A DNA stretch of 42,761 nt from Candidatus Levyibacteriota bacterium (GTDB lineage: Bacteria; Patescibacteriota; Microgenomatia; Levybacterales; UBA12049): contig JACDET010000003.1 of NCBI GenBank assembly GCA_013816255.1, positions 10,303-53,063 of the forward strand, read 5' to 3'. The notes beneath the pieces were generated by a model. It saw nothing but the letters and a program-made list of their open reading frames with translations. It was not told the origin of the DNA and did no database searches. Positions 1-42,761 of the stretch are shown here, in pieces; positions within the stretch are counted from its first letter, which is position 1, and each line of letters begins with the position of its first letter. A program made the position numbers and the translations under genes.

Positions 1-1027
1 CTTGATTGATCTTTGCTTCACTAAGTTTAATCATTGTTTCTTTCGGTCGTTCGGGATAGATGTCAGTGATATGGGAGGTGATCTTGGCATCTGCGATTTT
101 TTGAAAAAGTTTGATGCCCGCTACAAATGCTGTCATAACGTGTTCTGGATTTAACCCTTTCTCATTTAAGACCGCGGCTTCTGTGCGTATGCCGTGTTCC
201 ATTGATGTTTTACGGATGTGATTTGGTTCGACGCTGTCGATAAAGAAGAGAATGCGTTTGGTGTCTTTTGTCACCACACTGTTGGCAGTTCCCATGACTC
301 CAAGTAAGTCGACAATCTCGCCTTTTCCATCGTCGGCGATAATATCTCCGCCACTTAATGTATATTCGCGACCATCAAGTGTTTTGATCTTCTCACCCTT
401 TTTGGATTCACGGATATTGAGTGTATGCGTGGTTAACCGGTCATAGTCAAAGACGTGTGTTGGATGGCCAGTTTCACGCATGATGTAGTTGGTGACATCG
501 ATAACGTTATTCAAGCTTCTGATGTCAGACGATTCCAAACGGTCTTTGATAACTTGCGGAGAATCTTTGATGGTCACTTCCATGATGACCGCACAAATTC
601 TCTTGACGAGTTTTGGATCATTAGTGAATTTCATCTCAGGCCCTTTTCCTGTTCGACCTTGTGGAGAACCTTTACTCAGTAGCTTCTCGACTTCGCCAGG
701 TACCGTACGGTACTTGGCTTCGCTCGAAGAATAATTAGGCGATAGTAGTTTTGCGTCAATGCCATTTTGTGGAAGTACTGTCGCGACTTCACGAGCCAAA
801 CCCATAACTGACATCAGTTCAGGACGGTTGGTCGTGACTTCGATATCATAGACAAAGTCATTTTTATATTTTTTTCCGATTTCATCGGGATCCCGCACGG
901 AAGATACCGTCGGGACAATATGCTCCACGCCAACACTCGTTAGTGAAAGTAATTCACCAATCTTTTGCGGTTTCGCGTTTGTCTTCACATGTTCCCGTAA
1001 CCACGAGTCGAGTATTTTTATATTCAT
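1..1027 (-). CDS. pheT: Phenylalanine--tRNA ligase beta subunit (partial, runs off left edge)
   Basis: ATG at 1027; own translation MNIKILDSWLREHV...YDIEVTTNRPELMSVMGLAREV, then B3/4-type sequence; directly downstream of pheS. The short N-terminus leaves no room for the B2 OB-fold domain. Confidence 0.95.
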   Translation of the reverse strand, partial: MNIKILDSWLREHVKTNAKPQKIGELLSLTSVGVEHIVPTVSSVRDPDEIGKKYKNDFVYDIEVTTNRPELMSVMGLAREVATVLPQNGIDAKLLSPNYSSSEAKYRTVPGEVEKLLSKGSPQGRTGKGPEMKFTNDPKLVKRICAVIMEVTIKDSPQVIKDRLESSDIRSLNNVIDVTNYIMRETGHPTHVFDYDRLTTHTLNIRESKKGEKIKTLDGREYTLSGGDIIADDGKGEIVDLLGVMGTANSVVTKDTKRILFFIDSVEPNHIRKTSMEHGIRTEAAVLNEKGLNPEHVMTAFVAGIKLFQKIADAKITSHITDIYPERPKETMIKLSEAKINQ

Positions 1028-1035
1028 ATTTATTA

Positions 1036-1112
1036 AGCGTCTAGGTTCTAGCTTCTAGCGGCTGGTGATGCATTATGTTTTCCTAAACGCTAGCCGCTAG
1101 AACCTAGACGCT
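1036..1112. repeat. CTAG-containing heptamer-unit inverted repeat between pheS and pheT
   Basis: Perfect 17-bp IR AGCGTCTAGGTTCTAGC (1036-1052) / GCTAGAACCTAGACGCT (1096-1112); arms built of ~7-nt units containing CTAG. Confidence 0.8.
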
Positions 1113-1115
1113 CAT

Positions 1116-2210
1116 CTAGAACTGTTGCAAGAAATCTAAATCATTTGCATAAAGTACTCGTATATCATCGAGTTTCACTCCTTCTTTCATCATAAGGACC
1201 CGCTCAATTCCCCAGCCAAATGCAAAGCCAGTGTACTTCTCTGGATCTACTCCACCATATTTTAGTACATTCGGATGTACCATTCCTGCTCCTCCAAGTT
1301 CTAGCCAACCTTCTTTGCAAAGTCTGCATCCTTTTCCGAGGCAAACTCCACAACTGATATCGACTTCAAATGATGGTTCGGTGAATTGGAAATGATACGG
1401 GCGGATGCGTGCTTTTCTTTGTTCTCCGAAATATGATTTGACGAAGAAGTCCAACGTGCCTTTGAGGTCCGCGATCGATACATCTTCAGCGACGACCAAT
1501 CCTTCAAATTGATGAAAGGTTGGCGTGTGACTGACGTCTGATTGGCGGCGATAGCATTTGGCGATGTTGAGCATCCTGATATTTACGTCATCCTGAACTT
1601 GTTTCAGGATCTTCTTATTTGTTGGGGATCCCGAAACAAGTTCGGGATGACTATACTTTTCCATTTCTCGCACTTGTCCTGATGATGTATGTGGAGTCAG
1701 GAGAACACTGCCTTTTTTATTATCTGGTTTTTGTTGGATGAAAAATGTCTCCCAATCATCGCGTGCTGGATGATTGTCGGGGAAGTTGAGACTTGTGAAG
1801 GCGTACCAATCCCATTCGATTTCAGGATGACGTACTCTTTTGAATCCGATACTATTAAATATCGTGGTTATCTCGCGGATGGCTTGGGTTACCAGATGGA
1901 GATGTCCGAGTGCTGGTCTGATACCTGGTTCTGTGACGTCGAGTGCTGGGCGAGTAGATACTTTAATTTCTTTGAGTTCCTGCTGCTTGTTCTTGAGTGT
2001 ATCTTCGATGATTGTTTTGACTTCATTGACGACTCTTCCGGCTTCAGGTTTTTGATCTGCTGGAATAGTTTTCATCTCTTTCATAGCTTCAGTCAGTGTT
2101 CCGTTGCGGCCTAGGAATTGGAGGCGGAGTTCTTCAAGTTCTGCCAAGGATTTGGCATCGATAATAAGTGACAGGGCGGTGTTTTTGATTTGTAAAAGTT
2201 TTTCTTTCAT
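1116..2210 (-). CDS. pheS: Phenylalanine--tRNA ligase alpha subunit (start revised to 2210)
   Basis: Motifs GHLH, NFPDNHPARD, HTSSGQ, HTPTFHQFEG, FQFTEPS, GWLELGGAGMVHPNV, GFAFGWGIER; MKEKLLQ starts at 2210 with TATAAT just upstream. Confidence 0.97.
   Translation of the reverse strand: MKEKLLQIKNTALSLIIDAKSLAELEELRLQFLGRNGTLTEAMKEMKTIPADQKPEAGRVVNEVKTIIEDTLKNKQQELKEIKVSTRPALDVTEPGIRPALGHLHLVTQAIREITTIFNSIGFKRVRHPEIEWDWYAFTSLNFPDNHPARDDWETFFIQQKPDNKKGSVLLTPHTSSGQVREMEKYSHPELVSGSPTNKKILKQVQDDVNIRMLNIAKCYRRQSDVSHTPTFHQFEGLVVAEDVSIADLKGTLDFFVKSYFGEQRKARIRPYHFQFTEPSFEVDISCGVCLGKGCRLCKEGWLELGGAGMVHPNVLKYGGVDPEKYTGFAFGWGIERVLMMKEGVKLDDIRVLYANDLDFLQQF
1587..1651. repeat. REP doublet (REPIN) inserted in-frame in pheS
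   Basis: GTCATCCTGAACTTGTTTCAGGATC...GGATCCCGAAACAAGTTCGGGATGAC; same family as intergenic copies at 5411, 5868 and 9961. Confidence 0.9.
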
Positions 2211-2246
2211 AGATTTGTTTATTATAATACTTATTTGTTGTAGCAA

Positions 2247-2419
2247 CAACGCTTCTTTGTACTTTTGGCCGCAAAAGTACCAAAACTCTGTCCGCTCGTG
2301 AAGTCGGGTTACAATTATTCCATTCGCTTGTCGGGGGAAACGTTGCCCTCTCCGGCACAAGGCCGGCGGTCCCCCTGACGACTCATTCCATAATTGCTTC
2401 ACGCCCTTTGTTCAACGCT
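2247..2419. other. GC-rich structured intergenic element (candidate ncRNA or MITE-like repeat)
   Basis: Hairpin GTACTTTTG-GCCG-CAAAAGTAC plus nested stems CGTGAAG/CTTCACG, CAATTAT/ATAATTG, GTCGGGGGA/TCCCCCTGAC, CCGGC/GCCGG. Confidence 0.5.
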
Positions 2420-2449
2420 ACCAAACATATTTATAGAAATATTTTATAT

Positions 2450-3034
2450 TTATTTCTTCACCAACAAAAACGTTGTGAAGTTGTCTTTTTTGTCTTGGAG
2501 ACCGGTTTCTATTACGCTAAGTCCGTATACTTGCGCCAATACTTGGCTTCCCATGACTGCCACGTTCGCAGGGAGTTTCTTTTGGGATAAGTGCTCGGCA
2601 ATCTTTGCGTGATCGATGAATTCTCCTTCACCGACGATTTGTTTAAGATGAGGATATTTCTCAGCAAGTTTTGTTTTGCATTGGGCGAAAACTTGTGGAT
2701 GCGCCATGACTGTATCGATCTTTTCAATCGTTGCGTCAGTTCGGATCATCAGTGCATGTTCGATTTGCATTTTGTAGTCTGCTACCAATTCGAAATTATA
2801 CTTCCCCATTGCACGGACACTTTCATGGACGACGCCACCGAGTGAATTATGAACTGCAAATTGTCCCTTATCGATTGTTCTATCGCTGAGTTCTTTAAGA
2901 ACGTTTTCTGAGGTGTGGAGATATTTGATGTAACAGTTTTGGAGATTATTCGTTTTAACAAACATCAAAACAGCCTCTTCATTGAAGCTTCCGCGACCGC
3001 CTTGGATTCCGATGGTTAGTTTGTTATTTGTCAT
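2450..3034 (-). CDS. pheA: Prephenate dehydratase, catalytic domain only (no ACT domain)
   Basis: IGIQGGRGSFNEEA, AVHNSLGG, AHPQVFAQC, LQDKKDNFTTF (TRF-equivalent) followed at once by the stop; start revised to ATG 3034, outside the REP. Confidence 0.88.
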   Translation of the reverse strand: MTNNKLTIGIQGGRGSFNEEAVLMFVKTNNLQNCYIKYLHTSENVLKELSDRTIDKGQFAVHNSLGGVVHESVRAMGKYNFELVADYKMQIEHALMIRTDATIEKIDTVMAHPQVFAQCKTKLAEKYPHLKQIVGEGEFIDHAKIAEHLSQKKLPANVAVMGSQVLAQVYGLSVIETGLQDKKDNFTTFLLVKK

Positions 3035-3041
3035 ATTGCAC

Positions 3042-3140
3042 GTCATTGCGAGAAGTGAAGCGACGAAGCAATCCTCTACTCCATCTGTAACCTGGTGGAG
3101 ATTGCCACGTCATGCATTATCATGCTTTCCTCGCAATGAC
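3042..3140. repeat. REP doublet (GTCATTGCGAG...CTCGCAATGAC type)
   Basis: Inverted termini with internal AAGCAATC/GATTGCC palindromes; second copy at 4328-4403. Confidence 0.85.
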
Positions 3141-3160
3141 GAAATAGCCTTAGACTCCGC

Positions 3161-4312
3161 CTAGGCAAAATATGTATCAATCTCGTCAATAGTACCACAA
3201 ATACTTACTCTCACAAACCTGTCACCATTTTTTCCAAATGCTGTTCCAGGTGTTACCAATATTTGTTTTTCCTGAAGGAGTTTCATGCTGTATGTCCATG
3301 AATTAGTTTCGGTATTTGGGATCTTGGCCCAGATGTATAAGCTTGCTTTTGGTAATGTGCTTTGTAATCCTAATTTTGATAAATATGTCGCCACTGTTTT
3401 ACGCCGCGCGTCATACGTTCTGATCATATTCTCATGCCATGCAACATCCTTGTGGGTAAGTGCATATGCACCAAGCTTTTGCATTGGGATTGCGAGGCCT
3501 GAATCCATTTGGGATTTTACTTTGGCTAGGGACGCGATGATATCTTTATTTCCGACGATCCAACCGATGCGATATCCGGCAAATGAATATGCTTTTGAGA
3601 AAGAATTTATTTCGACAGCGACTTCTTTGGCACCTTCAATTTGCAATATGCTTGGCGCGACGTATCCGTCAAATGTGATTTCTGAATACGCATTATCATA
3701 AATGATGAAGATATTGTGTTCTTTGGCAAAGGCAATAAGTTGTTCAAGTTCTTCGAGTGTTGCTATTTGTCCAAGGGGATTGGATGGGAAGTTGACCCAC
3801 ATGAATTTTGTTTTGGCGGTTACTTTTGATTTGAGTTCCCTCATATCTATTTTGTACTCATTTGTGGGGAGTAAATCATAGGTGATGACTTTTGCGCCGA
3901 CCATCAGAGCCGGACCTGCGAATCCTTGGTATCCTGGATCAGGTGTCAGGACTTCATCTCCTTTGTTGAGAAACGCCAATGGCAGCATACCAATCGCGTC
4001 TTTTTCTCCAATCAATTGATAGACTTCATCGGATTCTAAATCCACACCAAACCGCTTTTTATGCCATGCAATGAGTGCATCTCTGAATTCGGGTCGTGGA
4101 CCATATCCTGGATAGATATGTGCGTCTGGTTCGGCGATATATTCTTGGAGTTTGGCAATATATTTCTTACTTGGCTTTATATTTGGATTGCCTGTACCGA
4201 GATTCAAGACGTTGCGTCCTGATTGTTTTTCAACCTCCATGACTGCTTTGTTGAGTTTTGAGAAAATATATTCAGGAAAGTTTTCTAATCGTTTGGCTGG
4301 TGTGATATTCAT
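3161..4312 (-). CDS. PLP-dependent aminotransferase class I/II (likely aromatic transaminase in this context)
   Basis: LNLGTGNP, PDPGY, NFPSNPLG, YDNAY, SFSKAYSFAGYRIG (PLP lysine), PGTAFG, FVRVS; start revised to ATG 4312. Substrate inferred from gene context only. Confidence 0.9.
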   Translation of the reverse strand: MNITPAKRLENFPEYIFSKLNKAVMEVEKQSGRNVLNLGTGNPNIKPSKKYIAKLQEYIAEPDAHIYPGYGPRPEFRDALIAWHKKRFGVDLESDEVYQLIGEKDAIGMLPLAFLNKGDEVLTPDPGYQGFAGPALMVGAKVITYDLLPTNEYKIDMRELKSKVTAKTKFMWVNFPSNPLGQIATLEELEQLIAFAKEHNIFIIYDNAYSEITFDGYVAPSILQIEGAKEVAVEINSFSKAYSFAGYRIGWIVGNKDIIASLAKVKSQMDSGLAIPMQKLGAYALTHKDVAWHENMIRTYDARRKTVATYLSKLGLQSTLPKASLYIWAKIPNTETNSWTYSMKLLQEKQILVTPGTAFGKNGDRFVRVSICGTIDEIDTYFA

Positions 4313-4327
4313 AAGTATATTTATATT

Positions 4328-4403
4328 GTCATTGCGAGGAACGAAGTGAAGAAGCAATCCCTATTAGTAGAGATTGCCGCGTCGTTTCACTCCTCGCAAT
4401 GAC
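4328..4403. repeat. REP doublet (GTCATTGCGAG type)
   Basis: GTCATTGCGAGGA...AAGCAATC...GAGATTGCC...TCCTCGCAATGAC. Confidence 0.85.
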
Positions 4404-4408
4404 AATTA

Positions 4409-4690
4409 TTATTTGTTACTCCTTTCTTCAAGTATTAGAGCGTGCTTATGAATTTTTTCATAAATCTCCCGTACCAAATCCTGAGACAGGTCTAGATCGT
4501 TTCCTTTTGCCAACTTATCTTCTAATACTTCCTGCCACCGCTTAGGATCAAGCGGCAGAATATCACGTTCTTTTTTATATAATCCGACTTTTTTGACAAC
4601 CTCCATCCGCTCTGCTAGTGCTTCAAGCAGTTTTTTATCAGCAACATCTATCTCGTGACGCATTTGTTCTAAAATATATTTTTTATCCAT
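4409..4690 (-). CDS. Chorismate mutase type II (AroQ), monofunctional
   Basis: LEQMRHEIDVADKKLLEALAERMEVVKKVGLYK...DPKR, 93 aa. Confidence 0.92.
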   Translation of the reverse strand: MDKKYILEQMRHEIDVADKKLLEALAERMEVVKKVGLYKKERDILPLDPKRWQEVLEDKLAKGNDLDLSQDLVREIYEKIHKHALILEERSNK

Positions 4691-4780
4691 TATTTTGTAT
4701 TTACTAATTATTTTAACACGCTTTAGTTCATTGCCGGAGCAAATGTATGATTTACCCCGGCAATACTTATTTGTTTCATA

Positions 4781-5197
4781 CTAACTACGGAACGATATTA
4801 CTCCGCTTTTGCTTCTAACAGCTGAGGGTTGATTCATTACAGTTGGTTTTCGGTATTTGCTTGTAAGGGCTGTTGCATCAACTAATATTGTCACATCTTC
4901 GACTAATTCTGTCTCACCAATGCCGTTATTATCTAAATGCACCTCCACAGTCTCACCATGTAAGTGACGAGCACGAACTTTTATATGAGATTCTTTTTCT
5001 CCTGGTAGTACATTACTTGTATCCATTCCTACTCCAGTTGGCATTAGAGGAGAATTATAAAAGGTTCTTCTCCATTGTGGAATATCTGCAATACGATTTT
5101 CCCAAACAACTTCTCCTCCACCTCGTGCTTTGTATTGTACTGTTACACTATCTTTTGGACGGAATTGTCCTATTGAGTCTGTTTTACGTTCTGTCAT
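4781..5197 (-). CDS. Hypothetical protein (138 aa), first gene after the aromatic attenuator
   Basis: ATG 5197 preceded by strong SD AAGGAGGTGA; no recognisable motif. Confidence 0.65.
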   Translation of the reverse strand: MTERKTDSIGQFRPKDSVTVQYKARGGGEVVWENRIADIPQWRRTFYNSPLMPTGVGMDTSNVLPGEKESHIKVRARHLHGETVEVHLDNNGIGETELVEDVTILVDATALTSKYRKPTVMNQPSAVRSKSGVISFRS

Positions 5198-5220
5198 AAT
5201 AATCACCTCCTTACATTGGA

Positions 5221-5253
5221 CCTCACCCTGACCCTCTCCTGCGAGGAGAGGGA
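5221..5253. repeat. REP-like hairpin (CCTCACCCTGACCCTCTCC...GGAGAGGG type)
   Basis: Stem CCCTCTCCT-GCG-AGGAGAGGG preceded by CCTCACCCT. Confidence 0.6.
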
Positions 5254-5269
5254 ACATTGTTTAGACCAT

Positions 5270-5294
5270 AAAAAAACCTCCCTTCTGGGGAGGT
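5270..5294 (-). terminator. Attenuator terminator of the aromatic operon
   Basis: Minus strand ACCTCCC-CAGAA-GGGAGGT followed by a T-tract. Confidence 0.9.
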
Positions 5295-5323
5295 GTATGA
5301 GTGTTCCTGGTTTGTGTTTTCGT

Positions 5324-5401
5324 TTAGGCGAAAGCACCACTCAACCTCCCGGTTGGGGAAGTAAAGTAAAACCAAAAATAAGCTATGTTTTGCATTGTCA
5401 T
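5324..5401 (-). CDS. Aromatic amino acid leader peptide MTMQNIAYFWFYFTSPTGRLSGAFA
   Basis: 25-aa ORF with six consecutive aromatic codons; GGGAGGTTGAGTG in the leader can pair with CACTCATACACCTCCC, overlapping the terminator 5' arm. Confidence 0.9.
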   Translation of the reverse strand: MTMQNIAYFWFYFTSPTGRLSGAFA

Positions 5402-5410
5402 ATTATTAAT

Positions 5411-5491
5411 GTCATTCCGAACTTGTTTCGGAATTCCCAATTAGTATGGGATCCTGAAACGAGTTCTCCCCATTCGGGGACTTAGGATGAC
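5411..5491. repeat. REP doublet with an extra nested hairpin
   Basis: GTCATTCCGAACTTGTTTCGGAAT...GATCCTGAAACGAGTT, then a TCCCCATTCGGGGA hairpin, then AGGATGAC. Confidence 0.85.
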
Positions 5492-5502
5492 AAGGAAAAG
5501 GT

Positions 5503-5853
5503 TTATGCAGTTCTTACTGCGTCTACTACTTTTTTAAATGCTTGTGGATCTTCAACGATGAGGTTACTCAACATTTTTCGATCCAATGCGATGTTTGCTT
5601 TTTGGAGCTTATTGATGAAAACACTGTAGGAGATGTTTTCTTTTTTGACAGCTTCTGAGATGCGGACAATCCACAATGTGCGGAAATCTTGCTTTCTCAG
5701 CTTTCGGCCGTGGAATGCGTATGCACCTGCGTGCAGACTTGCTTCTTTAGCGACTTTGACCAATTTACTTTTTGTTCCACGATAGCCCTTTGTCAGAGAC
5801 AAAAGTTTATTGTGTTTTCTTCGTGATACGACTCCTCTTTTAATTCTTGACAT
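5503..5853 (-). CDS. rplT: 50S ribosomal protein L20
   Basis: MSRIKRG...KGYRG...FRTLWIVRI...LDRKMLS. Confidence 0.98.
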   Translation of the reverse strand: MSRIKRGVVSRRKHNKLLSLTKGYRGTKSKLVKVAKEASLHAGAYAFHGRKLRKQDFRTLWIVRISEAVKKENISYSVFINKLQKANIALDRKMLSNLIVEDPQAFKKVVDAVRTA

Positions 5854-5867
5854 AATAGTTCTTTCTT

Positions 5868-5930
5868 GTCATTCCGAATTTATTTCGGAATCCCCATTTA
5901 TTGGAGATCCTGAAACGAGTTCAGGATGAC
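5868..5930. repeat. REP doublet
   Basis: GTCATTCCGAATTTATTTCGGAATC...GATCCTGAAACGAGTTCAGGATGAC. Confidence 0.9.
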
Positions 5931-5932
5931 AG

Positions 5933-6136
5933 TTAGGCTGCGCCCATCATTTGCTTTATTTTCTTTGCAAAGGTTGCGTTCAATTGTGCTGGTTCTTTCA
6001 GTCTTCTTAGTCTTCTCTTTGATTTACCAAGCTTTAAATGGCCTCCAAATTGGTGACCGTGCATAACTTTACCGGTTTTTGTGATCTTAAACCGTTTTGT
6101 TACTGCGCTTTTTGTTTTTTTCTTTAATTTTGCCAT
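5933..6136 (-). CDS. rpmI: 50S ribosomal protein L35
   Basis: KKKTKSAVTKRFKITKTGKV; lies between infC and rplT. Confidence 0.96.
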   Translation of the reverse strand: MAKLKKKTKSAVTKRFKITKTGKVMHGHQFGGHLKLGKSKRRLRRLKEPAQLNATFAKKIKQMMGAA

Positions 6137-6155
6137 AATTCATTATTCTTTCTCT

Positions 6156-6223
6156 GTCATTCTGAACCCGTTTATCGGGTAAAGAATCTCATACCTGGGA
6201 TCCTTCGCTTTGCTCAGGATGAC
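6156..6223. repeat. REP doublet overlapping the infC stop codon
   Basis: GTCATTCTGAAC...AAGAATCT...GGATCCTTCGCTTTGCTCAGGATGAC; infC ends V-S-S-TGA inside it. Confidence 0.85.
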
Positions 6224-6822
6224 ACTTCCTTTTTAGATTCCTCGGTTTTACTTGGAACGACTGGCTCTTCTTCTTTTGCTTTCTTTCCTTTTTCAACTGA
6301 AAGCAATGCGACCATTTGTCTTCCTTCGAACTTTGGATCGCGGTCGACTTTTGATATATCTTGTAATGCGTCAACCACTTTATAGATCACTTGCCTTCCG
6401 AATTCGGAGCGAGTGATCTGTCTTCCTCTGAATTTTACCACTAATCGAACTTTGTCTCCATCTTCAAGAAATTCCCGTCCGCGTCTGATCATCACTTGAA
6501 GATCATTGTCAGACATGAAAGGCCCAAGGCGTATTTCCTTGGTTTCAGAAGTTTTCGCTTTCTTCTTTTCTTCCTGTTTCTTCTTCGATAGTTGGTACAA
6601 GAACTTGTTGTAGTCGATTATCTTCGCAACCGGTGGTTTGGCCATCGGTGCAACTTCGACTAAATCAAGATCCTGTTCATGGGCAAGCCGTAATGCTTCT
6701 TCTTTGGTTAATACCCCAATTTGTTTTCCTTCAACATCCAACACCCGAAGGGGAGATGCGTAGATACGATTATTGGTTCGGTATCGTTTCTCTTGCTGTT
6801 TGTATTTAGGTCTTTTTTGCAA
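6214..6822 (-). CDS. infC: Translation initiation factor IF-3 (TTG start)
   Basis: NNRI, DLVEVAPMAKPPVAKIIDY, KEIRL, GDKVRLVVKFRGRQ; overlaps the thrS 3' end by 17 nt. Confidence 0.97.
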   Translation of the reverse strand: MQKRPKYKQQEKRYRTNNRIYASPLRVLDVEGKQIGVLTKEEALRLAHEQDLDLVEVAPMAKPPVAKIIDYNKFLYQLSKKKQEEKKKAKTSETKEIRLGPFMSDNDLQVMIRRGREFLEDGDKVRLVVKFRGRQITRSEFGRQVIYKVVDALQDISKVDRDPKFEGRQMVALLSVEKGKKAKEEEPVVPSKTEESKKEVSS

Positions 6823-8530
6823 TGTTTTCTTGTATAAGGTTTAGAAACGAAGCTGTCTTGATTTGACCAAGATCCTCTCCATCTCTTTTACGCACAGAGA
6901 TTGCCGACTCGACAATTTCTTTGTCCCCTATTATACCCATAAAAGGTACTTTTTGTAAAGTAGCGTCTCGTATTTTGGCTTGCAGCCGTTCAGATCGTGT
7001 ATCCATTTCAGCTCTGATGCCTGCATTCTGAAGCTGATCTATAACTTTTTGCCCAAATTCGATATGCCTGTCAGCAATCGGCAAAAGGACCACTTGCACT
7101 GGCGCAAGCCATACTGGGAACGCTCCGGCGTAATGTTCTGTGAGAATTCCAATGAATCGTTCAACCGAACCGATGATTGTTCGATGGATTATGACTGGTC
7201 TTTTTGCTGTGCCATCTGAATCAATGTATTCTATATTAAATGTCTCAGGCATTTGAAAATCAAGTTGAAGTGTCCCGCATTGCCATGTACGTCCAAGTGA
7301 ATCCTCTAATTGATAATCAATTTTTGGACCATAGAAGGCTCCATCTTTTTCTTTGAGCAAAATTTCGAGTCCAGCTTTTTCCATCGCAGCTTTTAATGTC
7401 TTTTCAGCACGATCCCAGGTCTCTAATTTCCCCATGTAATTATCAGGTCGTGTTGAGAGATATGCTTTGAATTTCAAACCGAACCCTGCATAGATATCAC
7501 TTACCAAAGCAATCAATCCTTCCAAGGCTTCATCAATAGCATCTTCTGTAACAAAAAGATGTGCATCATCTTGTGTCGCTTGCATAACCCGAAACATTCC
7601 ATTGAGTTCACCTGATTGTTCTTTGCGAGTGATAAGCCCATATTCAGAAAGCCGAAGTGGTAAGTCCCGATATGATCGAAGTGAGGATTTATACACTTGG
7701 ATCATACCTGGGCAATTCATAGGTTTTAGACCAAAGAGTTTGTCATCTTCGTAAATGGTTGAGAACATATCTTTTTGATAATGATCCCAGTGGCCTGATT
7801 GTTTAAAGATACTCACATCCATCATTGTTGGCGTGAGAACTTCTTTATAGCCATATTCGAGTTGGAGTTTGCGTGAAAAAGCCAAGAGTTCATTACGCAG
7901 AATCATACCTTTAGGATGCCAAAAAGGCATACCTGGTGCTTCAGGTTGGAAATGGAAGAGGTCTAGTTCTCTTCCTAATTTGCGGTGATCACGCTTCTTT
8001 GCCTCTTCAAGCATCGTGAGATGATTTTCAAGTTCTTTTTGTTTTGGATACGCAGTCCCATAAATACGAGTAAGCATCTTATTCTTTTCACTCCCCCGCC
8101 AATAAGCTCCAGCTATAGAAAGGAGTTTAAATGCACCGATGTCTTTTTGTGGTTTTGCACTGTGACCTCCACGGCAGAGATCTTCAAAGTCTCCAGCCTT
8201 ATAAAAAGTCAACTTTTCACCTTTTGCGACGATCTCATCGATAAGTTCTCTCTTATATTCATTATTTTTATAAAACTCTTTTGCCTCTTTCTCGGTCACT
8301 TCACGATGTGAGAACGTTTCCCAAGTCTTAAGAGTAGCTGCCATTTCTTTCTCAATCTTCGGCAAATCATCTTCAGTCAAAGGATGCGTGAAATCTAAAT
8401 CATAATAAAACCCAGTATCAATCGCGGGTCCAATGGTGAGTTTGGTATTGGGATAAAGCTTTAAGACAGCCGCCGCCAGCAAATGCGCCGCCGAATGCCG
8501 CAGTTCCTTTAGATATTCTTCGTTGCTCAT
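6806..8530 (-). CDS. thrS: Threonine--tRNA ligase (short form, no TGS domain)
   Basis: RHSAAHLLA, DLCRGGH, AGAYWRG, RDHRKLG, KPMNCP, GAFYGPK, GSVERF, anticodon-binding domain. Confidence 0.98.
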   Translation of the reverse strand: MSNEEYLKELRHSAAHLLAAAVLKLYPNTKLTIGPAIDTGFYYDLDFTHPLTEDDLPKIEKEMAATLKTWETFSHREVTEKEAKEFYKNNEYKRELIDEIVAKGEKLTFYKAGDFEDLCRGGHSAKPQKDIGAFKLLSIAGAYWRGSEKNKMLTRIYGTAYPKQKELENHLTMLEEAKKRDHRKLGRELDLFHFQPEAPGMPFWHPKGMILRNELLAFSRKLQLEYGYKEVLTPTMMDVSIFKQSGHWDHYQKDMFSTIYEDDKLFGLKPMNCPGMIQVYKSSLRSYRDLPLRLSEYGLITRKEQSGELNGMFRVMQATQDDAHLFVTEDAIDEALEGLIALVSDIYAGFGLKFKAYLSTRPDNYMGKLETWDRAEKTLKAAMEKAGLEILLKEKDGAFYGPKIDYQLEDSLGRTWQCGTLQLDFQMPETFNIEYIDSDGTAKRPVIIHRTIIGSVERFIGILTEHYAGAFPVWLAPVQVVLLPIADRHIEFGQKVIDQLQNAGIRAEMDTRSERLQAKIRDATLQKVPFMGIIGDKEIVESAISVRKRDGEDLGQIKTASFLNLIQENIAKKT

Positions 8531-8582
8531 ATAGGCATTATAGTAAAAACTGGTGTATTTATAAAGAGTGAGGATTGGGATA

Positions 8583-8611
8583 TTGCACTATAGGCTTATA
8601 GTATGTATAAT
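8583..8611 (+). promoter_or_regulatory. Sigma70-type promoter for a leaderless transcript
   Basis: TTGCAC-17-TATAAT, 6 nt before ATG 8618. Confidence 0.7.
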
Positions 8612-8617
8612 ACTTTT

Positions 8618-9883
8618 ATGCATTTTGAGAAAGAATCACTGTCGGGTGTTATTCGGACCAAAACAGATAAAACTTCGTTGGGAAGTAACTTAGTCTTATT
8701 TGACTCGAGAGATACCCCCCCGCGTGCTCAATTTGGATCTCCTAAAGACAAACTGGGCATATTTAATTTTCTTAATACGGGAGATATATCTACCAGTCGA
8801 TTGATGCCTGACTATGTAGTGTTTGATGAATGTCCTGAGAATGAGCGGAATCGATATATTTCGCTAGTTAAACACTTTAACCCATCTCCGACAATGGAAG
8901 ATGATTATGTTGCCAAAGGTGGGTTTTTTCCTGCTAATCACGGTTTGTTACAGCAAATACGTATTGCAGATAGAATCACACATGCTAGTTCTTACATACA
9001 AGGTGCTCTTGACCTCTTTGACAAGTCTTCCATAGCTCAAATTATCGCAAAAGAAATCGGGCATAGACCTCAAGCCACAGTGTTTCACCCGGCTGCAACT
9101 GATGGAAGACTTCCCGATGATATATTATCCATGGTGGATGACACAGGGGCCGTGTATCTTAAGCAAGATAAAAGTGCCAAAGCCAATCGTGTCATTCGAA
9201 TCGCAAAAGCAGAAGAAGGATACACAATACAAGATCTCAGCGGAGAAGAAACAGTACCCAGTTTACAGACATTTAGCGTGCCTACCTCTGATGCTTTTAC
9301 AGATTATTCAATTCCATGGACAGCTGAGGAACAAATTTCTGTTGCAAGAACTAATAATGGTGAGAGTTGGGAAGTTCGGCTCCTTCCACCTTTTAAAATG
9401 CAGTATCCCTTTGCAAAAGTAGGTAATGCTGACGCGCACGTAAACAATATAGCTCAAGGTGGAAGTGTCCATGATGCATTATCAATTGTACAAAATGCTA
9501 TCTTGGCAAAAGATCCTAACATGTCTGTTGGTGAAGCACAGCACAAAGCAAGGGCATTTTTGCAGGAAGGGTACGATATCGCCACTGATGTAAAAGCCTT
9601 AACTGACGCAATGCATATAACGCTAGCCAAAAAGATAATACGACCGGAAGATGTGAAAGATCCTGATCAATATGATAATGTCATGCGAGATGCATTTGGT
9701 GGGACATTCTACTGTGTCGACGTAACTGGTGTATGGGACGAAGAAACCAAAAGTTTGAAGCCGATGATTATTGAGGCGCAAGCAGAAGCTGGTATGCCAG
9801 ATACTATGATGCGCGATCTCTATCCAATGGTCATAGAAGAGACAAAAAGAAAGCGGAGGGTAATTCAGTCAGCCTTAAAGTAA
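8618..9883 (+). CDS. Divergent ATP-grasp-fold protein (YheC/D- or RimK-like)
   Basis: VYLKQDKSAKANRVIRI, WTAEEQI, WEVRLL, VNNIAQGG, YCVDV, PMIIEAQ occur in ATP-grasp motif order; start revised to 8618. Confidence 0.6.
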   Translation: MHFEKESLSGVIRTKTDKTSLGSNLVLFDSRDTPPRAQFGSPKDKLGIFNFLNTGDISTSRLMPDYVVFDECPENERNRYISLVKHFNPSPTMEDDYVAKGGFFPANHGLLQQIRIADRITHASSYIQGALDLFDKSSIAQIIAKEIGHRPQATVFHPAATDGRLPDDILSMVDDTGAVYLKQDKSAKANRVIRIAKAEEGYTIQDLSGEETVPSLQTFSVPTSDAFTDYSIPWTAEEQISVARTNNGESWEVRLLPPFKMQYPFAKVGNADAHVNNIAQGGSVHDALSIVQNAILAKDPNMSVGEAQHKARAFLQEGYDIATDVKALTDAMHITLAKKIIRPEDVKDPDQYDNVMRDAFGGTFYCVDVTGVWDEETKSLKPMIIEAQAEAGMPDTMMRDLYPMVIEETKRKRRVIQSALK

Positions 9884-9960
9884 AGATAAAATGTTCGTTT
9901 CTCCACGCTCCGCGTGATCTAAGCCTGCACGTCTTCTGATCAAAGATATATAGGTATTGG

Positions 9961-9986
9961 GGATCCTGAAACTAGTTCAGGATGAC
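9961..9986. repeat. Single REP unit
   Basis: GGATCCTGAAACTAGTTCAGGATGAC. Confidence 0.8.
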
Positions 9987-10091
9987 ATTATTGTAGAGGT
10001 TGTTGTGTCAAAGTATTCTTTGGACAGACGGGTATTATCTCATTAGACTATAAGTTTGACATGAAATGCTGATCCGTGATTTACTGGATGT

Positions 10092-11339
10092 ATGTTGAAC
10101 TGGATGCAGGAATATTTCCGGGTGATCTTTGCTTTTGCTTTTAGCTTCAGTCCATTCACAAGCGTACAGGCTCCAATGCCAACACCAACACCTACCGTTA
10201 TGATCTCGCCAACTCTCTATCCCACACCAACTTTGACGCCAATTCCAACCTTTACTCCAACACCAACAAATACACCGACTCCTACTCCCACAGCCACACC
10301 AACAATGACTCCGACGCCGACACCAACTGCTACAACAACGCCAACTATGACCCCAACCCCGACTCCTACCCCAACCCCCACAGCAATTCCAACGCTCACT
10401 GCTACGCCTACACCTACAGTAACAATTGCGCCTACTCTTTCTCCGACACCAACGTTACTTGTTACTCCTACTGCATCTCCAAGTCCTACGATGACAATAT
10501 CACCCACAGCTAGTCCGTCTCCCAGTTTGACTCCTACTCCTACAGCATCAGCAACTGTTACACCATCTCCAACGCCAACTGCGATTCCTACTCCGACGAT
10601 TACAAAAATAGGCATTGATGTCTCGTATCCTCAATGTGGGCAGACTTTGCCGACTGGGCAGGGGTTTGGGATTGTTGGGGTCAATGGCGGGATTGCGACG
10701 ACTACCAATCCTTGTATGAGTACACAACTTATGTGGGCGAAGCAATCGGTTGGGACGCCTAACCAATCGTCGATCCAGCTCTATGTGAATACTGGTAACC
10801 CCGGTGGGTTGAATACTGCGACTTGGCCGCAGAGTAATGTCTATGCTGGGACAAGTGCTCCAAATCCTTATGGTACGTGTGATGGATCGGATTCTCTTGC
10901 TTGTGCTTGGCAGTATGGATGGAACCGGGCTTTGGATGATGTGGTGAATCGGTTTACTCCTGCGGCGCAAGCTGCCGGGATATCTGCTGTGCCTTCTGCC
11001 TATCCATGGTGGCTTGATGTTGAGACGGCGAATACGTGGAAGTATGGATCGGATTTCGCTTTCCAAAGTAACCGGGCGGTGCTTGAAGGGATGACTGCGC
11101 ACTTTGCTTCACGGGGTGTCACGATTGGCGTGTACTCGACCAATTATCAATGGAATCTAATTGTCGGACCGGTCCCAGCGGGAAGCAATCTCACGGGTTT
11201 GCGCAACTGGCGCGCGGGAGCTACAGATCTAGCCCAAGCACAATCATATTGTGGACTCTCTCCCCTCACATCAGGAGCGTCTGTCATCATGACACAATAC
11301 GCCTTTGACAATCTGGACCATAATTACTCCTGTATTTAA
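10092..11339 (+). CDS. Secreted protein with long Pro/Thr linker and C-terminal GH25/DUF1906-like glycoside hydrolase domain
   Basis: Signal-like N-terminus; roughly 140 aa of PT repeats; [21 protein letters not shown] motifs of the GH25-like fold. Confidence 0.7.
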
Positions 11340-11369
11340 GTACCTTATGTTTGCTATCCTATACATGAA

Positions 11370-11885
11370 ATGCGTATAACATTTGAAAAAACTGCGTATA
11401 AAGCCATTGCAATACTTTCACTCATTCCGGTAGTTATGATTTTGGGATATATATTATTCTTTGAAAAATCCGGGATACAACTGAGCACGCTTCTCACAGC
11501 AATTGCTGTCGGTGTATGCTTGGGCTTTTATCACGTCTTTGCTCAGTACTTTCATCAAATGGGACACGCTCTCGTGGCACGTGCTTCCGGGCATCCCATG
11601 ACAGGCATCCGGTACGACTATGTCTTCTCTTATTCAGAGTATCCACCAAAAGAACCGAAACTGCCAGCAAAAGTACATATTTTGCGGTCATTAGGAGGTT
11701 TGGGCGCAACATTTCTTTTGCTAGCCGTAAATAGTATTGTATGGACACAAATGCAAACAAACGCCCCGGTCATTGTCCAGTGGCTTCTTAATGCATTCTT
11801 AATGTATACGATCTTCTTTACTATCGGTGGTATCCTTTCAGATGGAATGTTTGTCGTGCAAAAAGGCTGGGAAGAAAAGAAATAA
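11370..11885 (+). CDS. Membrane protein, degenerate site-2-protease (M50)-like
   Basis: About four TM segments; FHQMGH in place of HExxH, SLGG, LSDG. Confidence 0.55.
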   Translation: MRITFEKTAYKAIAILSLIPVVMILGYILFFEKSGIQLSTLLTAIAVGVCLGFYHVFAQYFHQMGHALVARASGHPMTGIRYDYVFSYSEYPPKEPKLPAKVHILRSLGGLGATFLLLAVNSIVWTQMQTNAPVIVQWLLNAFLMYTIFFTIGGILSDGMFVVQKGWEEKK

Positions 11886-11900
11886 CGGTAGATTCCTCAT

Positions 11901-11936
11901 AACAAAAAGCCCACCGGTTGGTGAGCTTTTTTGTTT
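11901..11936. terminator. Bidirectional intrinsic terminator
   Basis: A-tract, GCCCACC/GGTGAGC stem and T-tract between convergent genes. Confidence 0.85.
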
Positions 11937-11956
11937 TTTGTATCTTCGTAAAGCGG

Positions 11957-12367
11957 TTATGCTTTTTTTCCTAAGATATTTACCATCCAGTGTACTCCGA
12001 ATGTATCTGTGCACATACCGAATGTGTCTCCCCATGGAGCTTTTACCAAAGGCTGTGTGATTGTCGCGCCTTCTACAAGTTTGTCCCAGTAACCCCGGAG
12101 TTCTGTTTCGTCCTCTCCACTGAGTGAGATACTTCCGTTCTTTCCGGCTTCTCCCATGTAACTTGGCGTATCAGATCCCATAAGAGTAAAACCGTGTTCA
12201 GTATCCAATTGTGAATGCATGATCAGGGTATCTTCATTTGGATCTTTGGACATACCACCATCTTTGAAGGTAGTCAAAACCAAGTTGCCACCGAAGACTC
12301 CTTTGTAAAATTCCATAGCTTCACGAGCATTGTCTTTGAAGCTGAGATATGGATTAAGTTTTGTCAT
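11957..12367 (-). CDS. VOC/glyoxalase family protein (PhnB-like)
   Basis: LNPYLSF..AREAMEFY..VFGG, IMHSQL, LMGSD, PWGDTFGMCTDTFGVHWMVN; SD AGGAGGTGA. Confidence 0.92.
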   Translation of the reverse strand: MTKLNPYLSFKDNAREAMEFYKGVFGGNLVLTTFKDGGMSKDPNEDTLIMHSQLDTEHGFTLMGSDTPSYMGEAGKNGSISLSGEDETELRGYWDKLVEGATITQPLVKAPWGDTFGMCTDTFGVHWMVNILGKKA

Positions 12368-12488
12368 AATTCAATCACCTCCTTTCACAAATATGTGGTT
12401 AGTATAGCAAAAGTTACAGAAGAATAGGAAGTTAGACTTTAGACGCTAGTGCTCAGTATTATCTAAATGTATTACTGAAGTCTGAAGC

Positions 12489-12734
12489 CTAGTCCTTTCC
12501 TACCCGTGGATTGGTGGCGAGGATGAAGTCGATGATGTCTGAGACGAATGAACCAAAGATAGGGACGAGGTTGATGTTTTGTGCGATTAATGTGAGAACA
12601 GAAAAGAAGAGAGCCAAACCAACAGTTGCGCCAATACCCCAAAAGAAACCGCCCAACAGATTGTTTCCAATGATTTCATACCAGTGGAGTTTGAAGCTTG
12701 ATCGTTCGTATGGTTGTGGATCTTTTTTGGCCAT
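12489..12734 (-). CDS. Small membrane protein (DUF5665-like)
   Basis: NNLLGGFFWGIGATVG...VPIFGSFV; family assignment from memory. Confidence 0.6.
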   Translation of the reverse strand: MAKKDPQPYERSSFKLHWYEIIGNNLLGGFFWGIGATVGLALFFSVLTLIAQNINLVPIFGSFVSDIIDFILATNPRVGKD

Positions 12735-12755
12735 ATCTCTATTAGATATGATTTA

Positions 12756-13073
12756 TCAATTTTTTTCAAGTTTTTTCAAACGCTTCTCGTGATCGGATAC
12801 TTTATCGCTGAGCTGTATAACTTTATTTGATGTTAATACTCTATCTCCCCTTGCTGTTTCCAGCTCACCAGCCCAGCTATCAAATCTTGTTAAAACTTCA
12901 CTATGTCGTGCTCTTGCGCGATCTTCAATGCGCCGTTCCATTGATTCAAATTTGATATCCATTCTAGCGTCTATAGCAGGTAATAAATCTCTGAGTAATT
13001 CTTCTCGGGATACTCTGAGTGCCTCTTGTAAATCTTGTTTAGTGACATAATCTGATTGAGAAGTATGTTTCAT
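12756..13073 (-). CDS. Hypothetical coiled-coil protein
   Basis: YVTKQDL...DHEKRLKKLE; TATACT 6 nt before the ATG. Confidence 0.7.
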   Translation of the reverse strand: MKHTSQSDYVTKQDLQEALRVSREELLRDLLPAIDARMDIKFESMERRIEDRARARHSEVLTRFDSWAGELETARGDRVLTSNKVIQLSDKVSDHEKRLKKLEKN

Positions 13074-13157
13074 GGGTTTAGTATAACAAACAATGAAGAT
13101 TATGTGTCAAGTAGGAAAACTATTAATAATAGCTTATTATCTATTTAAAGTAGTCGT

Positions 13158-13739
13158 TTATAATCCAAGATCTTTGTGAATACTTTGCATTGCTTTGAGG
13201 GTAATCTTGATGAATTCATCAAGTGGAATGTCTAATTTGGACTCACATAAACGGATTGCCTCACGGTCAGCGCCAGCCGCGAAAGCTTTTTGTCCAAATT
13301 TCTTCATCACAGCCTCTTCAGTCACGGAAGCAAGAGTCTTCTCAGGACGTACCAAGGCACATGCTGTAATAAGACCAGTCAATTGATCACACGCAGTGAT
13401 AGCCCAATCCATAGGTTTGTGTGGGAGGACATGGGTGCTTTTGTAATTGTGAGACATGATGGCATAGGCTATATCATCAGGAAGTTCGACTTCGTTATTG
13501 GCAAAGAGTAAAATGCCGTGTTTGTCGAGCTGATTGGTTTCTTGCGCGACCTCATAATCGATATCATGCAGAAGGCCTGTGATTCCCCATTTTTCCTGAG
13601 AATCAGGGTTTTGTATCTCAACTGGCGTAAGACGCGTATAAAGAGCTCTCATCGTCACCTCTGCGGCAAGAGAATGCTTGATGAGATTCTTATTTTTGAG
13701 GTATTTGGTCAAGAGCTGATATGCGTCTTCTCGGTTCAT
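13158..13739 (-). CDS. HD-domain (HDIG) phosphohydrolase
   Basis: LIKHSLA, GLLHDIDYE, KHG, AIMSH, ACDQLTGLI, FAAGADR. Confidence 0.9.
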   Translation of the reverse strand: MNREDAYQLLTKYLKNKNLIKHSLAAEVTMRALYTRLTPVEIQNPDSQEKWGITGLLHDIDYEVAQETNQLDKHGILLFANNEVELPDDIAYAIMSHNYKSTHVLPHKPMDWAITACDQLTGLITACALVRPEKTLASVTEEAVMKKFGQKAFAAGADREAIRLCESKLDIPLDEFIKITLKAMQSIHKDLGL

Positions 13740-13754
13740 ACAATAATTATACCA

Positions 13755-14207
13755 CTATGTTCTGATAATTAACCGGGGATCAAGAAGTGCATTCTCTCCC
13801 AGTTCGATTGCTTTTCGCACTTTGGGGTACCAGGGATGTGCTTCCTCCAAAAGATCAGGGAAAAATTTTTTGTACTTCGTGAGCTGTGCACCTACACCAA
13901 TTTTGGTACCAGGCTGTCTTATACATTCAACTGGCAAACCAACCGGGTCGAGCGCATTGAAGATCATGTGTTTTGCTTGCGTAACTTTAAGTGCCAAATC
14001 TGGGCGTTCGGCATCCGCTTCATTTATCCTATGCATAAACTCGCTGTAAGATTCGTTTTCCTGTTGATGGAGTGCTGCGGTTCCAAGCCTCACGTCATCT
14101 CCATATGCTCCAATATTAAATCCCTTAATTTGTGCTACCTGGTGCAATAACCGGATTGCAGTAACGGTTGAAGAGACTGGTTCTTCGATCGGTGTTGGCA
14201 ATGCCAT
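13755..14207 (-). CDS. Hypothetical protein
   Basis: 150-aa ORF co-oriented with neighbours; overlaps the upstream ORF by 73 nt. Confidence 0.5.
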   Translation of the reverse strand: MALPTPIEEPVSSTVTAIRLLHQVAQIKGFNIGAYGDDVRLGTAALHQQENESYSEFMHRINEADAERPDLALKVTQAKHMIFNALDPVGLPVECIRQPGTKIGVGAQLTKYKKFFPDLLEEAHPWYPKVRKAIELGENALLDPRLIIRT

Positions 14208-14449
14208 TCGTAGGGGAACATTACAGCTGGAGTATCAGAATATCTTCTTGTATCATTCCCATAAAAGGTATCAGCATCGATAACTGCATCGCGAACTAAG
14301 TCAGAGCCATCTTTTTCATGGATCAAATCGATAAGAGGTTCGGGAGTCGTATATCGCATGAAAGCCCGCATTGTTGCGAGATCCATGTCAGAAGATGGGC
14401 GTCTTTCAGGCAGATTATCACTGTGGGAACGTGTTTCAGCGTTTGCCAT
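14135..14449 (-). CDS. Hypothetical protein (possibly the N-terminal part of a frameshifted gene)
   Basis: ATG follows the tRNA-Val terminator; C-terminus overlaps the next ORF. Confidence 0.45.
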   Translation of the reverse strand: MANAETRSHSDNLPERRPSSDMDLATMRAFMRYTTPEPLIDLIHEKDGSDLVRDAVIDADTFYGNDTRRYSDTPAVMFPYEWHCQHRSKNQSLQPLLQSGYCTR

Positions 14450-14470
14450 AATTTATGACTTAATAGCAAT

Positions 14471-14492
14471 AAACCTTCCGCATGGGAAGGTC
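14471..14492 (-). terminator. Terminator-like hairpin after tRNA-Val
   Basis: Minus strand GACCTTCC-CATGC-GGAAGGTTT. Confidence 0.65.
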
Positions 14493-14505
14493 TTGAATTA
14501 TCTAG

Positions 14506-14579
14506 TGGGCCCAAGAGAATTCGAATCTCTGACCTTTGCAATGTCAATGCAACGCTCTAACCAACTGAGCTATGAGCCC
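14506..14579 (-). tRNA. tRNA-Val(GAC)
   Basis: GGGCTCATAGCTCAGTTGGTTAGAGC; anticodon arm TTGCA-TTGACAT-TGCAA; TTCGAAT T-loop; CCA not encoded. Confidence 0.96.
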
Positions 14580-14646
14580 GTAATAGTACGTAGACTTCAG
14601 TATCTAGACTTTGGTCCACAGTATTAAGTTATGAAATTATACCATA

Positions 14647-14781
14647 GAGATTCTGGACAAGCCAGAATGACGATTATCTATATTGTCATCCTGAGCGTAG
14701 TCGAAGGATCTCATGCAGCTAATTATATGTAAAACTGTTGAGAGAAATCCTTCGACTTCACTTCGTTCCGCTCAGGATGAC
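14647..14781. repeat. Cluster of three REP units
   Basis: GAGATTCTGGACAAGCCAGAATGAC; GTCATCCTGAGCGTAGTCGAAGGATCT; ATCCTTCGAC...GCTCAGGATGAC. Confidence 0.85.
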
Positions 14782-14788
14782 AAGAAAA

Positions 14789-15982
14789 TTATTTTACTGA
14801 CAAGAGGAATTTTTTAAGGATTTGGTAATAGTCTGCAAGGCTTTGGATATCTACCCATTCGTCATCCTGATGCTGATTTCCACCAATCGGTCCAAATTCG
14901 ATTCCATCACAGCCAGTACCAGCAAACCGCATCAGATCAGAAGTTCCATGCCCCATTACTAAAGGAAGATCCTTTTGTAATACCGGCTGGCTTATACTTT
15001 TTAGTAATTGAATATACTTATTATCTGCAGCTGTTTTTAATGGTGGCCAGCTAACAATAATCTCTAAAGCTATATCCTTGGGAAGAAGGGATTTGATCCT
15101 ATCAATAATATCTGTATCAGCTACTGTATATCTAATGTCTAACCCTGCTTCGCAATGGTCGGGTATTCTATTTGTTGCATTATTTGTCGAATGAATTTTT
15201 GTTACACTAACAGTTGTATTATGAGATTCTTCTTGAGGAGATGGATACTTCTCATGGATTTTGTGAAGTACTCTATATAGTTTTGAAATCGCGTTATCAC
15301 CATTCCAGGGATAAGCCCCATGAGAAGCTTTCCCTTCAGCAAGTAACCGTAAAAAGTAGCCACCTTTTGCTTCATTTTTTATATGAAAATTGCTACCACA
15401 CTCACCCGAGAGAATAAACTCACCACGTACACCCTGATCCACTTGATACTTTGCTCCATTAATTCCAGATTGCTCCTCATCAGATGTTATCTGTAATGCA
15501 ATTGGATAATGAATATCTTTATTTAATTCTTTTAAAAGTGTCATCATTACTGCTACTGCTGCTTTCATATCGTATGCGCCCTTGCCGTAAAGTCTGCCAT
15601 TTTTTTCATATGGGACGTATTGCTCATCTTTACCAGGCACAACATCAAGATGTCCATTCAATAGGATTTTGAAGTGTTTTGTTCCAGGTTTATTGTTATG
15701 AACTAAAAGGCTTTTGATAGCGTTACTTTCATAAACATCTACCGTAAGATCTTTCATATAGTTACTTGCTAAAGCAACTATGGATTCTCTCTCTTCATGA
15801 TTTTCTGCAGTCGACCGAAAAGAAATAAGTTTTGATGCAAGACTTATGATTTCTGTAATTGGAGTCTTCGTTAGTATTGCAGTCCCAATAGAATCTGTAG
15901 TCCAATCATGTGTTTGAGTACTATAATTTTCATTATAAGATGATAAAGTATCTATTATATTTGTGTCATCTAATTTTTTCAT
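14789..15982 (-). CDS. M20 family metallopeptidase/deacylase (ArgE/DapE-like)
   Basis: NGHLDVVP, LYGKGAYDMK, SDEE, GE, GKASHGAYPW, NRIPD, GTSD, FGP, HQDDE. Confidence 0.93.
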   Translation of the reverse strand: MKKLDDTNIIDTLSSYNENYSTQTHDWTTDSIGTAILTKTPITEIISLASKLISFRSTAENHEERESIVALASNYMKDLTVDVYESNAIKSLLVHNNKPGTKHFKILLNGHLDVVPGKDEQYVPYEKNGRLYGKGAYDMKAAVAVMMTLLKELNKDIHYPIALQITSDEEQSGINGAKYQVDQGVRGEFILSGECGSNFHIKNEAKGGYFLRLLAEGKASHGAYPWNGDNAISKLYRVLHKIHEKYPSPQEESHNTTVSVTKIHSTNNATNRIPDHCEAGLDIRYTVADTDIIDRIKSLLPKDIALEIIVSWPPLKTAADNKYIQLLKSISQPVLQKDLPLVMGHGTSDLMRFAGTGCDGIEFGPIGGNQHQDDEWVDIQSLADYYQILKKFLLSVK

Positions 15983-15990
15983 ATAAAAAT

Positions 15991-16015
15991 AAAAACCCCG
16001 CCTCTTTGAGCGGGT
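15991..16015 (-). terminator. Attenuator terminator upstream of the M20 gene
   Basis: Minus strand ACCCGC-TCAAAGAG-GCGGG then GTTTTT; alternative pairing GCGG..ACTTTA/TAAAGT..CCGC. Confidence 0.85.
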
Positions 16016-16042
16016 ACTTTAGGCATTAAAGTCTCACCGCGC

Positions 16043-16090
16043 TTACGGGTTAACCAGCATAATGTGGATGAAAAAGCATATTTTAGCCAT
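16043..16090 (-). CDS. Leader peptide MAKICFFIHIMLVNP
   Basis: 15-aa ORF starting 6 nt after TTGACT-18-TATAAT and ending at the antiterminator/terminator. Confidence 0.75.
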   Translation of the reverse strand: MAKICFFIHIMLVNP

Positions 16091-16096
16091 GATTTA

Positions 16097-16126
16097 ATTA
16101 TACTCTCCCTCTTTAAAGTAAGTCAA
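16097..16126 (-). promoter_or_regulatory. Sigma70 promoter of the M20 leader
   Basis: TTGACT-18-TATAAT. Confidence 0.75.
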
Positions 16127-16142
16127 GGATACCCACTTAGCT

Positions 16143-17744
16143 CTATGCAGCCTTTTTCAGTCTATCAAAAACTACTTGTAATTCCTGTCTTCTTGCATTG
16201 CTATCGCCTGTCATGATTACACCTACTATTGCGGATTCATCAGGTATATAGGGTTTTGGCGGTCTGGTGCGCAAAATGACTAAGCCATCTCCTCGCACAT
16301 CCTGAGCATATGTTTCTCCGATTGCTTCCGCAAAATCGGCTACCTTTACCCCTTTTGGCAGGTTATAATTATCTTCAGCCAGGATGCCATGTTCTATAAT
16401 TTCTCTCATACTTGCAACAGTTTGTGGCAAATTACCAACCAAGAGAACTTCATCAGTTGCTTCAATAAAGTTTGTTCGCCGGGGGTTACTTTCTGCTAAA
16501 AAGTACTCTGAAGGTTTTTCTAGTTGCCCATAATGTATCAGTTTGTTCTGTAGCGATGAGCTGAGTGTACGAGCCTTCATGGCACTGACTATTCTTTTTT
16601 GGACCTCCTGCTCTTCATCGCCCGGAAACATAGCATCAAAATTTATCCACCCTCGCAGCGTATTTATATCAATACCTTTTTCGCGTGCGATAGTATGCAC
16701 AAAATCTTTACCGCCATGAGTAATTCTTTCCTCAAATTCTTTCCGTTTATTTCGTAACTTTGGATCAGTAGGCTCATATGTACTCGTACCTATGCATGCT
16801 TTTGTCTGTGCATCTAATATCTGCGCATTAAATCCAAGCGGTAGGACTTCTCCATCCATAAAGTGCATTGATAATCCTGGAACTTCTTTGAGGTTTAAGG
16901 CTCGCGAAAGAACAATTGTTGCATCAGCATTGTCCGCGCTTTCTTTGATCATAAATGCTTGTGCATCGTGTAATGCATCTTCCCACGTAGTATATGGTGG
17001 TCTCTTTTTTTTATCATCAGTTTCAAGTCGTATCTCTCCATTTTTTTGTTGAATATTAAAACTTCCATATCCTCCATCGGAATAGTTTAACCTACCAAAA
17101 ACTCCCCGTATATAGTCAGGCATACCAATTGCCGTATACAGTTCTTCTTCAAAATTGAGGAGTTCTATCCCAGCTCTTGTGACCTCAGTTACAGGAACTA
17201 CCTCATGATGTGGTACCGCAAAATCTGGGTTCTGGGCTGCTTTTACACGTTCGTGAAATGTTGCTTTATTTTTGAGTTCGTGGACAATAGCAGTATGCAT
17301 TCCGCTGATACTCACTCCAGGTATATCCAAACCATTTCTTTGCCGGTACTCTGAAAAGTTCCCATTATTTAAATATGGAGCAATGAGCGCGGTATTTCCT
17401 TGTTTCAGTTCTGCTTGAAGTGTCTTTGGAGTATAGAGGGTGAATCGGTTACTGTTTCCTGAGAGTTCTCCGATGTATCGTGCTTGCGCTGTTACATTGG
17501 CTTGACCGAGTTGTAATAAACGACTTGCTGCTTCATCATGTACGTGTGGTACTTCATCAAGAAGAATTCCTTCAACCCTTCCACCAACCGGAATATGCCC
17601 AAATCGAGTATTGTATCTCCCGGCAATTTCATATTCTGTATCTTGATCTAACGCGACCAAATCGGTTATATTGTGCCGCGCAATACCGAGGTCAAACGTT
17701 TGATTGGGCGGTGCATAGGTAAATTGTCTTTCAAGATTTGGCAT
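16143..17744 (-). CDS. Divergent ATP-grasp ligase-like protein (resembles PGM1/preATP-grasp type)
   Basis: LKNKATFHE, GRLNYSDGGYGSF glycine loop, GWINFDAM, LAESNPR (ExNxR). Subfamily is inference. Confidence 0.65.
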   Translation of the reverse strand: MPNLERQFTYAPPNQTFDLGIARHNITDLVALDQDTEYEIAGRYNTRFGHIPVGGRVEGILLDEVPHVHDEAASRLLQLGQANVTAQARYIGELSGNSNRFTLYTPKTLQAELKQGNTALIAPYLNNGNFSEYRQRNGLDIPGVSISGMHTAIVHELKNKATFHERVKAAQNPDFAVPHHEVVPVTEVTRAGIELLNFEEELYTAIGMPDYIRGVFGRLNYSDGGYGSFNIQQKNGEIRLETDDKKKRPPYTTWEDALHDAQAFMIKESADNADATIVLSRALNLKEVPGLSMHFMDGEVLPLGFNAQILDAQTKACIGTSTYEPTDPKLRNKRKEFEERITHGGKDFVHTIAREKGIDINTLRGWINFDAMFPGDEEQEVQKRIVSAMKARTLSSSLQNKLIHYGQLEKPSEYFLAESNPRRTNFIEATDEVLLVGNLPQTVASMREIIEHGILAEDNYNLPKGVKVADFAEAIGETYAQDVRGDGLVILRTRPPKPYIPDESAIVGVIMTGDSNARRQELQVVFDRLKKAA

Positions 17745-17752
17745 ATAAATAC

Positions 17753-17775
17753 AAAAAAACCCGCTTGTGGCGGGG
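17753..17775 (-). terminator. Attenuator terminator upstream of the ATP-grasp gene
   Basis: Minus strand CCCGC-CACAA-GCGGG-TTTTTTT; upstream GGGAGACATG...CGTGTT..TCCC can sequester the 5' arm. Confidence 0.85.
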
Positions 17776-17801
17776 ATCGTAACACGTGCATGTCTCCCTG
17801 T

Positions 17802-17846
17802 TTAATGGGTAATGAACATAGCAATCATAATTACTGAGAGTTTCAT
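17802..17846 (-). CDS. Leader peptide MKLSVIMIAMFITH
   Basis: 14-aa Ile/Met-rich ORF 9 nt after TTGACA-17-TAGAAT, ending just before the antiterminator. Confidence 0.78.
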   Translation of the reverse strand: MKLSVIMIAMFITH

Positions 17847-17855
17847 TATGAGATC

Positions 17856-17884
17856 ATTCTAGATAAATGTTTGGAGAATGTCAA
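17856..17884 (-). promoter_or_regulatory. Sigma70 promoter of the ATP-grasp leader
   Basis: TTGACA-17-TAGAAT. Confidence 0.8.
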
Positions 17885-17886
17885 TT

Positions 17887-18264
17887 CTATGAAGCTAATG
17901 CGATGACTTCTATTTCAACTTTTGCATCCTTTGGAAGTTGATTGACGCCGACTGTTCCGCGGGCTGGTTTTGTATTTCCAAAGTATGTTTCGTAAACTGC
18001 ATTAAAGGTTTGGAATTCCGCTATGTTTGTAAGATAGCACGTCGTTTTAACTACATTCTCCAGCGAACTTCCGGATGCCTCCAGAACTGCTTTGAGGTTT
18101 TGGATGACTTGATGCGTTTGTGCTGTTACATCATCTCCCGCAAATGTTCCATCGGGTGTTAATCCAATTTGGCCTGAGCAAAAGACGAAACCATTTGCCA
18201 CAATGGCTTGTGAATACGGGCCGATTGCCTGTGGTGCTTGGTTGGTTTGAATTCTTTTAATCAT
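17887..18264 (-). CDS. ridA: RidA family reactive imine/enamine deaminase
   Basis: APQAIGPYSQA, SGQIG, VVKTT, FNAVY, PAR, LPK..KVEIE. Confidence 0.95.
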   Translation of the reverse strand: MIKRIQTNQAPQAIGPYSQAIVANGFVFCSGQIGLTPDGTFAGDDVTAQTHQVIQNLKAVLEASGSSLENVVKTTCYLTNIAEFQTFNAVYETYFGNTKPARGTVGVNQLPKDAKVEIEVIALAS

Positions 18265-18272
18265 ATTTATAT

Positions 18273-18361
18273 GTCATCCCGACCAACGTGAAGGGATCTT
18301 TTACAACAGTGGTTTTTTAGAAATCTGGTGAGACAGATCTCTCGGCTACGCTCGAGATGAC
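18273..18361. repeat. REP doublet
   Basis: GTCATCCCGACCAACGTGAAGGGATCT...AGATCTCTCGGCTACGCTCGAGATGAC. Confidence 0.8.
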
Positions 18362-18364
18362 AAA

Positions 18365-19618
18365 CTATATTAATAAATTATACATGATATCTTCGCTCTC
18401 AATCTTTCTGTATCGCAGTTGAATCGTGTCCATTTTCTTAAGAAGCACTTCGAGATCTGACTTCTTTGAAAGTTCTATTCCAACAAGTGCAGGACCTTTT
18501 TCGCGATTGGTTTTCTTCATGTATTCGAATAAGACAATATCATCGGTTGGCCCCAAAGCTTCATTTAAAAGCATTCTGAGCTGGCCGGGTTTTTGGGCAA
18601 ATTGGATGACAAAATAATGTTTGAGTCCAAGATAAACAAGGCTTCGTTCCATAATGTCAGGATAGCGCAGGATATCATTGTTTCCTCCGCTTAAAATACA
18701 AACGACTGTTTTACCTTTGATCATTGGCGCGAGATCATCAAGGGCTGCTATTGATAATGCACCAGCAGGCTCTGCGATAATACCGTCGTTTTGGTAAAGT
18801 TCAATCATTGTTGTGCAAACTTTACCTTCAGAAATGACTACGATGTCTTTGAGGTATTTTTGACATATTTTATAGGTCAAACTACCAACTTTCATAACTG
18901 CTGCCCCGTCAACAAATGAATCAATCTTCTCAAGTTTTATCACCTCACCGTTTTTCAATGCAGTTTGCATTGAAGGCGCACCAAGTGGTTCACAACCGAT
19001 GATAGAAATAGTTGGTTTTTTGGCTTTGAGATATGTTGCGACACCCGATATGAGGCCACCACCCCCAACTGCGGCGATGACAACATCAATTGTATCGCCT
19101 AACATTTCGTATATTTCTTTTGCTACAGTCCCCTGCCCTGCGATAACTACAGGATCATCAAATGGATGGACGTACACTGCTTTATGTTGGTCTTTGTACG
19201 CAATCGAAGCACTGTACGCATCGTCAAAAGTTGTACCAACGAGATGGACTGTCACATATTTCCCTCCGAATTGTTTTACCTTTTCTATTTTTTGATTTGG
19301 AGTAATCTGTGGCATAAAAATTGCACCTTTTATCTGGAGTTCCGAGCAACTTCTTGCAACACCTTGTGCGTGATTGCCCGCACTTGCACAGACGATACCA
19401 CGCTTTTTTTCTTCCTTTGTCAAAGAACGTATCTTGTTATATGCGCCACGGATTTTAAACGATCGAACCTCTTGCAGATCTTCTCGTTTGATGTAAATCT
19501 CAGCACTATATTTTTGTGACAATCGTTTTGCATACTGTAATGGAGTATCAGATATTATCTCTGCTACTCGCACAGCTGCTTCATCAATTGCTATTGGTGA
19601 CACTAATTGTGATTTCAT
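18365..19618 (-). CDS. ilvA: Threonine ammonia-lyase, biosynthetic (single regulatory domain); start revised to 19618
   Basis: KREDLQEVRSFKIRGA, SAGNHAQG, HPFDD..VIAGQGT, VGGGGL, EPAGAL, SGGNND, QKPGQL...FEYMKK. Confidence 0.96.
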   Translation of the reverse strand: MKSQLVSPIAIDEAAVRVAEIISDTPLQYAKRLSQKYSAEIYIKREDLQEVRSFKIRGAYNKIRSLTKEEKKRGIVCASAGNHAQGVARSCSELQIKGAIFMPQITPNQKIEKVKQFGGKYVTVHLVGTTFDDAYSASIAYKDQHKAVYVHPFDDPVVIAGQGTVAKEIYEMLGDTIDVVIAAVGGGGLISGVATYLKAKKPTISIIGCEPLGAPSMQTALKNGEVIKLEKIDSFVDGAAVMKVGSLTYKICQKYLKDIVVISEGKVCTTMIELYQNDGIIAEPAGALSIAALDDLAPMIKGKTVVCILSGGNNDILRYPDIMERSLVYLGLKHYFVIQFAQKPGQLRMLLNEALGPTDDIVLFEYMKKTNREKGPALVGIELSKKSDLEVLLKKMDTIQLRYRKIESEDIMYNLLI

Positions 19619-19644
19619 AATGACCTGTTTTAAAAGAAAAGCAT

Positions 19645-19668
19645 AAAAAAACCCGCCTTTTAGCGGGT
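19645..19668 (-). terminator. Attenuator terminator upstream of ilvA
   Basis: Minus strand ACCCGC-TAAAAG-GCGGGT-TTTTTT; antiterminator AGCGG-ATTGATT/AATCAAT-CCGCT. Confidence 0.9.
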
Positions 19669-19697
19669 ATTGATTATTACAATAACAATCAATCCGC

Positions 19698-19748
19698 TCA
19701 GCGGGTACTAATTGCAATAAAAATACGTAATTTGAGTTGTACAACCAT
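19698..19748 (-). CDS. ilvA leader peptide MVVQLKLRIFIAISTR
   Basis: 16-aa Ile/Leu/Val-rich ORF (I-F-I-A-I), 6 nt after TTGACT-17-TACTAT. Confidence 0.88.
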   Translation of the reverse strand: MVVQLKLRIFIAISTR

Positions 19749-19754
19749 AAAGAA

Positions 19755-19783
19755 ATAGTAGTTAGAATTATTCTAAAAGTCAA
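19755..19783 (-). promoter_or_regulatory. Sigma70 promoter of the ilvA leader
   Basis: TTGACT-17-TACTAT. Confidence 0.7.
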
Positions 19784-19808
19784 CTATGGATGGATCAAAA
19801 TATGGTGA

Positions 19809-20486
19809 TCAGCCTGCAGAATTTTGTATGGTTGTTCTTTCTCCTGATTGATGCATCGACATATCTGTGACATCAAGACCTTTTTTGCCTTTTTTACCTT
19901 TGACTACATTTAACCATGCGCCACTGTCTTCAACTTTTTCTCGTGCCTGACGGATAACAATAAGCATCCATTCAAAGAAAGTTGTGTGATATTGTCCAAC
20001 TTCTTTATGTGATTGCTCAACACCAATCTCAGCAAATTCCATCTTCAACACTTTTGAAGATGCTACCAATTTGGCGAGTTCAGCTTTGATCTCTTCTACA
20101 TTTTGATTCATCTGATGTGTTTCAGATTTGGCAGAGTGCTCACTACTTTTTTGAATATCGCGGCTGTAATTCATAGCAGCTTCAATGTTTGGAGCTTTTT
20201 CACTTGAGGCTTTTTTCTCAGATTTAGCATTACTGAATACAAATAAATCCACAATTTCTATTCCTGAAGTTGTAAACTTTTTCTCTGGCTGCTTTACTTC
20301 AACTGCATTATCTTTTGGAGTTCCAACTAATTCAAGACCGAGAAGTTGTTTGAGGAAGGTTTTTCCAGATTCGTTTGCTTCATTAATTGCAGCTTTTTGT
20401 ACTTCTTTTACAGCTTTATTTCCGTGCTCTGTGAGCCGTTCGTGAGCTGCAAGGGAATTATGTGTTTTAGTCTTCGCACCTGCCAT
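19809..20486 (-). CDS. CPR conserved protein (DUF5660-like)
   Basis: GQYHTTFFEWML..IRQAREKVEDSGAWL...SGER; family assignment from memory. Confidence 0.6.
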   Translation of the reverse strand: MAGAKTKTHNSLAAHERLTEHGNKAVKEVQKAAINEANESGKTFLKQLLGLELVGTPKDNAVEVKQPEKKFTTSGIEIVDLFVFSNAKSEKKASSEKAPNIEAAMNYSRDIQKSSEHSAKSETHQMNQNVEEIKAELAKLVASSKVLKMEFAEIGVEQSHKEVGQYHTTFFEWMLIVIRQAREKVEDSGAWLNVVKGKKGKKGLDVTDMSMHQSGERTTIQNSAG

Positions 20487-20501
20487 AGTTATAGGACTTT
20501 A

Positions 20502-21374
20502 TCACAGATTCATTAATAAATCAAGCGTTTTCTGTTGACGGAGAATTCCGGCAAGTAAATACCTATTGGCTTCCATGCTTTGTCGTTCGGCTGGATCTTT
20601 GGCTTTTGTGATAGCTTCTTCAATCTCTTTTTCTTCAACAGTAACCTTTTCAAGCTCTGCAATCTTTTGGAGAACAAATTCTAATTTGATATCTTCTTCA
20701 GCCCGCTTTGCGTATTCGAGGCGGAGATCTTCAGGTTTGCGGTTGGTCGTACCGAGATATTGATCGAGACTGAGGCCGAGGCGTTTGATGTCATTGAGTA
20801 ATTGTGAGAGAAGTCTATCTGCTTCTTGATCGATAAGGACTGCCGGCACTTGCACTTTTGCGTCTGAAAGAATTGCTTTCATGACTTCTTCAAGTGGTGG
20901 TTTTTTACTTGCTTCTTCTTTGCCAGGGATAACAATTTTACTTTTTGCAGTTACACCTTGGACATTCTTTTTGTAACTTCCTGGATTCACTTCAGGCATT
21001 TCTGCTGTTAATGCGTTAAAAATCCAGTCTTTACCCTCTTCAATCTTCTCGACCTGCATTTTAGGATTCATAATTGGTTTGAGTTTGTGCTCTTCAACAG
21101 CTTCCATATATGCCTGAGGAAGGAGTCTTTTGAGGATTTCTTCACGGATAGCTTCAGGATTAAGATGGCTTGCAGCCACTTCAGTTGGTGCCTTGCCTGG
21201 CCTAAAACCTGCGACATTTGTTTGCTTCGCTAAATGGTCAATAACAGCCGTTCCTGTTGTTGCAATTGCTTCTTGAGAAAGAGTCAAAGTAATTTTGATA
21301 GTCCCATCCGCTTGTCTCTCAACAGTAGGTTTGGTAGGTGCTTTTTTTTCTGGAGTTGTTGGTTCTTTTGCCAT
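20502..21374 (-). CDS. tig: Trigger factor lacking the FKBP PPIase domain
   Basis: VAGFRPGKAP ribosome-binding signature; N domain runs straight into the C domain; 290 aa from ATG 21374. Confidence 0.9.
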   Translation of the reverse strand: MAKEPTTPEKKAPTKPTVERQADGTIKITLTLSQEAIATTGTAVIDHLAKQTNVAGFRPGKAPTEVAASHLNPEAIREEILKRLLPQAYMEAVEEHKLKPIMNPKMQVEKIEEGKDWIFNALTAEMPEVNPGSYKKNVQGVTAKSKIVIPGKEEASKKPPLEEVMKAILSDAKVQVPAVLIDQEADRLLSQLLNDIKRLGLSLDQYLGTTNRKPEDLRLEYAKRAEEDIKLEFVLQKIAELEKVTVEEKEIEEAITKAKDPAERQSMEANRYLLAGILRQQKTLDLLMNL

Positions 21375-21497
21375 AAGTTTGATTAAGAACAAAGAAAGTA
21401 TCTCACATTCTTTACCCGAATTATACAAGATTTTATGTTTCCAGGCAAGGAGAAAATCCACGCCAAAAGCTATAATCTTATAGTATGTTATACTTCA

Positions 21498-22166
21498 ATG
21501 AATATGACGCGAAGCTTAGAAAACTACTATTGTACAACAACAGCCAGCAGAAATAACGGTTTGCGTGTTTATGAAGGTCAATCACGGGAGCAATTACTGT
21601 TACAGAATCTTCAGCCGAGATTTGCAAGGTTCATTGAGGCTTTCCCTATTTATCTTCCCCGTTATGCTATGTCATTTGAAGGATCCTTCATGCGTGCATC
21701 TCTAGATGATCAGAGAATATTTACTGGAGCCATCTTTGCAGGACGTATTGTTGAAGATATGTATGATGATACACTTGCACAGCGAGCGCTTAAATTAGAC
21801 GATCCTAGTATGCAAATAGAAGATTTATGGTTAAGCAGTACTCTTACAAAAACAACAAAAAATATTTTAGATGCAATTAATGTAAAAACTACCTATGCAA
21901 AAGCTTGCATGGGATCTTCAATGTATGATCAAGGAATCGCTCAACGAGCGTTCCTCACAGCGGACAATGGACGGATACTCATCGATCCCACACTCATGTT
22001 AACTGAACCATGTGACATTAGTCCCGCAGGATTAATGAGAAACATGGACGGTCGTACCTATATGGACACGCAACCTAAAGCAGGAGCTATATATGTAGGG
22101 CTAAATATGCGAGCAAAATACTACTCCAAAGTAAAATTCTACCCCGAATCTTGGTACAGACTCTGA
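21498..22166 (+). CDS. Hypothetical protein
   Basis: Open frame divergent from tig; TG-TATACT just upstream of ATG 21498/21504; contains ILIDPT. Confidence 0.6.
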   Translation: MNMTRSLENYYCTTTASRNNGLRVYEGQSREQLLLQNLQPRFARFIEAFPIYLPRYAMSFEGSFMRASLDDQRIFTGAIFAGRIVEDMYDDTLAQRALKLDDPSMQIEDLWLSSTLTKTTKNILDAINVKTTYAKACMGSSMYDQGIAQRAFLTADNGRILIDPTLMLTEPCDISPAGLMRNMDGRTYMDTQPKAGAIYVGLNMRAKYYSKVKFYPESWYRL

Positions 22167-22205
22167 TACGGATACAAGATGTGTAGGTTAGAATTATTAT
22201 TTCGT

Positions 22206-23005
22206 GCAACTCGACACCAGGAGTCAGCTAGGTTCAGACATCGGGCTATACTTTACATCGTGTGATCAGTCTTGCTTTAATAGATATATGCCTCGTAGAA
22301 ATATAATTCTAGCTCAAGATGAAATGTATCATGTTTTCAATAGAGGTGTAGCTAGGATGCCTATCTTTCTTGCCTCAAAACATTATTTAAGATTCGTGGA
22401 TTTAGTGAACTATTATCGGTTTGCTAATCTTCAGCTTTGTTACTCGTCTTTTAACAATTTGCCCCTAGATTTGAGAACTGTACGGTTTGATGCAATACAG
22501 CAAGAGAACAATCATCATGTAGAAATTCTAGCTTTTTGCCTCATGCCAAACCATTTTCATTTCTTAATAAAACAGACAAGTCCAGATGGCATTACGAAAT
22601 TTATGAGGCATCTACAAGACAGTTATACAAAATACTTTAATATAACCTCTAACAGAGTAGGTCCCTTATACCAATCAGCATTTAAAGCCGTCAGGATTGA
22701 ATCTGATGAACAGCTTTTGCATGTTTCTCGATACATTCACATAAATCCGACTACTTCGTATTTGGTAAGTATCGAAAAATTACACGCATATACTTGGTCA
22801 TCGTTGCCAATGTATATCGGCACCGAGCTTTCGTACCCATTTATTGCTACAGAGACTATAGATGCTTTCTTCAAAAGTAAAGATGCTTATAGAGAGTTTG
22901 TCTATGATCAAATTGATTATCAACGAGAATTAAGTAAGATTAAACACCTCTTATTGGAGTAAAATCCCGATGTCTGAACCTAGTTGACACCTGGTGTCGA
23001 GCTGC
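22206..23005 (+). mobile_element. RAYT locus bounded by 40-bp inverted REP-like repeats
   Basis: 22206-22245 and the reverse complement of 22966-23005 match at 37/40 nt; each holds a GACACC-N-GG(T/A)GTC palindrome. Confidence 0.88.
22288..22962 (+). CDS. REP-associated tyrosine transposase (Y1 HUH, IS200/IS605 superfamily)
   Basis: MPRR..YHVFNRG, FCLMPNHFHFL (HUH), YTKYFN, GPLYQSAF, RYIHINP, YTWSS; start revised to 22288. Confidence 0.95.
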   Translation: MPRRNIILAQDEMYHVFNRGVARMPIFLASKHYLRFVDLVNYYRFANLQLCYSSFNNLPLDLRTVRFDAIQQENNHHVEILAFCLMPNHFHFLIKQTSPDGITKFMRHLQDSYTKYFNITSNRVGPLYQSAFKAVRIESDEQLLHVSRYIHINPTTSYLVSIEKLHAYTWSSLPMYIGTELSYPFIATETIDAFFKSKDAYREFVYDQIDYQRELSKIKHLLLE

Positions 23006-23035
23006 GGCTATTTAGTAAAATCCTAGTATTTGCAA

Positions 23036-23944
23036 TTATTTAACACTTGATGGTAGATGTGTGTGCTCCCATGCTAACCACTCATCAACAATACCTGGTA
23101 GATATGATGTATCAATAAGGGGTTTGCCTCTTGATGAACGTGCGAGACCGAGCTTCCATACTACATTTCGCAACTCACCGATAATAACAAATGCGTACAC
23201 TGCTTTTTCATTTTCCATACTAAACGTGCGAATTGAGCGGTAGCCTTCTAGCCAAGATTTAAAATATTTTTCCGAAAACTTAAGAACTCCATATGGTTCA
23301 ATTGCTCTAAAGCTTTCTCCTGCACTATCAAAATCAAATACAGTAATTCTGTCTCCATCAATGTGTATGTTATCAAGTGTCAGGTCCATATGACAAACCC
23401 CTCGATCCAAGTGAGGATTTGCGAGTATCTGTTTCATCCTATTACCTAAATCTTTAACTCTTGACCACTGGTTACTTTCAATAAGAGGGTCCTTCATTAA
23501 CTGCAACTGCTCATCAATGAGAACTGTCACATCATATTTCTCACGAGACAATAGTGACGTAAACCCGTCAGCGGCTTGATGTATTTGTGCTGCAGCTTTT
23601 CCAAGGAGAATATATGTGCCCGGTCCAGCCTGCGGTTTCTCGCCTGGTGCCCATGCAAATAACACTGCAGTTCGGTCCAGTCCGTCTCCTTGGATCGTTT
23701 CGACATATCCGTTTTTGCTTCGTACAGGTTTGGCTACTGGCACACCTTTTTGAAGAAGATGCAGCGTGAGTTCAATTTCCCATTGCACCTCTGCAGCTGT
23801 TCTTGATGCAGGGTTATATAGTTTAAGAGCAAAACGACCTGTTGGTGTAGTTACGGAGATCGCATAATTGGCAAGCGTATCTAAAGGTACACAGATAGCA
23901 TTCGTTATACCATAATACTTTTCAAGCTGCTTTTGGAGTTGCAT
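23036..23944 (-). CDS. APH/homoserine kinase type II-like phosphotransferase
   Basis: ALKLY, CHMDLTLDNI (Brenner motif), VFDFD. Confidence 0.88.
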   Translation of the reverse strand: MQLQKQLEKYYGITNAICVPLDTLANYAISVTTPTGRFALKLYNPASRTAAEVQWEIELTLHLLQKGVPVAKPVRSKNGYVETIQGDGLDRTAVLFAWAPGEKPQAGPGTYILLGKAAAQIHQAADGFTSLLSREKYDVTVLIDEQLQLMKDPLIESNQWSRVKDLGNRMKQILANPHLDRGVCHMDLTLDNIHIDGDRITVFDFDSAGESFRAIEPYGVLKFSEKYFKSWLEGYRSIRTFSMENEKAVYAFVIIGELRNVVWKLGLARSSRGKPLIDTSYLPGIVDEWLAWEHTHLPSSVK

Positions 23945-24050
23945 AAGATGTTCAAATACATTAATGTGCGGAGTAATGGACGAGGTTAGAACCTCATTTC
24001 AGGAATTTAACTTCATTTATCCCATACCCAACTTTAATTCTCTTAACAAT

Positions 24051-24596
24051 CTACATTCCTAGGTAACTTTTGGCTTTTAAGATTAAAGCAGTAGATGCTC
24101 CATGTGTTATTTTGCTATCGATAACCCACTGAATTGCCTCTGACATGGAAACTTTTATTACTTTAATATTCTCTGTTCCTTCGGGATTTGCATCAGAAAA
24201 CTTTAATCCTTTAGCAAGATATAGATAATTTGGTGAAACAACAACTGTTGTAAATGGGTCTATTACTCCAAGGTCTACTAATTCATCCGCAATAATTCCT
24301 GTTTCTTCCTGTAATTCTCTTACCGCAGCTTCTTGTTTGTTCTCCTCTTGGTCAATTCCACCACTAATTACCTCGATAGTTTCTCGTTCAACAGCATAGT
24401 GATACTCTTTTGTGAGATAAACATTTCCTTCATTATCAATGGGCAAAATAGAAACTCCAGGTTTCATCTCAACAACGCCAAAAATGCCTTCTTTTCCATC
24501 AGGACGAATAACTTTATCCTCTTTAACGAATATCCAAGGGTTTTGATAAACCTTTTTACTTTTTATAACAGTCCAAAGACCTTTTTTGGTATTCAT
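24051..24596 (-). CDS. NUDIX hydrolase (ADP-ribose pyrophosphatase-like)
   Basis: GGIDQEENKQEAAVRELQEETG Nudix box; VYQNPWI. Confidence 0.93.
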   Translation of the reverse strand: MNTKKGLWTVIKSKKVYQNPWIFVKEDKVIRPDGKEGIFGVVEMKPGVSILPIDNEGNVYLTKEYHYAVERETIEVISGGIDQEENKQEAAVRELQEETGIIADELVDLGVIDPFTTVVVSPNYLYLAKGLKFSDANPEGTENIKVIKVSMSEAIQWVIDSKITHGASTALILKAKSYLGM

Positions 24597-24631
24597 TTGT
24601 TTTAATTTTGGCTAATCGATTAGCCGATTTG

Positions 24632-24713
24632 TGCGGGCGAGAGGACTCGAACCTCCACACCTTTTGGGCACAAGTTCCTAAAACTTGCGTGTCTACCATT
24701 TCACCACGCCCGC
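24632..24713 (-). tRNA. tRNA-Leu(TAG)
   Basis: GCGGGCGTGGTGAAATGGTAGACACG; arm CAAGT-TTTAGGA-ACTTG; long variable arm; GGTTCGAGTCC. Confidence 0.96.
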
Positions 24714-24832
24714 ATTTTGTTGTGAATAATCAGTATTATACCTAACTTGGGAGGGAAAGTGAAAGGGTGGGATTGAATATCCTCCTTCGTGTAAAGCTAT
24801 TGAGGATTATGGCATTAATATATTAAAGCCAT

Positions 24833-24914
24833 AAAAAAATCCTCTCGTAGGTGTTTTGGGCACATACCAGAGGATCTGTTAAGGAGTATAACTTATAACT
24901 ATGGGCTTTGTCAA
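24833..24914 (-). ncRNA. Candidate small RNA or orphan leader: promoter followed by a ~45-nt terminated hairpin
   Basis: TTGACA-18-TATACT, then ATCCTCT...AGAGGAT and a T-tract; no ORF. Confidence 0.4.
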
Positions 24915-24925
24915 GGGGTAAATTT

Positions 24926-25501
24926 TTATTGTAATTGTGTCATGAAATGGTTGACGCTAAAGGCCCAACTGCCATTACTTCCTGGTGTGTACATCGTCAT
25001 TATTTGTTCAGGTGTCACAAGGCCTCTTGGTTTGTATCTTGTCGCGAGTCCTTTGGTTACTGTATAAATCCCCTCTTTATAATCTTTAAATCTTGTCACT
25101 TTGCCACCGTAAATTCCATAGCCCCAGCAGTTATATGAATTATGGGGAATTTTACGACAGAGGTTTGATTCTTGCATTGCTATTGCCGGAATCAGACGAT
25201 AGTCCAAACCGAACTCATCCGCCGCATCGACTATATCTCCAGCATTGGCTTCCAACGGAGAATTGTATTTGGCAAGGAACTGGCGTACACGTTCTTTCCG
25301 GCCGTCTTCTTGGGTTATATCCCCGGCCATAGTATTTTGTGATGTTGGTAGCGCTGCGTATGAAACAGTGTTGGTTCCGAGGACACCTTTGGTTGATGAT
25401 GTTTCACTATGTTGATAGAGAGCCAAAATAGTTATGAGAGAAAACACCAAAGCAAATGGGGCAATAAAGAAGAGCGCAGTACTGAATAGAATCTTCTTCA
25501 T
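24926..25501 (-). CDS. Membrane-anchored lysozyme-like/glucosaminidase-fold protein
   Basis: N-terminal TM; LDYRLIPAIAMQES, SYNCWGYG, YTP...W. Confidence 0.75.
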   Translation of the reverse strand: MKKILFSTALFFIAPFALVFSLITILALYQHSETSSTKGVLGTNTVSYAALPTSQNTMAGDITQEDGRKERVRQFLAKYNSPLEANAGDIVDAADEFGLDYRLIPAIAMQESNLCRKIPHNSYNCWGYGIYGGKVTRFKDYKEGIYTVTKGLATRYKPRGLVTPEQIMTMYTPGSNGSWAFSVNHFMTQLQ

Positions 25502-25589
25502 GGGTATTTCTTATGATCACATACAATGCTAGAGATTGTCAAGGGAGCGAGGTTCTGATAAAATCAATATGCTTCGCAGGATGCTAGCA

Positions 25590-25672
25590 GCCCAAGTGGT
25601 GAAATGGTATACACGCTGGCTTCAGGTGCCAGTGCTCGCAAGGGCGTGGAGGTTCAACTCCTCTCTTGGGCA
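25590..25672 (+). tRNA. tRNA-Leu(CAG)
   Basis: GCCCAAG/CTTGGGC acceptor; arm CTGGC-TTCAGGT-GCCAG; long variable arm. Confidence 0.96.
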
Positions 25673-25752
25673 CTGACATGCGTTTACCGTAACTCGTTAC
25701 ACGTCGTTAAGAAGCACTTCATCAGTGCGAGCACAGAGATGAATAAAAAAAT

Positions 25753-25835
25753 GCGGATGTGGTGAAATGGTATACACGCTACCTTGAGGTGGTAGTGCCA
25801 GAAATGGTGTGGAGGTTCAACTCCTCTCATCCGCA
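25753..25835 (+). tRNA. tRNA-Leu(GAG), integration site
   Basis: GCGGATG/CATCCGC acceptor; arm CTACC-TTGAGGT-GGTAG; 3' end overlapped by the recombinase ORF. Confidence 0.96.
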
Positions 25836-27355
25836 CTAGAGGGGAGATCCTGCTCGGTTAAGTAGCGAATAGATTGATATATCGGGCTAATCCTATGGTT
25901 CAATGTGCCATTATTGTCCCAAGCCAATCCTTCGGGGAACATTGAACCTATAAGTACTTTAGCCTGAGTTAGGGTTGCTCTTTTATACGCCTCCCCTAAG
26001 TCTGCAAGCATAGTTTTCATAAAAGCAGTAACCTCATCTATATTATATTTATCAAAGGTAGCGTCATCTTTGGCTATTTGCGCTTTTGTCATTTCACTCT
26101 CAATTAATGCATTTTGTTCCTTGAAGATTTCATCGGAATAGATTCCAGCTAAATTTTTCTGAACCAATAACTTTCTCGTAGCTTGAAGTTTGGCAATTTC
26201 ATCATCAGCACTGTTTTTAATATTTTGTAACCTCCCATGTCTTTCATAATATGCTTTATAGACAAACGTAATAAAGAGATTCAAACATTCTTTTTTCGGA
26301 GTAGTTTCTTTCAATACCTGCATAAGGGCATTTTCAAGCACAAGTGGCTTAATTGCTCTCCCCTTGCATGATCCACTACATCGATAGTAGGCATATTTAC
26401 CACCATGTCCTTTACTCCATCCTCCAGTTAAGCCCTTTCCGCAGAGAGCACATTTAATAATTCTTCTTAACGGTAAGGTTGGGTTGTCATGATTTCTGTG
26501 TGCCAATGCAACCTGATTCACATTTCTTCCGTCAAGTATTGCCTGTACTTTATAAAATTGTTGCTCAGTAATCATAGGAACGAAATTGCCTTTTACCTGC
26601 TCCTTGTAGGTTTTTGATGCGAGTATTCCCATATAGAACTTATTTCTAAAGAGTTTATTAACTCTTTGCGTACATAAAACATATTCTTTATCCCCCTGCT
26701 TCGCTCTAAGGCCGCTATCATTCATAAGATCCCTCATTTCCTTGAGAGATTTTGTTCCTGTTGCCATTAAATCCCACGCGGCTTTCATCTTATCCCATGT
26801 TTGAGGATTTTTAACTGCATATCCAGCTTCTACTTTGTAGCCAAGTGGTGCTTGCCCTGTAACAATCATGCCTGCCATAAATCTAGCTTTTAAACCATTT
26901 TTTGCTCTTTCACTGCGTATATCGTTATCAAGTTGAGCAAAACCCGCAAGTATTGTTTCAACTAATTTTTCTGTAGGTGAGTCTCCTGTTGGCTCTGTTG
27001 AGGAGATAATGTTCACGCCGTTTTCCCCGAGTTTCTTACGGATTGCTAAATAATCAGCAGTTATTCTTGAAATTCTATCCAATCGGTAGACAAATACTGC
27101 CTGAAATTTGTTTTTATTTTTTCTGGAGTATTCAAGGAGACTGATAAGCACAGGTCTTCCTATAATATTTTTAGCTGATCGCCCTTCTTCTCTAAAAACT
27201 TCAATAATTTCATAACCTCTTTTTTCAGCTTCTTTCCGACAGATTTCTTCTTGAGTATTTAAAGAAAAGTTATCAACTTGTTCTTCAGTTGATACACGAA
27301 GATAGAGAACTGCTTTTTTTCCATCCGCATACGTTGTAGGTGCTTGTAATTTCAT
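25817..27355 (-). CDS. Large serine recombinase (integrase)
   Basis: YLRVSTEEQ catalytic Ser, VYRLDRISR, APLGY, recombinase domain, Zn ribbon CALC...YYRCSGSC, coiled coil; stop lies inside the tRNA T-loop. Confidence 0.95.
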   Translation of the reverse strand: MKLQAPTTYADGKKAVLYLRVSTEEQVDNFSLNTQEEICRKEAEKRGYEIIEVFREEGRSAKNIIGRPVLISLLEYSRKNKNKFQAVFVYRLDRISRITADYLAIRKKLGENGVNIISSTEPTGDSPTEKLVETILAGFAQLDNDIRSERAKNGLKARFMAGMIVTGQAPLGYKVEAGYAVKNPQTWDKMKAAWDLMATGTKSLKEMRDLMNDSGLRAKQGDKEYVLCTQRVNKLFRNKFYMGILASKTYKEQVKGNFVPMITEQQFYKVQAILDGRNVNQVALAHRNHDNPTLPLRRIIKCALCGKGLTGGWSKGHGGKYAYYRCSGSCKGRAIKPLVLENALMQVLKETTPKKECLNLFITFVYKAYYERHGRLQNIKNSADDEIAKLQATRKLLVQKNLAGIYSDEIFKEQNALIESEMTKAQIAKDDATFDKYNIDEVTAFMKTMLADLGEAYKRATLTQAKVLIGSMFPEGLAWDNNGTLNHRISPIYQSIRYLTEQDLPSSADERS

Positions 27356-27747
27356 GTACTGCCTTTCTCGTGTAACAATTCCTGTAATGTTGATCCATCA
27401 AAGATTGTTTTTTCATAATCATCCAGCCAACTACATGCTAAAAATTGGATAGCACTTGTCATATCCCTTATTTGTTCATCGGTAAAGTTATTTGCCAAAC
27501 CTCCTAGTATTTCCTTTGTTTTCTTAAGATTTTTTTCATCATGTTTTTGTTCTGGGAATAAATCGTCAAGAGATTTCTTAAGAGATTGAGAATTATTTTT
27601 TAGGTTGATTTGTTGATCCTCTGGATTTGGTGTAGCTGCTTCTAATACTTCTGTTATTGGGGCGATGATTTTCTCCTCAAAAACTCTATTTGACATATTT
27701 GGAGGCTGGGATGTAAATGAAGAATTTTTAAATAAAGAAGTTTGCAT
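27352..27747 (-). CDS. Hypothetical protein translationally coupled to the recombinase
   Basis: ATGA 4-nt overlap with the recombinase start; C-terminal WLDDYEKTIFDGSTLQELL. Confidence 0.75.
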   Translation of the reverse strand: MQTSLFKNSSFTSQPPNMSNRVFEEKIIAPITEVLEAATPNPEDQQINLKNNSQSLKKSLDDLFPEQKHDEKNLKKTKEILGGLANNFTDEQIRDMTSAIQFLACSWLDDYEKTIFDGSTLQELLHEKGST

Positions 27748-28014
27748 ACACTATCGTTATATAGATAGTATATATCTAAATATAGATAGTTGTCAAGGTA
27801 TCGCTATTGTAATTAGCTACATTTATAGCCTCAAATGCTTTGTAGCACCACCTCTTTTAGAAACCTCTTCGGTTTCTCTGGTCAAGGATAAATGCACGAT
27901 GGTCGCGGCCATCGTCCTTGACCATTCACTTCCCGCTAGGACTGCTGTCATGTACGTCGGGCGCGGGCACGCGCCCAACAACAAACAATTATGAAAACGA
28001 AAGGGGGTGAAGTT

Positions 28015-28440
28015 ATGACAATACAAGAACGAGAAGACGCATTAGGAAAATTTGTAGAACGAGAGATATATGTCTGCCAGTCTGCGTTAGTTGAAGAGGC
28101 ATTAAAAAAGCAGATTTTCTCAATAGATGATCTTGAGAATAAGTATCGGCCGTTTGATGGAAGGTTAATAACTCCGAATGTTTGCGTTCGGTGTCAAGGT
28201 GAATTCATTTGTCTTGACAGTGAGACCGGAGAATGTGAGTCTTGCTTTGAGGATCACCAAGAACCACAGGATATTTATGAATGGTGGTTAGTTTCTCCGT
28301 GGTTTAGTAAAAGATTACTAATGGAAGGTGAGCCGATTTTGGATAACGATTATGGTATATGGTGGGGGCGTTGTACCACAGGACAGGCTACAAGCATGGA
28401 TTACGTCATACAGAAAATCTATGACGATATTATGCAGTAA
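28015..28440 (+). CDS. Hypothetical protein with CxxC...CxxC zinc finger
   Basis: SD AAGGGGGTGA before ATG 28015; CVRC...CESC; Trp-rich EWWLVSPW and WWGRCTTGQA. Confidence 0.75.
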   Translation: MTIQEREDALGKFVEREIYVCQSALVEEALKKQIFSIDDLENKYRPFDGRLITPNVCVRCQGEFICLDSETGECESCFEDHQEPQDIYEWWLVSPWFSKRLLMEGEPILDNDYGIWWGRCTTGQATSMDYVIQKIYDDIMQ

Positions 28441-28452
28441 TGGAGAGTGGAA

Positions 28453-28483
28453 ATAGTGGGGCATAGCTTACATGCCCCACTAT
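28453..28483. terminator. Perfect hairpin between convergent genes
   Basis: ATAGTGGGGCAT-7-ATGCCCCACTAT (12-bp stem). Confidence 0.7.
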
Positions 28484-29262
28484 CCCAAAGATGCTACAGC
28501 GGTAGTTATATTTACAAATCCTCTCTTTTGTACCTCTTCAGCGGTTGAAAGGTAAAACTTTATGTCGGCTTGTTCTTCGTTGAGTATTTTGGCAATGTAA
28601 TAAGTAAGCATTCGTTTAACTTTTTCATCAGGACAAATAAGAAGCATTGACGGGAAAGGCTTATCAGTGCTTTCTTCCCACTCACTACTCTGACAATAAG
28701 CAAAATACTGGCGTACAATGCCTTTTGCGATGTATAGACGAGGTGTCGGATCAATAATGGTTGTGAAACAACGCTTGATGCCCTGTGGCCGTTTAATGGC
28801 GATATAGGCGTCCAGTATGTCTTGAGGAAAGTAGTCATAGTCCGTTAGGGTATTTTTTGTTTCAAAAGTGATTGTCTCGTCGTGTTTCTTTTGTGATAGT
28901 AGCGTGAGATAGACATCTGCGATAAGGAGGCAATGGTCAATAAAGGTTTGTGATCTGTGCTTTTCTCGATATATTTTGTTTAAAATTGCAAGAGAATAGC
29001 TATTGGTAGATTTTAAGAGTTTACGGGCTTTTTTGGTTAATGTATATACGGCTGGTTTTTTGATAATTGTTTGTTTATCATAGTATCTCTGGAGGTATTC
29101 TTTTTCTGTTAGCTCTGTTAGCCAGGTATTGATACGGGTGTGGTTTTTGTGGTTGAGTAGTTTTTGGAATTGATGAGTATGAAGGAAACGGAATTTATAT
29201 AATAGGAAAAGGATAGTGTTTTGCGTATTAGTTATGTCTTTTTTTTGCATACTATTATTCAA
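28480..29262 (-). CDS. Replication-relaxation (Replic_Relax-like) protein, putative relaxase
   Basis: N-terminal wHTH (ILFLLYKFRFL..Q...YTLT), IDHCLLIADVY, PD-(D/E)xK-like LDAY, FPSMLLIC; position near the coupling protein. Confidence 0.75.
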   Translation of the reverse strand: MNNSMQKKDITNTQNTILFLLYKFRFLHTHQFQKLLNHKNHTRINTWLTELTEKEYLQRYYDKQTIIKKPAVYTLTKKARKLLKSTNSYSLAILNKIYREKHRSQTFIDHCLLIADVYLTLLSQKKHDETITFETKNTLTDYDYFPQDILDAYIAIKRPQGIKRCFTTIIDPTPRLYIAKGIVRQYFAYCQSSEWEESTDKPFPSMLLICPDEKVKRMLTYYIAKILNEEQADIKFYLSTAEEVQKRGFVNITTAVASLG

Positions 29263-29432
29263 TATTCCTTTATAGGGATAGCATGTCAGACTTTCTTATA
29301 AAATAGCTTCAATTTAAAGCTAATTTTGCATACAACGTCTTATACATTTTTATAATGTCCGAACATTATATCACTTGACTCACCCTATATAACCTTATAT
29401 AATCTTATATATATCTTGTATAAGGTGCGTAT

Positions 29433-30488
29433 ATGAAAAAATTTGAAGCTAGATTAGACAATGTATCACATGAAGTTTGGGCAAAAATAACGCAAATTGA
29501 AGAATTAAAAGGCAGATGGAGTGCTGGCACTAACCTCAGCCCTCAAACTTTGGGACGGTTAAAACGTTCTGTTTTGATTACTTCAACAGGGGCATCTACG
29601 CGTATTGAAGGTTCTAAACTCTCTGATGAAGATATCGAGAAGATGCTTCGAGGTATATCTATCCAAAAATTTACCAATCGAGACAAGCAAGAAGTACAAG
29701 GATACTACGAATTGCTTCAGAATGTTTTTGAGAGCTGGGAAGAACAACGACTTGGAGAGGGGTTGATCAAGCATTTTCATAAAGAACTGCTGAAATATGT
29801 TGAAAAAGATATACTTCACAGGGGCGATTATAAAAAACAGGAGAACAAAGTAGAAATGATTGATGCTGAGGGGAAATCTATTGGGACACTTTTTGCTACC
29901 ACTCTTGCATACCTTACGCCAAAAGAAATGACAGAGCTTGTTGAGTGGACAAAACAAGCAATAGATGAAAAAAAGTACCATCCTCTCCTTATTGTTGGTA
30001 ATTTCATTGTTGAGTTTCTCAATATCCATCCGTTTCAAGATGGAAATGGGAGACTATCTAGAGTCCTCACAAATTTATTGTTATTACAACAAGGTTATTT
30101 ATACATGCCCTATGTGTCTCACGAAAAACTTATTGAAGATAACAAACCAGACTATTATTTAGCTTTGAGAAAGAGTCAAAAAACATTCAAAACTGCTAAA
30201 GAAGATGTCAACCCTTGGCTAAATTTCTTCTTAACCATCTTCTTAAAGCAATCACAGATGGCTATTGGTTTAATTACAGCAGAAAATATAGAAACACTAC
30301 TCTCCCCGAAGCAATTAGCCGTATGGGAATATTTACAAACTGTCGAGGAAGCAAGTCCCCAGGATATATCTGATAAAGCAGCTGTTGCTCGTCCTACAGT
30401 GAATCAAGTATTGAACAAACTTTTAGATTTGAAAAAGGTCGAACGAATTGGTGAAGGCTCAGCAATTCGCTATAGAAAGACCACGTAA
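29433..30488 (+). CDS. Fic family protein with N-terminal inhibitory motif and C-terminal HTH
   Basis: HPFQDGNGRLSR; STRIEG inhibitory-type motif; C-terminal wHTH. Confidence 0.95.
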   Translation: MKKFEARLDNVSHEVWAKITQIEELKGRWSAGTNLSPQTLGRLKRSVLITSTGASTRIEGSKLSDEDIEKMLRGISIQKFTNRDKQEVQGYYELLQNVFESWEEQRLGEGLIKHFHKELLKYVEKDILHRGDYKKQENKVEMIDAEGKSIGTLFATTLAYLTPKEMTELVEWTKQAIDEKKYHPLLIVGNFIVEFLNIHPFQDGNGRLSRVLTNLLLLQQGYLYMPYVSHEKLIEDNKPDYYLALRKSQKTFKTAKEDVNPWLNFFLTIFLKQSQMAIGLITAENIETLLSPKQLAVWEYLQTVEEASPQDISDKAAVARPTVNQVLNKLLDLKKVERIGEGSAIRYRKTT

Positions 30489-30531
30489 TTAGAGGAACCT
30501 TTGCATGTGTGTTCAGCTTTTATTCTTTTGA

Positions 30532-33078
30532 TCAAAAAAGCAACGTTTCCTCCGGCAAAACCCTTTTTGGTCCTCTTTTTGTTTCTTTTTTTTGTTTGGT
30601 TGGCATCGTTTGTGTAAAAAATGTTTTCTGAATTTCTTGCTCAACATGTCTTTTTTCACTTGCGTATTGCTTTCTTGAGTAATTCCTCATTTTGTCAATG
30701 AATACTTTGTTTTGTGGGATTTCTTGATAAATTGTTTCTCCTGAAAAGCAGTCTTGTGGCGTATCGTTATTGATCTTCATGTAAAAATGATATGGAGGAA
30801 GATTGGTAATCTCATTTTTTGCGATGCTGGGTGCAAAGAATGACAGGATAAATTCTTCATCAAGGGGTCCCCCTGTTCGGAAACTAATAATACTTCCCGT
30901 ATTAGCAAGTATCACTTTTACCAAATCATGATCTTCAATCTGGGCAATCGTTTGATGTGCCAGGATGGCGTTTAATCGATACTTTCGCGCTTCACTCATG
31001 ATCTGTGCAAAGGAGCTCGTCGCAAAGTTTTGAAATTCATCGATATAAAGATAAAAGTCCTTTCGTTGATTTTCAGGAATTCGTGCCCGTTTCAATGCTG
31101 CAAGTTGAACGCCTGCTACGATGAGTGATCCAAACATAGTACTCATATCCTCTCCAATATTCCCTTTGGTAAGATCGCATAAGAGAATTTTGCCTGAATC
31201 CATAATGTCTGAGAAATCTAGTTTTGTTTCTTTTTGTCCTAAGATATTGGCCGCAAGAGATGAAGTGAGAAATTTACCAATTTTGTTAGTAATTGGTGCG
31301 ACTGCATCGGCTTTTTGGAAAGATCCCATTTGGGCAAATTCTTTTGTCCAGAAGAGTTTTAACATCTGGTTCTTGAGTGTGGCGACAACCTTTTTTCGAT
31401 AAACTACATCAACAAGGAGTTGTTGAATAGTAAAGAGAGTTGGTTGTTCGGTTTCAAGAGCTGTCAGAATGGTATTCCGAAGAATGTATTCCATGCGGGG
31501 TCCGGTAAATCTGGCTGCATACATTTTTGTAATAACTGAGATGAGATTACTCGTAACATGCTCTTTTTGTCGCTGCAGTTCATTTGCCGTAAGATCTTTT
31601 GGAAGAGCGAGTAAATTAAGCCCAATAGGAAACTCAGTGTCATCAGGATCAAAGAGAATTACATCTTTTGCTCGGTCTTTTGGAATAAGTGGTAATATCT
31701 GTTCAATTAAATTTCCATGCGGATCAATTACGCACACGCCTTTGCCGTTTTTTATATCCTCACGAATCATAGTTGCAAGCAGTGTTGTCTTTCCCATCCC
31801 TGTTGCACCGAGGACGTAGACATGACGGCGACGTTCGTCTTTGGTCAGGCCTATTTGTGTTACTGTCTCAGCAAAAGTATTATGCGCAAAAAAGATGTCG
31901 AACGGTTTATTTGTCTTTTTCAAACTAAGTGGTGCGGGAAGGAGTGTGCTTTTACTTTTGACAATATCTTCAGTTTGATTTAAAACTGTTGGGAAATGAA
32001 AAAGTCCGGCGATTTCTGTAGCAGAAAGAACAGGATTATCTGATAGCGCAAGCAATCGGTATTTCAGTTGTAGAAAGAACAATCTCCTTAACCAAGAGAA
32101 TTTTATAAGCATAGGAAATGATTTTTTTACACGGAGTTCTTGCTGATTGGTGCTTCGGAAACTTGCAAAGGAAGTAAAAAGTCCTTGCATACGAGAAGTG
32201 ATATCTTTTTCACTTTGTTGCGAAACGTACAGTCGAATTGTTGCTGCAAAGAGTTCTTTTTGTATTTTTTCATCAGTTTCTTTTTTATCTTGCTTCTTTG
32301 GTGCAAATAACCACAGAGGAGAGGCTTCAGTTTTATTATCATGTGACATGAGCCAGCTTAAAAAGGTGATTGGCGTAAGAAGAATGAAGGCAACTACATT
32401 AAGAAGCAGTATTCCCGGCGGAATATTTCGTTTCGTCCGTGGCGTAATAATGTATTGCACTGCAATGAATTCTCCATAATTAAGTTTGGTCATTTGTCCT
32501 GTGATATACGACATCGGATCATGCTGATCGAGATGCGTTTGCTCTTGAAGTGAATGAGCAAAACCTTTTGTTAATTTGAGCGTAACTGTCCGCCAGTATT
32601 GCTGTACATGCGTTTTCACCTTTATTGGGAGATAATCATCAACGATAGTAATTCGTGCGCCGGGAAGAAAAGAGAGTAAATGTTTTTTGATAACATCAGC
32701 GTCCGCAGGAGCAACCCGAATAAGAAACCTTATACCTGATTCTTTATTGGACACAATTTCAAGAGCAATATGTTTATTTTTTCCAAACAGTTTTTCAGCA
32801 ATTGATCGTTGTTGCAGGAGTGCATGCAAAGTTGCTAAAAACTGCTCAGTCGCAAGGGGGCTTTGTTTTGCATTATGTGGTGGAGTAATTTCGAGTAATA
32901 AGTGATCTGATCGAACTTTTAGCCAGGTCAGTATTAGCTTACAAATTAGAGCAATAATGAAACAAAAAATAGAGATAAGAATTAATAAATTGGTAAATAG
33001 TTGATAGTTATACACAGCTTTTTGAGGCAGATTGTTATAGAGGACAGTTTTATTACAAAAGGAAGAGTATAATAACAA
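30532..33078 (-). CDS. Type IV coupling protein-like ATPase (VirD4/TraD); start uncertain
   Basis: N-terminal TM; RRRHVYVLGATGMGKT (Walker A), IDPHG, YIDEFQNF (Walker B), EARKY, AHQ. Confidence 0.88.
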   Translation of the reverse strand: MLLYSSFCNKTVLYNNLPQKAVYNYQLFTNLLILISIFCFIIALICKLILTWLKVRSDHLLLEITPPHNAKQSPLATEQFLATLHALLQQRSIAEKLFGKNKHIALEIVSNKESGIRFLIRVAPADADVIKKHLLSFLPGARITIVDDYLPIKVKTHVQQYWRTVTLKLTKGFAHSLQEQTHLDQHDPMSYITGQMTKLNYGEFIAVQYIITPRTKRNIPPGILLLNVVAFILLTPITFLSWLMSHDNKTEASPLWLFAPKKQDKKETDEKIQKELFAATIRLYVSQQSEKDITSRMQGLFTSFASFRSTNQQELRVKKSFPMLIKFSWLRRLFFLQLKYRLLALSDNPVLSATEIAGLFHFPTVLNQTEDIVKSKSTLLPAPLSLKKTNKPFDIFFAHNTFAETVTQIGLTKDERRRHVYVLGATGMGKTTLLATMIREDIKNGKGVCVIDPHGNLIEQILPLIPKDRAKDVILFDPDDTEFPIGLNLLALPKDLTANELQRQKEHVTSNLISVITKMYAARFTGPRMEYILRNTILTALETEQPTLFTIQQLLVDVVYRKKVVATLKNQMLKLFWTKEFAQMGSFQKADAVAPITNKIGKFLTSSLAANILGQKETKLDFSDIMDSGKILLCDLTKGNIGEDMSTMFGSLIVAGVQLAALKRARIPENQRKDFYLYIDEFQNFATSSFAQIMSEARKYRLNAILAHQTIAQIEDHDLVKVILANTGSIISFRTGGPLDEEFILSFFAPSIAKNEITNLPPYHFYMKINNDTPQDCFSGETIYQEIPQNKVFIDKMRNYSRKQYASEKRHVEQEIQKTFFTQTMPTKQKKETKRGPKRVLPEETLLF

Positions 33079-33136
33079 AAAACTATATTTTTGTACAGAA
33101 GCTTCGCACTTAAATTTGCAGGTACATTAATTGCTA

Positions 33137-34894
33137 TTATTTTGACGTAACTATATTCGTATTATCGAGGTTCCTATCGTCTATCAATCCTTCTGACACA
33201 TAGATACGTGTTTTACCGCCGTTACTTGCCGCCCACTCATCATACGGTGGCCTGATTGCTCTTGTAGTGTGTTCATTGCCTTTATACCACATTTCCGAAT
33301 CCAGTCCAATGCTCTTGCCAGCATCCTTATCATTACCCACAGCGACTCGATCAACAAGCCTATGTAGTAGCGTTGGATCATCTCGAACTTGGCTCATCAT
33401 CTCGCTGGCAACAGACTCAGGTAAGACAAATGTCATTGCCAATTCCGCCCTGCGAGAGTCATAGCCAACACATTGTGTCTGATACCGTAACGATACAGCT
33501 GGCTCACGACTATAGTTGGTGTCAGCACCTGGAACAAGCTCACCAAAGGTTGGTTGTCTGTAGCCAGCATCCGCACGATACGTTTCCTCCTCTGTTCCAA
33601 ACCATCCCTTTTTTACAGTTCTTGTTTTTTCTTCATACGCTGGTTCTTCTACGGGAGCGCTCGCTAATGCTTCATGCACTCCTTGGTCAAATAACTCGCT
33701 CATACTTATGCCCGAGCCAGAATACCAACGGGACGTACCTTCTATGCGTGCTCGTGAAGTGTAGGGATAGTTGCCGTTCGTATCAAATGCATGACCCGCA
33801 GTATCGCCCCCTCTGTCTCCATTAAATCCAGTATGGTATCCAGGAGGCAAAGATGCACGCGTCGCAAATCCTCCTACGGCCATAACTGTATCAAGGAGCA
33901 CTTCATCTTTAAGAGCTTCACGTGCTTCATGGATACCTTTTTGATCCTGTGTTTTGGCTGAACGTGTTTGATGCTCCCGCTGTCCTTCTACTGCCCGGGC
34001 AGTAACACGTCTTGCATCGACGAGGTTTTCCTCAAAGCGTGAGCGCCCATCAAACGCAGGGGAATCAAGCACAAACTCCGAGGTTTGTTCTAATGTATAC
34101 AGTCTATTTATGGCATCGTTTGCTTCGTCAGAGTCAGGATGAAACTGATTCCTGATCGCTTCCTGCTCTGCAATCGCTCTGTCTATGTGAGCAATGGTTT
34201 GGTCAAGGGTCATAGGGACACCATTTTCATGAACTGCATTATAAAGTTCATTTTTAACATCAGTTAAATCCGATGCATCTGCTGCAAGGTTACTTGAGCG
34301 AACATTATCATCAGTAACTGCAGCATGAGCTTCTTTTTGTTGAGCAAAGAGACCAGCAAGCTCGCTCAATTCGTGGCTTGTGGCAGGTGCTTGACGTAAT
34401 GCTTCCTCATCTTTTGTTTTCAGCCCACTACGCACAGCTTCAGGTTTTTCATTTTGAGTATCAAGAAAATCTATTGCTGCTTGAAAGTCAGTAATATCTT
34501 TTGCAACAGCTGCTGCTTTATCAGGATCACGCTTAATATCAGACCGTTGTGCTTTTCTCACTACATCGCTCAGTCCTTCCTCGAGGTCATCCGTAATTGC
34601 ATCGGACGCAGGTGCGTTTTTGAGATTGGCGAGTTCGGAAAGAACTCGGTGAATCCCTTCATATTTGGCAGCTTGTCTACCATATGCAGCGGAACTTGTT
34701 GCTTCAGCTTGTGCTCTGTGACTTTGTGCAATATGTCCAGCAAGCCTCGTTACTTCACCAATGCTCAATGGCCCACTTTGGGCTTCCCGTTCTGCTCCTC
34801 CGCCTCCGGCAAATGTGTCCGGTTGTGGCCCTGGATTATCTGGCAGATTAAGAGCATCAGCTTGTTTTATATCAAGTGGATTTAAGTCGTCCAT
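33137..34894 (-). CDS. Hypothetical cargo protein (585 aa, acidic, helical N-half)
   Basis: Long ORF with TATAAT upstream; visibly GC-richer than flanking element genes; KKGWFG motif. Confidence 0.8.
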   Translation of the reverse strand: MDDLNPLDIKQADALNLPDNPGPQPDTFAGGGGAEREAQSGPLSIGEVTRLAGHIAQSHRAQAEATSSAAYGRQAAKYEGIHRVLSELANLKNAPASDAITDDLEEGLSDVVRKAQRSDIKRDPDKAAAVAKDITDFQAAIDFLDTQNEKPEAVRSGLKTKDEEALRQAPATSHELSELAGLFAQQKEAHAAVTDDNVRSSNLAADASDLTDVKNELYNAVHENGVPMTLDQTIAHIDRAIAEQEAIRNQFHPDSDEANDAINRLYTLEQTSEFVLDSPAFDGRSRFEENLVDARRVTARAVEGQREHQTRSAKTQDQKGIHEAREALKDEVLLDTVMAVGGFATRASLPPGYHTGFNGDRGGDTAGHAFDTNGNYPYTSRARIEGTSRWYSGSGISMSELFDQGVHEALASAPVEEPAYEEKTRTVKKGWFGTEEETYRADAGYRQPTFGELVPGADTNYSREPAVSLRYQTQCVGYDSRRAELAMTFVLPESVASEMMSQVRDDPTLLHRLVDRVAVGNDKDAGKSIGLDSEMWYKGNEHTTRAIRPPYDEWAASNGGKTRIYVSEGLIDDRNLDNTNIVTSK

Positions 34895-35049
34895 TGTTTA
34901 TTATTATATACAACCGTTTAAAAAAAGCATACCGTATTATAAAGAAACAGCTACTTCGTAGTTGATCGCTACGCGGAGCTAGGACTTGTGTGACTTCAAT
35001 GATTCAGTGGAGCTTGTAAACTAGCACCGTAGGCTAGTAGAATAAAGGC

Positions 35050-35842
35050 ATGAGTAAGGAATTAAAGAATACAGAAGAGCCCCAATTTCCTCAAGAGACC
35101 GCATGGCAACCATCAACTGAACAGACCCGAGTTCAAAAGTCTCTATTTCCATCTAGGCAAAGAGCTCAAATTGATGGAGCAACTAGGGATAATCGAAAAA
35201 TTTTTAATGGTTTAGGGAAAATCCGTGAATTATTAAAAGGTGAAGAAAAAGATGATCGGGAACCTTTCAGTATTCGAGGTCATCATCTAATGCAGTACGC
35301 AGTTCTAATGGCACATATGAGAGTAAATCCGGAGACAGGGATACAGGACAGTGCAGATAAGACAATAGTAGATACAATGGAATCAGACAACCCAGCATAA
35401 GGTAGCTGACACCTTAGGAGATACTGAAGAAGAGAAAGCTAAATTTAGGGGATCAATCATAGATGTAAATGAAAAATTTCTTGATCTTCCAGATGATTAT
35501 CCAGTAGACTTACTGGAAGGGCAGGCCGATACAATCTGTAGTAATTGTCCAATTAAAGGTGCACACTGTAATATGAAATTCCCCTACAAACAATTTCCAA
35601 TAGATGGATATACAGATGAAGGGGTTGGTATTTTTGGTGATAGTTATTGGCTTGACATTTTCGTCAGAGTAAACCGTATAAATAAACGTAAACTAAAAAT
35701 AGTAAAAGAACAAGCGAGGTTTACAGATGCCCCCCCTGAAGAGGTCCGGCGAATCAAAACAAATGCAGCTGTTGTAAGAGAATTTATAGAAGGAAATGTA
35801 TCCAGAATAGTAGGTTTAGATAACTCTTCCCATACAAAATAG
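35050..35842 (+). pseudogene. Frameshifted DUF1284-like (HH...DxICxxCP) gene
   Basis: First frame has IRGHHL and stops at 35400; the +1 frame is open from 35372 through VADTLGDTEEE...ADTICSNCPIKGAHC into the 35573 ORF. Confidence 0.7.
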
Positions 35843-36027
35843 ACTTATTTTGTGGAGTCGTCATTCGGCGGTGTCTTAGGCCAATTTTTGTAGAGTTTAC
35901 AAAGTTTACAGCATTTATTCCTGTGCCTATCTCAGCTCCCGTATCAAATCTTTTCATAGTAACTTGGGATCATAGCAGAAAAGTACTTAAACTAAACATT
36001 AAATATCAAAAGCTATCAAAGTGCATC

Positions 36028-36106
36028 TTGACAAAGATAACCCAGGCATAATACAATCAGCAAACTCAACTGCTCATTATTGCAAATGCAATACATGGGC
36101 TTTTTT
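36028..36106 (+). promoter_or_regulatory. Promoter and leader terminator of the conjugation operon
   Basis: TTGACA-18-TACAAT; hairpin GCTCAT-TATTGCA/TGCAATA-ATGGGC plus T6, ending 5 nt before ATG 36112. Confidence 0.65.
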
Positions 36107-36111
36107 GTTAT

Positions 36112-36369
36112 ATGGAAGGAACACCAATACAATTTGCAGCACTCGATCAACTCCTCTGGGGATTAGTCGCCACTATGCAATTTTACTCTCTTCCTGTTAT
36201 GGCTCTTTCAATTGCTGGTATCGGTATTGCGCTCGTCGGAAGCGGAGATGACATAGATAGAAAGTCACGACTGAAGCATTGGATATTTAACATCCTTATC
36301 GGAGGTTTACTCGTATTTGGATCAGCAACAATTGCAAACGTGTTAAAGACTTTTGTTGGAGGCCAGTAA
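36112..36369 (+). CDS. VirB2/TrbC-like pilin
   Basis: 85 aa; two hydrophobic helices around a charged loop; ILIGGLLVFGSATI; first gene of the T4SS operon. Confidence 0.7.
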   Translation: MEGTPIQFAALDQLLWGLVATMQFYSLPVMALSIAGIGIALVGSGDDIDRKSRLKHWIFNILIGGLLVFGSATIANVLKTFVGGQ

Positions 36370-36399
36370 ACCCACTGCCTATGAATAGAGTAAGTATCA

Positions 36400-37917
36400 A
36401 TGAAATTATTAAGCTGCGTATTATCGCTTATCCTTGTGTATCTTTTTTGGACTAGTCCAGTAAATGCACAAACGCTAACTCCTACACAATCTCCTCAGGA
36501 AAATACTCTTACTGAAACGCAAACATCAGGAAACGGTGTATTAAATAGCTTCTTTTCAGGATTCGATTGGGTTTCAAGTGGTCTTATTTTTAATACGCCA
36601 TCATTACTGGGCGAAACAATTACCTTAAAAGACGGAACAGAACTGTCAGGCATTAGCCAATACCGGACAATCTTTGCAGATATTGCTATACCACTTTTTG
36701 TCATTATCGTCTCATATATTGCTCTCTCACATATTACCCACGATAACTCGGCACAGTTAAGAAATTTCTTTAAGAGGTTAGTATTTGTTGTGGTACTGTT
36801 CATCGTCACTCCAGGCATCCTCACATACAGTATTCAATTCATCAACCTCCTCAATGAAAAAATAATAGCTGAAAACGCGTATAATTTGGCTACATTTGTT
36901 CAAACTTACGTTAACAGTGATGATTTTAAAAATGTAATTGGCTCTTCTGCGCCTTCCCCTCTAGCTATATTCTCTGTAAGCACTGTGCTACAACTCATTG
37001 TGTTAGTTATCGCTATTGGGTTCTTTCTCATTGGATTTCTCTATATCGTTTTCCAGGCAATGATACGATTCATCTCACTGCTTTTCTTGAGTGTCATCTT
37101 CCCTCTTGTCTTACCATTTGCTCTCTCAGAAAAGACGGAAAATATTACAAATACCTATTTCCGAACCTGGTTCACATTCCTTATTCAACAGCCAGCATTT
37201 GTACTTGGATTTGCTATTGTCTCATCAATCTTAACAAGTATACTTTCAGCACATGGAGGATCAATGGGAACACTCTTTCTCTTTTCAGGAGCACTCATTT
37301 TTCTGGGAGGAGTAAATATATTTGTCGGGAGAATTTTTGGTGATGGTTGGTCAATGGTAAGTTCCAATGCTCAGAGTATGGTTGCAAGTGGTGCTATGAC
37401 AGGCTCAGTTCGTGAAGTAAAACGTGCTGCGTTTTCAGGAAGAGTAGTAGGCGTAAGGAGCTATGCTGGAACACTTATCGGGAGAAAAATAGGCTTATTG
37501 CCGCCTAAGATTAACCAGAAAGGTTCTTCACAAAATGAACAATCTTCTAACGATAACACAAATTATCAATATTCAGGTACAAGTAAAAAAACTGGAAACG
37601 ATCCCAGAGCGGATTTTTCAAGAAGGTATTCGAGATACAGTGGAACGGAAGAAAAAGAAAACAAACGATCTAGTTCAGCGAAAAAAGAGTCGAAAACTGA
37701 AAAGTCAAAACCAAATGTTTCTCAAACAGAACCATATAAAACAGAAAAGCCACGAAATCAAACAACTGAGAATAAAACAGTTAAGCGTGGAAACTATATC
37801 TCAAATTTCCCAAATCGTATGAAAGAAGAGGATTTTTCTACAAAAACGAACGCAAAACAACCATTCAAAACTTTTATACGACCGGAGATGAAAAAGACAA
37901 AGAGAAAAGATGCTTAA
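36400..37917 (+). CDS. VirB6/TrbL-like polytopic membrane protein
   Basis: Signal peptide, multiple TMs, RFISLLFL..IFPL, WFTFLIQQP, low-complexity charged tail. Confidence 0.75.
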   Translation: MKLLSCVLSLILVYLFWTSPVNAQTLTPTQSPQENTLTETQTSGNGVLNSFFSGFDWVSSGLIFNTPSLLGETITLKDGTELSGISQYRTIFADIAIPLFVIIVSYIALSHITHDNSAQLRNFFKRLVFVVVLFIVTPGILTYSIQFINLLNEKIIAENAYNLATFVQTYVNSDDFKNVIGSSAPSPLAIFSVSTVLQLIVLVIAIGFFLIGFLYIVFQAMIRFISLLFLSVIFPLVLPFALSEKTENITNTYFRTWFTFLIQQPAFVLGFAIVSSILTSILSAHGGSMGTLFLFSGALIFLGGVNIFVGRIFGDGWSMVSSNAQSMVASGAMTGSVREVKRAAFSGRVVGVRSYAGTLIGRKIGLLPPKINQKGSSQNEQSSNDNTNYQYSGTSKKTGNDPRADFSRRYSRYSGTEEKENKRSSSAKKESKTEKSKPNVSQTEPYKTEKPRNQTTENKTVKRGNYISNFPNRMKEEDFSTKTNAKQPFKTFIRPEMKKTKRKDA

Positions 37918-37923
37918 TACATT

Positions 37924-38742
37924 ATGAGAACAATCAGAGTATACAAAGACAATTTACGAGAACATATTTTTAGAACAATGTTTTTTACCGACACTGTTAT
38001 CTTTTTCATGGGTGGATTAGCAATAGCTCTATCTGTCTTTATGTTTTATAAATTCGTCTTAAACATAAACCACGTTGGACTTGTCATATCTACCATTTTT
38101 CTCTTAGAACTCTTTTACGCTTTGGTTGCTACCCTTAAAATAGATCACCAACCGTTATATAAAGTTATCCCACGAGCAGTGAATTTTAGTTTCTCAAAAA
38201 AACACTTTTCAATGAATGAACTCACTAAAACGACAGGGGACTTTAAAATTGTTGGAAACTATATTATTAGAAAAAAGAAACTCATTGCAGTTTATGAGAT
38301 ACGACCTTTCGATATTGCACTGCTCAACAATGAAGAGCGAGATAGGTATTATCACCATATAAAAACAATGCTTCACACCCTTCCTATGCGAGTGCAACTG
38401 ATTTCAAGAAAAGAAACAGCCAAAGTTGAAGATTATCATGAACATTTTTACTCTCTTTATGAAACTGCCAATGAGAAAGTGAATTGGCTGATGGAAAATT
38501 ATATTAAAGAAATTTCTTCACTTATCGAGGACAATAACTTTCAGCTTATGAAATACTACGCTGTATTTTCAACGCCTTTGTTGGGAAATAGTGACAGAAA
38601 CTTCACTGAAGCAGCACAAAAACTGGAAGATATGGAACGAAGATTTAGTAGTGGGTTGGCACTTGAGCGAATACAGACATTGCAATTGAAAGATAAACAG
38701 TTAGTTGCCTATTTTCAAAGCCAATTTAGAAATAACTTATGA
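37924..38742 (+). CDS. PrgI/VirB3-like membrane protein with soluble C-terminal domain
   Basis: Two N-terminal TMs; EIRPFDIALLNNEERD; ATGA overlap with the VirB4 gene. Confidence 0.6.
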   Translation: MRTIRVYKDNLREHIFRTMFFTDTVIFFMGGLAIALSVFMFYKFVLNINHVGLVISTIFLLELFYALVATLKIDHQPLYKVIPRAVNFSFSKKHFSMNELTKTTGDFKIVGNYIIRKKKLIAVYEIRPFDIALLNNEERDRYYHHIKTMLHTLPMRVQLISRKETAKVEDYHEHFYSLYETANEKVNWLMENYIKEISSLIEDNNFQLMKYYAVFSTPLLGNSDRNFTEAAQKLEDMERRFSSGLALERIQTLQLKDKQLVAYFQSQFRNNL

Positions 38743-40904
38743 GAAAAAAAGATACATTATTAACAAGGCTAAAAAAGAAGAAAACGCAATTTGATCTTGG
38801 TGTGCATCTCTATGCAGATTTGCAGAGCAAAAATAAAACAGCATCTCGAAAGCTGGAAGAATTACAAGAGCAAATAGAATACGAAGATAAAAAACTGCAA
38901 AAGATTCAGATATTAGCAGAACACAATCAGGAAATTTATAGCGGATTGGAAGAATTGAAAGATATACGCAGTTTACCTCTTGAGGATGCAGAAAAGAAAG
39001 CTCTGGCTATATACCAGAATGAAGTAAAACGATTAGAAATACTGCTTGAAAAATATAGAGAGCAAGTTGTTCAGAAAGCAATCAATAATCCTCTTATCGG
39101 GTTGAATGAACCAAAGCTTATCTGGTCAATAAAGCCAAAAACATTTGCAAGAAATATGCGGCTCTACCGCTATGAAAAGAAAGAATATAGAGATGCTATT
39201 GAACGAGCAAAGCAATCGGAAATTCATGTATCACTTGCGAAAGGAATAAACGGTGTTCATGTCACTTCAGATGGCTCAAAGCATTATAAACCGGAAAATA
39301 CTCAGGCAAGAAGTTCACATATTACGCTTGATGATAAACTGATTGCAACCTATTATCTCACAGACGTACCAGCGTTCTTAACAGATGATGTCTTATTCAA
39401 GCTGGCAACCTCGCCTCTTCCTTTTACTATCAGTATGTTTATCGAGCCAACGAATAGCCAAGAACTTATTAAAAAAGCAAAAGAACGACTTTCTGTTCTT
39501 GAATTGAGGCAAGCTGAACGAGTGCAAAAAGGCAAACTCAAAGATCAACAAACAGAAAAGAGTATTGAGGAGATTAGTCAGTTTATCTATGAATTAGTCC
39601 ATGAATATGAAAAGGGATTTGTGTATTCATTTTATTTATCAATTGAAGCAAAAGACAAAGAAGAATTAAAGTTACTACACAAAGAACTGAAAAATTTCAC
39701 TGATGGCTTGGAATTAACTTTAACCAAATATATTTACGGACAGAAAAAAGCATTTGAAACCACATTACCTTTTAATGAAGACCGCTTGCAACAAAATAGG
39801 ATTTTACAATCGTCAGCTGTTGCTTATCTTACGCCATTTGTTGCAAAACAAATTCATGATCCAAAAGGAATCTTTTTAGGCGTGAACAGATATCACAACA
39901 GTTTAGTTTTTGTAAATCCATTCACTATTGATGAGAGAAACATCAATAACAGTAATATCAATATTTTTGGACAATCCGGTATGGGAAAATCAGTTACAGC
40001 AAAGCTTCTGGCGACAAGACTTTATATGAGGAATACACAGATTATCATTATTGACCCTGAAGGAGAATATCTTACTTATGCCAAAGCAATGGGTGGCGAG
40101 GTTGTTGATTTCTCACGAAAAAATGGAATCAATCCTTTTTCAATAAGTTCGCAAGATCACAATGACATTCTCGATCACATTGGTGTTCTGAAAACATTTT
40201 TTAAGTTCTTTATCCGATCACAAAGATATGACGGTGCGGTACTTGATAAAGTTCTGGTAGAACTTTATGACAAATACCCGAAGGTAAAACCTAGCTTTAA
40301 GAAGTTTCTTAAAGCATTAAAAGGATCAACCATGTATGACGATATTGCAGTTCTTGATAATGGAAGCCTACAAGGAGTTTTTAATTCTGATCGTGAAATT
40401 GAACTCGGCAATGACTTAATTGTTTTTAATCTCTCTCCTCTTGGAGAAACAGAAGAAAAAGCACCTGCAATGTATCTACTAACTTCACTTATTTGGAGCT
40501 TGTCAAATCAAGTAACAAAGAAAAAAAAGATGCTTTTTATTGATGAGGCGCATAATTTATTGGTTGATACTGATGTAGCTGTCTTTTACAGGAAACTTGT
40601 TAAACAAGCAAGGAAACGCAATATGGGCGTTGTCTCAATTACTCAGGATATTCAGGATTTCTTGGATAATGATCTAGGTAAAGCAATTATCACCAATTCA
40701 GAAACAAAAATTCTTCTAAAGCAATCCTACGCAACAATTCCATTAATGGAAAATATCTTTCCCATGACTGATGAGGAAAAACGACAACTTGGAGAGCTTG
40801 AAATAGGAGAAATCGTGCTATATCGACAAAATGAGCATATGCGAGTAGATATTCTCTCTCTTCCTCATGAAGATAGGTTAATTGAAATGAAGAAGAGTAA
40901 CTAG
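38739..40904 (+). CDS. virB4: VirB4-like conjugation ATPase
   Basis: GIFLG, NINIFGQSGMGKS (Walker A), IDPEGEY, INPF, FIDEAH (Walker B), ARKRN..ITQ. Confidence 0.92.
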   Translation: MRKKDTLLTRLKKKKTQFDLGVHLYADLQSKNKTASRKLEELQEQIEYEDKKLQKIQILAEHNQEIYSGLEELKDIRSLPLEDAEKKALAIYQNEVKRLEILLEKYREQVVQKAINNPLIGLNEPKLIWSIKPKTFARNMRLYRYEKKEYRDAIERAKQSEIHVSLAKGINGVHVTSDGSKHYKPENTQARSSHITLDDKLIATYYLTDVPAFLTDDVLFKLATSPLPFTISMFIEPTNSQELIKKAKERLSVLELRQAERVQKGKLKDQQTEKSIEEISQFIYELVHEYEKGFVYSFYLSIEAKDKEELKLLHKELKNFTDGLELTLTKYIYGQKKAFETTLPFNEDRLQQNRILQSSAVAYLTPFVAKQIHDPKGIFLGVNRYHNSLVFVNPFTIDERNINNSNINIFGQSGMGKSVTAKLLATRLYMRNTQIIIIDPEGEYLTYAKAMGGEVVDFSRKNGINPFSISSQDHNDILDHIGVLKTFFKFFIRSQRYDGAVLDKVLVELYDKYPKVKPSFKKFLKALKGSTMYDDIAVLDNGSLQGVFNSDREIELGNDLIVFNLSPLGETEEKAPAMYLLTSLIWSLSNQVTKKKKMLFIDEAHNLLVDTDVAVFYRKLVKQARKRNMGVVSITQDIQDFLDNDLGKAIITNSETKILLKQSYATIPLMENIFPMTDEEKRQLGELEIGEIVLYRQNEHMRVDILSLPHEDRLIEMKKSN

Positions 40905-40919
40905 AATGGTAAAGCACAT

Positions 40920-41654
40920 TTGCAATGTAAAAAAAGGCTTGAGAAAGGACAACAAATACTCAATAATCCGTTTGAGTTTATTTTAGATTGTATTGTTCGA
41001 GCAATTGCATATCTCTTTATACCGTTCCCACTAGCAGCCGAAGTGCTTGTAAGGTTTCGAGGAATGGTGTTAGCAATTCTGTTAAACGCAGTATTACTTA
41101 TCGTTGTCTTGTTCATAACTCTATTTAGCATCTTTACCAATCCATCTGTCATTGGCAATGCGAATGCAAATACAAATATTCCGATAGATGGAAGTTTTAT
41201 CGCAACAGACATTCCTTTACAGAATCCATTAGGCGGTCAAGGGTTATCTCTTGTGAAAATAACCGCAGGATTTATGGACCCGAACTATAGTTTTTTTGGC
41301 AGTGTGCATACAGGAGTAGATTTCGTACCAAATGAAGAGTACTATCTCAGTAATAAAATATATAAGGAGACAGGCGTTGTTGTCTACGCAACAATGAACG
41401 GAACGGTAAATTATTTTACAGATAAATATGGCTCACATACGGTTGAAGTGACGAATAGCGATAATTCGATAAAAGTCATAGTAATGCACTTAAACAGCGT
41501 GTTTGTCGCGACAGGTGAAATACTAACAGCAGGTAAACCAGTTGGCACTATGGGAAACACCGGATTTTCAACAGGAGAGCATTTGCATTATGAAATTAGA
41601 GTGAAAAATGGAGATGGATGGATACCAGTTAATCCTTTAGGATATATTCAATAA
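40920..41654 (+). CDS. Membrane-anchored M23 peptidase (conjugation-associated cell-wall hydrolase); start uncertain
   Basis: HTGVD, MHL, GNTGFSTGEHLHYEIR, VNP. Confidence 0.9.
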   Translation: MQCKKRLEKGQQILNNPFEFILDCIVRAIAYLFIPFPLAAEVLVRFRGMVLAILLNAVLLIVVLFITLFSIFTNPSVIGNANANTNIPIDGSFIATDIPLQNPLGGQGLSLVKITAGFMDPNYSFFGSVHTGVDFVPNEEYYLSNKIYKETGVVVYATMNGTVNYFTDKYGSHTVEVTNSDNSIKVIVMHLNSVFVATGEILTAGKPVGTMGNTGFSTGEHLHYEIRVKNGDGWIPVNPLGYIQ

Positions 41655-41656
41655 CT

Positions 41657-42142
41657 ATGCAAATAATTAAAAACATACTTTATAAACCCTATCTGTTACT
41701 TTTTATAAGTCTTGCTGGATGGATATATTATTATTCAATAAATAAGCCAATAAACGACATTTTAACAGCTCTTTTTGCTTACACTGTTTATATTTTCTTT
41801 TTTTGGAAGATATTTCCATATCTTGAAAATTCATTACTTAAAATAACAGGTCACTTCTCATTGTTTGATTCTGTTCCAAATCACATCATATCAGGATATT
41901 GTTTTATAGCTACGCTACTCTTTCCTATACCTGTACTTGTCATTGCCCTATTCTCAAAACTATTTATAAAAGAAAAACTGTATCACAGCTCCTTTACTGA
42001 CGAGTATGGTAACTCAGTTACTCGAATAAAATCTCTAACACCAACTGTTATTCTTTCACGAAAAGAAGGAAGAAACGGGGATGAAGAACATATCGTTATG
42101 ACAAAGCTCAAAAAGATACCAAGGAAAATAACCTATGAATGA
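41657..42142 (+). CDS. Hypothetical membrane protein
   Basis: About three TM segments; 2 nt after the M23 gene. Confidence 0.7.
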   Translation: MQIIKNILYKPYLLLFISLAGWIYYYSINKPINDILTALFAYTVYIFFFWKIFPYLENSLLKITGHFSLFDSVPNHIISGYCFIATLLFPIPVLVIALFSKLFIKEKLYHSSFTDEYGNSVTRIKSLTPTVILSRKEGRNGDEEHIVMTKLKKIPRKITYE

Positions 42143-42761
42143 TTTAACAGAAGAAACAAGAAATAAATTAAAGATTGGAGTTATTCTTTTTGTGATAGCA
42201 TTTTTCGTTATTTACGGAGTATTTATGTACTTTAAATACGCAACTCCAAAAACTGAAGAGCAAGAAGCAAAGAATAATACTGTAGTGTTTGCACAGCCAA
42301 AATTAACCTTCTTCTCTACTGAGCAAACACTGAATCTTTACCCTGATCGAATAACATTACACGAACCATATTTAATAGTCGTAAGACCTGAGGGTTGGAA
42401 ATCTGAAATTTATAATATGCAAACAAAAAAGAAAGAAAAAGTGGTTAACGAAATCATTTTAGATTATTTTGATGGTAATTCTGTCTACAATAAACAAGGG
42501 CTTGAAACATACTACAATAATAAGAATCTAAGAGTTCTTTGCGATAGAGCTTTTATTAAGTCGTCAAAAGAAGTAGTATGCGTTACAAGAATTGATAAGA
42601 ATAAACCAGAAAACAAAGTTATCACTATAAATACGAAAGATCTTTCTCAGACAGAGCTCCATAGGTCACAGAATGTCATTACAGCCATCTATTATGCTAA
42701 AAATACTCTTTATATCGGTGAGTATGATTTTACCACGCAAAAAGCATCGATAATGGTGAAT
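42135..42761 (+). CDS. Hypothetical single-TM protein (partial, runs off right edge)
   Basis: ATG 42135 MNDLTEETRNKLKIGVILFVIAFFVIYGVFMYF; no stop codon seen in the frame. Confidence 0.7.
   Translation, partial: MNDLTEETRNKLKIGVILFVIAFFVIYGVFMYFKYATPKTEEQEAKNNTVVFAQPKLTFFSTEQTLNLYPDRITLHEPYLIVVRPEGWKSEIYNMQTKKKEKVVNEIILDYFDGNSVYNKQGLETYYNNKNLRVLCDRAFIKSSKEVVCVTRIDKNKPENKVITINTKDLSQTELHRSQNVITAIYYAKNTLYIGEYDFTTQKASIMVN

Follow-up and report, generated by a model that had tools for sequence, protein, structure and literature searches.

In a Candidatus Levyibacteriota genome, a short reading frame with a run of aromatic codons lies between rplT and genes for the last steps of phenylalanine biosynthesis. 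What does this frame control, and why are these biosynthetic genes found at this place? We analysed the locus in a window of 42,761 nucleotides, by which we mean the whole stretch of DNA under study. The genes, all on the minus strand, follow the order rplT, leader, orphan gene, chorismate mutase (CM), aminotransferase, prephenate dehydratase (PDT), pheS and pheT (Table 1). From sequence comparison we consider it probable (roughly 0.78) that the leader is a classical ribosome-mediated (leader-peptide) transcription attenuator, ancestral in origin, which heads a remnant Phe cassette. The assignment to a CPR lineage made in the preliminary description agrees with the Candidatus Levyibacteriota leaders, which are identical to those of relatives from the same genus and the same family.

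Table 1. Features of the thrS to pheT region (positions refer to the window).
Feature	Position	Strand	Support or remark
thrS	8530-6806	minus	
infC	6822-6214	minus	
rpmI	6136-5933	minus	
rplT (L20), last gene of thrS-infC-rpmI-rplT	5503..5853	minus	Pfam Ribosomal_L20, E 8.6e-39
REP-like palindromic element in the rplT/leader gap	5411..5491	no strand	GTCATYS...SRATGAC palindrome
Leader peptide frame, 25 codons + stop, MTMQNIAYFWFYFTSPTGRLSGAFA (begins MTMQNIAYFWFYF)	5401-5324	minus	ORF translation
Regulatory codon run UAU UUU UGG UUU UAC UUU (Y F W F Y F, codons 8-13)	5363..5380	minus	
Region 1, ACUUCCC	5356..5362	minus	pairs with region 2
Region 2, GGGAGGU	5344..5350	minus	partner is region 1 or region 3 (antiterminator)
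Outer stem 3′ half, AAACCAGGA	5305..5313	minus	partner of the F-W-F codons
Intrinsic terminator: region 3 ACCUCCC, loop CAGAA, region 4 GGGAGGU, 7 U	5270..5294	minus	
Orphan 138-aa gene	4781..5197	minus	no Pfam family
Chorismate mutase, type II	4409..4690	minus	Pfam CM_2, E 9e-21
Aminotransferase class I/II	3161..4312	minus	Pfam Aminotran_1_2, E 4.6e-62
Prephenate dehydratase, catalytic domain only	2450..3034	minus	Pfam PDT, E 1.2e-36
TATAAT box, candidate pheS promoter	2221..2226	minus	10 nt 5′ of pheS ATG
pheS	1116..2210	minus	Pfam tRNA-synt_2d
pheT, 5′ part, continues beyond the window end	2..1027	minus	

The leader combines a frame carrying the aromatic run, a terminator, an antiterminator formed by regions 2 and 3 and an upstream pairing of regions 1 and 2. 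An attenuator at the pheM position, heading CM, aminotransferase and PDT, had been proposed in the preliminary description. It was confirmed as observed, with frame and hairpins in place, three mutually exclusive pairings and a U-tract terminator. Region 1 begins directly after the last aromatic codon, and UUUUGGUUU within the codon run is also the 5′ half of the outer stem. The terminator stem (5294-5276) consists of 7 pairs, 5 of them G-C, with a loop of 5, and the T-run at 5276-5270 provides seven U. The 151-nt leader folds with −41.8 kcal/mol compared with −28.7 ± 3.6 kcal/mol for shuffled sequences (z −3.65), and 1 of 200 shuffles was as good. A terminator scan returned 6 sites in 9 kb versus 9.2 ± 3.2 in shuffles, which is not above chance, and thus the case for the element rests on conservation. 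A regex survey of this genome for the same type of terminator found four sites, and an aromatic leader was present only at the site in the window. No RNA sequencing runs carrying the locus were listed; the one run that carries it is of DNA and may be the source of the window.

Conservation of the element is extensive. In the genus, each of the 12 other genomes has leader frame and hairpins after rplT, and the leader also follows rplT at 20 of 25 further loci. An RNA model of the element matched 95 of the 151 genomes of the order. Since this search model includes the aromatic codons and so leans towards the attenuator reading, the frame counts have to be read accordingly: a related aromatic frame occurs in 51 of 52 distinct hits, the remaining one being cut by a contig end, and an ATG-started frame with at least four aromatic residues in seven likewise in 51 of 52 (at least five in 49). 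The element is ancestral to the order. Substitutions within the codon run stay among F, Y and W, and the in-frame ATG and stop are kept. In the preliminary description, all three aromatic amino acids were taken to be sensed. Codons for each are present in this leader, but Trp is absent from 13 of the 51 related leaders, and the aroR leader of C. glutamicum (see below) did not respond to Tyr supply. As UGG also contributes to an RNA stem, this codon could be conserved without any sensing of Trp.

The alternative pairings are retained as well. With RNAalifold, a MAFFT alignment of 28 leaders yielded no more than 5 pairs, its loops being out of register; pairing was instead assessed from per-sequence duplex energies and a model-based alignment. 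All 30 distinct leaders first collected keep the complementarity of regions 1 and 2 (−7.5 to −16.3 kcal/mol), 2 and 3 (−9.1 to −16.8 kcal/mol) and 3 and 4 (−8.5 to −17.5 kcal/mol). Partner regions vary jointly, for instance GGGGGG with CCCCC (G016), GGGG with CCCCG (G015, L054, L060) and GGAGGGG with CCUCC (L051, L052). In 52 distinct sequences aligned to our own model, a fit that leans the pair counts towards attenuation, 90.6% of 1168 cells of the terminator-state structure were paired compared with 41-67% in slid controls, and 15 of 23 pairs had changed on both sides, a count reached by 0 of 500 shuffles. The paired fraction was 80-94% in the outer stem (helices 1-3), 91% and 97.6% in helices 4 and 5 (the 1:2 pairing) and 95.6% in terminator helix 6, where 4 of 7 pairs had changes on both sides. 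For the antiterminator, 88.7% of 363 cells were paired versus 43-62% when slid; its covariation is weak, with double changes in 3 of 7 pairs, a number that 85 of 500 shuffles attained.

Is the frame translated at all? Its ATG is not preceded by a Shine-Dalgarno sequence, and the F-W-F codons belong to a conserved RNA stem, as would be expected if the frame were silent and the hairpins responded to a protein, to a tRNA in a T-box-like manner or to a metabolite. We regard this as very improbable. Neither a T-box nor a riboswitch family matched at gathering level in the window or at E≤10 in positions 2150-5560, and a silent frame does not account for a codon run that changes only among aromatic residues while ATG and stop stay in frame. 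Moreover, paralogues of the element that share its scaffold have Ile codons, or Leu and Val codons, in place of the aromatic run, as expected if the codons are read.

On the basis of the observed sequence elements, of how well these are conserved and complementary, and of the genes found here and in relatives, we infer how a translated leader, a stalling response, the source of the transcript and the supply of the cassette might fit together. Because the leader has no evident promoter of its own, RNA polymerase would most likely arrive from thrS-infC-rpmI-rplT and then transcribe the 25-codon leader. Given an ample supply of charged tRNA-Phe, tRNA-Tyr and perhaps tRNA-Trp, the ribosome would pass the six aromatic codons, and region 1 would pair with region 2, braced by the outer stem in which the F-W-F codons pair with AAACCAGGA. 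This would leave region 3 available to region 4 for the terminator, which the U-tract completes, and transcription would end, for the ribosomal-protein operon too. A ribosome stalled on the aromatic codons would cover region 1, so that region 2 takes region 3 once this is made and no terminator arises. The resulting read-through would enter the orphan gene, CM, aminotransferase and PDT and possibly continue into pheST. Structure predictions for nascent RNA extending to region 3 are consistent with this scheme: with the aromatic codons masked by a ribosome, it folds into the 2:3 pairing (−24.1 and −24.7), and unmasked into the outer stem plus the 1:2 pairing (−28.2). In the masked RNA at full length, the terminator (−28.0) differs little in energy from the antiterminator (−26.6), so that the outcome would depend on the order of synthesis.

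The preliminary description reported no clear promoter directly upstream of the leader but a REP instead. Indeed, no sigma-70-like site was listed in the rplT-leader gap, which is occupied by the palindrome. It further assumed read-through of the ribosomal operon. This is plausible, as 2-54 nt separate rplT from the leader ATG in relatives; here the distance from the rplT stop is 101 nt, with an 81-nt repeat inserted. However, the region is not one simple unit from rplT to pheT, as pheS has a −10 box of its own. Such a box (extended −10 or TATAAT) is located 7-12 nt 5′ of the pheS ATG in 23 of 30 distinct upstream regions, compared with about one in shuffles, and in those 23, this genome and G117 included, the ATG lacks a Shine-Dalgarno sequence. 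pheST thus seems to have an mRNA of its own that is almost leaderless. Consequently, the attenuator probably governs mainly the cassette. Internal cassette promoters are possible.

The promoter also bears on the idea that the element is a pheM equivalent whose real target is pheS-pheT, the four genes in between being passengers from operon decay. The leader occupies the same place as E. coli pheM, directly after rplT, according to the excerpted text of PMC5371410. In G117 it lies 70 nt before pheS, and a small ORF is all that separates the two at 6 of 25 loci. Furthermore, the PDT-pheS gap is only 53 nt in G001, and the terminator scan revealed no terminator-like site between PDT and pheS here. 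We nevertheless judge this explanation unlikely, given the separate −10 box of most pheS genes, among them those of this genome and of G117, and the biosynthetic genes that come first after the leader in most relatives.

An attenuator that serves mainly the cassette leads to the origin of the cassette itself. The preliminary description regarded it as inserted between rplT and pheS; the direction of change is the reverse, for most relatives hold a full shikimate operon at this position. The gene headed by the leader is PfkB-like or DAHP-synthase-like in 10 of the 12 genus relatives. In the five relatives that were read as far as pheS, the leader heads, according to Pfam, a whole shikimate operon with CM, in some cases an aminotransferase, and a PDH-PDT fusion, ending at pheS. 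This operon spans DAHP synthase to chorismate synthase, CM, aminotransferase and the fusion, and up to eleven genes lie between leader and pheS, compared with four here. The aminotransferase is 64% identical to the syntenic gene of G010, and our PDT aligns to residues 245-437, the C-terminal half, of the G010 fusion. On these comparisons, the Phe cassette is a trimmed remnant of a once complete aromatic-pathway operon. In the tree, its PDT groups (100/100) with those of two other trimmed genomes, G001 and G012. Trigger factor and thrS identities and five gene trees conflict on the species history, and the trimmed state may reflect either one vertical loss or recombinational spread of the cassette.

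The early pathway appears to be missing elsewhere in the genome, too. In this assembly, which is 80% complete by markers, none of DAHP synthase, AroB, AroD or AroQ, AroE, AroK, AroA and AroC was found, PF01264 and PF01761 had no match, and tblastn with seven shikimate enzymes of G010 returned nothing. PDH, TrpA and a chorismate-binding enzyme were likewise not found. AroC, AroA and DAHP synthase are also absent from G001 and from G012, the latter a single 1.6-Mb contig. Thus, the suggestion that chorismate might be self-made is not supported, since none of the seven shikimate enzymes was found here. By their Pfam families, all members of the chorismate-to-Phe branch (CM_2, PDT and Aminotran_1_2) appear present and intact, and the aminotransferase presumably converts phenylpyruvate to Phe. 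Particular to the present case is that the chorismate-to-Phe branch is kept without a chorismate source.

Enzymes without chorismate could simply be idle relics, the switch being kept only as a terminator of the rplT operon. The lack of shikimate genes in all three trimmed genomes and of PDH, TrpA and a chorismate-binding enzyme in this one would fit such a decay, as would the repeats that have invaded most gene junctions here. Palindromes of the type GTCATYS...SRATGAC were counted by regex, as an inverted-repeat search (at least 16 nt) gave 4 pairs and missed imperfect palindromes. They number 77 in the genome versus about 5 expected from motif counts; 6 lie in the operon, where repeats separate all genes except the orphan gene and CM, and one (1587-1651) has given pheS a 21-aa in-frame insertion.

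Nonetheless, we find decay quite improbable. All four cassette genes are free of stops in three trimmed genomes that differ at 30-50% of residues, and their dN/dS values, for which dS was saturated in several comparisons, are about 0.23 for CM, 0.05-0.12 for the aminotransferase, 0.10-0.12 for PDT and 0.17-0.40 for the orphan gene. The cassette is under purifying selection. A 29-nt core comprising the codons and region 1 is identical in the three genomes although the flanks have diverged, and a plain terminator would have no need of a conserved aromatic frame.

The orphan gene is preceded by a strong Shine-Dalgarno sequence (AAGGAGGTGAT) and occurs, among 60 relatives, only in G001 and G012. 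Its product matched only four proteins in 5.8 billion, itself included. The AF2 model predicts an 8-strand beta fold (pLDDT 66); Foldseek found nothing in the PDB at E≤0.001, and no ESM Atlas entry exceeded 0.84 in features or a TM of 0.47 in structure. VIA-align wide gave its best Z, 5.3, for secretin-like sheets, which is below the stated noise level of the tool, and we assign no fold.

A selected branch that lacks its precursor pathway allows a tentative proposal, which we find possible but rather doubtful as a whole. A Levybacteria-like sub-lineage might have dropped the shikimate pathway and the Tyr branch while keeping the attenuator-controlled chorismate-to-Phe branch, and would therefore have to rely on a host or neighbour for chorismate, prephenate or phenylpyruvate. 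The 138-aa gene that replaced the lost genes directly behind the switch could be part of this scavenging, for instance by capturing or processing an imported intermediate, and recombination at the conserved flanks, rplT and pheS, may carry the whole trimmed cassette from one species to another. If true, this would be a mid-pathway metabolic hand-off that uncharged aromatic tRNAs switch on.

Descriptions of leader-peptide attenuation usually concern Proteobacteria and Actinobacteria. The element presented here would be a conserved attenuation device in an order of CPR bacteria whose genomes are tiny and hold few regulators, and a simple RNA model suffices to find it. In our literature searches, we found no description of leader-peptide attenuation in CPR/Patescibacteria and nothing relevant on shikimate in Levybacteria; the listed papers combining CPR and leader peptides dealt, by title and opening of the abstract, with RiPPs, genomes or other topics. 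The trimmed operon offers a concrete case of biosynthesis shedding, in which the early pathway is gone and the last three steps are selected together with their sensor, and the kept terminal branch predicts a specific imported metabolite. Two cautions for annotation follow: Rfam misses such leaders (30-44 bits versus a threshold of 55), and the presence of CM and PDT does not equal Phe prototrophy.

Among known systems, E. coli pheM/pheST resembles the locus in position and features: as far as the excerpts of PMC5371410 and PMC11802643 describe it, a short aromatic-rich leader follows rplT in thrS-infC-rpmI-rplT, with alternative hairpins, an intrinsic terminator and pheS-pheT downstream. In contrast, four genes intervene here, so that pheS-pheT is not directly headed. 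Codons for Phe, Tyr and Trp are mixed in the run, a separate −10 box precedes pheS, and no promoter was found for the leader itself. The pheL/pheA leader (Rfam RF01859, Phe_leader) controls CM and PDT functions as well, and its model aligns end to end, with Phe codons in the outer stem, an inner CCCC/GGGAGG hairpin and a CCUCCC/GGGAGG terminator followed by U's. The score of 32.6 bits (E 0.0082 in a 3.4-kb search) is below the gathering score of 55. Of 19 loci from relatives, 10 matched Phe_leader and no other family at E≤1, always at the leader, with 30.3-43.7 bits and none reaching 55. It differs in its consensus of seven Phe codons without a Trp codon and in its lineage, and the leader here follows a ribosomal operon. 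In C. glutamicum, the aroR leader peptide (Phe-Tyr-Phe) attenuates the aroF (DAHP synthase) operon and was sensitive to the supply of Phe, whereas that of Tyr had no effect, according to the excerpted review PMC11802643, which cites Neshat et al. 2014. As in most of our relatives, a mixed aromatic leader precedes a shikimate operon there, whereas no shikimate gene is found behind the leader here, and phylum and operon neighbourhood differ. By analogy, the mechanism would be a textbook one, closest to pheM and pheL of E. coli and to aroR of C. glutamicum.

All genes of the region are encoded on the minus strand. As the preliminary description had it, rplT is followed by an aromatic leader with antiterminator and terminator and then by a hypothetical gene, chorismate mutase (CM), an aminotransferase and prephenate dehydratase (PDT), and the reading frame, the four pairing regions and the Pfam assignments agree with this in every point. 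Its remark that a repeat is found in place of a clear promoter upstream of the leader also holds: a promoter scan lists nothing in the stretch that separates rplT from the leader, and a palindromic repeat, one of 77 in the genome and of six in the operon, lies there at 5411-5491.

Features of the operon and its leader, with the palindromic repeats of the window
Feature	Position	Strand	Remarks
thrS	8530-6806	-	flanking gene; named by resemblance to the relatives' gene, not by Pfam
infC	6822-6214	-	Pfam IF3
rpmI	6136-5933	-	Pfam L35
rplT	5853-5503	-	Pfam L20
Leader frame, 25 codons	5401-5324	-	MTMQNIAYFWFYFTSPTGRLSGAFA; between rplT and the 138-aa ORF
Six aromatic codons UAU UUU UGG UUU UAC UUU	5380-5363	-	within the leader frame
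Region 1, ACUUCCC	5362-5356	-	directly 3' of the aromatic codons
Region 2, GGGAGGU	5350-5344	-	
Outer stem, 3' half AAACCAGGA	5313-5305	-	partner is UUUUGGUUU (F-W-F codons)
Region 3, ACCUCCC	5294-5288	-	
Region 4, GGGAGGU	5282-5276	-	continues into seven U, 5276-5270
Orphan 138-aa ORF	5197-4781	-	no Pfam family
Chorismate mutase	4690-4409	-	Pfam CM_2
Aminotransferase	4312-3161	-	Pfam class I/II
Prephenate dehydratase	3034-2450	-	Pfam PDT, only catalytic domain
TATAAT box	2226-2221	-	10 nt 5' of the pheS ATG
pheS	2210-1116	-	Pfam tRNA-synt_2d
pheT	1027-	-	flanking gene; named by resemblance to the relatives' gene, not by Pfam
Repeat members	3042-3140, 4328-4403, 5411-5491, 5868-5930, 6156-6223, 14685-14781		imperfect palindromes, 50-110 nt

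The 151-nt leader stretch has a minimum free energy of −41.8 kcal/mol, compared with −28.7 ± 3.6 kcal/mol in shuffled sequences (z −3.65), and the corresponding fold combines the 1:2 hairpin, the outer stem and the 3:4 terminator. When the aromatic codons of the window leader were masked in an RNA ending at region 3, the 2:3 helix with a GAGUG:CACUC extension was the optimal structure (−24.1 and −24.7 kcal/mol). Unmasked, the same RNA formed the outer stem and the 1:2 hairpin (−28.2 kcal/mol), and region 3 was unpaired. In the masked full-length leader, terminator (−28.0 kcal/mol) and antiterminator (−26.6 kcal/mol) are nearly equal in energy, so that the order of synthesis would decide between them, as in classical attenuators. 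A ribosome stalled over the aromatic codons would thus permit the 2:3 antiterminator in the nascent RNA; without a stall, the 1:2 hairpin and the outer stem would leave region 3 free for the terminator.

As the terminator scan by itself was not enriched (6 sites per 9 kb, 9.2 expected), the case for the leader rests on its relatives. DNA 3' of rplT was taken from 29 related genomes. An aromatic leader with terminator follows rplT in all 12 other genomes of the genus and at 21 of 30 loci overall, including that of G000, the genome holding the window. All three pairings are kept in 30 of 30 distinct leaders (1:2, −7.5 to −16.3; 2:3, −9.1 to −16.8; 3:4, −8.5 to −17.5 kcal/mol), and where one side varies the other follows: GGGGGG/CCCCC in G016, GGGG/CCCCG in G015, L054 and L060, GGAGGGG/CCUCC in L051 and L052, and GGAGGU/ACCUCC in G040. 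A covariance model built from nine of the 30 leaders, its structure set by hand, gave 53 aligned hits at 53 loci, corresponding to 52 distinct rows. In these rows the terminator-state structure was paired in 90.6% of 1168 cells (41-67% with slid partners), with changes on both sides in 15 of 23 pairs, matched by none of 500 shuffles; the antiterminator was paired in 88.7% of 363 cells (43-62% when slid), and both pair counts lean towards the model to which the alignment was fitted. Covariation of the antiterminator is weak, with double changes in 3 of 7 pairs, a number that 85 of 500 shuffles also attained. At E≤0.001 the model matches 95 of 151 genomes of the order (63/99, 29/49 and 2/2 in three families), some paralogous elements with other codon runs being included in this number.

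A 29-nt core, which runs from GCU across the six codons and into region 1, is identical in G000 and its relatives G001 and G012, and its flanks diverge. An exact-pattern scan of GTDB genomes returned 16 matches, 15 of them such leaders; the remaining one, in a Bdellovibrio record, lies inside a coding gene and was rejected as chance. The other records are labelled Candidatus Levyibacteriota (4), Patescibacteria group (1), Saccharimonadales (1), 'bacterium' (2) and 'uncultured Gammaproteobacteria' (7). The Levyibacteriota records contain leaders identical to those of a same-genus and a same-family relative, for which reason the lineage is read as Levybacteria-like CPR; we infer that 'Gammaproteobacteria' was assigned automatically and in error.

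An ATG-started frame with at least four aromatic residues per seven was present in 51 of the 52 distinct hits (at least five in 49), which is partly circular because the hits were found by a model containing the codon run; the sole exception is cut by a contig end. Phe occurs in 51 hits, Tyr in 50 and Trp in 38. In the variants YYWFYF, YFYFYF, WFYFYF and FYFFYF the nucleotides differ and the aromatic identity is kept. Independent support comes from lower-scoring hits in relatives, where the same hairpins accompany codon runs for Ile, for Leu and Val, or for Asn and Leu, exactly as predicted for a codon-reading switch. On this comparative evidence, we take the leader frame to be read as codons.

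The scaffold itself (region 2 GGGAGG, terminator CCUCCC/GGGAGG-U) recurs two to five times per genome at relatives' loci L099-L113, mostly before hypothetical genes, for instance at L109:1551-1665, L106:1491-1598, L110:1560-1688, L102:2205-2343 and L101:1465-1582, with the codon runs IIIAII, TTIISIII, LILSVVVLLL, FVLNIMVVLL and NNNLLL. Across the order, a single scaffold seems to serve for sensing amino acids in general. Outside the window, contig C38 of G000 (~3400-3535, plus strand) carries a leader MFNGTQLVCCCAPLT with three Cys codons, a CCUCCC/GGGGAGG-U terminator, a TGGTATCTT box 7 nt 5' of the ATG and, downstream, a 249-aa ORF with an AHHDDE motif. Possibly this is an attenuator responding to Cys, its leader frame itself being leaderless.

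The idea that the cassette had been inserted between rplT and pheS is not supported: most relatives carry a full aromatic operon at this position, and G000 holds a trimmed version. Directly behind the leader, 10 of 12 genus relatives have a gene resembling a PfkB-type kinase or a DAHP synthase. Six relatives (G002, G003, G010, G013, G016, G017) were read further downstream, and five contain a long aromatic operon, extending from leader to pheS in four and to the contig end, which falls in the aminotransferase gene, in G002. That of G010 starts with a PfkB-type kinase and DAHP synthase, continues with DHQ synthase, EPSP synthase, shikimate kinase, shikimate dehydrogenase, type I dehydroquinase and chorismate synthase, and ends with CM, aminotransferase and a 437-aa PDH_N::PDT fusion (Pfam names for the G010 genes except CM, and for CM and fusion of G003). 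G003 lacks the PfkB gene and the aminotransferase, G013 lacks PfkB, DAHP synthase and aminotransferase at the leader-pheS spot, and G016 has two extra small ORFs 5' of pheS. In G017, the sixth relative, only two small ORFs and the aminotransferase precede pheS. PDH_N and PDT are fused (437-439 aa) in full-operon relatives (L044-L049), and a PfkB-family kinase opens the operon in many of them. Among the top 30 loci returned by the model, 25 were further inspected, the other five being genomes already examined; genes were named by resemblance to the Pfam-annotated G010 proteins. Upstream of the leader lie rplT (20), other genes (4) or the contig start (1); downstream are PfkB-/DAHP-synthase-like genes (10), a small ORF and then pheS (6), pheS directly (1, G117) or other hypothetical ORFs (8).

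The layout rplT, leader, orphan gene, CM, aminotransferase, PDT, pheS is common to G000, G001 and G012. The proposal that phenylalanine is made from the organism's own chorismate found no support. Chorismate synthase, DHQ synthase, PDH_N, TrpA and chorismate-binding enzymes gave no hit in G000, 80% complete by markers, in searches positive in 11-14 of 14 control genomes. Likewise, when the G010 operon proteins were used in tblastn, matches were confined to the window and to three proteins: the aminotransferase (64% identity), pheS, and the PDT half of the fusion (residues 245-437, 54%); the G003 CM matched at 46%, and DAHP synthase, AroB, AroA, AroK, AroE, AroD, AroC and the PDH half had no match in G000. 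AroC, AroA and DAHP synthase are missing as well from G001 and from G012, which is a single 1.6-Mb contig; AroC is present in the operons of G003, G010 and G002. Among the three trimmed genomes dN/dS, with several dS values saturated, was 0.23 for CM, 0.05-0.12 for the aminotransferase, 0.10-0.12 for PDT, 0.17-0.40 for the orphan gene and 0.03-0.08 for pheS, which indicates purifying selection on the cassette genes. With the shikimate genes gone and the retained genes under such selection, the cassette appears to be a living remnant of the ancestral operon, presumably supplied with chorismate, prephenate or phenylpyruvate from outside.

The orphan gene has a strong Shine-Dalgarno sequence and relatives in only two of 60 related genomes, G001 and G012; its family counts four proteins in 5.8 billion, and six aligned homologues have 45 invariant columns in common. 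An AF2 model (pLDDT 66) predicts eight strands and a short helix, and structural searches gave no convincing match. The only clue to its function is its position directly behind the switch, replacing lost genes. Between terminator and orphan gene, a CCCTCTCC...GGAGAGGG hairpin followed by GGGTGAGGTCC (5232-5252) has a near-identical copy before pheS in G012 (L004) and seems to represent another small repeat family.

The history of the cassette is not simple. In the PDT tree the three trimmed genomes group together at 100/100, apart from eight fusion-type PDTs, and the pheT tree unites the three at 88/92. In the thrS tree (C-terminal 230 residues) they fall into three different well-supported clades, G000 pairing with full-operon G002 at 100/100, and the pheS tree requires two changes; the aminotransferase tree comprised seven rows. 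The G000 thrS product is 84% identical to that of G002 versus 55-64% to the others, while its trigger factor is 82% identical to those of G001 and G002 alike. Given these conflicts, recombination between species has affected thrS or else the cassette.

The pheS ATG of the window has no Shine-Dalgarno sequence. In 23 of 30 distinct upstream regions an extended −10 (TGnTAnnnT) or TATAAT box lies 7-12 nt 5' of a pheS ATG likewise devoid of one (about one in shuffles, one in the control window), also where the leader directly precedes pheS. In view of this conservation, pheST is probably transcribed separately as a nearly leaderless mRNA, with the attenuator controlling chiefly the four genes of the cassette. 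As no terminator-like site was found between PDT and pheS, read-through into pheS may occur.

In G000, palindromes occupy most intergenic gaps of the thrS-to-pheS cluster; none was seen in the syntenic G001 and G012 gaps read. A GTCATCC...GGATGAC-type palindrome inside the pheS frame (1587-1651) adds 21 in-frame residues missing from four relatives. Elsewhere in the window, an M20 peptidase gene with an upstream 533-aa ORF without Pfam family occupies 14789-17744 (minus strand); the covariance model detects no aromatic leader at that place. The stretch 25817-42761, adjoining tRNA genes at 24632-25835, encodes a large serine recombinase (25817-27355), a Fic protein, TrwB/TraG-like and TraG P-loop ATPases and a TrbL/VirB6-like protein, and looks like an integrated conjugative element.

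An end-to-end alignment of the Rfam family Phe_leader (RF01859) to 5396-5268 scores 32.6 bits (E 0.0082 in 3.4 kb, 0.0005 in 211 nt). Both have an outer stem on Phe codons, an inner CCCC/GGGAGG hairpin and a CCUCCC/GGGAGG-U terminator. Though apparently Phe-leader-like in its working, the G000 element misses the curated gathering score of 55. At relatives' loci Phe_leader was the sole family at E≤1 in 10 of 19, always on the leader, with 30-44 bits. E. coli pheM, located between rplT and pheS, attenuates pheST (PMC5371410, PMC11802643). In C. glutamicum, the aroF operon is attenuated by aroR, which contains Phe-Tyr-Phe and is reported to have responded to Phe but not to Tyr (PMC11802643, citing Neshat et al. 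2014). Judged by titles and the beginnings of abstracts, our literature search brought up no description of such attenuators in CPR bacteria. The mechanism is ordinary; the part of the finding worth an experiment is a chorismate-to-Phe branch kept without a chorismate source. Sequence comparison argues that the element is a real, conserved, classical attenuator in a CPR order, heading the surviving end of an aromatic operon.
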